A stretch of DNA of 58,375 nt from a virus. Taxonomy: Duplodnaviria; Caudoviricetes. The notes beneath the pieces are model-generated. The model saw only the letters and a list, made by a program, of their open reading frames with translations. It ran no database searches and had not been told where the DNA came from. The stretch spans positions 1-58,375 of the IMG/VR virus record IMGVR_UViG_3300011115_000472, one strand, 5' to 3'. This document shows positions 1 through 58,375 of the stretch, piece after piece. The translations under genes and the position numbers were made by a program. The stretch's first letter is position 1, and each line of letters begins with the position of its first letter.

Positions 1-127
1 CAGTAGGAATGTCGTCTTCTTCGGTGACGGGATCTTCGTCTTCGTCAGAAACGCACATGCTCCCATTCCAATGGAATCCTTCTGCGCAAACAGGTTCTTC
101 CTCTTCAACAACAGGTTCTTCCTCTTC
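1..127. repeat. Terminal overlap identical to 58249-58375 (circular assembly)
   Basis: Exact 127-nt match, including ~89 nt of unique sequence; 127 is a common assembler k-mer size. Confidence 0.97.
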
Positions 128-3100
128 AACAACAGGTTCTTCCTCTTCGACAACAGGCTCTTCTTCTTCGACAACAGGCTCTTCTTCTTCAACAACAGGC
201 TCTTCCTCTTCTGCCTCTTCCTCAACAACAGGCGTTTCAGTTACAGGTAGGCCACCAGTAATTGGCTCTTCTGTTTCTTCTTGCTCTTCTTCTTTGACAA
301 CAGGGTCAACAGGATCAACTCGGTCTATGCCATCTTCGCCGTCATCAATAACAACAGGATCTTTGACCACAGGTTCTTGAACAATGGGCTCTTCGGTATA
401 AGGCTCTTCACGATAAGAAATTGACCCATCAGAGTACGTGTCTTTATACATGCCATAACCAAGCGGCTCTGAAGACACAAGGGCTGGCTCTTTTGGCGTG
501 TCAGTCACAGGTGGCTCTTCTGTTTCAACTAAAGGCGGCTCAACTGGTTTTTCAACGACAGGTTCTTCAGGAGGATTGACAGGCAATGGGCTTACTGTCT
601 CTTGAGAAGGAGTTTCAACCGTAGGCAATCCGCCCGTAGTTGGAACTTCTTCTACTGGCTCTGGCACAACAGGCTTTTCAACAGGCGGCGGAACAACTTC
701 GACAGGTTTTTCGGCAGGCGTTTCTACCACGGGCAACCCGCCAACAGGTTCAGTTGTGGCAGGTGGCTGTACAGGTTCTGTAACAGGCAAGCCACCCGTA
801 GGCGGCTGTACCACTTCAACAGGCGGCTCTACAGGCGGCTCTACAGGCGTTGTTACGGGCGTTGTTACAGGCAGTCCGCCCGTAGTTGTTTGCTCTGGTG
901 GAGTAACTGGTGCCGCAGGCTCTTCAACTTTAGTGAGTGGAGGCGCAACTACTTGTGGCGGTTCTTCTGCGGGTGGTGTAGTCGTGGGCAGGCCACCAGC
1001 AGGCTGTTCTTGTTTTACCTCTTCTGTGGGCGTAGTCACAGGCAAGCCGCCAGCAGGTTGCTCTGGCTGTACTGGGACTACTTCCGCAGGAGTTGGTGTT
1101 ACCTCTGGCTCTGTCTTAGTAACGGGAAGGGCACCTGCGTCTGACGGCTGTGTGCCTGTAGGCGCATTTGTGTCCGTGCCAATAGATGTGCCGCCAGTAG
1201 TACCGCCTAAACCCGTACTTGTGTCTGTAGACGTCTCTGTGTCTTCTTGTTTATCCAATGAGGTAAACGAATAACCATCGCTACCCATCATCCAATAACC
1301 ATTGTTGGCCGCATCAACCCAAACACCACGATCCGCGTTCCATACAGCACCACGGTCTGGTGGGAATACTTTGCTTACAGTACCGCTAGTCAAACCAGTG
1401 TTTGGCAACGTACCATCGTTAGACGCAACGTCCGTCCCTTTGTAATCTGCCGCTATATCCACACCAGTCTTGTACTTGTCCATGATGTCTTTGACATCGT
1501 CTGGTGCAAGTGGGTTAAATGTTGTTGCTGGATTTTCCAATACCTGTACAACAGGATTTGGGTTCAATACTTGAACAACAGGGTTGTTGGCCAACTTGTC
1601 TTCCGCCGCTTTATCGGCCACCAGTTTGTCAGCCGCCGCTTGGTCAGCCACCAGTTTGTCCGCCGCGGCTTGATCAGCCGTTGCCTTGTCAGCTAACCTA
1701 ACAATTTCTGCTTGGCGCGTTTCTTCTGCAAGACGTGTTTGTTCAACTTCTGCAAGGCGTTTCTGTTCAATATCTGCAAGACGTGTCTGCTCGGCCTCTG
1801 CGGCAATCCTATCCTCATCTGCTTTTCTAACAATTTCCGCCTGACGAGTTGCTTCTTCTTGAGCTTCTCTTAATGCTTTTTCTGCCTTTACCTGATCAGC
1901 GACTTGTTGCGCTTGTTTAGCGGCTTCGGCAATTTCAAATTGTTTTTTGGCTTCAGCAATAGCCGCCGCTTGTGCAATTTCAGCATCTGCTTTAATTTGT
2001 GCCTGACGATCAACTTCTTCTTGAGCCAATTTAGCTTCGTCTGCCGCTTTTTGTGCCGCAACTTTGTCTAACTCTGCTTGTGCTTTAGCGTCAGCTTCAG
2101 CCTTGGCGTCCGCTTCCGCTTTGGCTTGAGTTTCTGCCTGAGCCCTTGCCTCAGCGTCTGCCTTTGTTCTAGCCTCTTCTTCTACTCTGGCTTGCTCTTG
2201 CGCTTGTTGTTCAGCAAATGCTTTGGCGTCAGCTAATTCTTTTTCCCGCACAATTTGCTCTTCAGCCAAACGCTTTGCTTCCGCATCTGCAACGATGCGC
2301 GCTTCTTCAGCTTTCTTAGCAATAAGTGCTTGGCGATCAGATTCTTCTTTAGCCGCCTGCGCCGCCGCCTCTGCCCTTGCTTGATCCTCTGCCTCTTTGG
2401 CGCGACGAGCGGCTTCGGCAAGTTCAGTTTGACGTTTTGCTTCTGCGTCAGCGGCGGCTTTTGCGGCGTCCGCATCCGCTTTAATTTGCGCCTGTCTGTC
2501 AGCTTCTTCTTGAGCCACCTTGGCGTCCTCTGCCGCCTTTTGTGCCGCCGCGTTAGCTTCGTCTGTTGCTTTTTGCGCCGCTATTCTGTCTGCTTCTGCT
2601 TTATCTGCCGCGGCTTGGTCAGCTACCAGCTTATCAGCCGCGGCTTGATCAGCAATTGCCTTATCAGCGGCCAATTTATCTTCAGCGGCTTTATCTTCCG
2701 CCAATTTCTTTTCTGTGGCAATTTTTTCTGCGGCAAGACGAGTTTGTTCAGCTTCTGCGGCAAGCCTGTCTTCTTCTTCTTTCCTGACAATTTCCGCTTG
2801 ACGAGCTTGTTCGGCTTCTACAATACGTTTTTGTTCGGCTTCTGAAGCAATTCTGTCTTCTTCTGCTTTTCTAGAAATTTCTGCCTGACGAGTTGCCTCC
2901 TCTTGGGCCGCTTTTACCGCCGCCTCCGCTTTTACTTGATCAGCAACTTGTTGTGCTTTTTCAGCGGCTTCGGCAATTTCAGCTTGCTTTTTAGCCTCGG
3001 CAATAGCCGCCGCCGCCTGCGCATCTGCTTGTATTTTAATTTGCTCTTGACGATATGCTTGCGCTCTGGCCGTGTTAGCGGCATCCATTGCTGTCCACGC

Positions 3101-5635
3101 CGCTAATTTTTCATCTGCCGCTTTTTTCGCCGCTATTTTTTCTTCTTCTATTTTGCCAAGATAACTTTTATATTCATCAAAATCTTTTACGTTACCACCT
3201 TGTTGTATGAATTTATCAATATCTTTTGTTGCATAACTAAGACCACCCCTCCAAGCCTTATTAGCCAAATCAGTTCTAGCAACAGACAACTCGTATGCAG
3301 TTAGATTTGCTTGATTTGCTTTGGCTTTGGCTTCGTCTGCGGCTTGTTTTTGAGCCGCCGCCGCCAAGGCTTCTGGTGTTGATGCTAAATCTGCGGCTTC
3401 TTTAATTTTTGCTAAACGATCTTCTTCTGCTTTAGCCGCCTTGGCATCAGCAATCGTTTGTTGCTCCGCTAATTTTTCATTATTTACAAAATCTTTGTAT
3501 GCATTAAAACCATAACCGTTACCCTGAGCAATAAACTTGTCAATTTTTGCTATATCTAATATGCCACTCATGGCGGCAGAACTAATTAAATTATTTCTGC
3601 CATCAATAGCTTCTTGTTTTTTATACGCATCTAAATCACCGTTATATTTTTGGTAATTATAAAGATCTGGAAATCCTGCGGTTTTTGCTTTTTCTTCATT
3701 AGTTGCGTTTGTAGCTTTTTCTTGCAAAGCTCTATCAGCATAGTATGCGGCTTGATCACCACCGTACTTGTTATATGTTGCTAAATCAGGAAACCCATAA
3801 TTCAAAGCATTACTTGTGTCTATTGCTAATTGTTTTTTTGCAACGACTTCTGGGGCATCTATAGATTTCCAATTTTCTGCATAATAATTTTGGTAATTCC
3901 ACCCATACTTTATGGCAGTTTCAGAATCAGGAAAACCTCGTTCTTTGGCTATTGGATCGTAATATGCTTTATCAGAGGCTTCTTTTTGAACTCTTGCGTC
4001 TTCTGCATTTTTTTCTGCAATTGCTTTTTGTTCATTGGCGTATAAGTCAGATCGTGCATACTCATCCCAACTACCAAATCCTCTTTGTTTGCGCGCATAA
4101 AAACGCAAGGGATCTTCTCCTTTTGATCCCGCGTCTTGCAAATCATCAAAGTTTTTAAATCCTGCATCAGTAGCTTTTTGGTAATTTGTCCAATCTGTTT
4201 TATTGGTGATGCCGTTTAATTCTGCATCTTGTTTTTCAGATGCATTTTTCCAGCCATCTTGCCAAGCGTAATAGTCAGCGCCATTTTTAATATTTTTATT
4301 AAAAGAACCTTGTTCATCGCCTAGTAGCTTATCTGCGTAAGATTTGTATCCTTCATTAACAGCACTAAGTTCTTTATCAATTCTTATTTGTTCTTTTTCA
4401 ATGATTTCTTCTAATGCTTGATTACTAATTGAGTCGGCCAGTTCCTCAGCATTTTTTTCAAGCGCATCACGATATGACACCAAATCTTTTACGTTATCCT
4501 CAACCAACAAATTGGTATTGTCATTAATATCAGAAATTTGTTTATTTAAATCTGATAATTTAATAGTAAAATCTTTTTCATAATTTTCAGATGCTGTTTT
4601 AAGTTCACCAGCAATATCTTCGTATAAAGATTTTGCAGTGTCTACGTATTTTTTAGAAGATTCTATATATGGTATTAATTCTTCAAGATTTTTGGCACTG
4701 CCTGTAGCCCAAAGATAATCCGATTGATTTGGGTTTGCTTCGTAAGCTGATTTATGAAAATTGTAATTTTTATATTCAGTTTCAAATTTGTTTTGCCAAA
4801 AGTTGTAGGTATTTATTTGTTTACTATAATGATTGTATGCATTAGTTACTTTTTCAAGTACGGGTTTGTAATCATAATAATAAGTGTCAGAAGCGTCTTT
4901 ATACAATTTGCTGGCTTGTTTAGTTAACGATTGCCCCAATTCATTGTTTTTATTTATTTGATCTGCACGACCAGATATGGCCGCTTGCAATGATGTAGTT
5001 ACTACAGAATTGGTAATTGCATACGCTATATCTTTACCAGACATGATTGCGGAAGTGGCGCTACTTACGGCACCCCTAATCAATTGATTGTCTACTGCGG
5101 TGTATCCCTTATCTGTTAACCCAGAGCTAACATAACTAGACACGGCTCCTTGAACACCTGCCGCAATTATTTTGTCGAGGCTACCGCCGCGAAGTGCCGC
5201 AATTGCGGCTGACCCAGACGAACTAATAATTACTTCTTTTATAGTTGCCTGCATTGCCGCTGGCATTTGCGCAAATGAAGCGGAAGTTCCTGCGCCTACT
5301 GCATCACCTATTTTTCCGCCTGCATATGATGCCGCCATTGAAAGAGCAATGTCTTCCATCTTTCCGCCATTGGCGGCTGTTACTGCGGCACTGGCTATCG
5401 TGGCGGCATATTGCTCTGATGCAATTGCCAACCCTTCTGGGCCAAGAAAATACGTTAACGCTACCGTTGCAATGACTGGTAATGGATCGCGAATGATTGC
5501 GTCTAGCGCTTTATTGGCGCTAGTGGCAATACTTTCAATACCCTTGCCTAATGACGTAACGGTATGTGCCCCTGCGTCCCAAGTATCTTGTACGGCTTTC
5601 CCGGCATTGTTTAGTTCTTGTTCTGGGTTAGACAT
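1..5635 (-). CDS. Giant (~2216 aa) putative internal virion/ejection protein, N-terminal part; continues through the circular junction to 57233
   Basis: ATG at 5635 overlaps the stop of the upstream gene (MSNPEQELNNAGKAVQ...). Read by eye and frame-checked at 4804, 3424, 1624 and 4; it joins in frame to DDGGIKIP of ORF 57233..58306. Absent from the track because it has no stop before the window edge. Confidence 0.88.
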   Translation of the reverse strand, partial: MSNPEQELNNAGKAVQDTWDAGAHTVTSLGKGIESIATSANKALDAIIRDPLPVIATVALTYFLGPEGLAIASEQYAATIASAAVTAANGGKMEDIALSMAASYAGGKIGDAVGAGTSASFAQMPAAMQATIKEVIISSSGSAAIAALRGGSLDKIIAAGVQGAVSSYVSSGLTDKGYTAVDNQLIRGAVSSATSAIMSGKDIAYAITNSVVTTSLQAAISGRADQINKNNELGQSLTKQASKLYKDASDTYYYDYKPVLEKVTNAYNHYSKQINTYNFWQNKFETEYKNYNFHKSAYEANPNQSDYLWATGSAKNLEELIPYIESSKKYVDTAKSLYEDIAGELKTASENYEKDFTIKLSDLNKQISDINDNTNLLVEDNVKDLVSYRDALEKNAEELADSISNQALEEIIEKEQIRIDKELSAVNEGYKSYADKLLGDEQGSFNKNIKNGADYYAWQDGWKNASEKQDAELNGITNKTDWTNYQKATDAGFKNFDDLQDAGSKGEDPLRFYARKQRGFGSWDEYARSDLYANEQKAIAEKNAEDARVQKEASDKAYYDPIAKERGFPDSETAIKYGWNYQNYYAENWKSIDAPEVVAKKQLAIDTSNALNYGFPDLATYNKYGGDQAAYYADRALQEKATNATNEEKAKTAGFPDLYNYQKYNGDLDAYKKQEAIDGRNNLISSAAMSGILDIAKIDKFIAQGNGYGFNAYKDFVNNEKLAEQQTIADAKAAKAEEDRLAKIKEAADLASTPEALAAAAQKQAADEAKAKANQANLTAYELSVARTDLANKAWRGGLSYATKDIDKFIQQGGNVKDFDEYKSYLGKIEEEKIAAKKAADEKLAAWTAMDAANTARAQAYRQEQIKIQADAQAAAAIAEAKKQAEIAEAAEKAQQVADQVKAEAAVKAAQEEATRQAEISRKAEEDRIASEAEQKRIVEAEQARQAEIVRKEEEDRLAAEAEQTRLAAEKIATEKKLAEDKAAEDKLAADKAIADQAAADKLVADQAAADKAEADRIAAQKATDEANAAAQKAAEDAKVAQEEADRQAQIKADADAAKAAADAEAKRQTELAEAARRAKEAEDQARAEAAAQAAKEESDRQALIAKKAEEARIVADAEAKRLAEEQIVREKELADAKAFAEQQAQEQARVEEEARTKADAEARAQAETQAKAEADAKAEADAKAQAELDKVAAQKAADEAKLAQEEVDRQAQIKADAEIAQAAAIAEAKKQFEIAEAAKQAQQVADQVKAEKALREAQEEATRQAEIVRKADEDRIAAEAEQTRLADIEQKRLAEVEQTRLAEETRQAEIVRLADKATADQAAADKLVADQAAADKLVADKAAEDKLANNPVVQVLNPNPVVQVLENPATTFNPLAPDDVKDIMDKYKTGVDIAADYKGTDVASNDGTLPNTGLTSGTVSKVFPPDRGAVWNADRGVWVDAANNGYWMMGSDGYSFTSLDKQEDTETSTDTSTGLGGTTGGTSIGTDTNAPTGTQPSDAGALPVTKTEPEVTPTPAEVVPVQPEQPAGGLPVTTPTEEVKQEQPAGGLPTTTPPAEEPPQVVAPPLTKVEEPAAPVTPPEQTTTGGLPVTTPVTTPVEPPVEPPVEVVQPPTGGLPVTEPVQPPATTEPVGGLPVVETPAEKPVEVVPPPVEKPVVPEPVEEVPTTGGLPTVETPSQETVSPLPVNPPEEPVVEKPVEPPLVETEEPPVTDTPKEPALVSSEPLGYGMYKDTYSDGSISYREEPYTEEPIVQEPVVKDPVVIDDGEDGIDRVDPVDPVVKEEEQEETEEPITGGLPVTETPVVEEEAEEEEPVVEEEEPVVEEEEPVVEEEEPVVEEEEPVVEEEEPVCAEGFHWNGSMCVSDEDEDPVTEEDDIPT
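90..210. repeat. 21-nt tandem repeat (~6 copies) encoding EEEEPVV
   Basis: ACAGG(T/C)TCTTC(C/T)TCTTC(A/G)ACA units. Confidence 0.9.
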
Positions 5636-6032
5636 TTACCGTACCCCTGTACTGCGTAATCCCATCTTGGTCAACGCCTAAGTTTTCTATCTTGATGGGA
5701 TAGCCAAACCGTTCAATTAATTGCAATGTAGGCAAGTTATCTGTTTTGCCAGTAACACTTGTATATCCCGCCAACTTCATTGCTTTTGCAAACTCTCGAA
5801 AATTGCGCGCAAATTTGTTGGGTGGGTCAGCGTTGAACATGGCAACTTCTGCTTGATGAGGCGCTTTGATAAAAATAATAAACAACGAATTTCCAGAGCG
5901 CATCATGCGGCAAGTATTTGTCTTTAGCAAGGACGCCGTTTGCGCGTACACTTTTTTCCAATCATGCCCAAATCTGTTAATTTCTGGACATTTTTGAAAT
6001 ATCTCTTGCGTAGTCATTTCTTTTTTATCCAT
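5628..6032 (-). CDS. Hypothetical virion assembly protein, possibly GNAT-like
   Basis: 134 aa, tightly packed in the operon; lies after the nozzle gene like P22 gp14/T7 gp13; fold is inference. Confidence 0.6.
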   Translation of the reverse strand: MDKKEMTTQEIFQKCPEINRFGHDWKKVYAQTASLLKTNTCRMMRSGNSLFIIFIKAPHQAEVAMFNADPPNKFARNFREFAKAMKLAGYTSVTGKTDNLPTLQLIERFGYPIKIENLGVDQDGITQYRGTVNV

Positions 6033-6035
6033 GAT

Positions 6036-6269
6036 TTACGCCTGTAAATTCATTATGCCAACCATTTGCTGAGCCCAATCTTGCCAATTGTCAAACAATC
6101 TTTGATCTGGAATAGCGGATTGTGCAAAGAAGCCAATGCCGTTCATTCCATCTACCCAGTCCCTCCAGCGCTCCTCTGGCACTGTACCAATATCGTTGGC
6201 TGAAAACAATTCAGCCATCAAATTGCAGTACAGGGGCCACTCCATGTCGCGTGGGTCATAAACTATCAT
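6036..6269 (-). CDS. Hypothetical Trp-rich protein
   Basis: 77 aa; ATGA overlap with the upstream gene. Confidence 0.75.
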   Translation of the reverse strand: MIVYDPRDMEWPLYCNLMAELFSANDIGTVPEERWRDWVDGMNGIGFFAQSAIPDQRLFDNWQDWAQQMVGIMNLQA

Positions 6270-8305
6270 GGGTTGCCAGTTCCGCGAACGTCGCCAGTAT
6301 CAAGGCTCAATAGCACCTTACCCATAAAGTAATCTCCATTGAACGTATTTGATCCAAAACGCAAGCGCATTTGACGTCTTTGCTCCCTCATGTCCACTTT
6401 CAAAGTGTCTGGGTCAAAATAGTACGGGTCAGATGGATTGTCTATATCGTCCGCATAGCCCTTACCAGTCACGACCAAATACATTTCACCCGACTGCACA
6501 AAGTCAGGCTCTACACGCTCACAGCGCGTCCACAAGTTATCACCTGCTTGCTGAGTCGATCCAACCAAACCTGAATACGAGCCAAGTGCAGGCGTCTCAA
6601 AGTATGAGTCTATTGCGTTAACAAAGTTGAGGTAGATTGAGTTGGTGCCCGTCTCGTGTTGCCACAAGGTATAGGTGCCAACAGTGTTTTCCTCGTTGCC
6701 AGCCCAAATTGGGTGTGGAAAAACTTCAGAGAATACGCCCGCAGAACGGTAAGAGCCGGGAGACTGGCCAGCGTCGTACCACGTCTTTTCCCTTACGTTG
6801 TAGATGATCGCGTCATTGCACTCCGTTGCATCACCGCGTGGGTAGAAAAACCAAATCTCACCCCACCGCGGAACTTTGCTTACCCAAACTTTTTGACGTT
6901 GCACATAGTTCAAGTTGTCAAAGAACCAATTCATGTTCTGCGTGTTTGGCACTTCTTGCACAACACCGTTGTACATCAAGAATCTATCAGTACCAATCCA
7001 GTAGAAAATACCGTCATACTCAATTACGCACGACGATGACATGATCGAGCTTTGGCTTGTAATCAGGTCATACTTCCAAAAATAGTTGATGCCGTTTACA
7101 GTTGATGGCGCGTAAGTGACCCGTACCACGGAATCCGTAGTCCAAAACAGACCTGCCGGCGATGTTGTGCCGCCACGCAATGGCAGTCCCCTGATTACCT
7201 TACCAGTTGATATGTTGGTGGCGTTAGAGTCTGCGCTTGTCCAATTGTTGAAATCCCCAGCAGAACAATTTTGAATCAACCCATAGTTGCCGTACACAAA
7301 CAAGTAGGGGTGAAGCACAACGACGCCACCCGATATCGAGATGTTGTTGTCGAAGGTCAACGTTACTGTTGCAGATGCTGTTGCCGCGTTACTTAAAAAC
7401 GCTGTCCAAAGCTGTGCTGTGGTTGATGCCAACGATGTGATTGATCCTAAAAATCCACTGCCAGTTCCGCCAATAGACGCCGCTGGAATACTGAATGTTT
7501 CTTGAGCAACAAAGTTTGCGCCGCCATTAGTGATGGTGACAGACGACACAACAGTGCCGCTTACAACTACTGTGGCCGCGGAGCCTGAGCTAATTCCATA
7601 TTCATCTACCAAAGCAACGCTTGTGTACGTCCCGTTGGTATAACCTGATCCAACGGTACTTATTGATACCGTACCAACTGGGCCATACGACAAAAGCTGT
7701 GACGCTGTTACGGTGGTGCTCACTGGGATGCCACTACCAGTAACCGTTACGCCTGCGCCTACAGCCGCAATGGTTGTGGCAAACCTAATCAACTTAGAGC
7801 CTGACACAGTGGTTGCAGAGGCTGTAAACACGCCAACTTCAGTGAGCGTAGTGTTTGGCCATGCACCTACCAAGGGCCTTGTGTTAACAGTAGAGGAAAT
7901 GTCATTAAGATTTTGACCGGGGTGCGCAATTAAATTATTTACACCAGCACCCGAAGAGTCATACCCAATGTCAAATTGCCATAAATTGTTGTCATTTGCG
8001 GTAAAGCCAGTCAACGTATAGTCCGTTGGGCCTGAGCCAATACCATCATCGTTATCAGTAACCCATTGCTGAAGTTTGTTGTTTGTGCCTGAAACAACGT
8101 AGTTCAACCCGTCTGTTGAATTCATTGTCATGCCACGAGAGATACCAGAGGCGTTCAAAAAGATGCCCCTATATCCACCCATCTTGCGCGGCAACGCGTT
8201 TTGAAAACGAACCCACTTTCCGTTTACATAGGAAGGGGCATTAAAAACGGTGCCATCCCGCTGGATGCCCGGTTTAATTTGTAGCGCAACAACCTTTGTT
8301 GTCAT
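6266..8305 (-). CDS. Tail nozzle/head-closure (P22 gp10-like, beta-propeller) protein
   Basis: 679 aa; N-terminal PGIQRDGT..KWVRF, C-terminal EIWFFYP..YNVREKTW; position before the ejection genes. Confidence 0.7.
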   Translation of the reverse strand: MTTKVVALQIKPGIQRDGTVFNAPSYVNGKWVRFQNALPRKMGGYRGIFLNASGISRGMTMNSTDGLNYVVSGTNNKLQQWVTDNDDGIGSGPTDYTLTGFTANDNNLWQFDIGYDSSGAGVNNLIAHPGQNLNDISSTVNTRPLVGAWPNTTLTEVGVFTASATTVSGSKLIRFATTIAAVGAGVTVTGSGIPVSTTVTASQLLSYGPVGTVSISTVGSGYTNGTYTSVALVDEYGISSGSAATVVVSGTVVSSVTITNGGANFVAQETFSIPAASIGGTGSGFLGSITSLASTTAQLWTAFLSNAATASATVTLTFDNNISISGGVVVLHPYLFVYGNYGLIQNCSAGDFNNWTSADSNATNISTGKVIRGLPLRGGTTSPAGLFWTTDSVVRVTYAPSTVNGINYFWKYDLITSQSSIMSSSCVIEYDGIFYWIGTDRFLMYNGVVQEVPNTQNMNWFFDNLNYVQRQKVWVSKVPRWGEIWFFYPRGDATECNDAIIYNVREKTWYDAGQSPGSYRSAGVFSEVFPHPIWAGNEENTVGTYTLWQHETGTNSIYLNFVNAIDSYFETPALGSYSGLVGSTQQAGDNLWTRCERVEPDFVQSGEMYLVVTGKGYADDIDNPSDPYYFDPDTLKVDMREQRRQMRLRFGSNTFNGDYFMGKVLLSLDTGDVRGTGNP

Positions 8306-9525
8306 GTAAACGTCCCACCAGCGATGCCCACTGGAATTGCAAATCCTGATGCTGACAATGTGGCCCTATTCACGCCCCCTGCTGTAAATCCTAGTTGGCC
8401 ACTAGCCGCCAAATACAAACCAGTATTTGCATCGCCAGCAAATAACAGCGATGGGGAGGCGGCAGAACCATTGCCCAAAGTCAAAGCCGTAATAGCACTT
8501 GATGTAGATGTTTGAGCGTTAAATACATTTGTTCCATCACAAATACCAATGATGGTTTGAGTTTGAGGCAAAACAACTGTAGTTGCACCAATAGCCGTTG
8601 TTTTAAACGTCAATGTAAATGCGCCAGTAGTACTGTTTTGCAATGAATACAATTGGACTGTGGATGGAAGAATAACAGTACAGTTTGACGTTAATACACC
8701 CGTATATGACTGGATGGTGCTAGAAGCCTCAACAACGCTCAAAGTAACTGTGCCGCCAGTAACTGCCTTACTTAACTGGGTATAAACAAATGTGGCTGAT
8801 TGTCCATAACCATACGTATTGAACCCACTCGAGCCATTAGAAACAATTACAAAAGACTCGGCTAATTGCAATTGTGCTTGTGCATTTCCATCGATGGTAT
8901 CAGTACCTGAAGGCGTAATGGTCAATATACCCGTACCGTTATTGCGAACCATTACAAACCAATTATTTCCAATAGTTGCTGAAGATGGCAACGTCATACT
9001 TCCAGCGCCTGATTGCCACACTAAAAATTGCGCCCTATCTGCATCTAACATTGCATAATTTGAAAATATGTCTGTTAGCGGATACGATTGATTTAAGGTT
9101 GAATTGACGGCAAGCAAACCATACCCGGCAAGCGCAGAAGCATTTGCCGCAGATGTGCCGGCACCAAAAGTTAAAGTTGACCAAGTTCCGTTTATTGTGT
9201 TGTTGTCCGTCAAGTAGATGTATTGGACAACTCCAGAGGCAATAGAAACAATTGTGTTGCCGCCTGTGTCAACTACCGTAAAAGTGTTAGCTCCAGCATT
9301 ACGAATAATGGCGCTTGTGCCCGTAGACACTTGAGTTGCGGGTGGCAAATACAGTTTTAAACTGCCAACCGTGGCCGTCACGTCAATTTGATTGGCTACA
9401 ACATCTGCCGTATTGCCATTAATAGGCCATTGCAGTACCGTATCAGTGCTGATGGTTAGCGCTTCATACCCAACCTGCGATGGGTTGATAGTTACGCCTG
9501 TGTAAGGATCTACGTATGTTGCCAT
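8302..9525 (-). CDS. Tail/virion structural protein
   Basis: 407 aa, Thr/Gly-rich beta protein with repeated LP..(S/A)..G...(I/V)RN.G units. Confidence 0.65.
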   Translation of the reverse strand: MATYVDPYTGVTINPSQVGYEALTISTDTVLQWPINGNTADVVANQIDVTATVGSLKLYLPPATQVSTGTSAIIRNAGANTFTVVDTGGNTIVSIASGVVQYIYLTDNNTINGTWSTLTFGAGTSAANASALAGYGLLAVNSTLNQSYPLTDIFSNYAMLDADRAQFLVWQSGAGSMTLPSSATIGNNWFVMVRNNGTGILTITPSGTDTIDGNAQAQLQLAESFVIVSNGSSGFNTYGYGQSATFVYTQLSKAVTGGTVTLSVVEASSTIQSYTGVLTSNCTVILPSTVQLYSLQNSTTGAFTLTFKTTAIGATTVVLPQTQTIIGICDGTNVFNAQTSTSSAITALTLGNGSAASPSLLFAGDANTGLYLAASGQLGFTAGGVNRATLSASGFAIPVGIAGGTFT

Positions 9526-9527
9526 GA

Positions 9528-10166
9528 TTAGGAGTCCACTGCTATTGCCTGACGATCACCAACACGAGCGACGTCTTCCGTCTTCAGTGCAGTGATCGAT
9601 TCGGTGTATTTTTGCTGAAAAATTGCACGCGCATCGTTTTTAAGAAACGGCATCGCTTGCAATAGGGTTCCGTACAGCATCGCATTGGGCGCGTACTGGG
9701 TAAGCCAATTGGTTTGATTAGTCGAGCTAAGGGGCGCTATACGCTCGTAGTACAGCACTTCAAAGCTGTATGCTTGATCTGGAGTAGGCGCAAAATACCA
9801 GTGCTGATAATCGGTGTCTGCGTAATACAAGGGCACATCCGTCAATGACGAGTTTGGCCAATAGTTCATCAAATACTCAAACTTGCGCAACAGCACTGGC
9901 TGTGTCGTTGTCCCAGTGTTAACCGTCATAGAGACTGTTTTTCGCCAGCGCGCAGGTTTGGCAAGAACTGGGTTACTTGCAGTCATGGTGGATGTGGCCA
10001 CCTGAAGTTGCCCTAAAGTTTTGATTTCCTGAGCAATTTCAAACTCAGCAAGGGTAATAAATGTGGGAATGGCGGCAATTGTTGCGGCGTCATTGCGTTC
10101 CAGATATTGCAGAACAATAGACGTCAAGCTGTCGTATGTCATCACCCATGATGGTGTCGTTGCCAT
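9528..10166 (-). CDS. Head-tail adaptor/tail tubular protein
   Basis: MTYDSL..IPTFITLAE..PTPDQAY..TNWL..LYGTL pattern typical of podovirus adaptor-like proteins. Confidence 0.65.
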   Translation of the reverse strand: MATTPSWVMTYDSLTSIVLQYLERNDAATIAAIPTFITLAEFEIAQEIKTLGQLQVATSTMTASNPVLAKPARWRKTVSMTVNTGTTTQPVLLRKFEYLMNYWPNSSLTDVPLYYADTDYQHWYFAPTPDQAYSFEVLYYERIAPLSSTNQTNWLTQYAPNAMLYGTLLQAMPFLKNDARAIFQQKYTESITALKTEDVARVGDRQAIAVDS

Positions 10167-10178
10167 TGCATTGTCCTT

Positions 10179-10520
10179 TTATCCAACATTGCGCTCAAAA
10201 TGAGGGCAGTCCACCAGTGATTTAAAGTTGCCACCCCAGCGGTTCTTAGGGTTCAAACTTTCCCAGTAAGCCCCCAGAGGCGCAAGAATGCCCTTGTCCC
10301 ATATTATCTGCCCATCCTTGAAGAAGTTCAAGTCGATGGCGCACCGCTTCAGGTGGATTGAATTCAGGGTCTTGGAGCGGCCTGTTTTGACGTAGATGGC
10401 TTGTTGCTCGGGTGTACGGGCCAACTCCCCGCCAGTGACCACAAAACCCTGTTCCGTGGCGTACTGAATCAGCTTACAGGCATCCAGCAGAAATGCGGCT
10501 TGTTCTTGGCTGAGACTCAT
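10179..10520 (-). CDS. Endolysin, M15 family Zn peptidase
   Basis: R..EQQ, SIHLKRCAIDL and WGGNF..DCPHFE motifs (H/D/H ligands). Confidence 0.88.
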   Translation of the reverse strand: MSLSQEQAAFLLDACKLIQYATEQGFVVTGGELARTPEQQAIYVKTGRSKTLNSIHLKRCAIDLNFFKDGQIIWDKGILAPLGAYWESLNPKNRWGGNFKSLVDCPHFERNVG

Positions 10521-11035
10521 TCTTTGCCCCCTTTACGCATTTCCATGACCTTCTCAACGGTACGACCACCGAAATATGCGGTCATCACTATGAGGCCCCA
10601 TTGGCCCAGCAAAGTTATATAAGTTTCGCTTATCTTGTATCCAGCGCCATCAAGCAATGCAAATAGCAAATAGGCGGTCAGAATGTAGACCAAAGTGCCG
10701 GGTCGAACATTTTTCGACAGCCACGAGTCGGAGGCCATATCAGCCTTCCATCGGTCGGTCACGTTGTTGTCTTGGCTGGCTTGCGCGGCGAGAAGGGCTT
10801 TGAGTTCTTCCTGCTCAATTCTGGCCTTTTCAATGCCCAACTCAAGCAAGCGCTCCTCGTGGTCAAACTGCAACTGACGCAATTTGCTGACCTCTTCGGG
10901 GCTGGGGTTGTCAGAAATCTTTACGCCCAAAGTGTTTTCAACGACTTCTTTGCCCTTTGCTTGGAGTGCAGAAGACAAAAGACCCAAGCCGTTGGAGGCA
11001 AGGGTCGTAAGGAGAGATGCAACTATTGGAATCAT
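10517..11035 (-). CDS. Holin (3TM, GTA-holin-like)
   Basis: DSWLSKNVRP followed by TM helices and AYFGGRT; adjacent to the endolysin. Confidence 0.8.
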   Translation of the reverse strand: MIPIVASLLTTLASNGLGLLSSALQAKGKEVVENTLGVKISDNPSPEEVSKLRQLQFDHEERLLELGIEKARIEQEELKALLAAQASQDNNVTDRWKADMASDSWLSKNVRPGTLVYILTAYLLFALLDGAGYKISETYITLLGQWGLIVMTAYFGGRTVEKVMEMRKGGKE

Positions 11036-11037
11036 AA

Positions 11038-11493
11038 TTACCCTTTCAATTCAAAACTTAAATTTGGGTGGCGTGGATACTGCACAACGCGTTCACCCTC
11101 GGGGCATTTGTACTTGATCGTTGCCAGCAAGGTGGCTTTTCCGTCAGCAATTTTATCTTTTTGCACCATCGTTAATTGGTACGTAAATGTATCAATTTCT
11201 GGCCCTGCTGGGCCGCTAAATTTGCTGGCGGTGGTAGTTGCTTCATGCACCATGCCGGCGGCATCACGAATGCTTGGAGTAAAGCTTTCAACGGAGCAGT
11301 CGTCACGTTTTTTAATCCTTGCCACGGTGACATTGATAGGCTGTCCAGCCTCTGCCACAATTTTAAAATGCTCTGGCGACCACTCCAAAATAGCCCGATC
11401 AAACCAGCCAAATTTATCGGCTAACGTGTAACTGCCCCCTAATGCGGCAACGCTTGCGGCAACGGCTCCAATGGCTTTGGTAAGGTCAATCAT
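11038..11493 (-). CDS. Membrane-anchored hypothetical protein in the lysis cassette
   Basis: N-terminal hydrophobic helix, two Cys, beta-rich body. Confidence 0.7.
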   Translation of the reverse strand: MIDLTKAIGAVAASVAALGGSYTLADKFGWFDRAILEWSPEHFKIVAEAGQPINVTVARIKKRDDCSVESFTPSIRDAAGMVHEATTTASKFSGPAGPEIDTFTYQLTMVQKDKIADGKATLLATIKYKCPEGERVVQYPRHPNLSFELKG

Positions 11494-11687
11494 TACAGTC
11501 CCAGCACTTTTTTGATAAGCTCCCCAGCGACACCCGGCCCAAACAACACGCAGACAATTACCGCATACAAGATGTACTCGATGCGTTGCATACGATCACT
11601 GCCGCTCATCAGGCGATCAGAGATGACCCGGTACCGCTCTGAGCACACAGCTTCGTGAACGGCAAAATCTTTTTCTATGTCACTCAT
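11493..11687 (-). CDS. Small coiled-coil + TM protein (XhlA/holin-like)
   Basis: Start reassigned to MSDIEKDFAVHEAVCSERY; C-terminal TM. Confidence 0.7.
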   Translation of the reverse strand: MSDIEKDFAVHEAVCSERYRVISDRLMSGSDRMQRIEYILYAVIVCVLFGPGVAGELIKKVLGL

Positions 11688-11850
11688 TTGGCGTTTGCTC
11701 TGTTGATTTAGGAGCAATTTGCATTGTGCCTTGGACTCTAATTTTGTTGAATAGATCAAGCACTTCTACCAACGGCTGTTTTGCAATCATCACTAGGATT
11801 GCATCAATTTCTTTAACGCTCAGCGTTAGTGTAATTTCTTTGTCTTGCAT
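11680..11850 (-). CDS. Small hypothetical protein (56 aa) after the tail fibre genes
   Basis: MQDKEITLTLSVKEIDAILVMIAKQP...; RBS AAGGAG; below the track cutoff. Confidence 0.75.
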   Translation of the reverse strand: MQDKEITLTLSVKEIDAILVMIAKQPLVEVLDLFNKIRVQGTMQIAPKSTEQTPNE

Positions 11851-11860
11851 TTATGTCTCC

Positions 11861-14788
11861 TTAAAAGAATTGAAAAAATCTACCTTTTCCCGTGCTTCCA
11901 AAAGTCCAGCCTGTGTTATTTAATGCATTAACGTTTGTTGCCGAAGTTGCATCCCAAGTTGCCCCGCCAGTAGCGGCAGAATCTTGGATGGATAGATACG
12001 TCACAGTATTTGTGCCGCTTGCATCCGATATAGTCGCCTGTGTTCCCGGCGTTGTGCTTTTTAAGTATTTCAGCGTTGTGCCTGATGTGACAAATGACCC
12101 CACGGTGCTAGTAGCCCCCGCCGCCAATTTCAAAGTTCCAAGGCTAAATGTCAATGCTCGAGTTGAGCCAAGGGTCAAAGCATCTGCACAAGTTACTGTT
12201 GTTGCACTATTCCCATTAATGGTGATGGGAAAATCCATCGTCTTGGCATTGCTGGTAATTGTTTGCGTACCGCTTGTTGCGCTAAACGACATTGCACTTG
12301 CACTAGCAGTAAGCGTCATTCCTGAGGCAAGCGTTAGGTTGCCATAGATCACCCCTGTAGATGTCGCCCCCCACGTTCCAGCATATCCTGTAAAGTTTAC
12401 ATTTCTGGCTGAATAGCTGGCTGTTCCTAAAAACGTCAGCGCATAAGTTCCACCCGTAAAGTTATAACTGATGGAATTGGCTTCTGATAATGCGCCTGTG
12501 GATGCAGTAATAGCAGTAGAGCCTGCAGACGTTACGTTAACTACTTGTGTCCCTGTTGTTGTAAGCCCTGTAACTGTTGTTGTATCCCACACAGTACCTG
12601 TACCTGTACAAGTAATATTTCCTGTACCAAAAGCAATTGTTCTTGTGTTTGTGTAGTTACTGTTAAATGAACCTGTGCTTAACGTAAATGATTGAAGGTC
12701 TAAAGTGGAAAAAATTAAATATGCAGTTTTTGTGGCTCCTACGGTCATATTATCAAGAAGCTGAATTGTGGCAACAAAAACACCCAACCCCACATTAAAA
12801 TCCATTACCTTTCCATTTGAAGTAATCTGCTGAGTTCCAGTAAATGCACTAAAATAAAGTGTTCTTGTGCTTGCAGTTAGCGACATCCCTGTGGATAACG
12901 TTAGATTTCCATAAATTACTGGAGAAGTTAATCCAATCTGTTGCCATGTACCAGCATAACCAGTGAAGTTAACATTTTTTGCGGCATGTTGAGAAGTTCC
13001 AAGAAACGTCAACGCATAAGTACCACCAGTAAAGTTAAAACTGATAGAGTTGGACTCTGACATTATGCCGGGCAATACTGTAATAGCAGTAGAGCCAGTA
13101 GAGGTGACGTTAACTACTTTAGTCCCTGTTGTGGTTAAGCTTGAAGCAGTTGACGTAGACCACGCAGTACCTACACCAGTACAAGTAATGTTGCCCGTAC
13201 CAAAAGCAATTGTTCTTGTGGATGAGCCGCTTGAACTAAATAAGCCTGTGCTTAGCGTAAATGATTGAAGGTCTAAAGTGCCTCTGGTTAATGTTGTTGT
13301 AATTGTTGCTCCTACTGTAAAAGCATCTTGTAATTGAACAGTTGAACTTGGTGCGTCAATTGTTATAGGTCTACCAAATGATATTCCAGCACTTGTTATT
13401 TGTTGTGTAGTGCGCCCTGAAAAAGTCATTATTCCAGTGCCAGTATTTGTAATGCCTGTGCCATTTGTCCAATTTCCGTAGATTGTTGGATAATTTGTAC
13501 TTGTTGCCAGCGTCATCGTGTTTGACGTTCTCAAAGACATATCTATCGTGCCAATGTTGTAATCGGCATTAATAGTTGTCGTAGAACCACTGGCAGGATA
13601 TGTAGCCGCAGGAAATACCGCAGTATCTTGCGGCAATGGAAACTGAGTTGCATCTAACGCACCACCTGATGTGGCAGACCAAGACCCTGAACCTGACGCA
13701 CCCCAATTAGCAGAACCTGTTTGACCATAATAAACAGTCTTAGCCGAAGGAAAAGTAATATTGGTGTTCCCGCCACAATTACCCAATCTAGTGCCTGACA
13801 ACGTGCCATGCGCCCCTGCTATTGTGATGTCTCTAAAATCAACATCAGTCATAGCGGCAATAGATGCACAAGTTAATGTGCGTGTAGTTCCAATAACGGA
13901 AGAAGCGAACCCTGTGCGATAAGGTGCGCCAAGAGACGCAGTAACCGTTAATGTTCCGTTGATTGTTTGGTTGGATTCAAAAGTAAACGTACTTATAAAA
14001 TCAAGGCTAGTCTTACTTGCTACAGTGAAATTATTAAATGTGTTTGCGCCTGTAATTGGTGCGCCTGAATTAGCAAGAGGCCACGCCACATTGTAAAAAG
14101 TAAGCCCACCGCCTGACGCATCTATTCCAGTAGACGTGCCATTGAAATTTATTGTTGATGTCCCAGCGTTAAATGCCCAATTTGTAGGAGTGCATTGGAT
14201 GCCGGGCGTAAAACTGCCTGTATTACAAGTAGAAGCATTTAAATTCAACGTTCTTACGTTTGAGTTTGCCGACGACAATTGACCCCAAGTAAAAGCGTAA
14301 TTTCCTACTGATGATGTATCAATAGTTCCATTTGTATGGGTAACAAAATTGCTACAGTTGAAAGCACTTCCAAACGTCCATACTCCGCCAATACCGTTAA
14401 AAGTAACTGCGCTGGTAAAAGTTTTGCCGTTGGCTGTTATAGTTTTGCCAGCCGTCGTAGCGTTAAATGTAGTTGTGCCGCTGTATGTAATGGTTAAGTT
14501 TGTGGCTGGAAATAAAAGACTGCCAGATATTGTCAATCCAATGCTTGTACCATCAAGCGTCATTACTCCATCTAAACCTGACGCTGTAAAGTCATTACAG
14601 ACTCTTGGGTCATTTGCCATAGTGACTGTGAATGCACCAGTTCCTACGTTTGAATTGACATCAAAAAAAACGTTATCTGCCGCCGTAGGGACAGATGCAC
14701 CTGTACCACCACCTGATGATGCAGACCAGTTGGCTGTGCTTGTGGCATCCCAAGTACCTGTACCACCCACCCAATATCTATCAGCCAT
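11861..14788 (-). CDS. Large beta-helix-like tail fibre/spike protein (paralog 2)
   Basis: 975 aa Thr/Gly/Ser-rich; MADRYWVGGTG start shared with 16741..19605. Confidence 0.75.
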   Translation of the reverse strand: MADRYWVGGTGTWDATSTANWSASSGGGTGASVPTAADNVFFDVNSNVGTGAFTVTMANDPRVCNDFTASGLDGVMTLDGTSIGLTISGSLLFPATNLTITYSGTTTFNATTAGKTITANGKTFTSAVTFNGIGGVWTFGSAFNCSNFVTHTNGTIDTSSVGNYAFTWGQLSSANSNVRTLNLNASTCNTGSFTPGIQCTPTNWAFNAGTSTINFNGTSTGIDASGGGLTFYNVAWPLANSGAPITGANTFNNFTVASKTSLDFISTFTFESNQTINGTLTVTASLGAPYRTGFASSVIGTTRTLTCASIAAMTDVDFRDITIAGAHGTLSGTRLGNCGGNTNITFPSAKTVYYGQTGSANWGASGSGSWSATSGGALDATQFPLPQDTAVFPAATYPASGSTTTINADYNIGTIDMSLRTSNTMTLATSTNYPTIYGNWTNGTGITNTGTGIMTFSGRTTQQITSAGISFGRPITIDAPSSTVQLQDAFTVGATITTTLTRGTLDLQSFTLSTGLFSSSGSSTRTIAFGTGNITCTGVGTAWSTSTASSLTTTGTKVVNVTSTGSTAITVLPGIMSESNSISFNFTGGTYALTFLGTSQHAAKNVNFTGYAGTWQQIGLTSPVIYGNLTLSTGMSLTASTRTLYFSAFTGTQQITSNGKVMDFNVGLGVFVATIQLLDNMTVGATKTAYLIFSTLDLQSFTLSTGSFNSNYTNTRTIAFGTGNITCTGTGTVWDTTTVTGLTTTGTQVVNVTSAGSTAITASTGALSEANSISYNFTGGTYALTFLGTASYSARNVNFTGYAGTWGATSTGVIYGNLTLASGMTLTASASAMSFSATSGTQTITSNAKTMDFPITINGNSATTVTCADALTLGSTRALTFSLGTLKLAAGATSTVGSFVTSGTTLKYLKSTTPGTQATISDASGTNTVTYLSIQDSAATGGATWDATSATNVNALNNTGWTFGSTGKGRFFQFF

Positions 14789-14800
14789 GTCAACTCCCTA

Positions 14801-16717
14801 TTAAAAACCAAAGTTGCTGGCAACCAATTGCCATTTTGAATTGACAGAGTTGTACATAAACCCCATGTAATCATACTTGCCACCACTGCTAGATACAGTA
14901 GGCAATGCAACGTCATTAGAGCCTTGAAAAATAGCATTCCATGAGAACGTTTGTACAGCAGTAGAAGACATTCTAAAAATCAATTTTTGCCCGTTTGTAG
15001 GCGTTCCTGTAGGCGCGTTAACAGTAAATGTTGCCGCACCTTGGGTATTAGGCATTGTGGCTATATCTGTTGTGTCACCGTTTATTGTGATAGATGCGGC
15101 TGTAGCAGTGTTTACAACACGAGCCTGAATGGTCTTGTTGCTCAATGTTTCAGTACCAGCCAACGTAGCCAACGTTCCAGTCGTTGGCAAAGTCACCCCC
15201 GTGGTTCCAGAAACCGTAAAAGTTGTGGCAAAGTTTCCTGTAATGGTTAGGGTACTAGCGGCGTTGTTTGCCACGCCAGTGCCACCATAAGCAGGCCCAA
15301 TAACGCTTCCATTCCACGTACCTGAAGTGATGGTTCCAATACTTGCCAAACTAGACAATGTTGTAACAGCAGTGTTTACCAAAGTGCCGCTTGTTGGCAA
15401 CGTAACGCTCGTAAGAGCAGTGGTGGTGAGGGTAAGTCCAAACGCTCCAGCGGTCGTAAAAGCTCCTGCTGTAGAAACATTTCCACCAACAGTAATGGTA
15501 TTTGCACCGTTGTTAACTCCAGTGCCACCGTAGGTTGCGCCAATAACGGTAGCATTCCAAGTTCCAGAGGTAACTGTGCCAATACTAGCAAGGCTCGACA
15601 ATGTCGTTACAGCAGTGTTTACCAGCGTTCCAGAGGTTGGCAAAGTAACACTGGTAAGAGCAGTTGTGGTCAAAGTCAGACCAAAAGCACCAGCGGTTGT
15701 AAATGCCCCAGCAGTTGTGAGCGCTCCAGCAGTGGAAACATTACCACCCACAGTAATTGTGTTAGCGCCATTATTTACGCCCGTTCCACCATAAGTAGCG
15801 CCAATAATGGTGGCATTCCAAGTCCCCGCGGTAATGGTGCCAACGCTTACAAGACTAGATAAGGTGGTTACAGCCGAATTGACCAATGTTCCAGTTGTTG
15901 GGAATGTCACGCTTGTGTTAGCGCTTAAATTACCCGTGAACGTGTAAGCCCCTGACATGGTGACGTTGCCACCAATGGTGATGGTGTTTGCTCCGTTGTT
16001 GACGCCTGTGCCACCGTTTGTGCCACCTAACGTACCAGAGACGTGTGTTGTAAGCCCGATCTTTCCCCAAGCTGGGGCCGTGGTAACTCCGCCTGATATC
16101 AATGCATTACCAGTGGCCACATCAGCAAGTTTTGCAAAAGTTGTGGTGGTGTCGGCATAAAGCAAATCGCCCACCGCATACGACGCATAACCTGTACCGC
16201 CGTTTGCGGCCACAAGGGTTCCCGCCACCGTTACCGCGCCCGAAGTCGCGCTTGATGGGGTCAGACCAGTCGTGCCAAACGAAATTGTGGTCACCGCCAC
16301 GCCAGACAATGTAGACCACTGGGGTGCCGTACCCGTAGAGGTCAGAATCTGTCCCGCCGTACCGATTCCCAACTTGGTCAGAATAGTGCCCGAAGCATAG
16401 TAGGACAGGTCACCAGCGGTGTAAGAAGTCAGCCCAGTACCGCCAGAAGACGTATCTAACGTGCCTGCAAGGGTCACTACTCCAGTTGTTGCAGTTGACG
16501 GTGTCAAGCCACCCAAAGATGTCTGGAAGGACAGAACTGGCGCAGAGGTGGCGTTTGATGCCAACAACTTGACGGTTCCAGCCGCATTCTTGAAGTACAA
16601 CTTCTCATCTTGAATGTTGATTGCCAACTCGCCGCTGGCAAGATTTGTATTTAACGGCACGGCTAACGCTGTTGTGCTGTAGTACAACGAAATTGGGGTA
16701 TAGCCTGATGCTGACAT
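14801..16717 (-). CDS. Tail fibre protein
   Basis: N-terminal LASGELAINIQDEKLYFKN attachment-type motif; three to four GGTGV(N/A)N repeats. Confidence 0.78.
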   Translation of the reverse strand: MSASGYTPISLYYSTTALAVPLNTNLASGELAINIQDEKLYFKNAAGTVKLLASNATSAPVLSFQTSLGGLTPSTATTGVVTLAGTLDTSSGGTGLTSYTAGDLSYYASGTILTKLGIGTAGQILTSTGTAPQWSTLSGVAVTTISFGTTGLTPSSATSGAVTVAGTLVAANGGTGYASYAVGDLLYADTTTTFAKLADVATGNALISGGVTTAPAWGKIGLTTHVSGTLGGTNGGTGVNNGANTITIGGNVTMSGAYTFTGNLSANTSVTFPTTGTLVNSAVTTLSSLVSVGTITAGTWNATIIGATYGGTGVNNGANTITVGGNVSTAGALTTAGAFTTAGAFGLTLTTTALTSVTLPTSGTLVNTAVTTLSSLASIGTVTSGTWNATVIGATYGGTGVNNGANTITVGGNVSTAGAFTTAGAFGLTLTTTALTSVTLPTSGTLVNTAVTTLSSLASIGTITSGTWNGSVIGPAYGGTGVANNAASTLTITGNFATTFTVSGTTGVTLPTTGTLATLAGTETLSNKTIQARVVNTATAASITINGDTTDIATMPNTQGAATFTVNAPTGTPTNGQKLIFRMSSTAVQTFSWNAIFQGSNDVALPTVSSSGGKYDYMGFMYNSVNSKWQLVASNFGF

Positions 16718-16740
16718 GGGTTTGTCCTCCTTGCTTGATT

Positions 16741-19605
16741 TTATCGATATCTTAGTAACATTAGGAAGTTACCGCTTGACGCAGAGGTAATAAAATTCCA
16801 CCCCGAGTTATTGCCCCCGTCTGTCGAATTTATGGCATTCCAAGTAGCTCCACCAGTAGCCGTCGATCTACTGATAGACAAATAGTTTGAATTGACAGTT
16901 CCACTTGATTTTGACAGCGTGTGGCTTGCGGCAGTTGCAGAGCCAATCGTCACCAAGTTACCCGCAGTTCCGTTGACGTTCCAGTTGGTTACTGTGGTAG
17001 TTGTTGCCGCAGTAAACGTGAAAGTAGTAGGTTGAACAGAGTTAGAAATGCTTGTAAATGTGTTTGACCCTGTTATGGTCAATGCGCCAGCACCAGCGTT
17101 TTGTAATGTGCAGTTAAAGGTAGAGCCACCACCCACAAATGTCTTAGCAGTTGCGGCAGTCATTGAAATTGTGCCTGTGCCTGTGCCTGCGGTAGTTGTA
17201 AAACCTGCGGGAACAACGTTATAAAAAGCAGTTGTAGAGGCTGTTGGGCAGACTAATGTGCCACCGTTAAAAGTTAAGTTTTTTGTTCCTGCTACAGTTT
17301 GCAATGTTAAGCCAACAGTTAATGTTTGTCCATTTAAATTTAAAGTTCCAGCGGTTAAAAAACAAGTTCTTGTAGAACCCATTGTCAAGGCATCTTGCAG
17401 TTGGAATGTCCCACCAACTCCATTAAAATTAAGCGGGAAATCTATTGTTTTGGTGTTTGTTGTTATTTGCTGAGTGCCACTAGTTGCCCCAAATAACATT
17501 GCGTTTGTACTAGCAGTAAGCGTCATGCCTGTAGAAAATTTTAAATTTCCATATATTGTGGCATTAACGCCTGTTGCACCTAATGTTCCAGCATAACCAG
17601 TAAAGTCTACGTTTCTTGCTGTGTGGCTGGTTCCTGATAAAAACGTCAAGGCATAAATCCCACCAGTAAAGTTAAAACTGATAGAGTTTGCTTGTGATAA
17701 TGCACCGGGTGCAACAGTAATAAGAGTAGAACCCGTACTTGTGACGTTAACGACTTGTGTGCCTGTTGTTGTTAAGTTTGAGGCTGTTGATGTAGACCAC
17801 ACCGTACCTGTACCAGTACAAGATATTTGACCTGTACCAAACGCAATTGTTCTAGTGTTTGTATTGCTTGAACTAAATAAACCTATGGATAACGTAAAAT
17901 TGTTTAGGTTTAATGTGCCAGTTGTAAGCACAATTGTTGCTGTTGCTGTTGTTGTCAATGCATCTTGCAAAGCAACAGAACCACTTGGGCTGTCAATAAA
18001 AATAGCTTGAGTAAATGTTCTGCCAGCACTTGTAATAGTTTGTGTTGTACGCCCTGAAAAATATATGTTGTTTACGCTCGATAATGTAATACCAGTACCA
18101 TTAATCCAATTGCCATATATGACTGGGTTACTTGAGGTATTTGCCAACGTCATAGTATTTGACGTTCGCAACGACATGTCTATTGTTCCTATGTTGTAAT
18201 TGCCATTAATGGTTGTCGTAGAACCGCTTGCAGGGTAAGTAGCCGCAGGAAATACTGCAGTATCTTGTGCTAATGGGAACTGAGTGGCATCTAATGCGCC
18301 GCCTGATGTTGCAGACCATGAGCCTGATCCTGCACCGCCCCAGTTATTACTACCAGTTTGACCATAATAAACAGTCTTAGCCGCAGGGAAAGTAATGTTG
18401 CTATTTCCCTTACAATTACCTAACCTAGTTCCTGACCAAGTACCTGATGCGCCAGCGGCAACAATATCTCTAAAATCAATATCAGTTAAAGACGCAACAG
18501 TTGCAACTGTTAATGTACGTGAAGTTGCCACAGTGTCAGAGGCAATCATTGTGCGATATGCCGCCGCAGTGCCTGCGCTTATAGTTAATGTGCCACTTAT
18601 TGTTTGGTTTGCGCCAAAATTATATTGACTAATGCCAAGACTAGTTCTGCTGGCCAGAGATAAATTGGTAAATGTATTTGTGCCTGTAATTGTTGCCGCA
18701 GAGGTTAAACCACCTGATGTATACGCTACATTGTAATAAGTTAATCCACCACCATTAAAAACTGGCCCAGAAGCACTTGTAATGTTAATTGTTGATGTTC
18801 CAGCATTAAGTGTTGCACTGGTGCTGGTTGCCATATTCCAAGCATTACTATTAGAGCTTAATGTTAATGTAGATGCATTTAAATTAATTGTTCTTGCGGT
18901 TGCGACACTTGAGCTAAAAGCAGTAGCAGTTACCGCATAATTTCCCGAGGAAGAAGTACTAAATGTTCCACTTGTTACAACAACTGTTACACTAGATAAA
19001 GCACTACCAAGCGTCCATCCTCCGCCAACGCCATTAAAATCAACATTTGCACCAAAAGCAACGCCATTGGTAGTTACTGTTTTTCCAGTTGTTGTTGCGT
19101 TAAATGTGGTTGCTCCGTTATATGTTATAGTAAAGTTTGTGGCTTGAAATGTGAGACTGCCTGATACTGTTAATCCAATAGCAGAACCAGCAAGCGTCAT
19201 CGTTCCATCAAGCCCTGACGCTGTAAAGTCATTACATAGTCTTGGCGTAACCGACATGGTGACTGTAAATGCCGTTGTGCCACTATTTGAATTGGCATCA
19301 AAAAATACAGAGTCTGCCGCTGTTGGTACAGACGCGCCAACAGTCGCCGCGCTCATGCTTTGCGATGCGTAAGTGCCACCAACAGACACAACCCACGTAT
19401 TAACTGCACCGCTGACAATTGTGCCAAGTGAAACATGGGCGCTTGACCATACAGTCATCCCCGCCACAAGTGCGGGTGATCCAGTAGTCGTTAAAGCAGT
19501 ACCAGTGCAAGTGGCAGTAAAAGACAAACCTGTGGCTGTAGACCAATTAGCTGTGCTTACGTCACTCCAAGCGCCAGTTCCACCTACCCAATAGCGATTG
19601 GCCAT
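16741..19605 (-). CDS. Large beta-helix-like tail fibre/spike protein (paralog 1)
   Basis: 954 aa; colinear paralog of 11861..14788. Confidence 0.75.
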   Translation of the reverse strand: MANRYWVGGTGAWSDVSTANWSTATGLSFTATCTGTALTTTGSPALVAGMTVWSSAHVSLGTIVSGAVNTWVVSVGGTYASQSMSAATVGASVPTAADSVFFDANSNSGTTAFTVTMSVTPRLCNDFTASGLDGTMTLAGSAIGLTVSGSLTFQATNFTITYNGATTFNATTTGKTVTTNGVAFGANVDFNGVGGGWTLGSALSSVTVVVTSGTFSTSSSGNYAVTATAFSSSVATARTINLNASTLTLSSNSNAWNMATSTSATLNAGTSTINITSASGPVFNGGGLTYYNVAYTSGGLTSAATITGTNTFTNLSLASRTSLGISQYNFGANQTISGTLTISAGTAAAYRTMIASDTVATSRTLTVATVASLTDIDFRDIVAAGASGTWSGTRLGNCKGNSNITFPAAKTVYYGQTGSNNWGGAGSGSWSATSGGALDATQFPLAQDTAVFPAATYPASGSTTTINGNYNIGTIDMSLRTSNTMTLANTSSNPVIYGNWINGTGITLSSVNNIYFSGRTTQTITSAGRTFTQAIFIDSPSGSVALQDALTTTATATIVLTTGTLNLNNFTLSIGLFSSSNTNTRTIAFGTGQISCTGTGTVWSTSTASNLTTTGTQVVNVTSTGSTLITVAPGALSQANSISFNFTGGIYALTFLSGTSHTARNVDFTGYAGTLGATGVNATIYGNLKFSTGMTLTASTNAMLFGATSGTQQITTNTKTIDFPLNFNGVGGTFQLQDALTMGSTRTCFLTAGTLNLNGQTLTVGLTLQTVAGTKNLTFNGGTLVCPTASTTAFYNVVPAGFTTTAGTGTGTISMTAATAKTFVGGGSTFNCTLQNAGAGALTITGSNTFTSISNSVQPTTFTFTAATTTTVTNWNVNGTAGNLVTIGSATAASHTLSKSSGTVNSNYLSISRSTATGGATWNAINSTDGGNNSGWNFITSASSGNFLMLLRYR

Positions 19606-19608
19606 TTG

Positions 19609-19785
19609 TTACTCTGTAGAAGTTTCTTCAGCAGGGGGTGCGTTCACAATAGCCCACCAATTGTCAAATCGTTGTTGCTTCATCGCTTCAATTTCAGCAT
19701 CTGTAAGCGTGTGGTCTTCTGGCAAATGAATTGCATCAGAAAATACGCCGCAAGGTGAATCAAATTTAAAATCAATTTTAATCAT
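19609..19785 (-). CDS. Small hypothetical protein (58 aa)
   Basis: MIKIDFKFDSPCGVFSDAIHLPEDHTLTDAEIEAMKQQRFDNWW...; RBS AAGGA; fills the gap exactly. Confidence 0.8.
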   Translation of the reverse strand: MIKIDFKFDSPCGVFSDAIHLPEDHTLTDAEIEAMKQQRFDNWWAIVNAPPAEETSTE

Positions 19786-19795
19786 TGTGTTTTCC

Positions 19796-21400
19796 TTACA
19801 GTTGAGTTGTTACCGCAATCACGTCCCAACGTGTGTTGTTTGCGTTGTAGATGCATCCCACATACGTTGTTTTATTTGCTGTTGTAGCCGTTGGAAGTGT
19901 TACTCCAATTACCACATAAGTCGCATCCCACGTCAATGTGCGGGTTGTTCCATTATCTAAAAACCTAAAAATTAAAGAATTTCCATCGACAGGAGTTCCA
20001 GTAGGGGCATTAATTGTTAGGGTCGCCGCTAAGGCTGTAAAAGCATATTCGTCATAGGAAGCAATTGTGGGTGTCACTGACGACGCAGAAGCCACAGACA
20101 ACACCCTAGGATCAATCCTTTTGTTAGTCAGGGTATCTGTTGTTGCTCGACCAACTAGGGTGTCGGTGCTGGTGGGCAGAGTCAGCGTACCAGTGTTGAC
20201 GATGGTTCCGATGACAGGCGATGTCAGCGTCTTATTGGTCAAAGTGTCGGTGGTCGCACGGCCAACCAAGGTGTCGGTGCTGGTGGGCAAAGTCAACGTG
20301 CCAGTATTAACAATTGTCGAGATGACAGGGCTGGTTAGTGTCTTGTTAGTCAGGGTCTGGGTAGCCGTCAAGGTCACCACATTTATGCCGCCCACGGTCA
20401 CCGCAGTGGCATTAAACGTCCCATCAGTCACTGTCTTTCCAGTGAAGGTTAAAGCCGTAGGCAAAGACAGCGTGACAGTCGTTGTGCCTGTCGAGGTGAT
20501 TTCATTTGCCGTGCCATTGACGGCAGTCACCGCGCCAATTGATGCGGCACTAATTGTCACGTTGGCGGCGGCAGTCAATTGACCTTGAGCGTTAACCGTA
20601 AAGGTTCCGACCTCAGTTGTAGAGCCGTAAGACCCAGCAGTGACAGCGGTGCTGGCAATTGAAATTGTGCCAGTACTAGTGATTGGGCCACCAGTCAGAC
20701 CAGTGCCAGTATTAATTTGAGTAACCGTACCACCCGCTAATGCTGGCTGAGTAGTAATTGAAGTAATTCGACCAAATACATCAACTGTAACTACTGGAAT
20801 TGCACTTGCCGAACCGTAATTTCCAGCAGAAATACCAGTTGCAATTAAATTTATAGTAGGGTTACCCGTTGACCCATCAGGATTTACAACGCTAATATTT
20901 CCAAGCGTTCCAGCAATTGCCAAAGCGCTAACCAGCCCAGCATTTACACCAACCAAACCAGTCGAGCCAGACATGGATTGAAAGTTAGCAAGGAAGGCAC
21001 CAAGCGTTATTTGAGGGTTTGCAGACACCCCAGTACCATTGACAACACCTAACCCTGTACCAACCGTAATTTGACGCGCTGTGAGCGTGTTTGCGTCGGT
21101 TTTAACTTGTATTCCAACACCAGATGCATTTAAACTTGATGCCGCACCAGTTAAATTGATTTGTACGGTGCCTTGAGCACCAGTATCAACTGTCTGGAGC
21201 CCACTTCCAACTGCCAAATAACGTGAATTTGGCAACCCAGCTTGCTGTGTAACAGTCAAAAACGTGTATTGCAAGTTTGGTTGTGCCGCAATATCGCCAG
21301 TTGTAGTCTGAACAGTTACTCCGTTTTGGACAATAGGTACCGATTCACTGCCAGTTAAAGCAAGTGCCGTGGGTAAATCAGTTATTTTTACTTGTGCCAT
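19796..21400 (-). CDS. Tail fibre protein
   Basis: [11 protein letters not shown]-terminus; TVD..GRIT and [12 protein letters not shown] fibre repeats. Confidence 0.8.
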
Positions 21401-21735
21401 TACGGTTGTAGATCAATTATGTCAATGTTTCCATCATTTTCAATGAGATTGGTGTTTTGTTCCGTACTGAGTATGGAACTAGAAGCCACAACAATGTCGT
21501 TTGGATCAGTTGCCACGCTGACATCAGGACGCGGAAAACGCAAAGCAATTTTTTCAGTCTTTCTTGCCGGCAAGCGATATGGGTCAATTTGATCGGCGCA
21601 GTTTTGTTGGCAGACTTTAAGACCGGGAAAATTGGGATCTGGCATTGCCTCATCAATAGCTCTTTTCATGCGACATCTATCGCATATAAAGATCGCTACC
21701 GATGCGTTACCTACTGTATCAAGGAAACGAGGCAT
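21400..21735 (-). CDS. Conserved Cys-containing virion/neck protein
   Basis: CDRC...VC...PRPD pattern; between the adaptor and fibre genes. Confidence 0.7.
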
Positions 21736-21738
21736 AAA

Positions 21739-22809
21739 TTACCTCGTATAAACAGAAATATTTGGAGCGTAATAAATGGGTGATTTGTCGCGGTTTTCGC
21801 TCTCAGCCATTTGGAAGTATTTTTCTGCTTGCGCCTCCAAATATTGAATTCTTGGCATGTCTACACTGGGCAACAACAAGCTCATTTGATGGCTCAGCAT
21901 CATTTGTATTGCTTGGTAAAAATACTGGGGAATTTCCAGTTCGCCATTTAGGTCGCCCACATCCATAACTTGGCGCGAGTACCAAATGGTCATTTGCACA
22001 AATGGATCTGATGGTGTTGGCCACAACACAATCTTAGACTGCGGCAAAGTGCGGTTAAACCAATATTGATACGGTTGGTTGGCTGTAAAGTTTTTGTTTG
22101 GCAAATTGGTGTAGTCGTCGCGGTTCAGGCGCGCCATAGTGACTTCTGTCGAATTGTTGCCAATGTAGAACTCGGACACGTCGAGCGTGCCGCCGCCAGT
22201 CTCGCGCATGCGGTAATACTGCGCAGTAACGCCGGGGTCAATGTCGTACCACAACCACTGGCCACTTACCCATGTTGTTACGCCCGTATCTTCAAGCAAA
22301 TTCCACGTTACATTATCCGAAGACCATTCCAGCAAAATGTGAAAACTTCCAGACGTTGCAGGCAATATACCAATCGAGCCAGCATAGATTGGATAATCTA
22401 CACCAAAATCTACGCCAATATTTCCGTTTGGACTTGTCTGTGCAGTAGATGTCAATACGTTGTTGTCAAACGCCAATCCAGTTACGCCAGACGACGAAAA
22501 ATATGACCCGCCTGCCGCAGGCGTTGGACGCGTCATCCAACGGTACAAGGCGTTCAAAACGTCATTGCCACCCAATGGAAGCAGGTATTCAAACTGGTCA
22601 GGCTGGAGGCCGTAAACTTTTTTGTCAATCGCCCAATAATTGATGCCCTGATTAATCAGGTTAGACAAAATGAAAAACAACGCCTGCTTAGACGCCTGCA
22701 CTTGTTCAACCGTCAGTTCCTCAGCCAACTTGCCCGAATGACGAGCGCCTTGGTCAATAAACTGCTGAACGGTAACAACTGTCTGACCGACGGTGCCGCT
22801 GTATGCCAT
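21739..22809 (-). CDS. Head-tail adaptor (P22 gp4-like) with an inserted discoidin-like domain
   Basis: RDDYTNLPNK..PYQYW..LWPTP..EIPQ motifs; central LAFDNN...EWSSDNVTW...QYYR segment. Confidence 0.65.
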   Translation of the reverse strand: MAYSGTVGQTVVTVQQFIDQGARHSGKLAEELTVEQVQASKQALFFILSNLINQGINYWAIDKKVYGLQPDQFEYLLPLGGNDVLNALYRWMTRPTPAAGGSYFSSSGVTGLAFDNNVLTSTAQTSPNGNIGVDFGVDYPIYAGSIGILPATSGSFHILLEWSSDNVTWNLLEDTGVTTWVSGQWLWYDIDPGVTAQYYRMRETGGGTLDVSEFYIGNNSTEVTMARLNRDDYTNLPNKNFTANQPYQYWFNRTLPQSKIVLWPTPSDPFVQMTIWYSRQVMDVGDLNGELEIPQYFYQAIQMMLSHQMSLLLPSVDMPRIQYLEAQAEKYFQMAESENRDKSPIYYAPNISVYTR

Positions 22810-22818
22810 TTTATTCCT

Positions 22819-23214
22819 TTACCATCCAGAGCAGTTCCAACGCTTCAAAGAGGCTTTTGCCCTTGGTGCATCGCCCTTAGCGTGCTCCACAACTCCACTC
22901 ATTCGGGCACAAAAAGAATCTTTACGTGCGCCGCCTTGAGGTTGAGGTGCCTTGAGGTTAGAACCTGTTTCTCGATTGTACTTTTCTCTGCCTTTTTTTG
23001 TAAGTCCTGCGCCTTGTTTTACGGAAAGTTTTTCACCGCGGCCAACCGCAAGACTTACGCCGCCTTCTTTTAATTTGGCGGTTTTTGCTGACTCTCGGAA
23101 GGCTTCAGCCGTTGGCGCACCTTTGCTACCAACTCGGCGCATCTTTTCGCCAGAGCCTTCAGCAATTCTTTCGCGTTTTGCATTAAGGTTTGCATACAAG
23201 CCCTTCTTAGTCAT
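22819..23214 (-). CDS. Basic two-module protein, C-terminal half DUF6321-like
   Basis: KKGLYAN..GSGEKMR module, LKEGG linker, then GLTKKGREKYNRETGSNLKAP..SFCARM..RWNC; start reassigned to MTKKG. Confidence 0.7.
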   Translation of the reverse strand: MTKKGLYANLNAKRERIAEGSGEKMRRVGSKGAPTAEAFRESAKTAKLKEGGVSLAVGRGEKLSVKQGAGLTKKGREKYNRETGSNLKAPQPQGGARKDSFCARMSGVVEHAKGDAPRAKASLKRWNCSGW

Positions 23215-23216
23215 AT

Positions 23217-23567
23217 TTACCAATCAGAATTCTTTTTGCCCTTTGATGTTGTAGAAACACCGCAAGCATTGAGATTGATTTTTCCACCAGTGGTATAGCT
23301 TTTTTTAACTTCTCCACCTTTTTTATACATTGTTGGGTTTGGGTTGCCACCACCGCCACCAAGTGCGCTTTGGGCCGTACCAATAGCCGATCCCACAGTA
23401 GCGGCACCAGAATTGATTTGTCCCAATCCGTCTTGCGCGCTACCGCCTCCACCGCCTAAACCTTTGCCACCAATTGGGCCTGAAGGCATTTGAGGTGTGT
23501 CAGTAGGACGTGGTGCATCGCCATTAGCAGGCGTCATCATTGACCCAAGTTGTGCTATTGATGCCAT
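23217..23567 (-). CDS. Gly-rich GG-motif protein
   Basis: 116 aa; YKKGG and YTTGG; RBS AAGGA. Confidence 0.75.
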   Translation of the reverse strand: MASIAQLGSMMTPANGDAPRPTDTPQMPSGPIGGKGLGGGGGSAQDGLGQINSGAATVGSAIGTAQSALGGGGGNPNPTMYKKGGEVKKSYTTGGKINLNACGVSTTSKGKKNSDW

Positions 23568-23577
23568 AATTTTTCCT

Positions 23578-24015
23578 TTACCAGTTAGACTTTACTTTTC
23601 CGCCATCTTTAAATGGCGCAACTTTGCCCTTGCCAATTTTTTCTGACCACTCTTTGCGATGACTCGCGGCCTTGTCGGATGCGCCACTTTTTTCAGCATG
23701 TTCAGTAAAATTGCGCAGTCGGTTTGACTCACCGCGGCGTTGCAAACGGCCCAATTGCTTTTCAGACTCTGCAGTTTTCCCAGAGGCTTTTGCAATGTCA
23801 AACATTTTGCGATTGGCAGTTAGTTTATTTACAAGTTGTTTGCTTTTGTGTTGTTGCGTGCGAGTCATTCGACTAGCAGTGTCATCGCCATCATCGTCCT
23901 CATTACCACGAGGGTCGCCAATAGCTTTGTAATAATCCACATCACTGTCGTAGTCCATTGGATTTGTGGACATTGCACGTCCACCCATGGCTTTTTTAGA
24001 TTTGATGTGTGTCAT
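23578..24015 (-). CDS. Basic GG-motif protein
   Basis: Start reassigned to MTHIKSKKAMGG; FKDGG near the C-terminus. Confidence 0.75.
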   Translation of the reverse strand: MTHIKSKKAMGGRAMSTNPMDYDSDVDYYKAIGDPRGNEDDDGDDTASRMTRTQQHKSKQLVNKLTANRKMFDIAKASGKTAESEKQLGRLQRRGESNRLRNFTEHAEKSGASDKAASHRKEWSEKIGKGKVAPFKDGGKVKSNW

Positions 24016-24017
24016 GA

Positions 24018-24422
24018 TTAGTTGTACCCTTTGGTCATCTCCAATATGCACCAGTAAGTGTCGCCTGAAGATGCGTCAGCCGTGCTAAAAACAATATTGC
24101 CAGTAACGCCAGCCCCGCCGTTGTTGGTGATACCGCCAAAAGCGCTCATGTCAAGTGTCTGCGTAGCAGTGGGAGATGAAAGAAAGAACGGCACATCCGT
24201 TGTAGCGTCCCAAAACATTCTGACTTCCATGCCATGATTGGAAATGTAGATTTTGGTAACCGTTACTCTGGTACAAGTTTGCCCAGAAGCGCTAGGGGTT
24301 AACGCAGAAACGTCTACCTTCAAAACCGCACTTTCACCAGTGCCATCACTGATGTTTGTAAATTTCATAATGACCGTGCGCTCACCATCAATAAGCGTTT
24401 GGCTCGTAACTGCATCAGCCAT
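24018..24422 (-). CDS. Conserved virion protein
   Basis: MADAVTSQTLIDGERTVIMKFTNISDGTGE; RBS GGAG. Confidence 0.75.
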   Translation of the reverse strand: MADAVTSQTLIDGERTVIMKFTNISDGTGESAVLKVDVSALTPSASGQTCTRVTVTKIYISNHGMEVRMFWDATTDVPFFLSSPTATQTLDMSAFGGITNNGGAGVTGNIVFSTADASSGDTYWCILEMTKGYN

Positions 24423-24434
24423 ATTTTTCTCCAA

Positions 24435-24460
24435 TTAAAAGCAGGGGCCGAAGCCCCTAC
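24435..24460 (-). terminator. Rho-independent terminator-like hairpin (UUCG loop)
   Basis: GTAGGGGC-TTCG-GCCCCTGC followed by TTTTAATT. Confidence 0.75.
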
Positions 24461-24465
24461 TCAGT

Positions 24466-25794
24466 TCAGCACATTGCTCTTCCGCCGCTCCGTTTAGGCG
24501 CTACAGTAACTGATTTTTCAGTTTTTGTAACGCTACCCGCTGGTGCTGGCTTGCTAGTAAAGTAATCCTTCATCTTTTGATAACCCTCTTTGGCCATACT
24601 CAAAGGATTCAGCGCCTCTTCAAGCTCACGGCTTGCTTTGTCTGTAATCACTTTGGGATCGCCAGATGGGGTAACACGAGATTCATTTTCATACTTTTTT
24701 GCTTCGCCACCATTTTGGTAACGGTTTAATTGACCCTTTGCGGTGTCATGCGCGTCTCCTTTGTCATCCGTGTGGTAGTCGGCATCTTTGTAATGCTTAC
24801 CCTCTGGATCAAAGAATTTGACTCGATGCTCACCGTAATCTACGTCTTTATAAACCTTGGCAACGTGACCCTTCGGGCCTGTATGGGTCTTCAATAAACG
24901 CAAAGGAGTGGAACCTCCCCAAGTGCTGGTTCCACCCTTAGCCTTTTTTGAGACTTCTCCGCCATCCTTAAAGGTGCCAGATTGCATGCTGTTTGCCACA
25001 GGGCGGCTGACAGGTTTCTTCGGCATCGCGACGGGTTTGCCTGTATCAACAGTTCCCCCCGTCGCGTAGGCTTTTTTTGTTGAACCACCCATCTTGTAGC
25101 CGCCGCCGTTGGCTTTTTTTACGCCACCAGTGGTGGTGTTGGTCACGCCGGGTTTGGCCGTATCAGCAGGGCGGTTTTCCCAATTGACGTTTCCGCCATC
25201 TTTAAAACCCGCGCCGTTACCCATTCTGACGCCACCAGTGCCGCCTTTGGCTTTAGAACCATGTTCAGCGGTTCCTATGTCACCATTTAAATACTTGCCT
25301 GCGTTGCCTTTGATAGTGCCGCCGTTGGCATAGCCACCTGCATTACCCATCTTGACATCGCCAGTACCTTTTTTAGACTTGGAGCCGTGTTCAGCAGTTC
25401 CCATGTCACCATTTAAATACTTGCCAGCATTGCCCTTGACAGTAGTTTTTGCCATGGATGCAGTAACACCGCCGCCATCAGCAAACTTCTTACCAGCCAT
25501 AGCCTTCTTGATCATTTTGCGATCTTGAGCGGCGTCGTCATGCATTTCAGCTTTGCCACCTTTTTTGGCCATCATCATAGGGTTCATCGCTTTACGACGA
25601 GCCATCATTGACGGACGCTTAGGTGCCATGCCCATTGGGGCACTTGCCATTGCTGGTGCTTGAGCAGGCATAGTGGACTGCATAGGCATGTAACCGCCGT
25701 CTGCTTTTTTCTCAACTTTGCCGCCCTTTTTAAGCTTCAGAATTACTGAAGGCTCCGTGGTCATCATTTTGACCATTGGTTTAAATTGACCCAT
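24466..25794 (-). CDS. Lys/Gly/Met-rich protein with at least 12 xxxGG motifs and one embedded globular module
   Basis: Start MGQFKPMVKM with RBS AAGGAG; 442 aa. Confidence 0.8.
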   Translation of the reverse strand: MGQFKPMVKMMTTEPSVILKLKKGGKVEKKADGGYMPMQSTMPAQAPAMASAPMGMAPKRPSMMARRKAMNPMMMAKKGGKAEMHDDAAQDRKMIKKAMAGKKFADGGGVTASMAKTTVKGNAGKYLNGDMGTAEHGSKSKKGTGDVKMGNAGGYANGGTIKGNAGKYLNGDIGTAEHGSKAKGGTGGVRMGNGAGFKDGGNVNWENRPADTAKPGVTNTTTGGVKKANGGGYKMGGSTKKAYATGGTVDTGKPVAMPKKPVSRPVANSMQSGTFKDGGEVSKKAKGGTSTWGGSTPLRLLKTHTGPKGHVAKVYKDVDYGEHRVKFFDPEGKHYKDADYHTDDKGDAHDTAKGQLNRYQNGGEAKKYENESRVTPSGDPKVITDKASRELEEALNPLSMAKEGYQKMKDYFTSKPAPAGSVTKTEKSVTVAPKRSGGRAMC

Positions 25795-25804
25795 GTTGTT
25801 CTCC

Positions 25805-26782
25805 TTATGCTTGTGTGACGCCAAGAGCGCCAGCACGGGTTGCATTCGGGCCTGCCGCAATTGCTGGCAGGGCTATTCCCATCACAAGACGCTTGATACC
25901 GTCACAAGCAGACGAGGGCAAATAAGTACCCCTCACATCACCAGTGGTTGTGGTTGCTGTGGCGGTAGCGGCAACAGTCATAGTTCCAGCATCTTCAGCC
26001 AAAGTATTGTCCCAACCAGCGCGGGTAACGTAGCCTCTATCAATGATACGCAATGGTGCGCCCAAGATGTCAGTTGTACCTACCGCAACAGTTACCACAC
26101 TTCCGCCAGATGCAGTAACACTAGCAATTTGGTAAAAGGCTTTCTTACCACTGACAGTAGTAGACGCCACTATTCCTGTTGCAATTACCTCGCTCATGGC
26201 TTGACCGTAGTAGTCGTAACCAGAAACAGTAATGTTGACAGAAGTCGGAGTGCCAGCACCAGTGGTTGTAGAAACCGCACGAGGGCAATCAAGTTGCAAG
26301 CCTGTTGCACCACCAGTAATGGTTGTTGATGTAACACCAGCACCTGCGGCAAGCGTGAGCGTGGTAGCAGTTGTGATAACAGCGGCAACAATGTTGGTTG
26401 TCACTTTTGCTTGTGGTACAGCGTCCCAAATATAAACGCGCCCTAATGGGCCAACGCCTACGCTCATTGGAGATGGGTTTTGCAAAAAAGCATTACCAGA
26501 ACCAACGATGGTGGAGCTTGCTACAGTTTGTGAGGCGCTTACGGTGTAAGTGCCTGTACCGCCAGAACCCGTACCAAAAGCGGTAATGTAGGTTCCATTG
26601 GTAAGTGAAGTTGAACTGTCAATAAACATACCCACAGTAATTGGGTCACCCGAAAGCATCGCGGTAACGGTCAATGTAGTGGTAGCAATTGAACCAGTAA
26701 AAGTTGCAACAGCAGGGTATTGATCTGTACCCTGAGTCGTAATAGCAGTACCTAAAAATAGGTCGTCGGAAAATTGAGGCAT
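25805..26782 (-). CDS. Capsid decoration/minor virion protein
   Basis: Start [11 protein letters not shown] with RBS AAGGAG; follows the MCP; Thr-rich. Confidence 0.7.
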
Positions 26783-26813
26783 TTGATCTTCTCCTTGAAA
26801 AGCTTGATCAGTT

Positions 26814-26845
26814 AAAAAAAAGGGCTGGCTTTTTAGACCAGCCCT
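26814..26845 (-). terminator. Rho-independent terminator after the major capsid gene
   Basis: AGGGCTGG-TCTAAAAAG-CCAGCCCT followed by a T-run. Confidence 0.85.
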
Positions 26846-26852
26846 GTTTGCT

Positions 26853-27767
26853 TTAGACGCCAGCAGTGCCGTAAACGGCACGCGGGTCAGTGAAGCCAAC
26901 TGTATAACGCTCCGTAGCCTTGTAACGCATGGAGTCGGTTTCAAAGTCACCTTCCATGGTTTTCTCAAGACGACGACGCATCAACAATTTCAACCCTTCT
27001 GGGGCGTCAGTCTGCACCCAAAATGCAGTAGATGAGGTCAAGCGACTGATAACAGCGGCACCTTCGTCCAACAAGCCAATTGACTTGACGGGGTTGATGT
27101 CGTTGTTTGCATTACCAGTACGCAAAACGCTCTTTAACAACACTTCGGCTTGGAAAATATTGCCGGGTGCCACAATCAATTGACGTGGAACCAAACGAAT
27201 TTTCTTACCGTTGTTGTCAACTGCTTGACGGACTTGAATCAGCATTTGCTCTAGTGAAGTCTGCGACAAGTTAGCGGCAGTTGCCAACTGGTTGCTAAAC
27301 GTACCATTCACAATTGGGTGAGCAGTGTTGACCAAAGAAACGCCATCGCCACCGGGGAAGCTAGAGTTAAACGCAGTGTTCAGCACGTTAGCCGACAACA
27401 GTTCTTTGGTTTCCACCAAAGACTGTGCCAAATGGCGCGCATAAACTTGACCGATACGAATATGGTCACCGTCTTCAACAAGCACTTTGGTCAAAGCGAA
27501 GGCCAAGCCATACACTCGGTACACATAGCGTTGCAAGAAGAGTACGCCACCTTGCTGATAGGTCACCGGGGTGCCATCGGGCAATTGGGGCGCGGCTCCA
27601 AATCCATAAAGGACGGGCTCTTCGTGATAGTTACGGGGAATGCCGTCTTCTTCGCGGAACACACGGCTCCACTCGTCGGCTCTTTGGTCATAGACTCCGT
27701 CAAAACACTCGTTGAGAATTGGCTCAACGATGGAACGGAAGTCCGTACTTCGCATTGGTGCGGCCAT
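26853..27767 (-). CDS. Major capsid protein
   Basis: 304 aa; GDGVSL..AHP, LIVAP, DFET...[12 protein letters not shown]; after the scaffold, followed by a terminator. Confidence 0.88.
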
Positions 27768-27780
27768 AGTAATTTACTCC

Positions 27781-28413
27781 TTAAACGACAGCAGTAGTTG
27801 CCGCAACAAATTGCACATATGGCAATGTTACGCGAACAATCACGTATGCATCACCCCAGTTGTTGTCCACATATGGTGCAATATCAACAACGCGCATTTG
27901 ACCTTGAGCACCGTTCGTTTGAGCGGATGCAACAGCCAAAGTTGCTTGCGACAAACCAGTGGTTGTGGAACCAGCGGTAATGTTGCTGAAGTTGTACTCG
28001 TTACCAATTGAGGTTTGAGCCAAAGTACCATCACCTTGAATTTCATAAACGATGTTTTGGTCGTTGTAAAAATAAGCGATGCAGGAACCCGTTTGGAATG
28101 CGGTACCACTTGGCCAATAATTGGATATGCGACGACGGCCCGTGGTATCAGTCCACTCAGTACCAGCAAATGCACCTGCGACTTGATAGCCAGAAGATGC
28201 GGCGCTGTTACCGGGGGTACCCGCTGGGATGATAGTGCCGTTGGCGGCACCAGTAGCACCGACTGTGGCGGCGGTTGTATATACAACAGGCTGACCCTTC
28301 AAAATATTGACGGCCAAACCTGACGTGATACCGTTAGCAAGCGCCTGAGCACGATCCAGACCAGAGGGATGGAACGCAGGACGCAAGCCAAACGGAGCAG
28401 AGGTAGAACTCAT
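27781..28413 (-). CDS. Head decoration/cement-like protein
   Basis: APFGLRP start; immediately upstream of the MCP. Confidence 0.65.
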   Translation of the reverse strand: MSSTSAPFGLRPAFHPSGLDRAQALANGITSGLAVNILKGQPVVYTTAATVGATGAANGTIIPAGTPGNSAASSGYQVAGAFAGTEWTDTTGRRRISNYWPSGTAFQTGSCIAYFYNDQNIVYEIQGDGTLAQTSIGNEYNFSNITAGSTTTGLSQATLAVASAQTNGAQGQMRVVDIAPYVDNNWGDAYVIVRVTLPYVQFVAATTAVV

Positions 28414-28433
28414 GAAAACTCCTTAGTTAAAGA

Positions 28434-28979
28434 TTACCCAGAAAAAACTGGGACTTTGCTTGGTTGCTGATCAAAAGAGCCAAGACCTTCGCCTTCAACA
28501 TTTACTAGCGACTTGCCATTGCTATCTCTTTGCCCTTGAAGATTTTCGATCTGAACGCGAACTTTGTCGCTTTCCTCACGAGGTTTATCATGGTGGTGAT
28601 ACAACATGAGATCCTGATAAATATCCATTGGCAATTTAAATAGCAACATTTCGTTGCAGGAAATATGCCCAATATGCTCTCCAGATTTGACTCGATAGTC
28701 TTCATAGCCCGGTAACTCTTCAGATTTAACTGGAACGTACCCATTGCGTATCCGCTTATCGATTGAATCGTAGCTATTGGTTGTCGAAAGCCAGCAAAGG
28801 TGCCACCCATCTAAATTGGGCAGTTTCGGCAATGCTGATTGCGTCCATTCCTCGTCCCACATCTTGCGACGTTCTTGCGTAGAAATGAACTTTGTCTCTG
28901 GGGCTGAACGGGTTGCGTCCTCACTTGCGCGATCATCGCGTCCACCAGCTTTGAGAGATTTTTTTAAACGTGAATCCAT
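28434..28979 (-). CDS. Conserved head-module hypothetical protein
   Basis: 181 aa; GWHLCW..GYVPVK..LLFKLP. Confidence 0.75.
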   Translation of the reverse strand: MDSRLKKSLKAGGRDDRASEDATRSAPETKFISTQERRKMWDEEWTQSALPKLPNLDGWHLCWLSTTNSYDSIDKRIRNGYVPVKSEELPGYEDYRVKSGEHIGHISCNEMLLFKLPMDIYQDLMLYHHHDKPREESDKVRVQIENLQGQRDSNGKSLVNVEGEGLGSFDQQPSKVPVFSG

Positions 28980-28996
28980 GTTAGTTGCTCCAAGTA

Positions 28997-29971
28997 TTAG
29001 TTACGGGTTTGGTTCTGACGATCATATTTTCTGAATTCGTCAATCATTCGCTTCTTGCGGTCTGGGTTATCCCATGCGCCTACTTCCTTCATCGCCTTAA
29101 CCCTTTCAGGAGAAAGAATGAATTGAGAACTGTTACGTCCTCCGTATGCCGCCGAAGCTTCACGACCTGAACTTCCCACAACGTTCCTCGGTTTTCTAAC
29201 AGCAAAATCGCCGTTCGATGTTTGATTGTAACGGTGTGGCAATGATTTTTGCAAGCGGCTGTCAAGTTCATCCCAATAATCGGGATCAGAAGGATTCCAT
29301 CCCTCTGTAACCAACAGTTCGTCCACCTTCTTTGCAACTTTGCTATCACTGTCACTTGCGTCTGGGTTATACCAAGAATTGCGCTTCATCCAATCCGCCG
29401 CATTACGCTGAACAGTTGGATTAGGCATCTCTTGATGAGCAGGTGCTTGCGCTTCTTGCGATGCGCGGTGCTTCATTCCCTGCAATTTGTTGATTTGATC
29501 TTCAGCTTGACGCCATAACGTCTGGGCTTCGACCATTGCTTCGCCGTCACTGTTATCCGCGGCCTCTTTAAGCTTCATTTTGGCGTATTCCAAGCGTACT
29601 TGGCTGTCCTCAATGTTCTTGTCGATGCGCGAGATCTGACCTTGCTTGGTTTCACGCTCAACATTTGACAAGCGGCGCTTAAATTCTTCGTTTTCGCGCT
29701 GTAGAACTTGCAAACGAACGTCTTTTTCCTTGTTTTCAGCCCTAAAAGCTTGTCTTTTGGCCTTACGACGGTTGCGTTTGGCCTCTCTAAGCTCTTGATC
29801 GTCGTCTGGATGGTCTAGATCCTCACGATCTAAGCCCTCATTGTCTGCTTTAGCAGGCGGATTTTGGTCAAGATCGTCATCAATCATGCTTTCTGGTAAA
29901 TCGACAACTGCGGAGCCGTCTTTTTCCTCTTGCACCATTAATTCAATCTTTTCTTTGGTATCTGTGCTCAT
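28997..29971 (-). CDS. Capsid scaffolding protein
   Basis: Acidic N-terminus, long coiled coil, NSWY..DYWDELDSRL; between portal and MCP. Confidence 0.72.
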   Translation of the reverse strand: MSTDTKEKIELMVQEEKDGSAVVDLPESMIDDDLDQNPPAKADNEGLDREDLDHPDDDQELREAKRNRRKAKRQAFRAENKEKDVRLQVLQRENEEFKRRLSNVERETKQGQISRIDKNIEDSQVRLEYAKMKLKEAADNSDGEAMVEAQTLWRQAEDQINKLQGMKHRASQEAQAPAHQEMPNPTVQRNAADWMKRNSWYNPDASDSDSKVAKKVDELLVTEGWNPSDPDYWDELDSRLQKSLPHRYNQTSNGDFAVRKPRNVVGSSGREASAAYGGRNSSQFILSPERVKAMKEVGAWDNPDRKKRMIDEFRKYDRQNQTRN

Positions 29972-29981
29972 TTTTTATCCC

Positions 29982-30437
29982 TTAAACATAGGCTTTGAAC
30001 GACAACGGATCGTCAGTGATTTTTGCTATCACCTCGTGATCATTAATCGTCATGAATAACACTTGGTCTTCGTTAGATTCCTCGCTAGGAACATTGCGCT
30101 CCCAACGATCGCCGCCCCATCGAGGTACACGAACAAAATCTCCAACCTGTGCCCAAGTTCCCTCTGGCCAAGACTCCATGGTTTCACGGTTCTTGTACGC
30201 CAAAGGCCCAAGTGCCACGACCCTACCGATCATGTTGTTCCACTTTTCGTTTTCTTTGGTTTCATCCACGATGATGATCATTCCAGCCTTCTTTTTGATG
30301 CGACGTAATTGAACTATCACGCGCCCTCCAAGAGGTGCCTGCCCCGGATTTACATCAGGGAACGCCCATGCCAACTCTTGAGGATTAGACGCTTGCGCGC
30401 TTCCCCCGATCGTTGGGATCTTTTCTCTTTCACTCAT
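29982..30437 (-). CDS. GroES-like co-chaperonin
   Basis: PLGGRVIV..GMIII..GRVVALGP..VGDFV..INDHEVIAKI matches the Cpn10 pattern. Confidence 0.85.
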   Translation of the reverse strand: MSEREKIPTIGGSAQASNPQELAWAFPDVNPGQAPLGGRVIVQLRRIKKKAGMIIIVDETKENEKWNNMIGRVVALGPLAYKNRETMESWPEGTWAQVGDFVRVPRWGGDRWERNVPSEESNEDQVLFMTINDHEVIAKITDDPLSFKAYV

Positions 30438-30515
30438 ACTAACTCCTAAAACACACCATATTTCAGGTGCAACATTTAAGCGCTTTTCAGCGCGGCCTCA
30501 GTCCTTTAGGGGGAC

Positions 30516-30695
30516 TTATTCTTGATTCTTTTCTTCGTCTAACATTCTGTTAATGGAGTCAAGGACATATTGAATTCCTTGATTCTCACCAACCATGCGT
30601 TGGTACGCTTCCCACGTATTTGCGTTGCCATTAGCAAGAGATAAGGCGATCTCTCCTTGTCGCAACCTGATTACGTGCAATATTGCTCCAATCAT
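30516..30695 (-). CDS. Small hypothetical protein (59 aa)
   Basis: MIGAILHVIRLRQGEIALSLANGNANTWEAYQRMVG...; ATGA overlap; below the track cutoff. Confidence 0.75.
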   Translation of the reverse strand: MIGAILHVIRLRQGEIALSLANGNANTWEAYQRMVGENQGIQYVLDSINRMLDEEKNQE

Positions 30696-30850
30696 TTTTT
30701 CTTTGCTTGTGACAAACCGCCAACAGGCTTCTTGGAATTGTTACTTCCGCCTTTGGGTTGCATTGCGGTGCCATCAAGTTTTTCGCCCATGGCGATGCGC
30801 TTGTGTTGTGGCACGTTGATGGTTCTTTGTTCGTATTCACTGGTTGACAT
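30692..30850 (-). CDS. Small basic protein (52 aa)
   Basis: MSTSEYEQRTINVPQHKRIAMGEKL...; RBS GGAG. Confidence 0.65.
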   Translation of the reverse strand: MSTSEYEQRTINVPQHKRIAMGEKLDGTAMQPKGGSNNSKKPVGGLSQAKKK

Positions 30851-30851
30851 T

Positions 30852-33353
30852 TCATACTCCTTGGGGTCGAGGCATTGGCTCGGGTGGTGGTGGTGGCGCT
30901 GACATCGCAGGCGGTGCCTTTGGTGCGGGTGGTAGCGCAGGGGGTTGTTGTGGAGTTGCCGCCACATCATTCGCATGTTGAATCGTTTCGTGAGTCAACT
31001 TTGAATTTTCGATATCAATCTTGGTTTGATTGTCCATTGCATGCTTCTGGATGTCAGCTTGCAATTTGGCTTGATCGTATTGGATATCCGATTGGTCTTT
31101 TTGCGTCTTGCGTTGAGTTTCAGCCATACTCGTATCGTGGACGACTTGTGCATCAGGCGGCAATGTTTGCTTGGCTTGTTGTTGACGTTTCTGAGCTTGC
31201 TGAATCAATTGCTGGAATGCAGGCGCAAACTGTTGGAACGTATCTTGTACATCTAAGTTTACATGGGCACCAACCGTTGCATACAACTGGTCAATCGTTG
31301 CCGTCAGCCTTGGATCATCATAGTTATCCACAGGTTTTCCACCGCGGGTTTGAGCCACATAACCATTAGAACGGTTCAAGTACCACAACGTCATGTGTTG
31401 CTTGATGTGCTCGATTAAATGGTTGAGGTAACTTGGATCTGCAAATGGCGACTGGCCCAAGAATGGGTTTAAGCCAAATTGCAAGTGATCCTGAATGTGC
31501 GCAATGTGATCTTGTTGCATGTACGCATACGCAGGCTGGCCAATCAGCATGGCCGCGTTTTCATCAGCAGAGGTGCGTTGTTCAGGCGCAGGCACGTCCT
31601 TCATCAATTCATTGATGTTGGGCACCTTCATTTGCTTGAGTGAGCGAGACAACACAGCGCCCATGTTGAACTGGTCAGGGTGCTTTTCCGCCAACTGCAT
31701 CACAGCCTGCATCTGAGCCATGCGTTGTGTCTCAGAGAAGATGTGCGGGTCAGACACTGGCACAACATCCGTGTTCTTGGCAAAGTCTTGGCGATTGATA
31801 TCCAAGTCAGCCACCACATCAGACTTGCGCATCTCGTCAAAGTGCCAACGGTTCAATCGGCAAAGAATTCGCAAAACGCGTGCTTGGCTTTCGTGCAGTC
31901 GCGCATGAATAGCGCTAAACACCGCGGCCCCTTGTTCAATCAGAGCCTGCGTGGTGCCCACAGGAGCCTGTGCAGACACGTCAGCGATCTTTTCTTCGCT
32001 CGTGGTCACTACCCCCTTAGCCGCGGTATCAAGCCAGCCTAGGAGCTTAAATAAGACCTCGCTGGGTGGGTTGAACGGCATGGGCATGGCGATCTGTCGG
32101 ATATCGGAAACGCCGGGTGCGCCTTCGATCTCCACAATCTGCGTCACTTCCACTTGCTGGCTCTGGCCGCTGATCTTTGCTCCCTTGAGCTTTAGCATCG
32201 TGGCCGCGTTGTTAATGTGAGCCGAATCCATCAAGGCGCGCAAAGCACCCGTCAAAGCCGCACTGAGTCCACCAATCAAGTGGGGGAGGCCAATTGCATA
32301 TGCACCACGCCACGGGATAAATTTAAACTCCACAATCCAATCTAACTTGGTCATCGTGTCGTCTGTCTCTTCCCAATTGCGATACAGGCCAATAACCTCG
32401 TTGTCCAACTCGTCAATCATCAGGATGTACGGAGCCATCTCGCCTTTGCTGTACTCGTCCTCTTCCAATTCCAAGAACGTGTAGATGTGATACACCTTGC
32501 GCAGGCCATCGCTGTTGTCTTCGTACTTCTTGCCTTCAATCTTGTCGTTGGCTTTTTGCGCCTTGGTTGGCTCGACTTCCGTCGTTGCCTTTACTAGCGT
32601 AACGTCACGGTACATGCCAGTGGAAATACGACGATTGAACTCCCAGTGCGTGATCTCGTGCATTTCAGCGGCACGCTCTGCGGTGTAGAAGTTACTGGCC
32701 GCAAATGGCAGGATCACACGGTCGATTGGCAAGAACTCCACGCATGGGCGCTTCTTCTGCTCGTCAAACCATAATTTAAAGTATTGCGATCCACCTAAAG
32801 GCAATTGCGTCAGCATCTGCTCTTGCTCGTCACGGAACTCTTGTATCTGCTCCGTAATCTGCCAGTTCAAATAGTCACGCTTGCGCTCAGCACGATCAGC
32901 TTTAACGTCGTCCATCTTGCCCAAGATTTTTGTACGTACAGGGCCATCAGGTGGAAACATCTCTTTGATTGCACGAGCGGCAAAGTCAACACAGCCCTCA
33001 GCCATGGCCGGGTGCACAACTTTGCTGGCACCCATAAACGTTGCACCACCGGGGGCGTCGTTGCCCATACCAGTGCGCTTGATGCCCTCTTCGTATTGTT
33101 TGTCACGCTGTTCGCGTGCATCCTTATCGCTCTTTAGCAAATCGATATAACGACCCGACATCGACGTCAATTCCATAGGGTCATACGACTCTGCCATGTT
33201 GGCGTAGAAATCTGGATTGACTTCGGGGCCATCATCCTCAACAGTAACAATGGCACTGCCGTCAGGCTGTTCTTCCGTCTGCATCTCAGGCAGATCTACA
33301 ACCGCGCTACCGTCTTCGTTTTCAGTAATCTGTGGGTCTAATTCATCCATCAT
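30852..33353 (-). CDS. Portal protein (P22-like)
   Basis: 833 aa; GASKVVHP, LPLGGSQYFK, FIPWRGAYAIGL, PVGTTQALIEQG; Gln-rich C-terminal barrel. Confidence 0.88.
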   Translation of the reverse strand: MMDELDPQITENEDGSAVVDLPEMQTEEQPDGSAIVTVEDDGPEVNPDFYANMAESYDPMELTSMSGRYIDLLKSDKDAREQRDKQYEEGIKRTGMGNDAPGGATFMGASKVVHPAMAEGCVDFAARAIKEMFPPDGPVRTKILGKMDDVKADRAERKRDYLNWQITEQIQEFRDEQEQMLTQLPLGGSQYFKLWFDEQKKRPCVEFLPIDRVILPFAASNFYTAERAAEMHEITHWEFNRRISTGMYRDVTLVKATTEVEPTKAQKANDKIEGKKYEDNSDGLRKVYHIYTFLELEEDEYSKGEMAPYILMIDELDNEVIGLYRNWEETDDTMTKLDWIVEFKFIPWRGAYAIGLPHLIGGLSAALTGALRALMDSAHINNAATMLKLKGAKISGQSQQVEVTQIVEIEGAPGVSDIRQIAMPMPFNPPSEVLFKLLGWLDTAAKGVVTTSEEKIADVSAQAPVGTTQALIEQGAAVFSAIHARLHESQARVLRILCRLNRWHFDEMRKSDVVADLDINRQDFAKNTDVVPVSDPHIFSETQRMAQMQAVMQLAEKHPDQFNMGAVLSRSLKQMKVPNINELMKDVPAPEQRTSADENAAMLIGQPAYAYMQQDHIAHIQDHLQFGLNPFLGQSPFADPSYLNHLIEHIKQHMTLWYLNRSNGYVAQTRGGKPVDNYDDPRLTATIDQLYATVGAHVNLDVQDTFQQFAPAFQQLIQQAQKRQQQAKQTLPPDAQVVHDTSMAETQRKTQKDQSDIQYDQAKLQADIQKHAMDNQTKIDIENSKLTHETIQHANDVAATPQQPPALPPAPKAPPAMSAPPPPPEPMPRPQGV

Positions 33354-36300
33354 TTAGCCTTCTTTGATTTGCGGCTTAATTCTAAGTTCATGATATCCAT
33401 ATTTGTGGATAGGTTCACTTTGCCGCCTTTTTTGTAGCCCAAGCGCTTCTTCATTGCAAGCTCGTATTCGCCCATCTGATTGATGTATTGCTCATCGATT
33501 GGCTCACGAATAATGTTCATCTTCGCTTGGTTGAACGGAACAACTTTCTTGCCCATCCGCGCAATCTCTTGTCTAGCATTGTGCATTGAACGTGGTGCCA
33601 AAATATCAGCAGGCGTAGTGTAACGAGTACGTCCCACTAATTTTGATGGTATGTCGTGACCATACGTCGGGTGAGGGGAAATGCTTTCCTTCAAGCTACG
33701 GTTTGGATCAAATTTAATGATTGACGATCCGCCTGCACCAGTCTCAATGTCGCGCAACTCAGGATGGCTAATTGCATAGATGATGTCATCTAGCTTTTGC
33801 TTACCGCCAGCCATGTACTTCTCTTTGCCCAGCATGCTAATAATCTTCTTGCGCATGCCTGAATTAAATGGCGCTTGCAATCTAATGTCCGACGGATTTT
33901 CAAAACCGGGAAAGTCAGGATAGGGCTTGTCATTCTTGTTGGTAGTCAACTTTACATTGCGCATTAAATGGTTGAGTTGCTCAATCTGCTCTTTAGGCAA
34001 CTTGTGCGGCTGATGGTGCGCTAACACTGAGTCCAGCATATGCACTGCGTGATACAACGCCTCTGGTGACATCTTGTGGTAGTGGCCATAGACATCCATC
34101 TCAGGATTATCTTTGGCCAAACGCTTCACAACGTTAAACATACCGCGGCTGGCACCCAAGTCACTTGCCCAGCCAGCAGGATGGCCATAGGCACCATAGT
34201 CTTTGCCACCGTACAAACCAACGGGTTGCTCCAAAGTTTCAAAGCCAATTGATTTAAGGTACTCGCCTGCTTCAGGTGAGTCCATGTTTGAATTGTTGGT
34301 GGGCATTACACCACCGCGGCTTGTGTCACCGGGTACGCCTACTGAGTACGAACCCTTCAGGTTTCCGTAATCAATAATTGGCGTCTCATTCTTCTTTGAG
34401 CTTTCAATTCCAACTTGCAAATCTTTCTCACGCGCCATCTGTTGCAGTGTCTTGCCCGTTGGGTTTTCTTGCCCCGACACTTGACGCGCCATACGCTCAG
34501 CATGCGCCTCAATGTCCGCCTTGCTTAATGTTGGCGATGGGCCGTAGTACAGGGGCTTCTTTGGCTTAGCAGACCCACCCTTGGCATACACCTCACGCTT
34601 GCCGTACTTGGGCTTCTTGGCCAGCACCAACGGGCCAATCTGCACCACATGTTCAGCATGGGTGATGGGCTCCATCGTCTCGCGGTCATAGAAGTCACCA
34701 TGACGGCGTGGGTCGTAGCCCACCTGACGATAATCAGGGTGATTAAAATACTTCTGAAAATGCTTGACAGCCTGATCTTCAGTCATGTGCTCGAGATCAC
34801 CCATGATCTTGGCAAATGGCGCTTTGTTCTGCTCACCAGTAGCCACGCGAACCGCTTTGTGTGGCGAGCCTTGAAACTCAGCATTGCGCACTGAGGAGAC
34901 GGGGCCGTAGGACGTTGCAAGTTTTTTCTCGCCGCCTGACTCATCATGTATTGAATTTACCCACACGCCATGATCTTCATATGCCGGGATGTCCAACCGC
35001 AGTCCTACGCGGTGGCCAGCAGGCCATGACTCATGACCACGCCATTTTGCTTTCTTCGGCTCATGTAGTGCGCGCATTGCGTCTTTATCAGTGGCAGGCT
35101 TGGGAATGAACTCATAAGGCTTGACGGGCTTTTCTTTGGCCACAACCTTGGCATACGCCTTTTGCTTCATGTCGCCTTCCATCAAAGCACGAGCCGCGGC
35201 TTCAATCTTTGGGTTACGACGTGATGCCTTGTCATCAAACACGGTAGGGCGCACCTCAACTTTAGGCGGTTGTCCACCATCTTTTAACAAGTTGATGTCA
35301 TTGATGTCAAATGGCGCATTGTTGTCAGGCATCCAAGATGAAGACACCGAACCACCATCAGCCATTTGAGGCGGCGCTTTGGGTGGCGTCATGGCGTTCA
35401 TAGCCTGCCCTTGTGGCGTCATCTGTAAGATGTTGCTTGGCGCTTGCTGAGGAGGCGCTCCACCACCCAATGGGGAAGGCATGCCCTGTTGCTCTGCGCC
35501 CTGCGGTGGCTGGCCTTCAGGCGGTTGCTTGGGCACCAAGCTCTGAGGTAGCAACTGATCGCCAGTCTGTTGTGGGCTCATGTCAACACCGCCAACTGGC
35601 ATTGGAGTGCCATCATTCTTGGGCGGCAGATATTCCTTGACATTCATGTTGGGAGCTTCCATAGCCCCGATCTTTGTCATATCTGAAAGTGATGTGGGCC
35701 TTTTGGTGGCCAACTCAGCGCGCATTTCATTGACTGATGGCACAGCACCGCCAACCGCCTTCTTGATCACATTGGGCGTCAATGGGTGCATCTTTTTGCC
35801 AGTCTTCTCTTGCACGTAGTAAGCGTTGTGGCCAGCCTTGCGCATGCCCTGCTGGACGCGGGGGTCTTCCAAATACTTGTGGTTACCCGCTGACAGCATC
35901 TCGCCCATGTGCTTGTGCACGTCAGGGATCTTGTTAAAGTCTTTGTGCTTGGAAATGTGGCCAGCAACATTGGTGACGTGCTCAGGGTTCTCATAGTCGA
36001 ATGGGTTCACATCGCCTCCTTCAGCGTATCCGCGCATGGCTTTAATAATGTCATTGTGCGTTGTTTGATTATTACCCGAAGCATCCCATACTGCATGGTG
36101 TGCCAAGTGTTGGTAGTGCGGTTGCATGGCCGGGTCTATCTTTAGATTCATGGCCGACTGCCTTGACGCTAATCGATCCACGGCTTCACGAGCCCCTTGA
36201 CCTTTGCCTCGATTCATGATAGAGCCAATGCCAACATTTGCAGGCAATGAATGCAGATTTAATTGGCGCGCATCGAGCGTCGGCAAATCACCGCGGCCAA

Positions 36301-36943
36301 GCATCGATCCAATGAAGCCAGACTTCGCCCCGGCCACACCCTTCATCTTCTCCGCAAAATCGCGGTAGTCATCCTTCGACCCGGTAATCGCTTGGTTTAG
36401 GTTCTGCGACATGGCAGGCATGTTCTGCGCCGCATAGATCATCTGGTCTGTCAATTGATTGTGCTTGCCAAACGGCGAGAATTTCTGTCGCACGTCATTG
36501 AGTGCAGGCTGATGCACCATACCGCGCTCTGCCGCGTTCAAATAGCTCTGCCCCATGGGTGACCCCAGCCACTCAGCAAAGGCCCCTTCTGGCCTCACCT
36601 CGTCGCCCGTGTTGGGGAGCTTCATGCCAGTCTTGGTGGCCGTAGCATGAGACAACCCACCGCGGCCAATGCTCGATTGAGTGATGGTGAATGCCTTCAG
36701 CAAGTCTCGTGTGGTCAGCCCTGCCGCCTGTGCTCGGGCCAATTGCTGGTTCATGAACTCGCCATAGTTCTTTTGAACGTAGTCGGGCACCTCGATGATA
36801 GGCATGTCCTTGCGGACGTCCTGCATCTTGCGCCACTTCCAATCTTCGATCTTTGTCGTCTTAGGATCGCGGTACTTAGAGACGTCGCCACCACCCTTCA
36901 TCAGCTCAAGGCGCATCCTGTCCATGTCTATTGGTGTTTCCAC
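33350..36943 (-). CDS. Large modular (polyvalent-type) protein, ~1197 aa, with an HhH-GPD-like module and GG-motif linkers
   Basis: Long ORF between terL and portal; probable GTG start at 36943 (track start 37003). Confidence 0.8.
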   Translation of the reverse strand: METPIDMDRMRLELMKGGGDVSKYRDPKTTKIEDWKWRKMQDVRKDMPIIEVPDYVQKNYGEFMNQQLARAQAAGLTTRDLLKAFTITQSSIGRGGLSHATATKTGMKLPNTGDEVRPEGAFAEWLGSPMGQSYLNAAERGMVHQPALNDVRQKFSPFGKHNQLTDQMIYAAQNMPAMSQNLNQAITGSKDDYRDFAEKMKGVAGAKSGFIGSMLGRGDLPTLDARQLNLHSLPANVGIGSIMNRGKGQGAREAVDRLASRQSAMNLKIDPAMQPHYQHLAHHAVWDASGNNQTTHNDIIKAMRGYAEGGDVNPFDYENPEHVTNVAGHISKHKDFNKIPDVHKHMGEMLSAGNHKYLEDPRVQQGMRKAGHNAYYVQEKTGKKMHPLTPNVIKKAVGGAVPSVNEMRAELATKRPTSLSDMTKIGAMEAPNMNVKEYLPPKNDGTPMPVGGVDMSPQQTGDQLLPQSLVPKQPPEGQPPQGAEQQGMPSPLGGGAPPQQAPSNILQMTPQGQAMNAMTPPKAPPQMADGGSVSSSWMPDNNAPFDINDINLLKDGGQPPKVEVRPTVFDDKASRRNPKIEAAARALMEGDMKQKAYAKVVAKEKPVKPYEFIPKPATDKDAMRALHEPKKAKWRGHESWPAGHRVGLRLDIPAYEDHGVWVNSIHDESGGEKKLATSYGPVSSVRNAEFQGSPHKAVRVATGEQNKAPFAKIMGDLEHMTEDQAVKHFQKYFNHPDYRQVGYDPRRHGDFYDRETMEPITHAEHVVQIGPLVLAKKPKYGKREVYAKGGSAKPKKPLYYGPSPTLSKADIEAHAERMARQVSGQENPTGKTLQQMAREKDLQVGIESSKKNETPIIDYGNLKGSYSVGVPGDTSRGGVMPTNNSNMDSPEAGEYLKSIGFETLEQPVGLYGGKDYGAYGHPAGWASDLGASRGMFNVVKRLAKDNPEMDVYGHYHKMSPEALYHAVHMLDSVLAHHQPHKLPKEQIEQLNHLMRNVKLTTNKNDKPYPDFPGFENPSDIRLQAPFNSGMRKKIISMLGKEKYMAGGKQKLDDIIYAISHPELRDIETGAGGSSIIKFDPNRSLKESISPHPTYGHDIPSKLVGRTRYTTPADILAPRSMHNARQEIARMGKKVVPFNQAKMNIIREPIDEQYINQMGEYELAMKKRLGYKKGGKVNLSTNMDIMNLELSRKSKKAK

Positions 36944-37030
36944 GGCTACTCTTTCATTGTGGTATGCATGGATTATGCCTTCGGTAATGCGGTAAGTCCA
37001 CAACCTGCTAGTTCCCTACCCGGTATGGAA

Positions 37031-38461
37031 CTAAGCCGCATATGGATTTACTTTGCGCTTCTTGTTGTGCTCGTCGGCATCAAAGATGTCATCGTCGTCG
37101 TAGTCTTCCCTTGGTGGGATATCAATGCTGATCCAGCCATAGTCGCGCAGGTATCTAAGCCCTTGGCTGATGCAGTCAACGAACTCGTCGTGCGCCGTCT
37201 CAGGGAACGAGCAGATCTGCGACACCATGCCCTCAGCCCAGTCACGCACGTAGCCCCGCTTCTTGCCGTGCTCTGGCACCCACACTCTTCCAGCTTTGAT
37301 AATGTTAGCAACAATGCTAAGTCTCTGAGTCTTGTCGGCCCTGCCGGGGTTGTACCCGAACACTGGCAAGTGAGCGCGCTCCAAGTCCTGAATGAGCGAG
37401 ATACCCGCGGCTTTGTCCTCCACCAGCAGTAAGTCCACGCGCTTCTTTTCCTTGCCTTCGCCGTACACCACCTCGTACTCTTCAATGATCTTGGGCCGCA
37501 GGTCTGGATACGTTAGCTTGTCCTGCCAGCAATCGATCACCATGACGCACATACCGCCGTCTAGGGGCTTGAAAGCACCAAGGGTGATACATCCAGTAGG
37601 GTCGTTCTCTTTGCCGTCCTTGTAGCCGCAATCGTAGCTCTGGATGATGTACTCAAAGCGTGGGAATGGCTTGCCGTCTGGCCACAGTCTGAACCAGTCA
37701 CGCTTGACAATGCCGAACTCCTCACCGTCCAGAATTTCTGCGTGGATCTCTTGCCTGCCCAAGCGGGTGCCTTCGTACTGAAGGATCTGCTTCTGGAAGC
37801 TCACCGCCAAGTTTTTCAAATTGTCATACGTGCTGGCGCGTGTGATCACCACATCGTCGCCCTCACGCTCAATTAGATTGAGCACCACTTCCTTTGGCTT
37901 GGGCGTGGTGGAGCATATGAGCTTAGTGCGCTTACCCAATCGGATGCCGAATTGAATCATGTCCCACGATTCCTGCAGGTAGTCCCAAGCGGCCAACTCA
38001 TCGAGCCACCCACCATGGAACTGTGGGCCGCGGAAGCGATCGGGCTCACTGGCCGGGATACCCTTAATAAACGAGCCATTGATCAGCTTGATCTCGTGCA
38101 GTGCCTTGTTGTAGTCCGCCACCAATTCTTTGGGGATTACATTGAGGAGCCCTGAGTCGCCCTCAAAGCAGGTGCCCTTGACGTCACCGCTAGTAGGCGC
38201 GCTAACGAGCCAGCGTGTGTTGGGTTGCTCCCATGCCCACATGGCCAGCGTCTCAGCCGCCGCTCTGGTCTTGCCGGCACCGCGGCCAGCCAGCATCAGC
38301 CAAACATTCCACCACTCGCCGGCAGGCTCGATCTGGTGCTTGTGCGCCTCACTGCTGAGCCAGCGTAACTGCCAGTTGATGACAATCTGGTCTATCAGCG
38401 GACTGTTAGCGAACTCCTCACTGATCTGTGGGTCAGCAAGGATCTCGTCGAGGACACTCAT
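37031..38461 (-). CDS. terL: Terminase large subunit
   Basis: Walker A AGRGAGKT, Walker B WLDE, STTP motif; RNase H-like C-terminus SYD...HDEFVD. Confidence 0.95.
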   Translation of the reverse strand: MSVLDEILADPQISEEFANSPLIDQIVINWQLRWLSSEAHKHQIEPAGEWWNVWLMLAGRGAGKTRAAAETLAMWAWEQPNTRWLVSAPTSGDVKGTCFEGDSGLLNVIPKELVADYNKALHEIKLINGSFIKGIPASEPDRFRGPQFHGGWLDELAAWDYLQESWDMIQFGIRLGKRTKLICSTTPKPKEVVLNLIEREGDDVVITRASTYDNLKNLAVSFQKQILQYEGTRLGRQEIHAEILDGEEFGIVKRDWFRLWPDGKPFPRFEYIIQSYDCGYKDGKENDPTGCITLGAFKPLDGGMCVMVIDCWQDKLTYPDLRPKIIEEYEVVYGEGKEKKRVDLLLVEDKAAGISLIQDLERAHLPVFGYNPGRADKTQRLSIVANIIKAGRVWVPEHGKKRGYVRDWAEGMVSQICSFPETAHDEFVDCISQGLRYLRDYGWISIDIPPREDYDDDDIFDADEHNKKRKVNPYAA

Positions 38462-38763
38462 TCCGCTTGTCGCTGTAACTTAATGCTCTTGAGCAACTCG
38501 CCAAACACATTGACGTTGTTCTCTACCACCAGTGGCTGTGTATCGTCACCACTGATTTGTATGCTACTCAGGTCAGGTAATGACTTGCTTAGCAGTATCT
38601 GTATTGCTCTCATCTTGCTCGATGATATTTCTGTGTCATCTGAATCGTTAAGTGCATGATCTTCTAGTTTTTTTATCAATAGACTAACTTGGATCTTTTT
38701 GCGCACGTCGTCCTGATGGAGTTTGCCCATTGGGCGTCCAACTTTCTTTTTGTCTTCGGTCAT
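38458..38763 (-). CDS. Putative terminase small subunit
   Basis: GRP N-terminus, LLSKSLPDL; ATGA overlap with terL. Confidence 0.65.
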   Translation of the reverse strand: MTEDKKKVGRPMGKLHQDDVRKKIQVSLLIKKLEDHALNDSDDTEISSSKMRAIQILLSKSLPDLSSIQISGDDTQPLVVENNVNVFGELLKSIKLQRQAE

Positions 38764-38794
38764 GTTGCAGTCCTTTCGCGCATACTTACAGCGC

Positions 38795-38980
38795 TTACAG
38801 GTCTAAGTTTAACAACATGTTTATAAGATTGTCTAGCTCTGGCTGTACCAGCAATGCTTGGTGCTCTTTGTCTTCGACTACCAGTGCCCATGCCTTCATG
38901 CTCTTGCACCAGTACAGCCCAGCGTTGTCATAGCCCATCATTAGGCTTTGTAGCTGGGTGTAGTTGTCTAGATTACTCAA
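38795..38980 (-). CDS. Hypothetical protein
   Basis: 61 aa, overlaps the upstream stop. Confidence 0.6.
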   Translation of the reverse strand: MSNLDNYTQLQSLMMGYDNAGLYWCKSMKAWALVVEDKEHQALLVQPELDNLINMLLNLDL

Positions 38981-39176
38981 GGCTCATGCCCATGACGCGT
39001 TGCTCCATGAGTTTGTGTGAGCGGCGCAGTTGCTTGTTCTCTTCTTTGAGGCGATCGATCTCTGAGCGCATGTGGTTCATGCGGCTTGATGCTTGGTCGA
39101 TCCAGTCCTTTACTTCTACGGGCATAGCAAATGTTTGTTCTTCTTTCTTTGCCGCGGGTTTTTTAGCTGTGGCCAT
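38973..39176 (-). CDS. Hypothetical coiled-coil protein
   Basis: Start reassigned to MATAKKPAAKK; RBS AGGA. Confidence 0.7.
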   Translation of the reverse strand: MATAKKPAAKKEEQTFAMPVEVKDWIDQASSRMNHMRSEIDRLKEENKQLRRSHKLMEQRVMGMSLE

Positions 39177-39183
39177 GATGATC

Positions 39184-39405
39184 CTAGTAGTGACGGTGGT
39201 GGGTGACGGCAACTTCTTGTGCGCGCTTGAACTGAGAACGGTTTAACTCGTAGGTCAGATTCTCTTCGCCATTGAAAATGTACACGTCGAAGTATTCGCC
39301 CTGATTGTGCTCAGGGTCGGGCTCGATGCGATCATATGCCACAGTCACTGGGCCGAAGCCCAGATCTGTTGGCACACAGTGTTGGAATTGTTCTTGTGTG
39401 ACCAT
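39184..39405 (-). CDS. Hypothetical protein
   Basis: Start reassigned to MVTQEQFQHC; RBS GAGGAG. Confidence 0.7.
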   Translation of the reverse strand: MVTQEQFQHCVPTDLGFGPVTVAYDRIEPDPEHNQGEYFDVYIFNGEENLTYELNRSQFKRAQEVAVTHHRHY

Positions 39406-39415
39406 GGGTGTCTCC

Positions 39416-39574
39416 TCAGCAAATGATGATTTCGTCGTCGGTGTGGATCTCGCGCACGTCGTAGCTGATCTTGTCCAGCATCTTGTCAATGGCGGCATCC
39501 AACGTGGCGGCGTACACCACAAAGTCGTGGGTGTGGCCAGTTTTGCTGATGACGGTGAGTGTGTAGTCTTGCAT
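39416..39574 (-). CDS. Small hypothetical protein (52 aa)
   Basis: MQDYTLTVISKTGHTHDFVVYAATL...; RBS AAGGA. Confidence 0.7.
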   Translation of the reverse strand: MQDYTLTVISKTGHTHDFVVYAATLDAAIDKMLDKISYDVREIHTDDEIIIC

Positions 39575-39613
39575 GATGTTTTCCTTCGTTGTGTGTTTAA
39601 TGATGGTGCCAAT

Positions 39614-40006
39614 TTAAAACGAAAAGTCGTGATACTTCTCGCGCTCACCAACACGCAAGCCACCAACACCTGAGTAGACAAGGCGTCCGTTTTCATTGAA
39701 ACGCATGCCACGCCATTGGCCATTTTTGTCTTTGCGGAAGTAACGCTTGTAACCGTCTGGGTTGGTGGTGTACTCGTAGTCTTGTGACTCGCTCATGCCG
39801 TTGTCATCAGTGCGCTTGTATGTGTCATCAGTGGCCACGATGTAGCGCTTCTTCATGTTGACCTCAACAATGGTGCCGGGGCTACGGTCAGTCCACGACA
39901 AGAAAGTCACGCCCATGCCTACAAACAATTCTGGTTCTCCCACCGTCATGCGGCTGTAGAGATGGTTCATTACGCTACCAGTTTGTGATCCGAGTTTCAT
40001 TTTCAT
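39614..40006 (-). CDS. Hypothetical early protein
   Basis: 130 aa; own promoter and RBS; VGMGVT..WTDR. Confidence 0.8.
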   Translation of the reverse strand: MKMKLGSQTGSVMNHLYSRMTVGEPELFVGMGVTFLSWTDRSPGTIVEVNMKKRYIVATDDTYKRTDDNGMSESQDYEYTTNPDGYKRYFRKDKNGQWRGMRFNENGRLVYSGVGGLRVGEREKYHDFSF

Positions 40007-40041
40007 TTCCTTTAATAAACCTGCTTGATTGCAGTGGTGTC

Positions 40042-40058
40042 AGTATAACAAAAAATTA
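40042..40058 (-). promoter_or_regulatory. Extended -10 promoter TAAT-N4-TGTTATACT
   Basis: One of four copies of the consensus, upstream of 39614..40006. Confidence 0.7.
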
Positions 40059-40080
40059 GAGTATTTTATAGGTGTTTGCC

Positions 40081-40182
40081 CTAATAATCGTTGTCCAGCA
40101 AGATCATGATCACAATGACGCCCATGAATATGATTCCACCCAAAGTCATTAGCAACACAACCCAAGCGATTGTTTCAAACAT
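40081..40182 (-). CDS. Small membrane peptide (33 aa)
   Basis: MFETIAWVVLLMTLGGIIFMGVIVIMILLDNDY; RBS GGAG. Confidence 0.6.
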   Translation of the reverse strand: MFETIAWVVLLMTLGGIIFMGVIVIMILLDNDY

Positions 40183-40191
40183 GTAATGCTC

Positions 40192-40596
40192 CTAGAGTTG
40201 CAGTTCCAACTGCCTACTTTGCACAGGGTTCTTTTGCCACCAGCAGATGCGTGTTTTAAGAGCGCTAACGTCCCTCTGGCTAAGATACTGAGTCTTGGCC
40301 TGTTTCGACTTCCTGACGCCATTAAGCTCAAATTCACGCCTTTCCATTGCCCTTACAAAGCTGTTTGCGTCAATTCCAATAAAGCTTGCGTACACAGGAA
40401 AAATTGACTTTGAACTGAAAAAGAATCTCAACGAGTTAATAGCGTTGTTGTTCAAGTTGCAATTGTTTTTGATTTCTTCTTCTGTAGGCTTCATGCACAG
40501 GTCTTCGACGGCCATCGCAATTACACCTGCAATCAAATGTGCCGCACACCTTACTTCTTCTTCTACGCCTTCATGTGTGCTTATTAAATCAATCAT
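40192..40596 (-). CDS. Hypothetical protein
   Basis: 134 aa; ATGA overlap. Confidence 0.7.
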   Translation of the reverse strand: MIDLISTHEGVEEEVRCAAHLIAGVIAMAVEDLCMKPTEEEIKNNCNLNNNAINSLRFFFSSKSIFPVYASFIGIDANSFVRAMERREFELNGVRKSKQAKTQYLSQRDVSALKTRICWWQKNPVQSRQLELQL

Positions 40597-40895
40597 GTGT
40601 TCTTCTCCTCTGTGCGCTGTGGTGGGTGGGTGTAGAGAGCGATTGGCTTATATATGCTTGTTGGCTTTTTCCATCGGAAATATTTATGCCCTACTGCGTT
40701 CTCGCACAAATACGCCACAGGCTCTTGCTCTGTGCGCTGTGGTGCTGGGTAAACATCACGCACAGGTATTCCAGCACGCTCTGTGTTTGCTCTGTGGTTG
40801 TTTGTTTCCATGCCGTTGTGCCACTTACCATCTTGGTAAAACTGCCAACCGCAAGGCTCTTGCTCTGGCTGTGCCAAGGATTCTTTGTCAGTCAT
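40593..40895 (-). CDS. Modular hypothetical protein with EQEP(V/C) repeats
   Basis: LAQPEQEP..PQRTEQEPVAY..LYTHPPQRT. Confidence 0.7.
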   Translation of the reverse strand: MTDKESLAQPEQEPCGWQFYQDGKWHNGMETNNHRANTERAGIPVRDVYPAPQRTEQEPVAYLCENAVGHKYFRWKKPTSIYKPIALYTHPPQRTEEKNT

Positions 40896-41100
40896 TTGGA
40901 ATCCATACAGCGGTGCCGCCAGTAAATTCAAATTCATCAAATTTCAGCCTGATGTACTGCTGTCCCGGCACACCAGCAGATTGGACATAGCCTTGAATTC
41001 CAAAGCTCTTTAGCTCTGTCACCACTACCATGCAAGCACCAAACGTTTCTTTGGTCGGTGTAACCTGCACAATGTCTCCAATTTTTAAATCTTGTGTCAT
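40888..41100 (-). CDS. Hypothetical protein
   Basis: 70 aa; IGDIVQV. Confidence 0.7.
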   Translation of the reverse strand: MTQDLKIGDIVQVTPTKETFGACMVVVTELKSFGIQGYVQSAGVPGQQYIRLKFDEFEFTGGTAVWIPND

Positions 41101-41819
41101 GCTTGTCCCCTTGCTCGGATGTCGTTAATAACATAGTCGTGAAACACAGTGCCTTTGGTTACGTCTCCAACTTTGTGTGCTTTAACCCAACAAGTTTTGC
41201 CCGTTTTTAACCGCCTTAAATGGCCTCTGCGGTCATGTAATCTTGGACTTGCGTGTGTACCACCTTGATGCTCACTTTTAGGCTTAGAGGGTTCTACCAC
41301 CACCGTAGTCCAATCGTAAGTTGGCATCTTTCCATTTTTAATTTTTCGCTGGTTTGTAAATGTAGGCTTGGCAATTGGCTTATGCGACTGCGTTGCCTGA
41401 GACAATGATTCCAACCAGTTGCCACAAAAACCCAGCAACGTCTCCGCCATCTCTTTGGATATTTTTTGACCCTCGTCTACAGGGCCATAACGCAACATAT
41501 CCCCTTCAATTAAATACACCATTGGCGGAAATTTGGTTGGCATCTGGCCTGTCACGCCTTTCCATGTAGAAATAACAATTCCTTCTTCGGGGTCAGTACC
41601 AACCACCATAAAAATGGTGTCATAGGAAACATGACTTTTTGTTTTTCCTCGCCAAACCACAATATTTTTCTCAAATGGTGGGCGGTATTTCATCAATGGT
41701 TCGGTAACAGCATGGCTTCTATCGTCTACATAACCCGATAAATCAAACCATTGAATTTCGGTAGGGTCTATGCCACCATCAAAAGCCATTTTGATAGTTT
41801 CACGAATTAAAGGCGTCAT
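41097..41819 (-). CDS. Hypothetical protein
   Basis: 240 aa; C-terminal HASPRLHDRRGHLR motif. Confidence 0.8.
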   Translation of the reverse strand: MTPLIRETIKMAFDGGIDPTEIQWFDLSGYVDDRSHAVTEPLMKYRPPFEKNIVVWRGKTKSHVSYDTIFMVVGTDPEEGIVISTWKGVTGQMPTKFPPMVYLIEGDMLRYGPVDEGQKISKEMAETLLGFCGNWLESLSQATQSHKPIAKPTFTNQRKIKNGKMPTYDWTTVVVEPSKPKSEHQGGTHASPRLHDRRGHLRRLKTGKTCWVKAHKVGDVTKGTVFHDYVINDIRARGQA

Positions 41820-42073
41820 GCTTGCCCCCTTGCTCGGATTGCTTTAGCCGCCAGTTTTGGTGTGAACCCGCATATTAGGCAACCGCCTTGGTCATTCTGC
41901 GCAAACGGCACAAGCGGCATTACTTCATCAAATATCTTTGCACATGCCTCACGCTCATGCTGTGCTACTAGCTTGGCAAAGCGTTCAAGACAATCCCTCA
42001 AATATTGGCTTTTTTTATCAACAGAAGTAAGGCCAGCCTGTTTAGCCATCTCAATGATTTCATCTTGTGTCAT
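41816..42073 (-). CDS. Hypothetical protein
   Basis: MTQDEIIEMAKQAG..LERFAKLV..EREACA..AIRARG. Confidence 0.75.
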   Translation of the reverse strand: MTQDEIIEMAKQAGLTSVDKKSQYLRDCLERFAKLVAQHEREACAKIFDEVMPLVPFAQNDQGGCLICGFTPKLAAKAIRARGQA

Positions 42074-42288
42074 GCTTGTTGTTCCAATGGAATATCACGC
42101 CATTCGCCATCAAGAATGTTGTTGTGCACAGCATCGGTAATATTTTCAACTTCCCACCATTGCTGGAGGATGCGGACTTTTTTGGGGCTATAGCAAACCT
42201 CTGTGCCGTGACGCTCAGTTACCTTAACATCGTATTGCTCAAACCCATCCACGCGCTCGACAAAGCGCAGTTTTGGTGTCGGTGTCAT
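42070..42288 (-). CDS. Hypothetical protein
   Basis: KLRFVER..ILQQWW..GEWRDIP. Confidence 0.7.
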   Translation of the reverse strand: MTPTPKLRFVERVDGFEQYDVKVTERHGTEVCYSPKKVRILQQWWEVENITDAVHNNILDGEWRDIPLEQQA

Positions 42289-42497
42289 GCTTCCCTCGCT
42301 TTCAGCATTGCGTCTGCCATTTTGTAAGCGACTCCTGCTATTGCATCCATGTCTTCGTAAGCAGACATCAAAAATGGTAGCGCCTTTGCCGCAAAGTAAT
42401 CCCTCAACGACATACCACCCATATCAGTCCTGTGTGGGTTGGGGAATGCTTGTTCTATTTTGTCCATGATTTGTCTCTTTCTCCATCCTGATTGCAT
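42285..42497 (-). CDS. Hypothetical protein
   Basis: GMSLRDYFAAKA..AYKMADAMLKAR, a common phage early-gene pattern. Confidence 0.75.
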   Translation of the reverse strand: MQSGWRKRQIMDKIEQAFPNPHRTDMGGMSLRDYFAAKALPFLMSAYEDMDAIAGVAYKMADAMLKAREA

Positions 42498-42742
42498 TAC
42501 TGCCTTTGCGTTGGTATACGGTTGCGGATGGCGTCGCCCAGCTTCTCAATGTCTACACATTCATCTGCCAGTTTTGCGCACTCTTCACGCTCGATCATGA
42601 TGGCGCGCTTGGTCGTCTCAATGGCCACCGTCATGATCTCCGCCTTTGCAATGGCCAATGAACTATCAAATTCCTGTTGGGTGAAAAACTTCACATGCTC
42701 TTGACCAAGCAATAGCCGTGCGAGTTGACTTGGTTCTTTCAT
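42497..42742 (-). CDS. Hypothetical protein
   Basis: 81 aa; EREECAK. Confidence 0.7.
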   Translation of the reverse strand: MKEPSQLARLLLGQEHVKFFTQQEFDSSLAIAKAEIMTVAIETTKRAIMIEREECAKLADECVDIEKLGDAIRNRIPTQRQ

Positions 42743-42906
42743 TAGGGCCTCCAGATAAATACATCAAGCACAACAACAACAAACGCAATAACCGCAATGA
42801 TCGCCATCAAAATGGCAAACTCAGATGGCTGTTTATGGAACGGGCCTTCGATCACCGGGTGTTCTTCTACGGTGCGCCGAAATACTTTGGTGGTTTGGTT
42901 AAGCAT
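42742..42906 (-). CDS. Small membrane protein
   Basis: MLNQTTKVF..; C-terminal TM ending WRP. Confidence 0.65.
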   Translation of the reverse strand: MLNQTTKVFRRTVEEHPVIEGPFHKQPSEFAILMAIIAVIAFVVVVLDVFIWRP

Positions 42907-43258
42907 GGGTTTCCTCCTTTGCTTTGATGTTTCCAAGTGCAACTTGCTCTTTATACGCGAGTAAAACGTACTCGTCCATGGTGATATCGATAGCGCGCCG
43001 GGTGCCGTCGCTCAATTCACCGTAGCGCATTACTTCACGCAACCCGTAAAACTTAAACAGATTGGCAAACTCACGAGCCCGGTTCCACAGCCCGTTGTTG
43101 TACAGGTCGTAGTAAGCGTTCATAGCCTTACGAAACCGCTCTAGGTGCTTGTTTTTTGAACGGGGGTAGGCTACGGAGCCAGAGCGCGGAATAAGCTCTT
43201 GTAGGGCGTTAATTTCCTCGTTGTAACGGCCCTTGTCGTCCCAGTATGTATCAGACAT
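42899..43258 (-). CDS. Hypothetical protein
   Basis: MSDTYWDDKGRY..YYDLYNNG. Confidence 0.75.
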   Translation of the reverse strand: MSDTYWDDKGRYNEEINALQELIPRSGSVAYPRSKNKHLERFRKAMNAYYDLYNNGLWNRAREFANLFKFYGLREVMRYGELSDGTRRAIDITMDEYVLLAYKEQVALGNIKAKEETHA

Positions 43259-43523
43259 ATTCAACCCCATAAAAATTAGAAAGAATCTTGTTGAGCACAT
43301 GCATTGGCTCAGTGTCGGTGGCACCCACATGGGACATGCGCTTCATGAACGAATAGCACAGGTCGTATGCCTCAGATGCCTCGTCTGTTGTGTTGAGCAC
43401 CGTGGCAATGTTTAAGTTAAGAAAGTTAGCGCAATTGCTAAGGTTTTTTGCACTGGAATACAAGTCCCAGTCTTCGCCAGTTAACTCGAGTTTGATGTTT
43501 TTTGTGATGATTACGTTTTTCAT
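43251..43523 (-). CDS. Hypothetical protein
   Basis: MKNVIITK..DWDLYS..GATDTEP. Confidence 0.7.
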   Translation of the reverse strand: MKNVIITKNIKLELTGEDWDLYSSAKNLSNCANFLNLNIATVLNTTDEASEAYDLCYSFMKRMSHVGATDTEPMHVLNKILSNFYGVEYV

Positions 43524-43524
43524 A

Positions 43525-43782
43525 TTAAGCCTCGTATACGCCAAGTTCACCGGGGTTGATCCACTCGCAAAACAATTTAGACTTGCGCAATGTTTCATCT
43601 ATTTTTGGGTTCACGCCAAAGATCCAATCTTTGTGCACGTCACCGTCGTAGTAGTCAGCCCACCGATAAGACTCTGGATCTTCTGCGCTGATCTGAAACC
43701 GTCCATCCATGTCATCACGGACGTAGACAGGTACCCCCATCTTTTTTAAAGCGTTGTACGCTTTGATGTACATGCGTTTCAT
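43525..43782 (-). CDS. Hypothetical protein
   Basis: 85 aa; FQISAE..EWINPG. Confidence 0.75.
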   Translation of the reverse strand: MKRMYIKAYNALKKMGVPVYVRDDMDGRFQISAEDPESYRWADYYDGDVHKDWIFGVNPKIDETLRKSKLFCEWINPGELGVYEA

Positions 43783-43961
43783 GCTGTTTCCTTTTCTTTG
43801 GCTGGTTTTTTGAAATGGGCGTAACGCTCAGGCCACCACAGATACATCCCAACTTCTGCCACGTCTCCAAACTGCGCGTTGGCGGTGCTGTTGATGACAT
43901 CCAGTGCCAACTTCAAACCTGCATCCAAGCCGCGTGCGTAATCGCTTTTGTTGTTTTCCAT
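43779..43961 (-). CDS. Hypothetical protein
   Basis: 60 aa; RBS AGGAG. Confidence 0.65.
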   Translation of the reverse strand: MENNKSDYARGLDAGLKLALDVINSTANAQFGDVAEVGMYLWWPERYAHFKKPAKEKETA

Positions 43962-43997
43962 GAAGTGCTCCTAGTGGGGGGCCGAAGCCCCGTGGGT

Positions 43998-44288
43998 TTA
44001 GTTGGACAATGGTTCTGTCGTGGCAGACAAAATGTCTTTGGTGATCTTGGTGTGCTTAGCAACCAAATCAGCAGGAGCATTCAACTCCTTGGCCACAGCA
44101 GACCATGCTGTGCTTTTCTTTTCTGGGGTGTGCTTGATGATGGTCACGTACATGGTGCCAGCGTAGGTGCCTGCGCCTAACAATTTGATCTGGTCTTTTA
44201 AAGACTCTGCTTGCTCATTCAAGGCGTCGATCTGGTCTTGGATCAAGCCGAGTTGGTCAACGATCTTGAGGGTGGTGGCTACTGTCAT
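43998..44288 (-). CDS. Hypothetical early protein
   Basis: MTVATTLKIVDQLGLIQDQI..; own promoter; followed by a UUCG hairpin at 43976-43992. Confidence 0.75.
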   Translation of the reverse strand: MTVATTLKIVDQLGLIQDQIDALNEQAESLKDQIKLLGAGTYAGTMYVTIIKHTPEKKSTAWSAVAKELNAPADLVAKHTKITKDILSATTEPLSN

Positions 44289-44331
44289 GATGATTTCCTT
44301 TGAGTTAAACCCGCTTTGTTGCGGTAGAAGA

Positions 44332-44348
44332 ATCATAACAAGAAATTA
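44332..44348 (-). promoter_or_regulatory. Extended -10 promoter TAAT-N4-TGTTATGAT
   Basis: Copy of the consensus upstream of 43998..44288. Confidence 0.7.
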
Positions 44349-44425
44349 GAGTTTCAAACACCCTAAACAGACTATTTTTCTAAGGAAAACCCTAATACGC
44401 CACCCCTGTATGAATACTTGTGTTT

Positions 44426-44701
44426 TCAAATATTGCCGCCAATATATTCTAAGACGTTTTTAATGGTGACATTTAGAGCATCAATCTCATCCATTTTTTT
44501 GAGCTTCCACATCTGGCGTTGGCCATGCCACCCGTTACGTGAGCCTTGGTGGCAGTCTTTGCATAGAGCAACGCATGTGTACTGCCTATGCTGTTTGACG
44601 TGGTGTGCATCGCTTGGGCCTTCGGCGTCGCACACAGCGCAGGGCATAAGTTTCACAAGCCCTACGTATGCGCGCTCCTGCGCGGTCATGGTGTTGTTCA
44701 C
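44426..44701 (-). CDS. HNH-type Zn-binding nuclease (Ref/DUF968-like)
   Basis: PCAVC..DAHH..LCKDCH. Confidence 0.7.
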   Translation of the reverse strand: MNNTMTAQERAYVGLVKLMPCAVCDAEGPSDAHHVKQHRQYTCVALCKDCHQGSRNGWHGQRQMWKLKKMDEIDALNVTIKNVLEYIGGNI

Positions 44702-45036
44702 GCCACTGCCTTATCCATTGTGCGATTGGACGCCTCTAGCGAACGCCAGACGTCTACACGGGCCTGCGCAGATACCAACCCCCACCGATACCCTTCAGAC
44801 TGCTCCACAGCCGTTCTGAGGGACTCTAAGTGCTTGACGTACTTAGCGTCTGCATAGGCTTCCATCTCGGCCACCACGGCTGATTTAGCGCCATCTGCAA
44901 GGGCTTGCTTCATGAGTATGGCCTTGAGTGTCTTGCGGTACTCTTCCATGTACGTCAGTTCAGCCTTTGCTTGGGCGTACTTTTGTCCGTGGGTGTAGAT
45001 GTAATCTACTGCGTCGTTAATTTCTTTTTGACTCAT
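44698..45036 (-). CDS. Hypothetical helical protein of the recombination module
   Basis: 112 aa; EAYAD..VWRSLEASNR. Confidence 0.7.
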   Translation of the reverse strand: MSQKEINDAVDYIYTHGQKYAQAKAELTYMEEYRKTLKAILMKQALADGAKSAVVAEMEAYADAKYVKHLESLRTAVEQSEGYRWGLVSAQARVDVWRSLEASNRTMDKAVA

Positions 45037-45494
45037 GTTCCGTACCTCGCAATTAGTGCCGCATCCGCCAAGGCTTGGCCCTGACCTTTCTTATCCAACT
45101 CGCGCCAATGTGGCCACGTCTGTATGGCCAATGACCGTGACGCATCTTTGTCTTTGTTTGTCAGGTGTGCGCGTGTCTTCCACATCTGTGGGGTGACGTA
45201 GGTCACAGGTATCTCAAACGCACCCAGCACGCCTGCAATGACACCACACGAATGCCCAAAGCTGTACATGCTAGTAACGCCCTGACCGGGTCGAGCACCC
45301 ACAAGCTCTACATATGCGTGGACTTGTCGGTAGCTGTGCCCGTACACGCGAAGCAATGCCGACAATGCAACAGCATTTACGCGGTTATGCGATCCAATCT
45401 TCATGGTGGGCATCAAAGCCCACTCGACGGGCGTGTCGTCTTCTAACATCACGACAGCCCCCTTGATACCGGGGTCAATTCCTATGCGTCTCAT
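45033..45494 (-). CDS. RuvC-like Holliday junction resolvase
   Basis: IGIDPG, YVE, SFG, P..WK and ADAALIA catalytic pattern. Confidence 0.85.
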   Translation of the reverse strand: MRRIGIDPGIKGAVVMLEDDTPVEWALMPTMKIGSHNRVNAVALSALLRVYGHSYRQVHAYVELVGARPGQGVTSMYSFGHSCGVIAGVLGAFEIPVTYVTPQMWKTRAHLTNKDKDASRSLAIQTWPHWRELDKKGQGQALADAALIARYGT

Positions 45495-45775
45495 TTTTTT
45501 CCTTTCAGTTGTATCCAATCACATCTTTGCAAAATAAATCTCGCTGGTATTTGTGGCTTACCCTTGCGATCAACAATTTTGGGACATGTCCCATTTTTGA
45601 CGTCGTACCTCTTGCACTCAAAGCAAAGACGCCTGTCGTCTTGTGGGTCTTCGTCACGGTTGAACAATTTTTCCGCCAAGTCAAAAGCGTCATCCGCCGA
45701 CAAGCCAGCATCTTCAAAAGCTTTGCGCCGTTTGTTGTGCTTGACTATCGCAACATCAAGTTCTTCATCAGTCAT
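45491..45775 (-). CDS. Hypothetical Cys-containing protein
   Basis: DDRRLCFEC..C..LQRC. Confidence 0.7.
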   Translation of the reverse strand: MTDEELDVAIVKHNKRRKAFEDAGLSADDAFDLAEKLFNRDEDPQDDRRLCFECKRYDVKNGTCPKIVDRKGKPQIPARFILQRCDWIQLKGKK

Positions 45776-45808
45776 TTCATTCCTTTACCCACAACATCGT
45801 GGTGATTG

Positions 45809-45825
45809 ACTATAACAGTTTATTA
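45809..45825 (-). promoter_or_regulatory. Extended -10 promoter TAAT-N4-TGTTATAGT
   Basis: Copy of the consensus upstream of 45491..45775. Confidence 0.65.
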
Positions 45826-45837
45826 CAGCAAGAAATT

Positions 45838-45857
45838 AAAAAAAGGGGCCACCCCCC
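45838..45857 (-). terminator. Short terminator-like hairpin
   Basis: GGGG-GGTGG-CCCC followed by T7. Confidence 0.55.
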
Positions 45858-46085
45858 TGTACTCCTTATTACCTTACTAATCCCTGTTTGATTGCTTTCT
45901 GGTGGACAGACTCAGCCCTCCCAGAAAGAGATGAGCCTTCACATGTTTTGCTAACTGGAGCCACATGACCCGACAGCCGTTCGATGTTAGGGCGCTATCT
46001 TCGCCACCCTTGCCTCTATCTCAACATCTATCCCGTAGTAGAGGTGTCCCCGTATCGCTACCGCCAGTGCGCGTCCAATACAGCG

Positions 46086-46192
46086 GTTGTAGTCAAAAAA
46101 AAGCCGTTACTACTGCACTGGGTCGATCCCCCCTTTGAAGGAGGCCAATGCATGAGTAACGGCTTTCAGTTTGTTGTGATCGACTACAACAA
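46086..46192 (-). ncRNA. Structured cis-RNA element B (5' hairpin + long terminator stem, kissing complementarity)
   Basis: UUGUUGU-AGUCGAUC-ACAACAA; AAAGCCGUUACU/AGUAACGGCUUU stem; internal GAUCGAC. Confidence 0.7.
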
Positions 46193-46198
46193 GTTGGA

Positions 46199-47083
46199 TT
46201 ATATGGCCAGTTCTAATTTGTTTGTCAATACCTTTTTGCGAAGATCCATAACTTTTTTTACAACGGCCATCAACCCACGTTTTGCATGTAGGTCGTTGGC
46301 GTCGTGTCCCACCTCGTCGGCCATTGTCCAAGGCAACCCGGTACAAATCGCTGATTTTTCTCCAGTCTTGCTTTCGTCGTTGTCCGCAAAGATGTATCGA
46401 TCGCCTTTGACTTGATCTGCCACCTGCACCATGTTGGATGCAGAAAAGCAAACCACCACCGCGGCATTTAAACCAACGCTACGCAAGGCTTTGTGCAGGG
46501 ATAGACCCGTTGCATACCCCTCGACAAACCAAGCCTCTGTAGCCTCGTTAGAGCCCATGTACAGCACTGCATTCTTGGCGCGCATACCGTAGAGCATTTT
46601 CTTCTCATACTTGCGGTTTGGCTCGTCCCAGTAGATCTCCTGAAATCCCTGCAGTTTGCCCGTCACCACGTTGCGCATAGGCACCAACAACTTCCCATCA
46701 AAAACGTAGGCTTGCATGTCCTGAAAACCTTTGATCTCCAAGTACGGGTGGTTTTCCATCTTGGCCGCACGCATGGTGATGTTTGCACGCTCCGCGGCCA
46801 ACTCGTATGCCCGATCCTTGTCAGAGTTAGCCGTCTGCCGCTTCATAGCCCATTCGCGCTTCTCTTGATCCGTCCATGGCTTGGCATTGGGGTCTTCGTA
46901 CCAAATAACTCTGGCTTCATCCGCCCAGTTCATCACCCAGCCACGCTGGCCATCGTAAAAGAATGCGCCATTGGTTGATCTTGGTTTGTCTACCGTCCCA
47001 CAACGACGAATGCGCTCTGAAGCAAACAGTTTGTTTGGGTCAATTTCTACGCCATGGGCGCGTGCAAAGTTAATGAAACTCAT
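46199..47083 (-). CDS. TOPRIM-domain DNA primase
   Basis: HPYL..KG, LLVPM, VEGYATGLS, FADND, DANDL. Confidence 0.88.
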   Translation of the reverse strand: MSFINFARAHGVEIDPNKLFASERIRRCGTVDKPRSTNGAFFYDGQRGWVMNWADEARVIWYEDPNAKPWTDQEKREWAMKRQTANSDKDRAYELAAERANITMRAAKMENHPYLEIKGFQDMQAYVFDGKLLVPMRNVVTGKLQGFQEIYWDEPNRKYEKKMLYGMRAKNAVLYMGSNEATEAWFVEGYATGLSLHKALRSVGLNAAVVVCFSASNMVQVADQVKGDRYIFADNDESKTGEKSAICTGLPWTMADEVGHDANDLHAKRGLMAVVKKVMDLRKKVLTNKLELAI

Positions 47084-47085
47084 TT

Positions 47086-47466
47086 TTAAATTCCAAACAA
47101 ATCTTTTTGCATTGCAACTGACCCGTCAAAAATCATGCTTTTCCACAAAGTAACTTCTGGCATGTGGTTGTGGGCCTGTTGAGGAATAACTTTTCCTATC
47201 GGCTGTATCCATCCAATAGTGTGTAAAACAGTCACCCCTGAAACCCACACATTGTGGTGAAGGGTCGATGGGCGATACAGTTTTCTGTCAAGGCAATACC
47301 CCCTAAATTCATCACCCATAACATTTGGCTTTTGGGACAACAATTCTTCAGCGCAAATTAAATATTCAACAACAAAATCTGGTTCAACTCTAACTGCTTT
47401 GTCCCAACATTTACCCGCTAAATCTATAGCGTTTTCCATGCGTTCTGTCATATCAATGCGTTTCAT
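47086..47466 (-). CDS. Hypothetical protein
   Basis: 126 aa between helicase and primase; HHNVW. Confidence 0.7.
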   Translation of the reverse strand: MKRIDMTERMENAIDLAGKCWDKAVRVEPDFVVEYLICAEELLSQKPNVMGDEFRGYCLDRKLYRPSTLHHNVWVSGVTVLHTIGWIQPIGKVIPQQAHNHMPEVTLWKSMIFDGSVAMQKDLFGI

Positions 47467-48986
47467 CTCTTCACCGCTTTCTTGTATGCCATGTTCAACT
47501 GCAAAATTTTGTTCTGTACGTTACGCGTGATCTCTACGTTAGGTGACAAACTAAATTGCCAAAGGGGTTCGTAGCCTGCAATCTTCTTGAACAAGTGGTA
47601 CGCACGCCCCTGCTGGCTGGCAGGCTGACTGTGCTCTCTCGCATACCTCACCACCTGATGCCACAAGTGCTCAGCGTTGTCGGCCAGTTTCTTTTTGTTC
47701 TTACCCTCACCAATAAATATCTCGGCCATGATGCCGTGAGCGGCGTCCTCGAGCGCTTTAGCTGGGCGCTCGTAGCCACAACCCATACAGCGTTTATGGA
47801 ATGGCTTGTAGCCACACTTGGGACACCCCTTCGACTCAATTTCCTCGTCTTTGCGAATCTTCTTGTCGAGCTTCTCGCCGTCGTCGAGCTTCTCTAACCC
47901 ATTAAAAAATATGTCTGTGAAATCTTCAGCAAAGCGAATGATGTTGCCGCTGAAGTCCAGCAAATAGCAATCCTTCTTGCCTTCGTGCGAACGCAGGCCA
48001 CGCCCCCACATTTGAATAGCCGTAGACAACGACTTGCGCAGGGGACGGGCATCACACACACAACCCACGTCAGGCACGTCAAAACCCTTTGCAAGCGCCT
48101 CTACAGAGATCAGCACCCGCAGGTAGCTGTCTGGCTTGCGGTACTCCTTTAACAGGTCTTCACGCTCTTTGTCGGTGGTGTTTGAAGTAAACACCGCGGC
48201 CATGACGCCTTGGTCAATAAATGACTTGGCCAACTCTTCACAGTGCTTGATGGTGGCGCCAAACACAATCGTCTTGCGGTTCTCAGCAAACTTCACCCAC
48301 TCTCTGACAACGTCGCCAACGATGCCCATCTCGCGCTCTTCAGCCGCCCTGTCTGTCCATTCACCGCCTGCGGTGGCCGCACCCGTCATGTCGGGCCGTG
48401 TGCACGAGAAAATCCGCATAGGCACCAGCACCCCTGACTCGGTCAGATCGTGCATTGTGGTGGCGTTTATGAGGTTCGTGAAGATGTTGCCTAAGCCTGC
48501 AGAAAAGGGCGTGGCTGATAGACCAATGATGGCCGCGCCACTCTCCATGGCGTAGTCAGTCCACACCTTGTACTGAGTGTGTGCTTCGTCCACCACCAAC
48601 ACGTCTAACTGTGGCCAATACTCACGCTTGGCAATGGTCTGCGCAGACGCAATCTGCAACAGTAGATCGGGCATGCGACGCCAGTGGTTGGCTTGGATTA
48701 CCCCATGCTCTTTGAGCCCGTAGCCGTCGGCCACAGTTGAGGTCTGATTAATCAGTGTGGTGCGGTCACACAGAAAAACGGCACGCTTGCCTTTTTGCAT
48801 GGCTTCGTTGCAAATACGAAGTCCAAGATACGTTTTTCCAGCACCCGTGGGTGCCATGATTAACTGTCGTTTGTGGCCATCTCTGAACCCCTGTCGAAGG
48901 GCGTCGTGGGCGGATAATTGGAACGGTCGTGGTGCTGGAAAAGTAGTTCCATCATCACACCTACTTGGTGCTAGGACTGTGTTCAT
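47463..48986 (-). CDS. Superfamily 2 DEAH helicase with a C-terminal Zn ribbon
   Basis: APTGAGKT, VDEAH, GLSATP, GFDVP, QMWGRGLR; CPKC..CMGC. Confidence 0.93.
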   Translation of the reverse strand: MNTVLAPSRCDDGTTFPAPRPFQLSAHDALRQGFRDGHKRQLIMAPTGAGKTYLGLRICNEAMQKGKRAVFLCDRTTLINQTSTVADGYGLKEHGVIQANHWRRMPDLLLQIASAQTIAKREYWPQLDVLVVDEAHTQYKVWTDYAMESGAAIIGLSATPFSAGLGNIFTNLINATTMHDLTESGVLVPMRIFSCTRPDMTGAATAGGEWTDRAAEEREMGIVGDVVREWVKFAENRKTIVFGATIKHCEELAKSFIDQGVMAAVFTSNTTDKEREDLLKEYRKPDSYLRVLISVEALAKGFDVPDVGCVCDARPLRKSLSTAIQMWGRGLRSHEGKKDCYLLDFSGNIIRFAEDFTDIFFNGLEKLDDGEKLDKKIRKDEEIESKGCPKCGYKPFHKRCMGCGYERPAKALEDAAHGIMAEIFIGEGKNKKKLADNAEHLWHQVVRYAREHSQPASQQGRAYHLFKKIAGYEPLWQFSLSPNVEITRNVQNKILQLNMAYKKAVKR

Positions 48987-49792
48987 TTTTGTGATTTATA
49001 AAATTTGTCAAGTTGTGTTTGTTGCTTTTTGCAAAGTTTGATGCATTCGCTCTTCTCGCGCATGATGGATGCCAAGCGCACTTCTTGTTGAGCCAACAGA
49101 AAGTTCAATCGCTTGATCTCTGCGTGGGCTACTTTGAGCGGCTCATCAGCCTCTAACAGTTTGTTAAGGGCTTCAAGGTCAGCCTGCATGGCCAAGTCGT
49201 TGGCTTTCAGTTCTTCATCGCTTGGCGCGTTGCCTTCCAAAATAGATGGCTTTGGCTCTTTCGGTGCTGTTATCGCGCCTTTTTGCTTGTCTTTGTCTAG
49301 CTTGGAAATTTCGGCACCACGCTTGACGCTGATCTTGCCAGCCTCTACCGCCTTGACCACATCTTCATTGCCCTTTTTCAAAACAACCTTGGCTTGCTCG
49401 ATGGTGGCGGTGCTAGTCCCAGCCATTTTTGCCAACTCTTTGCCAGTTCTTTGTTCCATACCCAGTAGGGAACTAGCGACTGTTCCCACGGGATACCATT
49501 CATAAACCTTGGTATATGCCATTGCCAACTGGCCTTTGTTGAGGTGCCTGCGGCTTTTATTTTGCGACAAAACAAAATCTCTTGGATTAACGTCTTCAGC
49601 CAAATCCACCTCTGGGCACGGCATACCCATGTCGGTGGCCACCGTGTATCGATGCCACCCATCGATTACTTTATCCTCAAAAATAACTATGGCGTTTTGC
49701 ACACCAATGTCCTCGATGCTGTCTCTCAAGTTTTGCAGTTCCTCCTCCGACATGGGGGGGAATGCTTTGCTCAGCGGATGTTGTTCTCTCAT
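48983..49792 (-). CDS. ParB/Srx-like N-terminal domain protein with HTH
   Basis: HPLS..FPPM..LRDSI..IDGWHRY; start reassigned to MREQHP. Confidence 0.8.
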   Translation of the reverse strand: MREQHPLSKAFPPMSEEELQNLRDSIEDIGVQNAIVIFEDKVIDGWHRYTVATDMGMPCPEVDLAEDVNPRDFVLSQNKSRRHLNKGQLAMAYTKVYEWYPVGTVASSLLGMEQRTGKELAKMAGTSTATIEQAKVVLKKGNEDVVKAVEAGKISVKRGAEISKLDKDKQKGAITAPKEPKPSILEGNAPSDEELKANDLAMQADLEALNKLLEADEPLKVAHAEIKRLNFLLAQQEVRLASIMREKSECIKLCKKQQTQLDKFYKSQK

Positions 49793-49805
49793 TTTTTTCT
49801 CCAGT

Positions 49806-49909
49806 AAAAAAGCCCTAGGCGAGACTCTCATCCTTGTGGGATGTTGGCGGACTGGTGGGTACCAGCAGAGTCTCGTCTAGGGCTTACCCAAAACACGCCG
49901 CCAAGCGTT
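49806..49909 (-). ncRNA. Structured cis-RNA element A (5' hairpin + long terminator stem, kissing complementarity)
   Basis: ACGC-UUGGCG-GCGU; GCCCUAGACGAGACUCU/AGAGUCUCGCCUAGGGC + U6; internal CCGCCAA. Confidence 0.75.
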
Positions 49910-49920
49910 AAAAAACTATA

Positions 49921-50121
49921 TCACAAAAACAAATCTGGGCGCAGTTCTTTTTTTGTGACCAGTTGTTGAGTTGCCTCTTCAATCTTCACACACAGCAAAG
50001 GGGAGGCACGCTTACGCCCACTCATCAGAAGCGATAACCATGTTGGGGTGATGCCAAGGTGCTCAGCCATCTCAAGTTTTGCCCCCCGTGGCTCTGTAGA
50101 AAAATATTCTGTCAATGTCAT
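49921..50121 (-). CDS. Cro/YdaS-like HTH regulator
   Basis: MAEHLGITPTWLS..IEEAT..ELRPDLF; first gene of the leftward transcript; RBS AAGGA. Confidence 0.85.
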   Translation of the reverse strand: MTLTEYFSTEPRGAKLEMAEHLGITPTWLSLLMSGRKRASPLLCVKIEEATQQLVTKKELRPDLFL

Positions 50122-50137
50122 TTTGTTATCCTTATGA

Positions 50138-50381
50138 GTTGTTGGCGTCTCCCATACGGCAGGGTCGGTCGCAACTGAATATAAAGCTCCCACGGGGCCA
50201 ATCCGTTTACGCCAACACGGCTGGGGACTAAAAAAAGGGTCATAGCGGCACAGCGGCCTACCTTAGTTCAATCCCCATGCGTGTAGGTTGTTGGCAGTGC
50301 ACTCACATAAAGCAGTGGTGTTCGTCTTCCTTGTGCACAGGAATGATACGGCGCTAACCCGCATTACACACTACCAACACG
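50138..50381 (-). ncRNA. Three-domain structured leader/ncRNA candidate
   Basis: Two CGUGUUGG...CCAACAAC-closed domains flanking an ACACG-CAUGGGGAUU...AGUCCCCAGC-CGUGU domain. Confidence 0.6.
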
Positions 50382-50384
50382 AAC

Positions 50385-50413
50385 ATTCTATAGCAACTCT
50401 TTGTTAGATTCAA
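50385..50413 (-). promoter_or_regulatory. Leftward sigma70-type promoter TTGAAT-17-TAGAAT
   Basis: Exact 17-nt spacing; start would fall at the first leader stem. Confidence 0.7.
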
Positions 50414-50414
50414 C

Positions 50415-50445
50415 TTGACACGGTCTTTTAATTATGTGTTATAGT
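50415..50445 (+). promoter_or_regulatory. Rightward promoter: TTGACA and TAAT-N4-TGTTATAGT
   Basis: Back-to-back with the leftward promoter; extended -10 (spacer to TTGACA is 19 nt). Confidence 0.7.
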
Positions 50446-50479
50446 TGCTGTGCGGTATGTACCGTTTAAGGAGTTTTAC

Positions 50480-51127
50480 ATGAGTTTTATTGTTGAAGAC
50501 AAGGGTAATTTTGAAGCAACCCCCTCGGGGATGCACCTTGCAAGATGCTACCGAATCATTGATCTCGGAACGCAAAAATCGGAGTACATGGGTCAAATCA
50601 AGTACCTCCACAAAATCATGTTGGGCTGGGAAATCCACGGCACCAATGATGATGGTGCTCTACTCAAAATGCGTGATGGTCGCCCATTTGCCATATTCAA
50701 GAATTACACGCTGTCGTGGTCTGAGAAGGCTACTTTGCGTGGCGACTTGCAATCTTGGCGTGGTAAGCCTTTCACTCAAGAAGAGATGCGTCGCTTTGAC
50801 CTCAAGACCGTGCTCAATGCATGGTGCATGCTGAACGTCATCGAGCGCGCCGGCCAAGACGGCAAGATGTATGTCAACGTCTCTGGCGTAACCCCAGTTC
50901 CATCCATGATCAAAAAAGGCGGACTGCCTGAAGCGATCAACAAGAATGAACTGTTTAACCTGTCAGATCCAGACATGGTGATGTTTGACACGTTTAGCGA
51001 AAACCTCAAGAAGAAGATTCAGTCTTCACCTGAGTGGGAAAAACTGTCTGGCAAAACCAAAACAGTTGACGACATTGTTAAGGCTACAACCGCTGGCCTT
51101 GACGAAGACGACGATATTCCTTTCTAG
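50480..51127 (+). CDS. Phage ssDNA-binding/recombination protein
   Basis: GMHLARCYRIIDLGTQ; acidic tail ending DDDIPF; RBS AAGGAG. Confidence 0.75.
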   Translation: MSFIVEDKGNFEATPSGMHLARCYRIIDLGTQKSEYMGQIKYLHKIMLGWEIHGTNDDGALLKMRDGRPFAIFKNYTLSWSEKATLRGDLQSWRGKPFTQEEMRRFDLKTVLNAWCMLNVIERAGQDGKMYVNVSGVTPVPSMIKKGGLPEAINKNELFNLSDPDMVMFDTFSENLKKKIQSSPEWEKLSGKTKTVDDIVKATTAGLDEDDDIPF

Positions 51128-51135
51128 GAGTTCAC

Positions 51136-51384
51136 ATGAAATGCATAGCACTCTTGGCGGTGGTGCTTGCTGGTTGCTCATCCTCTGGCAATCAGTACCC
51201 CACCCAACAACTAATTATTGATCGACACGTCTCAGCAATGAGTCGTCAAGAGGTCATTAATGCCATCCACGACTGTCAAGACAACGGGTTGCGCGCAGTC
51301 ATGGTAACGGCAAAGAAAAACACCAACGGCCATATTACCGACGTAATCTCTGAGGTGACATGTGCACCTCGTTACAAATTCTAA
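51136..51384 (+). CDS. Lipoprotein
   Basis: Signal peptide with lipobox LAGC. Confidence 0.75.
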   Translation: MKCIALLAVVLAGCSSSGNQYPTQQLIIDRHVSAMSRQEVINAIHDCQDNGLRAVMVTAKKNTNGHITDVISEVTCAPRYKF

Positions 51385-51393
51385 GGAACAAAA

Positions 51394-51585
51394 ATGTTTA
51401 TCACTCAAGCAGAAAAAACCCAAATCAAAGCACGCCTAACACTTCTTGAAAACGCTTTTGACAACTTCATGGCGCAACAAGCAAACAAAGCACAGGGCAA
51501 GTGGACTGTTGAACAACGCACACGACAGTCAGATCGCATGAAAAAACTTTGGGAACTGAAGAAAACTCAGAAAGAAAACGTATGA
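51394..51585 (+). CDS. Hypothetical protein
   Basis: 63 aa; WTVEQRTRQSDRMKKLW tail. Confidence 0.7.
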   Translation: MFITQAEKTQIKARLTLLENAFDNFMAQQANKAQGKWTVEQRTRQSDRMKKLWELKKTQKENV

Positions 51586-52364
51586 CAACCATCATTGCCA
51601 GATCTGCCGAATCAGTTCACTGGTACGGGCAAGATGGCTCACCTCAGTACACCGTCAAAGCAAAAGACGGTTCAGACCGTCCTACGACGCTTAGGGACGC
51701 CCGAAAGTTTAACTTGGTACCTTCGGTCACCACCATCTTAAAAGTCTCGGCAAAACCCGCTTTAGACGTTTGGAAGAACGAGCAATTGCTATTGGCGGCG
51801 CTTACTCTTCCAAAGGTGGCCGGGGAGACGGAGAAAGAGTTCATTGCACGCGTTGTGGCGGACTCCAAGGAAACGGGCAAACGTGCCGCAGAAGCTGGTA
51901 CCCGTATCCATGAGGAGATTGAGAGTCATTTCGCAGGCAATAAGTCCCAACGCGGGATCAAGGTGGAGGAGTCGTTGTTTGAGCATTTCAAACTGCACCC
52001 CTTCCAGCCTTGGTTGGTTGAGCGCTCGTTCTCCAGCCGCCTAGGGTTTGGTGGCAAGGTGGACTTGTATTGCAAGCCTGACCTTGCCGCGCCCTATGGC
52101 GTGGTGGCCGACGTCAAGACCAAAGACTTTGGCCCCAACGACAACGTAGAAGCTTATGACGAGCACTTGATGCAACTCTCGGCCTACCGTTATGGCTTGG
52201 AAATTCCCTACGCTCGCTGTGCAAACGTGTTTGTATCACGCACACACGAAGGGTTGGTCAAGATTGTTGAGTGGTCTGAGGAAGACTTAAAACGCGGCTG
52301 GGAGATGTTTCAGCATCTTCTTGGCTATTGGATTTTGAAAAACAAATTTGGAGAAGTAAAGTGA
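51582..52364 (+). CDS. PD-(D/E)XK exonuclease (Cas4/RecB-like)
   Basis: PSVTTIL, GTRIH, GGKVDL, DVKT, QLSAY. Confidence 0.88.
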   Translation: MTTIIARSAESVHWYGQDGSPQYTVKAKDGSDRPTTLRDARKFNLVPSVTTILKVSAKPALDVWKNEQLLLAALTLPKVAGETEKEFIARVVADSKETGKRAAEAGTRIHEEIESHFAGNKSQRGIKVEESLFEHFKLHPFQPWLVERSFSSRLGFGGKVDLYCKPDLAAPYGVVADVKTKDFGPNDNVEAYDEHLMQLSAYRYGLEIPYARCANVFVSRTHEGLVKIVEWSEEDLKRGWEMFQHLLGYWILKNKFGEVK

Positions 52365-52561
52365 CACCAGATCGTATTCACGAAATCTTCCGTAGCGTCA
52401 ACTTGGAAGAGAACCACAACTTTTTAGAAGATGATTTGATCAAGTTGGCCATGGCTTATGCAGAGGAAGGCGCTAAGCAAGAGCGCGCAAGCTGTATTGC
52501 GGTGGCCAAGGCGTACAACCACATGGTGGCTGAGCGCATCAGCAAGGTGCGAGATAAATAA
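52361..52561 (+). CDS. Hypothetical protein
   Basis: GTG start overlapping the exonuclease stop. Confidence 0.65.
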   Translation: MTPDRIHEIFRSVNLEENHNFLEDDLIKLAMAYAEEGAKQERASCIAVAKAYNHMVAERISKVRDK

Positions 52562-52590
52562 AAAAACCCCCACCACACGGTGGGGGAAAA
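52560..52590 (-). terminator. Terminator between convergent operons
   Basis: CCCCCACC-4nt-GGTGGGGG with a T-run on the minus strand. Confidence 0.75.
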
Positions 52591-52629
52591 GGGCAACTGC
52601 TTGCCTTCACAGGGGAGACTTCCCAGTGA

Positions 52630-54369
52630 TCATCTATATCCTAATTGTCTACGTTCTTCTGCGTTAGCGTCTGACAGTTTTTGCCTCATAGACCTATTGT
52701 CGGCAGGCTGATCTGGTTGTGATTTGCCAGATTTCCTAGAAATATAATCTTTAATCTCATTGACGAATGGGGCGCCTACAGCGGTGGCAATACCCACTGG
52801 GATACCTACTTGAGGGCCAAAGACAAACGGAGCCGCATAAGGCGCTACAGCGCCTAATAGTGATGTTCCTGCGCCGACATAATCTTTTTCTTGTAGTCTT
52901 CGATCGGCATCAATGAGTGCTGACGCTGTTCCAGCAACAGGCGCGGCTTTAGGGATCAGTGATGCACCACTTGCTACGGCACCAAGAGTTGACTTGGCGG
53001 CACCCACGTAATCTTTGGCTTCGGCTTTGTTATACGCATCTTGTGCGTTGTACCCAGCGCCATAAGCCGCTAACCCGCCCATTACCGGGGGCGATCCAGC
53101 AACAGCGCCCACAACGCGAGACGCTACATTGGGTTTCTTGGTTTGCAGTGGTGCGGCTACTGGTGTAGTTGGAGGGGGCGTGGCGTCTACGGGTTGAGTT
53201 TTTGGCAATGGCGTCATGCCGCCTTGGTTAACCACTTTGCCGTTTTCAATTTCAATTGGTTTATAAGAGAACGACTCTCGTGGGCCACCACCAGCGCTAC
53301 CGCTTGACGTCATAAGGCCACCAAAATTTGGGTTTTCAATATAACCGGGTGCTATTTGATTTACTTTTTGCAGATTTGCTGTTCGCTGGTTTGCAAGGTC
53401 GTGCGCGCCGCCTTTGTTCTTAGTCATATCAAGAGCCTGACCAGCCTCAATATCAGTCAGCCCAACCGACTTTGCATAGTTGTATGGCATGTTGCCAGTC
53501 TGGCCGGGGGCCATTCGACCAGCGTCGCTAGTACCAACTGGTATTGGCTGTTTGGCGGCTGTGGTGGGTGCATTAGTAGCGGCAGTATTTTGTTTAGTCA
53601 CTATTTCAGCAATTTTTGACATGTCCTCCGAAGTAAGATTTTTTTTATTTCTAAAAAAATCAACAACTGGTTTGGCCATTGCAAACGCAGGGTATTTGAT
53701 CGCTCCAACACCCAATCCAATTGCGCCTGTTATTGCGCCAGCTTCGGCTGGAGATCCTCTTACTGGCTTTTCTTCGCCAGAAGAATTAGACGCAGAAGTC
53801 TTATACGGGTTAGGAGCAACATCAGAAGATTCTGAAGCGTCAGCACTCGATACGGTTTCTGGAACATCGGCTTGAACAAATGTTGCACTTGGCAAGTCGC
53901 CGCCATAATGCCCGACAATCTTGTTCATGTGAACAATTGTTTCATCTTTTAAATCAGAAAGATTTCCAGACGCGTAAAATTTATTACGCGTTTCAGTGCT
54001 TGCGTTGTAACCAGCTAAAACCTTGTATGGATCGTCGCCAATCTTTGGATTATCAATTAACTCTCTCAGCAAAGATATGCCGCCACGAATGTTTTGCTCC
54101 ATGTCGGTACGGTCAACTTTCAGTCCTTTGGCGGTGTCCTCCATTAATTGCATAACGCCAAAAGCGCCCTTGCGGGAAACGGCAGTAGGATCAAATTTGC
54201 TTTCCTGATAGACCATTGGCCAAACAAAATCTGGGTTGACCTTTTGACGTCGTGCCTCTTTATCAACAGCAAAAGCAATGGCCAACTGATCGTCATTCAG
54301 TTTATATTTATTAAGAAACTTGAGTTGGTTATCGCTTAAACGAGCGTAATCTTGTGGGTCTACAGCCAT
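52630..54369 (-). CDS. Internal virion protein with an N-terminal lytic transglycosylase (SLT) domain
   Basis: QES..AVSRKGAFGVMQLM..NIRGG..LAGYNA; hydrophobic Gly/Ala C-terminus. Confidence 0.88.
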   Translation of the reverse strand: MAVDPQDYARLSDNQLKFLNKYKLNDDQLAIAFAVDKEARRQKVNPDFVWPMVYQESKFDPTAVSRKGAFGVMQLMEDTAKGLKVDRTDMEQNIRGGISLLRELIDNPKIGDDPYKVLAGYNASTETRNKFYASGNLSDLKDETIVHMNKIVGHYGGDLPSATFVQADVPETVSSADASESSDVAPNPYKTSASNSSGEEKPVRGSPAEAGAITGAIGLGVGAIKYPAFAMAKPVVDFFRNKKNLTSEDMSKIAEIVTKQNTAATNAPTTAAKQPIPVGTSDAGRMAPGQTGNMPYNYAKSVGLTDIEAGQALDMTKNKGGAHDLANQRTANLQKVNQIAPGYIENPNFGGLMTSSGSAGGGPRESFSYKPIEIENGKVVNQGGMTPLPKTQPVDATPPPTTPVAAPLQTKKPNVASRVVGAVAGSPPVMGGLAAYGAGYNAQDAYNKAEAKDYVGAAKSTLGAVASGASLIPKAAPVAGTASALIDADRRLQEKDYVGAGTSLLGAVAPYAAPFVFGPQVGIPVGIATAVGAPFVNEIKDYISRKSGKSQPDQPADNRSMRQKLSDANAEERRQLGYR

Positions 54370-54379
54370 TACCTACCCC

Positions 54380-55972
54380 TTAATTTGTTGGAAGACCGCG
54401 TTTTGCCATTTCTGCCTTAAGCGCTTCATTATTTGTTATTCTGGAAGTGTTTGCAGGCGGATTATTAGAAGATGTTGCTGGAGCTTTTGGTTTGCTGGTA
54501 GTAGTTTCATTCCTGTGCCTGTAGGTGTTTTCCAATCCGTTTCTTATAAAGTCTGGCACTCCGCCGCCAAGAGCAGAATTTTCCAAAACACCCCTTGATC
54601 GCTTTTCCAGATGCGTGCGAAGTCTTCTGTATTCTTGCGAATCTTCCCAGTCATGAATATCTGCATCAGGACGTCGCAAAAATTGTTGCAACACATTTTT
54701 GGCTTCATAGCGTCCAAGTGCAGTAGATCCAATACCAGCTATACCGCGCAAGAAAGCATCTTGCGTGTTTTTCATATCTGGAACTGATGCCGCTTCAAAC
54801 ATAGTGCGCGCATCTGTTGGGTTAATGATGCCCTGTTGCATTTTGGTTTGCAAGTCACCCAATTGAGTTTTCATTATCTGAAGATTTGTTAAGGCGGCTT
54901 GCGTGTCTTTTTCACTCATTCTTGCTTTTAGAATTTGATCACGCATACCAGCCAAAACACCAGAAACAGTTTGGTTTTCCAATGCTTTACCAATTATGCC
55001 CATTGCATCTCCGCCCTCAAAAATAGCAAAGGCTGGAGCCATGTATTTTGGTTGTGCCAAGCGAAACAAGTTTGCAGTAGTTTCAAATATTGGAATAGAT
55101 GTCTCTGCTTGCGTGCGGTATCTGTCTTGCAAAACTTTGGTAGCCGCAACTCGATCATCAATTTGTCCTGTGGTTGCGGCTAAGGTTTGGCCATGCGTTG
55201 CATTTGCCATTAAATTTTCTGGCACACCTAATGGCCTTACTGAAGAACCTGCGTTTGGATTGGTCGGTGCAGGTAACACATCGCTTGCGGATGGCGCTGG
55301 CTGACCAGCAACAGGTGTACCGCTTGGTGCAGGTGGCGGTTTTGCTCCACCAACGGTTGATTGACCGGGAACCAATTTTAGCAAAGTTGGCCACATTTGA
55401 TTTACAAATGATGCACCAAAATCTTTTACCAATTTTGTGTAATCAGATCCCGCTTGGTAAGCCGCCAACATTGAATCAAAAGTAGAGCGTTGATTTTCAA
55501 ACTTTTGTTGCGCTATTGCTCCTATTTCTTTGTCGTACTGGGCAATATCAGCCACGTCTTCAGAGGTCATTCCACCGGGTTTTTTAATACGCTCGTTTAA
55601 CATCTCGTTGCCTTTTTTGCGCTGTTGCAATCCAACCCCCATAACAGCGGCTTGTGCTCGTATTTGCGCAACTGTAGGAGCCACTGCGCGTTGCTGTTCA
55701 GTGTTCTCTCCCATAGCCTCCGCGGCAGATCCAAGAGACGCACCAAAACCACCCAATTGGGGCTTTAAAAAACCAGCAGATACTTTGAACCAATTTGGAT
55801 CTTTGTATCTCATTTCTAAAGATTTTGCTAAATCTTCTTGCCCTTTCTGTGCTTTTTCAAATTCAGACCCAATTGCATCGTCTGTGTTAACTCCAGCAAG
55901 ATTCACTTTGGAAAGGTCAATTGGTTTGACGCCGGGAATCATTGCAAGAGACAGTGGTGATCGTGTTTCCAT
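54380..55972 (-). CDS. Putative DNA ejection/internal virion protein
   Basis: 530 aa, helical; position in the ejection cluster. Confidence 0.6.
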   Translation of the reverse strand: METRSPLSLAMIPGVKPIDLSKVNLAGVNTDDAIGSEFEKAQKGQEDLAKSLEMRYKDPNWFKVSAGFLKPQLGGFGASLGSAAEAMGENTEQQRAVAPTVAQIRAQAAVMGVGLQQRKKGNEMLNERIKKPGGMTSEDVADIAQYDKEIGAIAQQKFENQRSTFDSMLAAYQAGSDYTKLVKDFGASFVNQMWPTLLKLVPGQSTVGGAKPPPAPSGTPVAGQPAPSASDVLPAPTNPNAGSSVRPLGVPENLMANATHGQTLAATTGQIDDRVAATKVLQDRYRTQAETSIPIFETTANLFRLAQPKYMAPAFAIFEGGDAMGIIGKALENQTVSGVLAGMRDQILKARMSEKDTQAALTNLQIMKTQLGDLQTKMQQGIINPTDARTMFEAASVPDMKNTQDAFLRGIAGIGSTALGRYEAKNVLQQFLRRPDADIHDWEDSQEYRRLRTHLEKRSRGVLENSALGGGVPDFIRNGLENTYRHRNETTTSKPKAPATSSNNPPANTSRITNNEALKAEMAKRGLPTN

Positions 55973-55985
55973 GATTTTTTCCTTT

Positions 55986-57230
55986 TTAACCTACTGAATC
56001 AATATCTGGATCAAATGCAATATTGTCTAAATTACCGCCGCCGCCGTCGGTGACCACGGTATCGTTGCCACCGCCACCAACCACAGTATCTTCATTTCCA
56101 CCGTTGTCAACCACAGTATTTCCACCGCCATACGGTTTCCCGTCAACATATACTGGATTTCCATCTGAATCAGAATATCCAGTTGGGCTGGCTGGATCAT
56201 TTAAAACTGACAATCCTTCTGGTGTCAATGCACCAGTTACTGGAGTAGTTTGCTGGTCTGTTCCCCTAAACGTCTTGTATGCCTTTGATAACCCACTAGT
56301 TAAACTGTCATAAGGCGTAGAGCCAGAAATAACTTTGCCAGCAGAGTCGTACTGAGGAGTAAAGAACCCAGCGGTACCAGTTGCAATACCAGCAATTGCA
56401 GACAATGGCGACATCTGTGCCGTAGTCTTTGTAGTCGTTGGCACGTTGTAGCCACGAAGCAATTCAGACTGCGTCTTGAGGTTCTGTAGCGGAAACAGTT
56501 CTTTGTTCTGCTCAATGGTCTGCTTTTGCGCGCCTAACGTAGACAACGCATTGATGTCAGCCAAACTCATGTTTTGCTGTTGGCCAGCCAATGTGCCTTG
56601 TGCCTGCCCCGCAGTAGTTAAATTCTGCTGTCCTTGTGACGCCGCGTTTGCCGCCGTGCTACCCATTTGGGCCTGCAATGCATTTTGCTGTCCTGCGGCT
56701 GTCAGCGCTTGACCGTACCCGGTACTAAGGGCTTGGCCTTGAGCGTTGAGAATGTCACGGTCAGCGTTAGAGATTGTTTGCCCAAGCACCTGAGCACCAC
56801 GCAAAGAACCAAATTGTCCAGCCCCTACAGCCCCAGCAGTGGCTTGAGGCGCAAGGTTGTTCATGATGTTGCGTTGTCCCGCCTCACCAAGCGAGTTCAC
56901 CACGTTTGTGATGTACGGATTCATGTACTGCGACGCCAGCTTAGAGGGGTCTGTGCCTGCCGCTGTCAAATAAGGCGTTGCAGAACTTAATGGTGATGCG
57001 GCATTTGTCGCGGAAGTTAGAGTGTTCCCGGCATCAGTAAGAGTCGGCTGATAGCTTGCTGGTACCTTGGTAACGTCAGTGAATGCCTGTGTTTGCAGGG
57101 GATCAGCACCAACATACTTAGCCCCAGTGGCCGCATTTGCTCCGCTCGTAGCCAGACCACTCAAATACGTGTTGTAGTAGTCTGGCGCTGTCGTCGCCTG
57201 CGATTGTGAACTTTCTAATAGATTAGCCAT
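55986..57230 (-). CDS. Putative DNA ejection/pilot protein
   Basis: Gln/Ala/Gly-rich; YMNPY..AGQFGSLR; SPLSAIAGIA. Confidence 0.65.
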   Translation of the reverse strand: MANLLESSQSQATTAPDYYNTYLSGLATSGANAATGAKYVGADPLQTQAFTDVTKVPASYQPTLTDAGNTLTSATNAASPLSSATPYLTAAGTDPSKLASQYMNPYITNVVNSLGEAGQRNIMNNLAPQATAGAVGAGQFGSLRGAQVLGQTISNADRDILNAQGQALSTGYGQALTAAGQQNALQAQMGSTAANAASQGQQNLTTAGQAQGTLAGQQQNMSLADINALSTLGAQKQTIEQNKELFPLQNLKTQSELLRGYNVPTTTKTTAQMSPLSAIAGIATGTAGFFTPQYDSAGKVISGSTPYDSLTSGLSKAYKTFRGTDQQTTPVTGALTPEGLSVLNDPASPTGYSDSDGNPVYVDGKPYGGGNTVVDNGGNEDTVVGGGGNDTVVTDGGGGNLDNIAFDPDIDSVG

Positions 57231-57232
57231 TT

Positions 57233-58248
57233 TTAACCTTTCACCATCTTGAGATAGTCAAGCGGGGATTTCGCCTTTGGGGGTATTTTAGATGTAGGAG
57301 CCGATCTTTTGTGGGCTCTTATCTCTTCGCGCATTGCATCGAGCAATTTAGATCCTGCTTTGTTGTCACCCCGCCCTAAAGCAGTCACAAAACTGGCAGG
57401 GAATACGTACTCGCCATCCGCGATCTTGGCAGGCACAACCGTACCGCCTTGAGCCGCATGCTGGTGAGGGATCTGACGACGGAACTTCTCTAACGCTTCC
57501 GCCCCAGCCTTGCTAGAACCGTCTCCAAGCGCCGCAACTAGGTCGGCGTCAGCTACATAGTCACCGTCGTGGAGCATGGCTGGAATGTCGTCTGATTGGC
57601 CTGTGCCCTTACCTTGGGCGTAGTAACCAGTCAATCCTGTTATGAATTCTGGATTGTGGCCATCAGGGGCCGCTTCTGCGTACTTAGATGGCAGTCCGCC
57701 TTTGGCCATCGAATTCAATGGAGACGATGACCCGCCAAGCCCAGTTTTGAGGAACTTGAGTTTGCCCAAACGACTTTCTGTATTCTGACTAGCGGGTGCG
57801 GCGGCTAACATTTGATGCGGCGAGTTTTTGACCGTGGCGCTGAGCTTGCCAATTTCTTCGGTGCCAGTTGTGCTTACAGAACTGCCTGATGCAAAAAATT
57901 GTGATTTGTACATGTCTTTATCTTCATCCTCATTTTTGGGTGGCTCTGGTTCTTCTTGGCGCTTAGGACGCGTAATTCCACGCGAAGCCAGTACAGAAGT
58001 CATTTCAGGTGTCAACGTGTCGTATAACTGATGCAGTTTTTGCAACTCTGACTTATTGTTATACACAGTAGCGCCAGCAAGCATCTGTGGGCTTGAGTCT
58101 AACGGCAATACACCAAACGGGTTGGTATTGCTTGCAGACGCAGTTGCCGGGCTCGTAGGCGATTTTGTTACTGGTCTTGTTACCGGGGTTTTTGGCTTAG
58201 GCGGTTTAGGCAATATAGGAATTTTGGGGATCTTGATTCCACCATCAT
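57233..58248 (-). CDS. C-terminal part of the giant protein, with a tandem GxGxxDxIPAxLxxG(D/E)YV-type domain pair
   Basis: Same reading frame across the junction; GKGTGQSDDIPAMLHDGDYV and VPAKIADGEYV repeats. Confidence 0.88.
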
Positions 58249-58375
58249 CAGTAGGAATGTCGTCTTCTTCGGTGACGGGATCTTCGTCTTCGTCAGAAAC
58301 GCACATGCTCCCATTCCAATGGAATCCTTCTGCGCAAACAGGTTCTTCCTCTTCAACAACAGGTTCTTCCTCTTC
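58249..58375. repeat. Terminal overlap identical to 1-127
   Basis: Exact match to the window start. Confidence 0.97.

Follow-up and report, generated by a model that had tools for sequence, protein, structure and literature searches.

The window, the whole stretch of DNA analysed, is a complete podovirus genome of 58,375 bp in which a short double-glycine motif recurs in an accessory set made up of a mosaic polyvalent protein whose gene lies between those for terminase and portal, a 442-aa disordered protein rich in lysine and glycine, and several small basic proteins (Table 1). The motif was refined to the seven residues Phi-[A/K]-x-G-G-x-[V/A/I], with Phi being Y, F, M, L, or K. Pentapeptides listed in an earlier note on this DNA are all present at the genes it named, including MKGGG, YAEGG, KAVGG, MADGG, LKDGG, YAKGG, and YKKGG in the 1197-aa protein, two copies each in the 145-aa (KAMGG, FKDGG) and 116-aa (YKKGG, YTTGG) proteins, and one in the 131-aa protein (LKEGG). 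The at least 12 copies counted in the 442-aa protein comprise 11 strict matches and three looser ones (AKKGG, YQNGG, KRSGG). The description of the motif as genome-wide was too broad, as only five or six proteins carry it, and the MAKGG assigned to a giant protein lies in the context SMAKGGLPS, which fits that protein's own P-x-x-G-G-L-P repeat and not this motif.

Table 1. Motif-bearing proteins, their modules and motif sites, and neighboring head proteins in the window.
Feature	Position	Strand	Remarks
131-aa fusion of basic N-module (phrog_16028) and DUF6321	22819..23214	-	PHROG and Pfam matches
LKEGGVS, joint of the 131-aa fusion	23053..23073	-	
116-aa Gly-rich small protein	23217..23567	-	double motif YKKGGEV..YTTGGKI; ends in W
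YKKGGEV and YTTGGKI (116-aa)	23307..23327, 23277..23297	-	
145-aa small protein	23578..24015	-	2 motifs; ends FKDGGKVKSNW
FKDGGKV (145-aa)	23593..23613	-	
KAMGGRA (145-aa)	23974..23994	-	
442-aa Lys/Gly-rich, mostly disordered protein	24466..25794	-	11 strict and 3 looser motifs
KRSGGRA (looser), residue 434 of 442	24475..24495	-	4 residues ahead of C-terminal Cys
YQNGGEA (looser), residue 359 of 442	24700..24720	-	C-terminal edge of folded module
Sole confidently folded module of 442-aa protein, residues about 298-360	24715..24903	-	motif-flanked; pLDDT 82-93
KAKGGTS, residue 284 of 442	24925..24945	-	
FKDGGEV, residue 275 of 442	24952..24972	-	
Double motif YKMGGSTKKAYATGGTV, residues 233-249 of 442	25048..25098	-	common to the 116-aa protein (23217-23567), E = 0.007
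KANGGGY, residue 227 of 442	25096..25116	-	
FKDGGNV, residue 197 of 442	25186..25206	-	
KAKGGTG, residue 181 of 442	25234..25254	-	
YANGGTI, residue 155 of 442	25312..25332	-	
FADGGGV, residue 104 of 442	25465..25485	-	
AKKGGKA (looser), residue 76 of 442	25549..25569	-	
KADGGYM, residue 30 of 442	25687..25707	-	
LKKGGKV, residue 21 of 442	25714..25734	-	
181-aa conserved head-core protein	28434..28979	-	
LKAGGRD (marginal), N-terminal in 181-aa protein	28935..28955	-	
324-aa scaffold-like protein	28997..29971	-	motif absent in this genome
1197-aa mosaic 'polyvalent' protein	33350..36943	-	ORF; 7 motifs; between large terminase and portal
C-terminal tail NLSTNMDIMNLELSRKSKKAK of 1197-aa protein	33353..33415	-	conserved, form ..DTMxLELxRKxKKAK; directly after YKKGGKV
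YKKGGKV, residue 1170	33416..33436	-	end of module D
YAKGGSA, residue 786	34568..34588	-	boundary of modules C/D
LKDGGQP, residue 553	35267..35287	-	start of module C
Universal core, residues 392-535	35339..35770	-	delimited by KAVGG and MADGG; nearly all of 65 relatives match it
MADGGSV, residue 527	35345..35365	-	end of universal core
KAVGGAV, residue 395	35741..35761	-	boundary of module B and core
YAEGGDV, residue 306	36008..36028	-	boundary of modules A/B
MKGGGDV, residue 15 of 1197	36881..36901	-	

Enrichment was assessed against 2000 residue shuffles within each protein, so that glycine and lysine content was matched, and conservation was counted in orthologue groups from 80 related viral contigs. 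In this comparison, which the earlier note had proposed, the 442-aa protein has 11 motifs versus a mean of 0.76 expected and the 1197-aa protein has seven versus 0.40, counts reached in none of the 2000 shuffles, and the 145-aa protein has two versus 0.05 (P = 0.002). Single copies are not significant by the shuffle test alone (P = 0.14, 0.18, and 0.03 for the 131-aa, 116-aa, and 181-aa proteins). GG sites are preceded by [YFMLK][AK]x at 21 of 42 positions in five motif-bearing client proteins versus 3 of 116 in everything else the genome encodes (odds ratio 37.7, P = 9e-12), with zero motif matches in its portal, capsid protein, and terminase, as had been reported. Orthologues carry 697 motifs versus 41.9 expected in the 442-aa family, 323 versus 27.0 for the protein upstream of portal, 40 versus 1.0 in the 145-aa family, and 69 versus 9.3 in the 131-aa family, and the strict motif occurs in 12 of 41 scaffold-like orthologues versus 0.7 expected. 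Control groups are at or near expectation, including portal (1 versus 2.7), capsid (0 versus 2.5), cement-like (0 versus 2.6), GroES-like (0 versus 1.0), adaptor-like (5 versus 2.6), and a 534-aa tail protein (2 versus 10.3).

Constraint extends to both sides of the glycines. The second residue after GG, which was not part of the original pattern definition, is V, A, or I in 74% of 1089 instances in relatives (1.6 bits), and the positions three and two before GG carry 2.3 and 2.3 bits. Proline is depleted (0.1% just before and 1.7% just after GG versus a background of 6.2%), lysine is enriched around the motif, and tandem motifs 8-10 residues apart are common (145 of the pairs counted). Glycine codons at the motif vary among GGC, GGT, GGA, and GGG, with GGA depleted at the first glycine (30 of 903), and this variety indicates selection on protein and not on DNA. 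The client proteins are otherwise unrelated, as first proposed, with an 18-residue double-motif stretch as their best pairwise match (E = 0.007). On this sequence evidence, the heptad is a true short linear motif that selection maintains at the protein level, and accessory proteins from the head-gene cluster of a freshwater podovirus clade have it as their common joint and tail element.

The 442-aa protein has 562 relatives in IMG/VR, with 8-13 motif copies per relative, while in the phage record collection the only match covering more than 14% of it is a metagenomic genome, with no cultured member found. In the AF2 model, 318 of 442 residues have pLDDT < 50 and all 11 strict copies fall in predicted disorder; the folded module matches phrog_7884 and hypothetical proteins of Pseudomonas phages. 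An alignment of 24 family sequences has a mean column identity of 44% and keeps seven GG pairs invariant. Lysine makes up 14% of this protein and 13% of the 131-aa and 145-aa proteins. Of 66 members of the 442-aa family, 61 have their final motif 0-5 residues short of the C-terminus; in the 145-aa family the distance is 4-9 residues in 19 of 20 members, and an alignment of 16 sequences shows conservation of the C-terminal tag. Beyond the final GG, the chains finish in short conserved caps whose last residue is a conserved Cys or Trp.

Pelagiphage HTVC168P and cyanophage KBS-P-1A encode the two halves of the 131-aa protein as individual genes, and the fusion is also split in many relatives, exactly at the motif. 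Most relatives of the 181-aa protein read L[NS]AGG at the LKAGGRD site, which is outside the strict motif, and its AF2 model (pLDDT 65) has no significant PDB fold match. Many more scaffold-like orthologues carry K/R-x-[ED]-GG-[ED]-V in an acidic N-terminal region. Caulobacter phage RW shares this head core, with 77% identity in the capsid protein, and its genome encodes none of the motif proteins.

Residues 385-560 of the 1197-aa protein match 175 database proteins at E <= 1e-5, and motif sites coincide with the ends of its homology blocks, at residues 306, 395, 531, 557, and 790. Mosaicism is strong among the 66 proteins encoded upstream of portal, whose junctions fall at motifs, and the C-terminal tail is kept across big proteins with differing modules. 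Relatives in the same genome slot carry LPD23, ASCH, PcfJ, GDSL lipase, and GP88 domains, and comparison of sequences places the 1197-aa protein in a mosaic polyvalent-protein family. It resembles polyvalent proteins (Iyer et al. 2017, PMC5512222), described in the available text as large multi-module proteins beside terminase and portal genes, extremely mosaic among relatives, and thought to be packaged and injected. Repertoire domains in relatives include LPD23 (PF18838), ASCH, PcfJ, and a precomputed PF18760 match; unlike polyvalent proteins, the window's copy has no Pfam domain above threshold and no processing peptidase. The available text of PMC5512222 contains neither 'linker' nor 'glycine', and a junction motif extending to separate small proteins is therefore apparently undescribed in that text.

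Of the homology breakpoints, 22.7% fall no more than 5 residues from a motif, versus 4.3% at random. Together with the fused protein that is split in relatives and the predicted disorder, this bears out the earlier placement of motifs between modules, and the motif marks module boundaries in these comparisons. It could be a flexible hinge or module delimiter with no dedicated reader, by which modules, whether they fold independently or are unfolded, would be linked in one chain, exchanged among phages, and passed through the portal and tail channel, a role comparable to that of the short motifs that mark constant/variable junctions in polymorphic toxins. The mosaic junctions upstream of portal, the flexibility conferred by GG, the predicted disorder, and the lack of any reader found all suit a hinge. 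This explanation is nonetheless rather improbable, as a passive linker leaves unexplained the conserved -3, -2, and +2 residues around GG, seven invariant GG pairs in a family of 44% mean column identity, 8-13 copies in a protein with one folded module, and motifs at extreme C-termini where there is nothing to link. Conservation for DNA-level recombination is opposed by the glycine codon variety.

The same junctions could be proteolytic sites, with polyproteins cut after or near GG in the procapsid or post-ejection, modules released, and caps removed by an unrecognised phage protease or a host-supplied enzyme. This reading is unlikely, if better placed than a passive hinge. It would account for modules that are separate in relatives and fused exactly at the motif here, for breakpoints coinciding with motifs in what is predicted to be accessible disorder, and for proline depletion beside GG. 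Ubiquitin-like proteins have precursor caps, which the terminal Cys/Trp caps recall, and the motif occurs in the scaffold-like protein of many relatives, scaffolds being frequent targets of proteases. Also counting for cleavage is the proposal, in the available text of PMC5512222, that polyvalent proteins are processed by peptidase domains of their own. Against it, no processing protease was recognised in the complete genome, in line with the earlier remark that no prohead protease was recognisable: a peptidase domain search found only an M15 cell-wall peptidase, along with a sub-threshold S49 match on a 112-aa early ORF. HExxH is present in just 6 of 66 big proteins and absent from the 1197-aa protein, and none of the genes common to two motif-bearing genomes and absent from RW is protease-like. 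Many motifs lie 0-9 residues from the C-terminus, and cutting there would therefore release almost nothing useful.

Known GG-specific proteases offer a limited parallel. Adenovirus protease sites, (M/I/L)-X-G-G↓X, occur in core proteins, and C39 peptidases cut double-glycine leaders; both resemble the motif in having a hydrophobic residue and then GG in several internal virion proteins or precursors. The register differs, however, from adenain and C39 sites: the hydrophobic residue is one position farther from GG, five and not four before the putative cut, so the comparison with C39 leaders in the earlier note does not hold. Neither tandem sites 8-10 residues apart nor a conserved second residue after GG is expected of these enzymes, and searches of the genome found no peptidase of clan CE or C39.

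The lysine-rich clients and lysine enrichment around the motif would also fit binding to a non-capsid partner, either packaged DNA, in the way that an AT-hook-like motif of basic internal proteins condenses it, or the host chaperonin GroEL, through mimicry of the GroES mobile loop; both are very improbable. Some sites have the form K-A-x-G-G-[IVM]-[IV], resembling the GroES mobile loop and the loop-equivalent stretch of a GroES-like protein that the phage itself encodes. Most sites, however, have a single hydrophobic residue after GG versus three in the GroES loop, and acidic residues in or around many cores (YAEGGDV, or KAEGGEV in DHPDD-rich sequence) disfavor DNA binding.

The most likely mechanism, tentatively favored here, is a multivalent capsid-loading (docking) tag with a putative reader in the head core. 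Each cargo module would bear a tag on its C-terminal side, inside a flexible segment, and a conserved component of the procapsid interior (the scaffold-like protein, capsid protein, or portal) would bind it. Unrelated, freely exchangeable modules could thereby be co-packaged and later ejected with the DNA, with several tag copies per chain adding avidity. The motif-bearing proteins are probably packaged into the head and would be present in the virion. Supporting a tag are the enrichment and conservation across orthologue groups with controls near expectation, the selection acting on protein, the constraint on both sides of GG, the terminal placement of the last motif, typical of loading peptides, the multivalency in 442-aa relatives and tandem pairs, and the predicted disorder around all strict copies in the 442-aa protein. 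One and the same core is found both in basic surroundings and in the very acidic N-terminus of the scaffold-like protein, which argues that the core is recognised rather than charge. RW has the head core without the motif proteins, and the set is therefore an add-on, which would have to rely on a conserved feature of that core. Precedent comes from the argument, in the available text of PMC5512222, that phage polyvalent proteins are packaged into heads.

Several points count against a tag. Fusion and fission exactly at the motif and short caps after the last GG suit a processing site equally, and internal copies distant from termini are atypical of known loading peptides. A retention tag is also odd on a scaffold-like protein, given that scaffold protein normally leaves the capsid.

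Short shared peptides load unrelated cargo in other systems. The T4 capsid targeting sequence directs unrelated proteins to the prohead, from which they are later injected; this signal is present once, at the N-terminus, and the prohead protease gp21 cuts it off at L/I-x-E, whereas the motif is many-copy and tends to be C-terminal, in a genome with no recognised protease. Encapsulin shells and phage capsid proteins belong to one fold family, and the cargo-loading peptides of encapsulins are short, contain glycine and spaced hydrophobics, often lie C-terminally in a disordered linker, and are common to unrelated cargo. The motif may be likened to them as a short glycine peptide on unrelated cargo in a disordered context, although its sequence differs, it is also internal and highly repeated, and capsid binding here is putative. 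The carboxysome organiser CsoS2 is basic, largely disordered, and has many copies of a short motif, and the 442-aa protein, though unrelated in sequence, could be likened to such a multivalent scaffold with putative shell binding.

The heptad Phi-[A/K]-x-G-G-x-[V/A/I], in which Phi is Y, F, M, L or K, recurs in five proteins of the head region of the window, here called clients, of 1197, 442, 145, 131 and 116 aa. Every pentapeptide given in the earlier note was found in the sequence, and only MAKGG of the giant protein had to be withdrawn as an instance, being part of SMAKGGLPS, which fits that protein's own P-x-x-G-G-L-P repeat. When the strict pattern [YFMLK][AK]xGG was counted against within-protein shuffles that kept Gly and Lys content, the motif stood above expectation in the 442-aa protein (11 copies against a shuffle mean of 0.76), the 1197-aa protein (7 against 0.40), with none of 2000 shuffles equalling either count, and the 145-aa protein (2 against 0.05, P = 0.002). 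The same shuffles give no significance to the single copies in the 131-aa and 116-aa proteins and the 181-aa head-core protein, taken alone. Half of the clients' GG sites (21 of 42) have the upstream context, compared with 3 of 116 in all other proteins of the genome (P = 9e-12), and these two tests, shuffled and GG-conditioned, rule out a composition artefact of Gly/Lys-rich proteins.

The enrichment extends to relatives in the IMG/VR collection, where the 442-aa protein has at least 562. Among 25 loci listed, these relatives carry 8-13 copies each (one split ORF pair has 9 + 3), and the motif is also found there in the small proteins and in the protein upstream of the portal. Family-wide counts are given in the table below, and they agree with the earlier statement that the motif is missing from the capsid and portal proteins of the window.

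Genes of the head region, with motif counts in the corresponding families or orthologue groups and the counts expected from shuffles
Protein	Position	Region or basis	Motifs observed	Motifs expected
Large terminase	37031-38461	head region
1197-aa protein (counts: orthologue group of the protein upstream of portal)	33350-36943	head region	323	27.0
Portal	30852-33353	head region	1	2.7
GroES-like protein	29982-30437	head region	0	1.0
Acidic/basic scaffold-like 324-aa protein	28997-29971	head region	12	0.7
181-aa protein	28434-28979	head region
210-aa Gly-rich protein	27781-28413	head region	0	2.6
Capsid protein (Phage_capsid_4)	26853-27767	head region	0	2.5
Thr/Gly-rich fibre-like protein	25805-26968	head region	3	5.1
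442-aa protein	24466-25794	head region	697	41.9
Small protein	24018-24434	head region
Small protein, 145 aa	23578-24015	head region	40	1.0
Small protein, 116 aa	23217-23567	head region	9	1.2
Small protein, 131 aa	22819-23214	head region	69	9.3
Adaptor-like protein	21739-22809	head region	5	2.6
534-aa tail protein			2	10.3

Because the second residue after GG is conserved (V 45%, A 17%, I 12%; 1.6 bits over 1089 instances) although it lies outside the search pattern, the motif is written as a heptad. An alignment of 24 sequences from the 442-aa family, with a mean column identity of 44%, shows no variation at seven GG pairs. Codon use at the motif glycines is varied, and GGA is under-represented at the first of them (30/903). 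This places selection on the protein rather than on a recombination sequence or one resembling a ribosome-binding site, and rules out an RNA- or DNA-level signal such as a Shine-Dalgarno-like GGAGG or a recombination site.

At 58,375 bp the window is a complete viral genome, with direct terminal repeats of 127 bp and a CheckV completeness of 100%, and nearly all of its genes lie on the minus strand. The 1197-aa gene sits between the large terminase and portal genes, and the same slot is filled in 78 of 80 related loci, the other two having no upstream ORF within the DNA examined. Its product thus has the location among portal-terminase packaging genes that characterizes polyvalent proteins. 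Mosaicism is also evident, as 66 distinct proteins of this kind, 143-1827 aa long (five cut by a contig end), contain differing subsets of modules. The 1197-aa protein itself gives only a sub-threshold Pfam match, to an L5 gp82-like family (18.8 bits, cutoff 27). Relatives that share its core carry LPD23 ("large polyvalent protein associated domain 23"), ASCH, PcfJ, GDSL lipase or GP88 domains, with at least one in all six scanned, and precomputed matches in relatives include PF18760, PF18838, PF14284, PF04266, PF17338 and PF02195. The domains of the relatives fit the polyvalent proteins of Iyer et al. (2017; PMC5512222), whose repertoire includes LPD domains, ART, ParB and methylases; that paper argues that such proteins are packaged in the head and in some cases cut by peptidase domains of their own. 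The big protein appears to belong to this known kind, and gene position together with this precedent suggests that the clients are present in the virion.

Apart from the motif, the clients show no significant similarity to one another. The best match between any two is an 18-residue double motif, Y-K-x-GG-x2-KK-x-Y-x-T-GG-x-[IV], common to the 116-aa and 442-aa proteins (E = 0.007). Trp is the last residue of the three small proteins at 22819-24015 of the window and of almost every relative (..KSCW, ..NSDW, ..CPGW), and members of the 442-aa family usually end in GG plus 1-4 residues, the last of them a Cys; these ends may be a second, terminal signal.

That the motifs fall between modules, as the earlier note held, is borne out by four lines of evidence: homology breakpoints, matches to the 1197-aa protein, the fused 131-aa protein and structure prediction. 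Across 60 distinct full-length proteins encoded upstream of the portal, 22.7% of 677 breakpoint clusters have a motif no more than 5 residues away, compared with 4.3% of random positions, with the caveat that a conserved motif may itself lengthen a BLAST match by a few residues. In the 1197-aa protein, relatives' matches start or stop at residues 301-313, 389-395, 531-538, 557-572 and 781-794, corresponding to YAEGG (306), KAVGG (395), MADGG (527), LKDGG (553) and YAKGG (786), and residues 392-535 are kept in nearly all relatives. The 131-aa protein is a fusion whose halves are separate genes in pelagiphage HTVC168P, cyanophage KBS-P-1A and many relatives. Where split, a 58-aa protein ends in ..MKxGGKMSKSCW and the alignment of a separate ~83-aa gene begins at residue 53-54, right behind LKEGG (48-52); the C-terminal half contains DUF6321 (PF19846; 59.2 bits, Pfam gathering cutoff 28.5). 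In the 442-aa protein, AF2 run with a 24-row alignment gave pLDDT below 50 for 318 of 442 residues and one confident module at residues ~298-360 (pLDDT 82-93), and all 11 strict motifs lie in low-confidence segments, with motifs on both flanks of this module.

Some of these modules recur elsewhere. The two halves of the 131-aa protein have homologs among very basic mini-proteins of 35-86 aa encoded between the scaffold and capsid genes of the T7-like marine phages HTVC168P (11894-12395) and KBS-P-1A (12028-12444), and 529 phage records, mostly from cyanophages, match DUF6321. The module of the 442-aa protein (24715-24903) matches phrog_7884 and hypothetical proteins of Pseudomonas phages, which among the ~40-kb records listed lie ~1.2-1.7 kb from the record start, perhaps an early region. 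The best PDB match to its fold, anti-CRISPR AcrF1, is not significant (E = 0.13).

The constraint on both flanks of GG, the disordered setting, the multiple copies, the frequent C-terminal placement and the occurrence in basic as well as acidic surroundings are what one expects of a functional short linear motif. A regular structural repeat is unlikely given the irregular spacing, the single copies at termini and the disorder predicted by AF2. The motif might instead be a delimiter or hinge that nothing reads, which we regard as improbable; it leaves the sequence constraint and the terminal copies unexplained.

Cleavage at the motif, one of two functions proposed in the earlier note, is a serious rival, if an unlikely one. 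Consistent with cleavage, gene fusion and fission occur exactly at the motif, short caps follow the last GG, and the motif is present in the scaffold-like proteins of relatives, yet no protease is evident in the genome. Scans of the genome ORFs with Pfam, PHROGs and NCBIfam found no prohead protease of the T4 gp21, HK97 gp4 or phiKZ gp175 types, in keeping with the first reading of the sequence, and the only two peptidase matches were an M15 cell-wall peptidase (10179-10520) and a sub-threshold S49 match on a 112-aa early ORF. Prohead-protease systems cut capsid, scaffold or portal proteins at a common consensus, and the motif is missing from the capsid and portal proteins. A zincin within the big proteins was rejected, as HExxH occurs in 6 of 66 and is absent from the 1197-aa protein of the window. 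The 181-aa protein is highly conserved (mean column identity 81% over 35 sequences), with invariant His59, Ser64, Cys107 and His128. It is not supported as a hidden protease: none of its 35 members matched a peptidase family, no PDB sequence matched it, its AF2 model (pLDDT 65) had no PDB fold match at E <= 0.001, and a viral structure library returned uncharacterized proteins only.

Adenain-type sites and C39 double-glycine leaders are cut right after GG by a cognate cysteine peptidase, their hydrophobic residue standing four positions ahead of the cut. The motif of the window differs in placing its hydrophobic residue five positions before the putative cut, and no cognate cysteine peptidase of either type was found in the genome.

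The distribution of the motif among related phages sets the client proteins apart from the head core. Caulobacter phage RW has homologs of the capsid protein (77% identity), portal, GroES-like and scaffold-like proteins and proteins like the 181-aa and 210-aa proteins, but lacks homologs of the 1197-aa protein, the 442-aa protein and the small proteins, and none of its proteins is rich in the motif. HTVC023P and CRP-901 likewise share the head core, and in all three phages the motif is absent or almost so. No gene common to the window and the motif-bearing MW202545.1 and missing from RW is protease-like. Since the clients are an addition to a conserved head core, and since no protease was apparent, we tentatively favor the motif as a multivalent capsid-loading tag that a component of that core would read. 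A complex prediction for the capsid protein monomer with the last 47 residues of the 145-aa protein scored 0.03, with the mark at 0.32, and speaks neither way on binding.

A loading tag of this kind would have a parallel in the cargo-loading peptides of encapsulins, shells with the HK97 fold, as the motif is likewise short, conserved, carried by unrelated putative cargo and disordered or terminal. Encapsulin peptides bind their shell protein on its inner face. A broader proposal is possible, if somewhat doubtful: the seven residues could be a universal address code within this clade of tailed phages, analogous to encapsulin peptides but multivalent, and perhaps linked to cleavage behind GG by an unrecognized enzyme. 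Any module could then be added to the head cargo and injected along with the DNA, and the 1197-aa, 442-aa and small basic proteins would be clients of one loading and processing system.

DNA binding or mimicry of a GroEL-binding loop is highly improbable and is kept as a lead only. The GroES-like gene, located between the portal and scaffold-like genes, is conserved in RW, HTVC023P and CRP-901. Its loop-equivalent stretch, KKKAGMIII, which we take to resemble the mobile loop of GroES, is similar to a subset of the motifs (K-A-x-GG-I-I/V).

A defined junction and tail motif common to a big protein and to separate disordered or small head-cluster proteins appears to be new. No description of it was found in the literature on capsid targeting, polyvalent proteins or cargo-loading peptides (main texts, non-subscription journals), no paper on DUF6321 was found, and neither "linker" nor "glycine" occurs in the text of PMC5512222. 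The rules by which head cargo is selected for travel and cell entry with the DNA are known in only a few model phages. A portable short tag on exchangeable effector modules would be such a rule, generally valid across a large environmental clade with at least 562 related contigs in a single viral collection. It would make cargo predictable from sequence and could be used to bring foreign proteins into capsids. Were the motif a cleavage site, it would imply an undescribed GG-specific maturation enzyme in a phage without a known prohead protease. On either reading, the junctions of polyvalent proteins in this clade follow a defined grammar.

Outside the clade, the motif is not enriched in a T4-like cyanophage structural protein with DUF6321, and T7-like pelagiphage and cyanophage homologs reach at most the near-match MLKGG. 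Two small, virion-annotated proteins of phage T7, gp6.7 (ending ..KSAFGGKK) and gp7.3 (..KKARAGGKKS..), encoded at 3-131 and 536-835 of the T7 stretch examined, have a loose likeness only. No cultured relative carrying the motif was found. Seven of 11 loci on contigs with 442-aa relatives are binned with freshwater Betaproteobacteria or Burkholderiales genomes, which hints weakly at a host in these groups.

Elsewhere in the genome, 116 bases are common to the fibre-like ORF and the 3' end of the capsid gene; translation of the former probably begins farther downstream, for a product of ~326 aa, the length found in MW202545.1. The SU10 adaptor family is matched by two proteins (9528-10166 and the adaptor-like protein of the table), with E = 1.2e-25 for the strong match and E = 4.8e-4 for the weak one. 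An SLT-domain protein with its neighbors (52630-58306) and the giant protein spanning the terminal repeat look like an ejection apparatus. The giant protein, without a Pfam family match, is encoded on the minus strand at 2-5635 and 57233-58375, with 1878 aa in the window and a continuation across the 127-bp terminal repeat. Its 1878-aa part contains seven P-x-x-G-G-L-P repeats, of which SMAKGGLPS in the continuation would make an eighth, and EEEEPVV repeats lie near the junction.

Follow-up and report, generated by a model that had tools for sequence, protein, structure and literature searches.

The window, meaning the whole 58,375-bp stretch of DNA analysed here, is the complete genome of a short-tailed, uncultured phage and encodes a Pfam SU10 (podophage) adaptor domain (PF24175). 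On its minus strand, an open reading frame at 33350–36943 is flanked by the genes for the terminase large subunit (TerL) and the portal protein (Table 1). The open frame as a whole spans 33350..37003 (1217 codons if begun at TTG, 1197 if begun at GTG 36943), with TTG 37003 and ATG 36925 as alternative starts; 27 nt separate it from the TerL stop, and its TGA overlaps the portal ATG (ATGA), with AAGAAGG ahead of the overlap. A preliminary description of this DNA had placed a beads-on-a-string protein of about 1200 aa between terminase and portal, which is borne out by the TerL and portal matches and by modules that recur independently of one another. Cysteine is absent from all 1197 residues and accounts for 0.03% across 150 representatives of the homologous proteins, versus 0.61% in the other ORFs of the window; judged by composition, the protein has an export-like make-up. 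The 304-aa major capsid protein has a Phage_capsid_4 match that begins at residue 6 and therefore lacks a long pro-piece. The portal protein carries two acidic D-G-S-A-[VI]-V tags at its N-terminus. A minor head protein of the MuF or SPP1 gp7 type was considered for the polyvalent gene and rejected, as the whole protein gave no Phage_Mu_F match (Pfam at E ≤ 0.1, PHROG at E ≤ 0.01).

Table 1 Features of the terL–portal locus and of the seam-bearing genes in the virion cluster
Feature	Position	Strand	Remarks
TerL, terminase large subunit	37031..38461	-	Terminase_6N, E 4.5e-24
Polyvalent cargo gene	33350..36943	-	GTG start at 36943, AAAGAG upstream; 1197 aa, no cysteine
N-terminal leader	36878..36925	-	helix motif M-x-x-M-R-L-E-L, then seam 1 (L-M-K-G-G-G-D-V)
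M1, 291 aa	36014..36886	-	Ogg2-type HhH-GPD DNA glycosylase fold (structure model)
Seam 2 (Y-A-E-G-G-D-V)	36008..36028	-	M1/M2 border
M2, 87 aa	35753..36013	-	without family; recurs behind a seam in L004, L006, L008 and L010
Seam 3 (variant K-A-V-G-G-A-V)	35711..35764	-	with helix motif N-E-M-R-A-E-L
Pro/Gln-rich module	35273..35752	-	in 36/150 representatives and most related loci
Seam 4 (Q-M-A-D-G-G-S-V)	35345..35365	-	
Seam 5 (L-L-K-D-G-G-Q-P)	35267..35287	-	border to M4
M4, 231 aa	34580..35272	-	weak Pfam Phage_L5_gp82 match; phrog_586
Seam 6 (V-Y-A-K-G-G-S-A)	34568..34588	-	M4/M5 border
M5, about 380 aa	33434..34576	-	beta-barrel with helical insert (structure model)
C-terminal tail	33353..33436	-	seam 7 (Y-K-K-G-G-K-V), helix motif M-D-I-M-N-L-E-L, basic end K-K-A-K
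Portal protein	30852..33353	-	phrog_1216, E 1.9e-22
Seam-rich, basic, Gly-rich 464-aa protein	24466..25860	-	virion cluster; 7 seam motifs
Three small basic proteins (157, 116, 134 aa)	22819..24051	-	one seam motif apiece

From its N-terminus, the protein consists of a leader, M1, M2, the Pro/Gln module, M4, M5 and a conserved tail. M1 and M5 fold as separate domains in AlphaFold2 models, and the short peptides between modules, here called seams, sit in segments that AlphaFold2 leaves unstructured (low pLDDT). The Pro/Gln module is conserved and no mere spacer. M4 matches Pfam Phage_L5_gp82 weakly (E 9e-5, 22.8 bits, under the 27-bit cut-off) and is also found in gp58 of Roseobacter phage CRP-207, there behind the portal gene.

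The model of M1 (pLDDT 92.5) has the two-lobed helical fold, with a helix-hairpin-helix, of Ogg2-type HhH-GPD DNA glycosylases, an assignment that is new here. Structural comparison with VIA aligned it to Thermotoga Ogg (3n0u_A) with a Z of 17.0 and an rmsd of 2.7 Å over 203/209 residues, and to the Ogg2-type structures 3n0u, 3fhg and 3knt together with Z values of 17.0–15.8 and rmsds of 2.7–3.1 Å over 197–205 residues. All 50 VIA rows shown belong to the HhH-GPD superfamily or to DUF2419, a queuine-salvage hydrolase (Z 10.1) that acts on a nucleotide and not on DNA. Foldseek, which the preliminary description had proposed running on each module, likewise returned a glycosylase-fold match for M1, with probability 1.00 yet an E of only 0.018. 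Because none of 23 alignment members matched the Pfam HhH-GPD sequence model at E ≤ 1 and no PDB sequence matched at E ≤ 1, we class M1 as having the same fold and not as a family member by sequence; identity to the Ogg2-type glycosylases is 8–13%, and these are about 207 aa long versus 291 aa for M1. Two residues, K188 and D205 (K227 and D244 of P0001), are invariant in 23 sequences, with the Lys 17 residues ahead of the Asp in a layout of helix 186–195, a Gly/Pro-rich loop (L-G-R-G-D-L-P-T-L) and helix 206–212. We take these to correspond to the Lys of the lyase activity and the catalytic Asp in the HhH-GPD family, an equivalence that we assume at residue level. M1 also matches 113 unnamed short proteins of 160–510 aa.

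For M5, the likeness of the modelled barrel to PUA-like modified-base readers (YTH, ASCH, EVE) is weak but one-sided. The best VIA match, 4u8t, is weak (Z 5.8, rmsd 3.8, 145 aligned), and every M5 Z value lies under VIA's own caution level; 11 of the first 16 rows are YTH domains, THYN1 and McrB-N are also listed, and the remaining entries are presumably related folds. A Foldseek search of M5 against the PDB gave nothing at E ≤ 0.001.

The terL–portal locus is likewise occupied in L004–L013, from which eight related loci were compared (L011 duplicates L010). TerL is 73–81% identical across the eight, and the portal protein is 72–86% identical in the seven that hold its gene in full or nearly so, a range that leaves out L007, where only the first 71 codons are present. 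Despite this similarity of TerL and portal, the interval proteins range from 900 to 2213 aa and differ in content, those of L004 and L006 being without M1 and M5. The preliminary description had suggested comparing this interval for module gain or loss, and the module sets do differ between relatives; colinearity without shuffling holds for L005 alone, which is 96% identical.

The same mobility is seen at a larger scale. Metagenomic proteins matching the polyvalent protein at E ≤ 0.001 numbered 2267, and among the best 150 of these M1 was found in 95, M5 in 61, M4 in 46, the Pro/Gln module in 36 and M2 in 15. All five parts occur together in a single one of these 150 representatives, in a different order, and the orders seen include M1-M5, M5-M1, M4-M1, M1-M4 and M5-M4, among others. 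The exchange of modules at GG linkers, as initially suggested, agrees with where BLAST alignments break off: 287 of 390 internal alignment ends, which come from related sequences and so are not independent events, lie within 12 aa of the seven GG sites first noted (14.6% of the protein), compared with 13 of 390 near the other GG sites (16.8% of its length). For 137 of the 390 ends the subject protein lacks a GG within 12 aa, and an additional cluster of breakpoints lies near residue 880 in M5, at a conserved internal S-R-G-G. Each seam is divided in its inheritance, its left half accompanying the module upstream of it and its right half the one downstream. Comparison of these predicted proteins shows that, across the phage population, the seam peptide is exactly where modules enter, disappear, change order or become separate genes.

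The GG dipeptides of the seven sites start at window positions 36895, 36019, 35752, 35356, 35278, 34579 and 33427, each 5–7 nt from a position given in the preliminary description; the borders hold, with the qualification that the site at 35752 (K-A-V-G-G) is a variant without an aromatic residue at −3. Eight more GG sites occur in the protein, and plain GG is mildly enriched (17 overlapping occurrences versus 9.6 ± 2.8 in shuffles, with 23 of 2000 shuffles reaching 17). The extended motif [MYFLIV]-[AK]-x-GG-x-[VIA] occurs 5 times in the window protein versus 0.1 ± 0.3 in shuffles, 29 versus 1.0 times in 14 locus proteins and 286 versus 11.2 times in the 150 representatives. In an unbiased logo of 239 boundary GGs, position −3 is Y (34%) or M (16%), −2 is A (57%) and +2 is V (45%) or I (17%). 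By comparison of predicted proteins, the seam is thus a seven-residue peptide, [Y/M/F]-[A/K]-x-G-G-x-[V/I], between modules, and the helix motif M-[R/K]-x-E-L, itself short, often comes after it. As far as its sequence tells, the seam acts at the protein level; its codons vary freely, with the same usage as at other GGs, and comparison of the seam DNA found no common word able to guide recombination.

Iyer et al. 2017 (PMC5512222) described polyvalent proteins as polypeptides with many unrelated domains, set among virion genes and extensively shuffled, and the window protein is alike in each respect, combining disparate domains in variable arrangements and being encoded among the virion genes of a terminase–portal phage. 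Above Pfam cut-offs, ART-PolyVal, InPase, LPD23, LPD38, PBECR5 and PcfJ, the first five of them defined in that work, occur in proteins that occupy this locus or have M1, M4 or M5 in common with the window protein; the proteins of the related loci carry ART-PolyVal, InPase, LPD23, PcfJ, GP88, Peptidase_M15_3 and GNAT. A Pfam family is present in 18 of 33 long representatives, mostly one defined on polyvalent proteins. Unlike those proteins, the window protein has no Pfam match of its own above cut-off, and so its membership of the class rests on its relatives, through which M1, M4 and M5 join it to the polyvalent domain network. The label 'polyvalent protein' given at the outset therefore stands by way of the relatives' domains and not through the window protein's own. 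As close relatives carry differing module sets including ART-PolyVal, InPase and LPD23, we consider it highly probable that the gene product is a polyvalent protein of the phage type as Iyer et al. use the term, with modules that fold and are inherited independently; its delivery would be the more conjectural part. The main text of Iyer et al. 2017 (PMC5512222) describes neither the seam peptide nor the M1 fold.

Gene position, coupling to the portal and the absence of Cys hint at presence in the particle and delivery with the DNA; look-ups in the atlas and in NCBIfam returned nothing on the polyvalent protein in the particle or injected. Its position and the ATGA overlap suggest that the gene is expressed along with the head genes and that its translation is coupled to that of the portal gene. 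The protein would be incorporated into the procapsid, exit the particle together with the DNA or before it, and act on nucleic acid once inside the new host cell. Podoviruses also have ejection proteins, such as T7 gp15/gp16 and P22 gp7/16/20. That the polyvalent protein is such a structural, channel-forming component and no carrier of anti-host enzymes is very improbable: its gene lies within the head cluster, it is Cys-free, like the SLT-domain protein and the others encoded beside it at 52630-57230, and some relatives carry SLT or M15 cell-wall enzymes, but that separate SLT protein and its Cys-free neighbours suit the ejection role, the fold of M1 is that of an enzyme, ART and pyrophosphatase domains are found in relatives, and no module is universal at the locus, which is unlike an essential channel part.

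The seam also occurs outside the polyvalent gene. It ends stand-alone modules and fills the 464-aa neighbour with seven copies, both observations on predicted proteins that are new here. The seven copies compare with 0.5 expected and are reached in none of 2000 shuffles, and orthologues of this protein have 7–14 seam motifs. Among the three small basic proteins encoded nearby, the 157-aa protein has its seam motif 6 residues from the end. In 100 short homologues of M1 with its end motif preserved, a seam follows within 14 aa in 51, with the chain stopping no more than 12 aa past it in 30; the other 49 have a hydrophobic Gly/Ala-rich tail at the end and no seam. The GG motifs do join modules, as first proposed, but they are more than linkers, since they also end stand-alone modules and recur in other proteins of the virion cluster.

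This distribution, with seams at the ends of stand-alone modules and multiplied in the 464-aa protein, favours a recognition tag over a mere hinge. Our preferred reading, held tentatively and at somewhat short of even probability, is that the seam is a handle that would hold each module to a virion or assembly component. A precedent for such a handle is offered by the podovirus-like crassvirus PhiCrAss001: its large proteins C1/gp45 and C2/gp46 travel as cargo in the capsid and are believed to pass out through the tail in a partly unfolded state, and within the capsid the portal retains one domain of gp45 (Bayfield et al. 2023, PMC10172136). The crassvirus cargo has been seen in particles by mass spectrometry and cryo-EM, whereas for the window protein we infer its presence there.

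A broader form of the tag reading, doubtful though conceivable, is that phages of this lineage use the seam generally as a tag for loading and retaining cargo, in analogy to encapsulins. Encapsulin cargo-loading peptides are short, contain Gly and a few fixed hydrophobic residues, lie at chain ends or in disordered stretches and dock cargo inside an HK97-fold shell; their motif is different, and the seam is likened to them by analogy alone. Every protein of the capsid interior would then be tagged, including polyvalent modules, stand-alone modules, the 464-aa protein as a 'glue' and the small basic proteins, and the tag might be read by the capsid protein on its inner face, by the scaffold, or by the acidic D-G-S-A-V-V tags common to portal and scaffold. 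Because each module would bring its own tag, an in-frame swap at a seam would give a loadable product, and because any swap would stay loadable the locus would evolve by cassette exchange.

Alternatively, the protein could be a polyprotein with seams as cut sites, a phage or host protease cleaving after or near G-G to free the modules in the capsid or in the host, on the model of viral polyproteins cut at G-G; we regard this as unlikely. The motif is shaped like a protease site (a fixed hydrophobic residue, small residues and a variable residue past GG), its unstructured surroundings would suit cleavage, and a putative metallopeptidase (DUF6782) is present in one representative. Iyer et al. 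2017 (PMC5512222) argued for processing of polyvalent proteins from phage P1 DdrB and proposed zincin peptidases as the processing device, but the window protein has no zincin peptidase and contains neither HExxH, HExxxH nor cysteine. No protease family was found by Pfam and PHROGs in TerL, the portal, the polyvalent protein and 25 other, larger ORFs; the major capsid protein has no long pro-piece to be cleaved, and in the 30 stand-alone M1 proteins that stop just past the seam a cut would free almost nothing.

Quite unlikely, in our view, is that the seam is only a flexible, structure-breaking spacer, recognized by nothing and kept since in-frame recombination there yields folded products. 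Exchange points falling on seams, seam halves travelling with their respective modules and the low pLDDT all fit a joint of this kind. Spacing as such, however, would not demand conservation of an aromatic residue at −3, of Ala at −2 and of Val at +2, and the seam DNA lacks a common word for guiding recombination; the motif is also kept at chain ends, where there is nothing to link, and is repeated 7–14 times in a protein that otherwise contains little.

Polyvalent proteins are regarded as the opening weapons of a phage against the cell that it enters. The modules described here widen their known repertoire. M1 combines a DNA-glycosylase fold with a conserved Lys and Asp, and because it occurs together with M5, a possible modified-base reader, in 32 of the 150 best representatives, the pair points to attack on, or defence of, modified DNA at entry. 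The seam peptide, which marks module borders, ends stand-alone modules and fills a companion protein, gives experiments something definite to work on. Should it prove to be a loading tag, chosen proteins could be loaded into phage capsids, and the cassette-like evolution of the locus would be explained.

The ORF starts at either TTG 37003 or GTG 36943 (AAAGAG upstream) and stops at 33350–33352. In the preliminary description its product was cut at seven Gly-Gly (GG) sites into modules M1, M2, a Pro/Gln linker (here the Pro/Gln module), M4 and M5, proposed to be exchanged at these linkers; all seven sites are present, 5–7 nt from the positions named there. The GG dipeptide itself is weakly enriched in the protein (17 versus 9.6 ± 2.8, with 23 of 2,000 shuffles as high), and eight further GGs occur besides the seven. 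Six of the seven match [MYFLIV]-[AK]-x-G-G (0.4 in shuffles), five of these add x-[VIA] (0.1 in shuffles) and the seventh is a variant, K-A-V-G-G-A-V, that retains Ala at −2 and Val at +2. It is this context, not GG itself, that distinguishes the seven sites, and we refer to the peptide as the seam. A second motif, M-[R/N]-x-E-L, has three copies beside a seam: one in the N-terminal leader, one opening the Pro/Gln module and one in the C-terminal tail.

A complete HMMER search of 1.84 billion representatives matched 2,267 proteins at E ≤ 0.001, of which 673 passed E ≤ 1e-30, and the matches were piecewise (residue numbers in this paragraph take the GTG as start). M1 (residues 20–312) was found at any position within proteins of 205 to 3,728 amino acids (aa), and M4 (about 555–795) and M5 (about 786–1197) likewise at any position in homologues; gp58 of Roseobacter phage CRP-207, encoded behind the portal gene, also contains M4. 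Among the best 150 of the 2,267, BLAST located M1 in 95, M5 in 61, M4 in 46, the Pro/Gln module in 36 and M2 in 15, in orders that included M1-M5 (15), M5-M1 (6), M4-M1 (5) and M1-M4 (3); M1 and M5 occurred jointly in 32, and all five parts in one, in a changed order. These alignments have 390 ends internal to the subject protein, which are drawn from related sequences and hence are not independent events. Within 12 residues of the seven GG sites, a zone amounting to 14.6% of the protein, lay 287 of the 390 (74%), and near the other GGs, amounting to 16.8%, lay 13 (3%). On the subject side, 146 ends had a strict seam no more than 12 residues away versus 24.8 expected, and 137 had no GG within that distance. 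With 287 of 390 ends at the seven sites, exchange of modules at the GG peptides is supported.

The window, 58,375 bp long, is an entire virus record that has direct terminal repeats and a completeness rating of 100%; its minus strand carries nearly all long ORFs. We compared the interval between TerL and portal with that of nine loci from IMG/VR and three phages from GenBank. Locus L005 is 96% identical and colinear with the window. In eight further loci (L004 and L006–L013, L011 being a duplicate of L010), TerL is 73–81% identical, and the portal is 72–86% identical in the seven where the gene is complete or nearly so, L007 holding its first 71 codons only. The interval gene in these loci encodes 900 to 2,213 residues with differing contents: L006 retains M2, the Pro/Gln module and M4 between different ends, L008–L010 retain the Pro/Gln module and M5 after other N-terminal modules, M5 comes first in L012, and L013 has two genes at the locus. 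Module sets thus vary despite 72–86% portal identity and only L005 is colinear, as the gain or loss of modules anticipated for this interval would have it.

Features of the structural block and seam-rich proteins (block genes in order of transcription)
Feature	Coordinates	Strand	Evidence and remarks
TerL	37031-38461	-	Terminase_6N E 4.5e-24; first in structural block
Polyvalent ORF	33350..37003 or 36943	-	Directly after TerL
Portal	30852-33353	-	phrog_1216 E 1.9e-22; after polyvalent ORF
GroES-like protein	29982-30437	-	Pfam Cpn10, 22.6 bits versus cut-off 21.1; between portal and scaffold genes
Scaffold-like protein			Charged, 324 aa; after GroES-like gene
Major capsid protein			Phage_capsid_4, 304 aa; after scaffold-like gene
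Adaptor, then fibre genes			Adaptor, SU10_adaptor E 1.2e-25; downstream of major capsid gene
Seam-rich protein	24466-25860	-	464 aa, basic, Gly-rich; 7 seam copies
Orthologue of 464-aa protein, L015	3489-4793		Related phage locus
Orthologue of 464-aa protein, L016	3369-5429		Related phage locus
Orthologue of 464-aa protein, L018	2986-3702		Related phage locus
Orthologue of 464-aa protein, L019	298-1641		Related phage locus
Orthologue of 464-aa protein, L020	1450-2751		Related phage locus

Judging from their annotations, the records MW202675 and MW202545 have the GroES-like gene conserved in the same position. Three large ORFs in the head-fibre interval (11861-19605, minus strand; 975, 638 and 954 aa) matched no PHROG or Pfam family. 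An acidic N-terminal tag, D-G-S-A-[V/I]-V-(D-L-P-E), occurs in two copies in the portal (33314 and 33263) and in one in the scaffold-like protein (29920), all on the minus strand, and the tag recurs in the portal and a protein of ~330 aa of L005–L013; a tag common to portal and scaffold suggests a shared binding partner.

To describe the seam, we took the GG nearest each internal alignment end, context not required, which gave 239 distinct sites. Position −3 is Y (34%), M (16%) or F (7%), position −2 is A (57%) or K (14%), position −1 is K, E or D, and V (45%) or I (17%) stands two residues past GG; homologous M1 ends, of which there are many, account for part of the signal farther upstream. 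Each half of a seam stays with its neighbouring module, the left with the upstream and the right with the downstream; for instance, G-K-R-x-x-Y-A-x closes M4 and P-P-x-M-A-K closes the Pro/Gln module. Conservation of the seam acts at the protein level. A recombination signal in the DNA was rejected, since no nucleotide word is common to the six strict seams of the window gene, and their Gly codons (GGT 0.41, GGC 0.49) match those at other GGs (0.40 and 0.48).

Known Gly-Gly peptides offered two comparisons. Double-glycine bacteriocin leaders and the adenovirus-type (M/L/I)-x-G-G sites place their hydrophobic position one residue off the register of the seam, and the likeness is one of analogy only. 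The GroEL-binding loop of GroES reads G-G-I-V-L and the phage has a GroES-like gene, but this resemblance to G-G-x-V was set aside because the residue after GG in the seam is mostly polar and the upstream positions disagree.

The preliminary description had also proposed a polyvalent cargo locus, a reading that is supported through the Pfam domains of relatives. Proteins of related loci carry ART-PolyVal (L002a, L007, L009 and L012b), InPase (L002c), LPD23 (L010), PcfJ, GP88, Peptidase_M15_3 and GNAT. Among 33 long representatives, Pfam assigned a family at E ≤ 1e-5 to 18 and no family to the other 15; the families are ART-PolyVal (7, one below the cut-off), PcfJ (4) and LPD23 (3), with one each of LPD38, PBECR5, SLT, Zeta_toxin, DUF6782 and ASCH. 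Through these families of its relatives, the window protein is placed in the polyvalent-protein domain network of Iyer et al. (2017). For its own modules Pfam gave only one match, Phage_L5_gp82 to M4, below the cut-off (22.8 bits), and NCBIfam gave no match for the protein or its seam-bearing neighbours. The protein is a new combination of unnamed modules inside a known class. Iyer et al. (PMC5512222) define the class, its phage setting and its mosaicism and propose processing by zincin peptidases; the words 'linker', 'glycine', 'interdomain' and 'glycosylase' do not appear in their main text. A search of the polyvalent protein, TerL, portal and 25 other, larger ORFs against PHROGs and Pfam found no prohead protease. 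Crassvirus cargo proteins lie in capsid and tail, one being held by the portal (Bayfield et al., PMC10172136); for the window protein, we infer its packaging, its delivery and the role of its seam.

The M1 model (alignment of 23; pLDDT 92.5, pTM 0.91) found Ogg2-type 8-oxoguanine glycosylases first in Foldseek (probability 1.00, E 0.018–0.4). VIA-align gave Z 17.0 to 3n0u_A (rmsd 2.7 Å over 203 residues), 16.2 to 3fhg and 3knt_A and 15.8 to 3fhf, followed at Z 8–11 by Endonuclease III, OGG1, MagIII, MutY and the queuine-salvage hydrolase DUF2419. K188 and D205 of M1 (K227 and D244 when counted from the TTG) do not vary in the alignment and flank an L-G-R-G-D-L-P-T-L loop between helices 186–195 and 206–212, at what we take to be the places of the lyase Lys and catalytic Asp in the superfamily. 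At the sequence level, the M1 profile had no match among PDB sequences at E ≤ 1, and neither PDB sequences nor the family model linked M1 to the HhH-GPD family.

The M5 model (alignment of 16; pLDDT 87.1) gave nothing at E ≤ 0.001 against the PDB in Foldseek, and its profile had no match to PDB sequences at E ≤ 1; at E ≤ 10 the M1 and M5 profiles found only ribosome recycling factor, a match due to chance. An exhaustive VIA search with M5 reached a best Z of 5.8. Eleven of the best 16 matches listed are YTH domains, and the list also holds THYN1, the McrB N-domain, DrmAB and, at rank 20, ASCH; the other entries are presumably PUA-like folds. The matches align over residues 64–375 around a helical insert (about residues 171–270). 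Because Z is below the tool's caution level, we treat this modelled likeness to modified-base readers as a lead. At E ≤ 0.001, M5 had 18 viral matches in BFVD; nearly all lack a name, and one is annotated 'structural protein' in a Flavobacterium phage (E 1.4e-4). The ESM Atlas held no usable match to M4 and, for M5, unnamed viral clusters only (0.82–0.83).

Cysteine is absent from the 1,197 residues of the protein and makes up 0.03% of the 150 representatives, 125 of which are free of it; pooled, the remaining 26 window ORFs have 0.61%. Also Cys-free are an SLT transglycosylase protein (579 aa) and its two unnamed neighbours (530 and 414 aa) at 52630-57230 (minus strand); these are probably ejection proteins, whose genes lie well away from the head cluster. 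Such avoidance fits proteins that would pass the envelope unfolded. A complex prediction pairing the C-terminal 45 residues of the protein (8–9 alignment rows) with the 833-aa portal (7 rows) gave no verdict, scoring 0.00 in two runs without controls, and speaks neither for nor against an interaction.

The seam also occurs where there is nothing to link. M1 as a short protein gave 113 matches of 160–510 aa, none informatively named by any source. The M1 end motif is retained in 100, and in 51 of them a seam lies within 14 residues of that motif; 30 of these 51 stop within 12 residues past G-G, so that the seam is the C-terminus there; the other 49 have a hydrophobic, Gly/Ala-rich end. This tail, found in about half of the short M1 homologues (among P0185–P0247), has 20–35 residues, and it may be a membrane or shell anchor in place of a seam tag. 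Chains of the 150 representatives end in a seam, M-x-x-E-L and a basic end (28, the window type), in a seam and V-T-H-A-H-H-L-E-I-E-E-R-P-L, a string never found internally (14), or within six residues of a seam (9); the remaining 99 fit none of these types, many perhaps being cut contigs. The second type, in which D may replace the first E, is a portable gene-end cassette closed by a stop (1120-1175 in L013). In L013 it forms a stop-restart, with GAGGAG 8 nt ahead of an ATG overlapping the TGA, and this arrangement indicates that a polyvalent ORF was split into two coupled genes straight after the seam. The tail of the window protein ends AAGAAGGCTAAATGATG, its stop overlapped by the portal ATG.

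Seams are multiplied in the 464-aa protein, whose count compares with 0.50 expected and was equalled in none of 2,000 shuffles; orthologues in five other phages have 7, 8, 12, 13 and 14 copies versus ~0.5 expected. This protein consists largely of seam motifs, and the sequence between them varies. One seam each is found in three small basic proteins downstream of its gene, and one in a 357-aa protein (57233-58306). In the literature searched, we found no account of a Gly-Gly peptide at the junctions of polyvalent-type proteins, and as far as searched the system of junction, end-tag and multi-copy companion protein appears undescribed in print. Kept at free chain termini and repeated many times over in a companion protein, the seam looks like a peptide that would be read by a putative partner.
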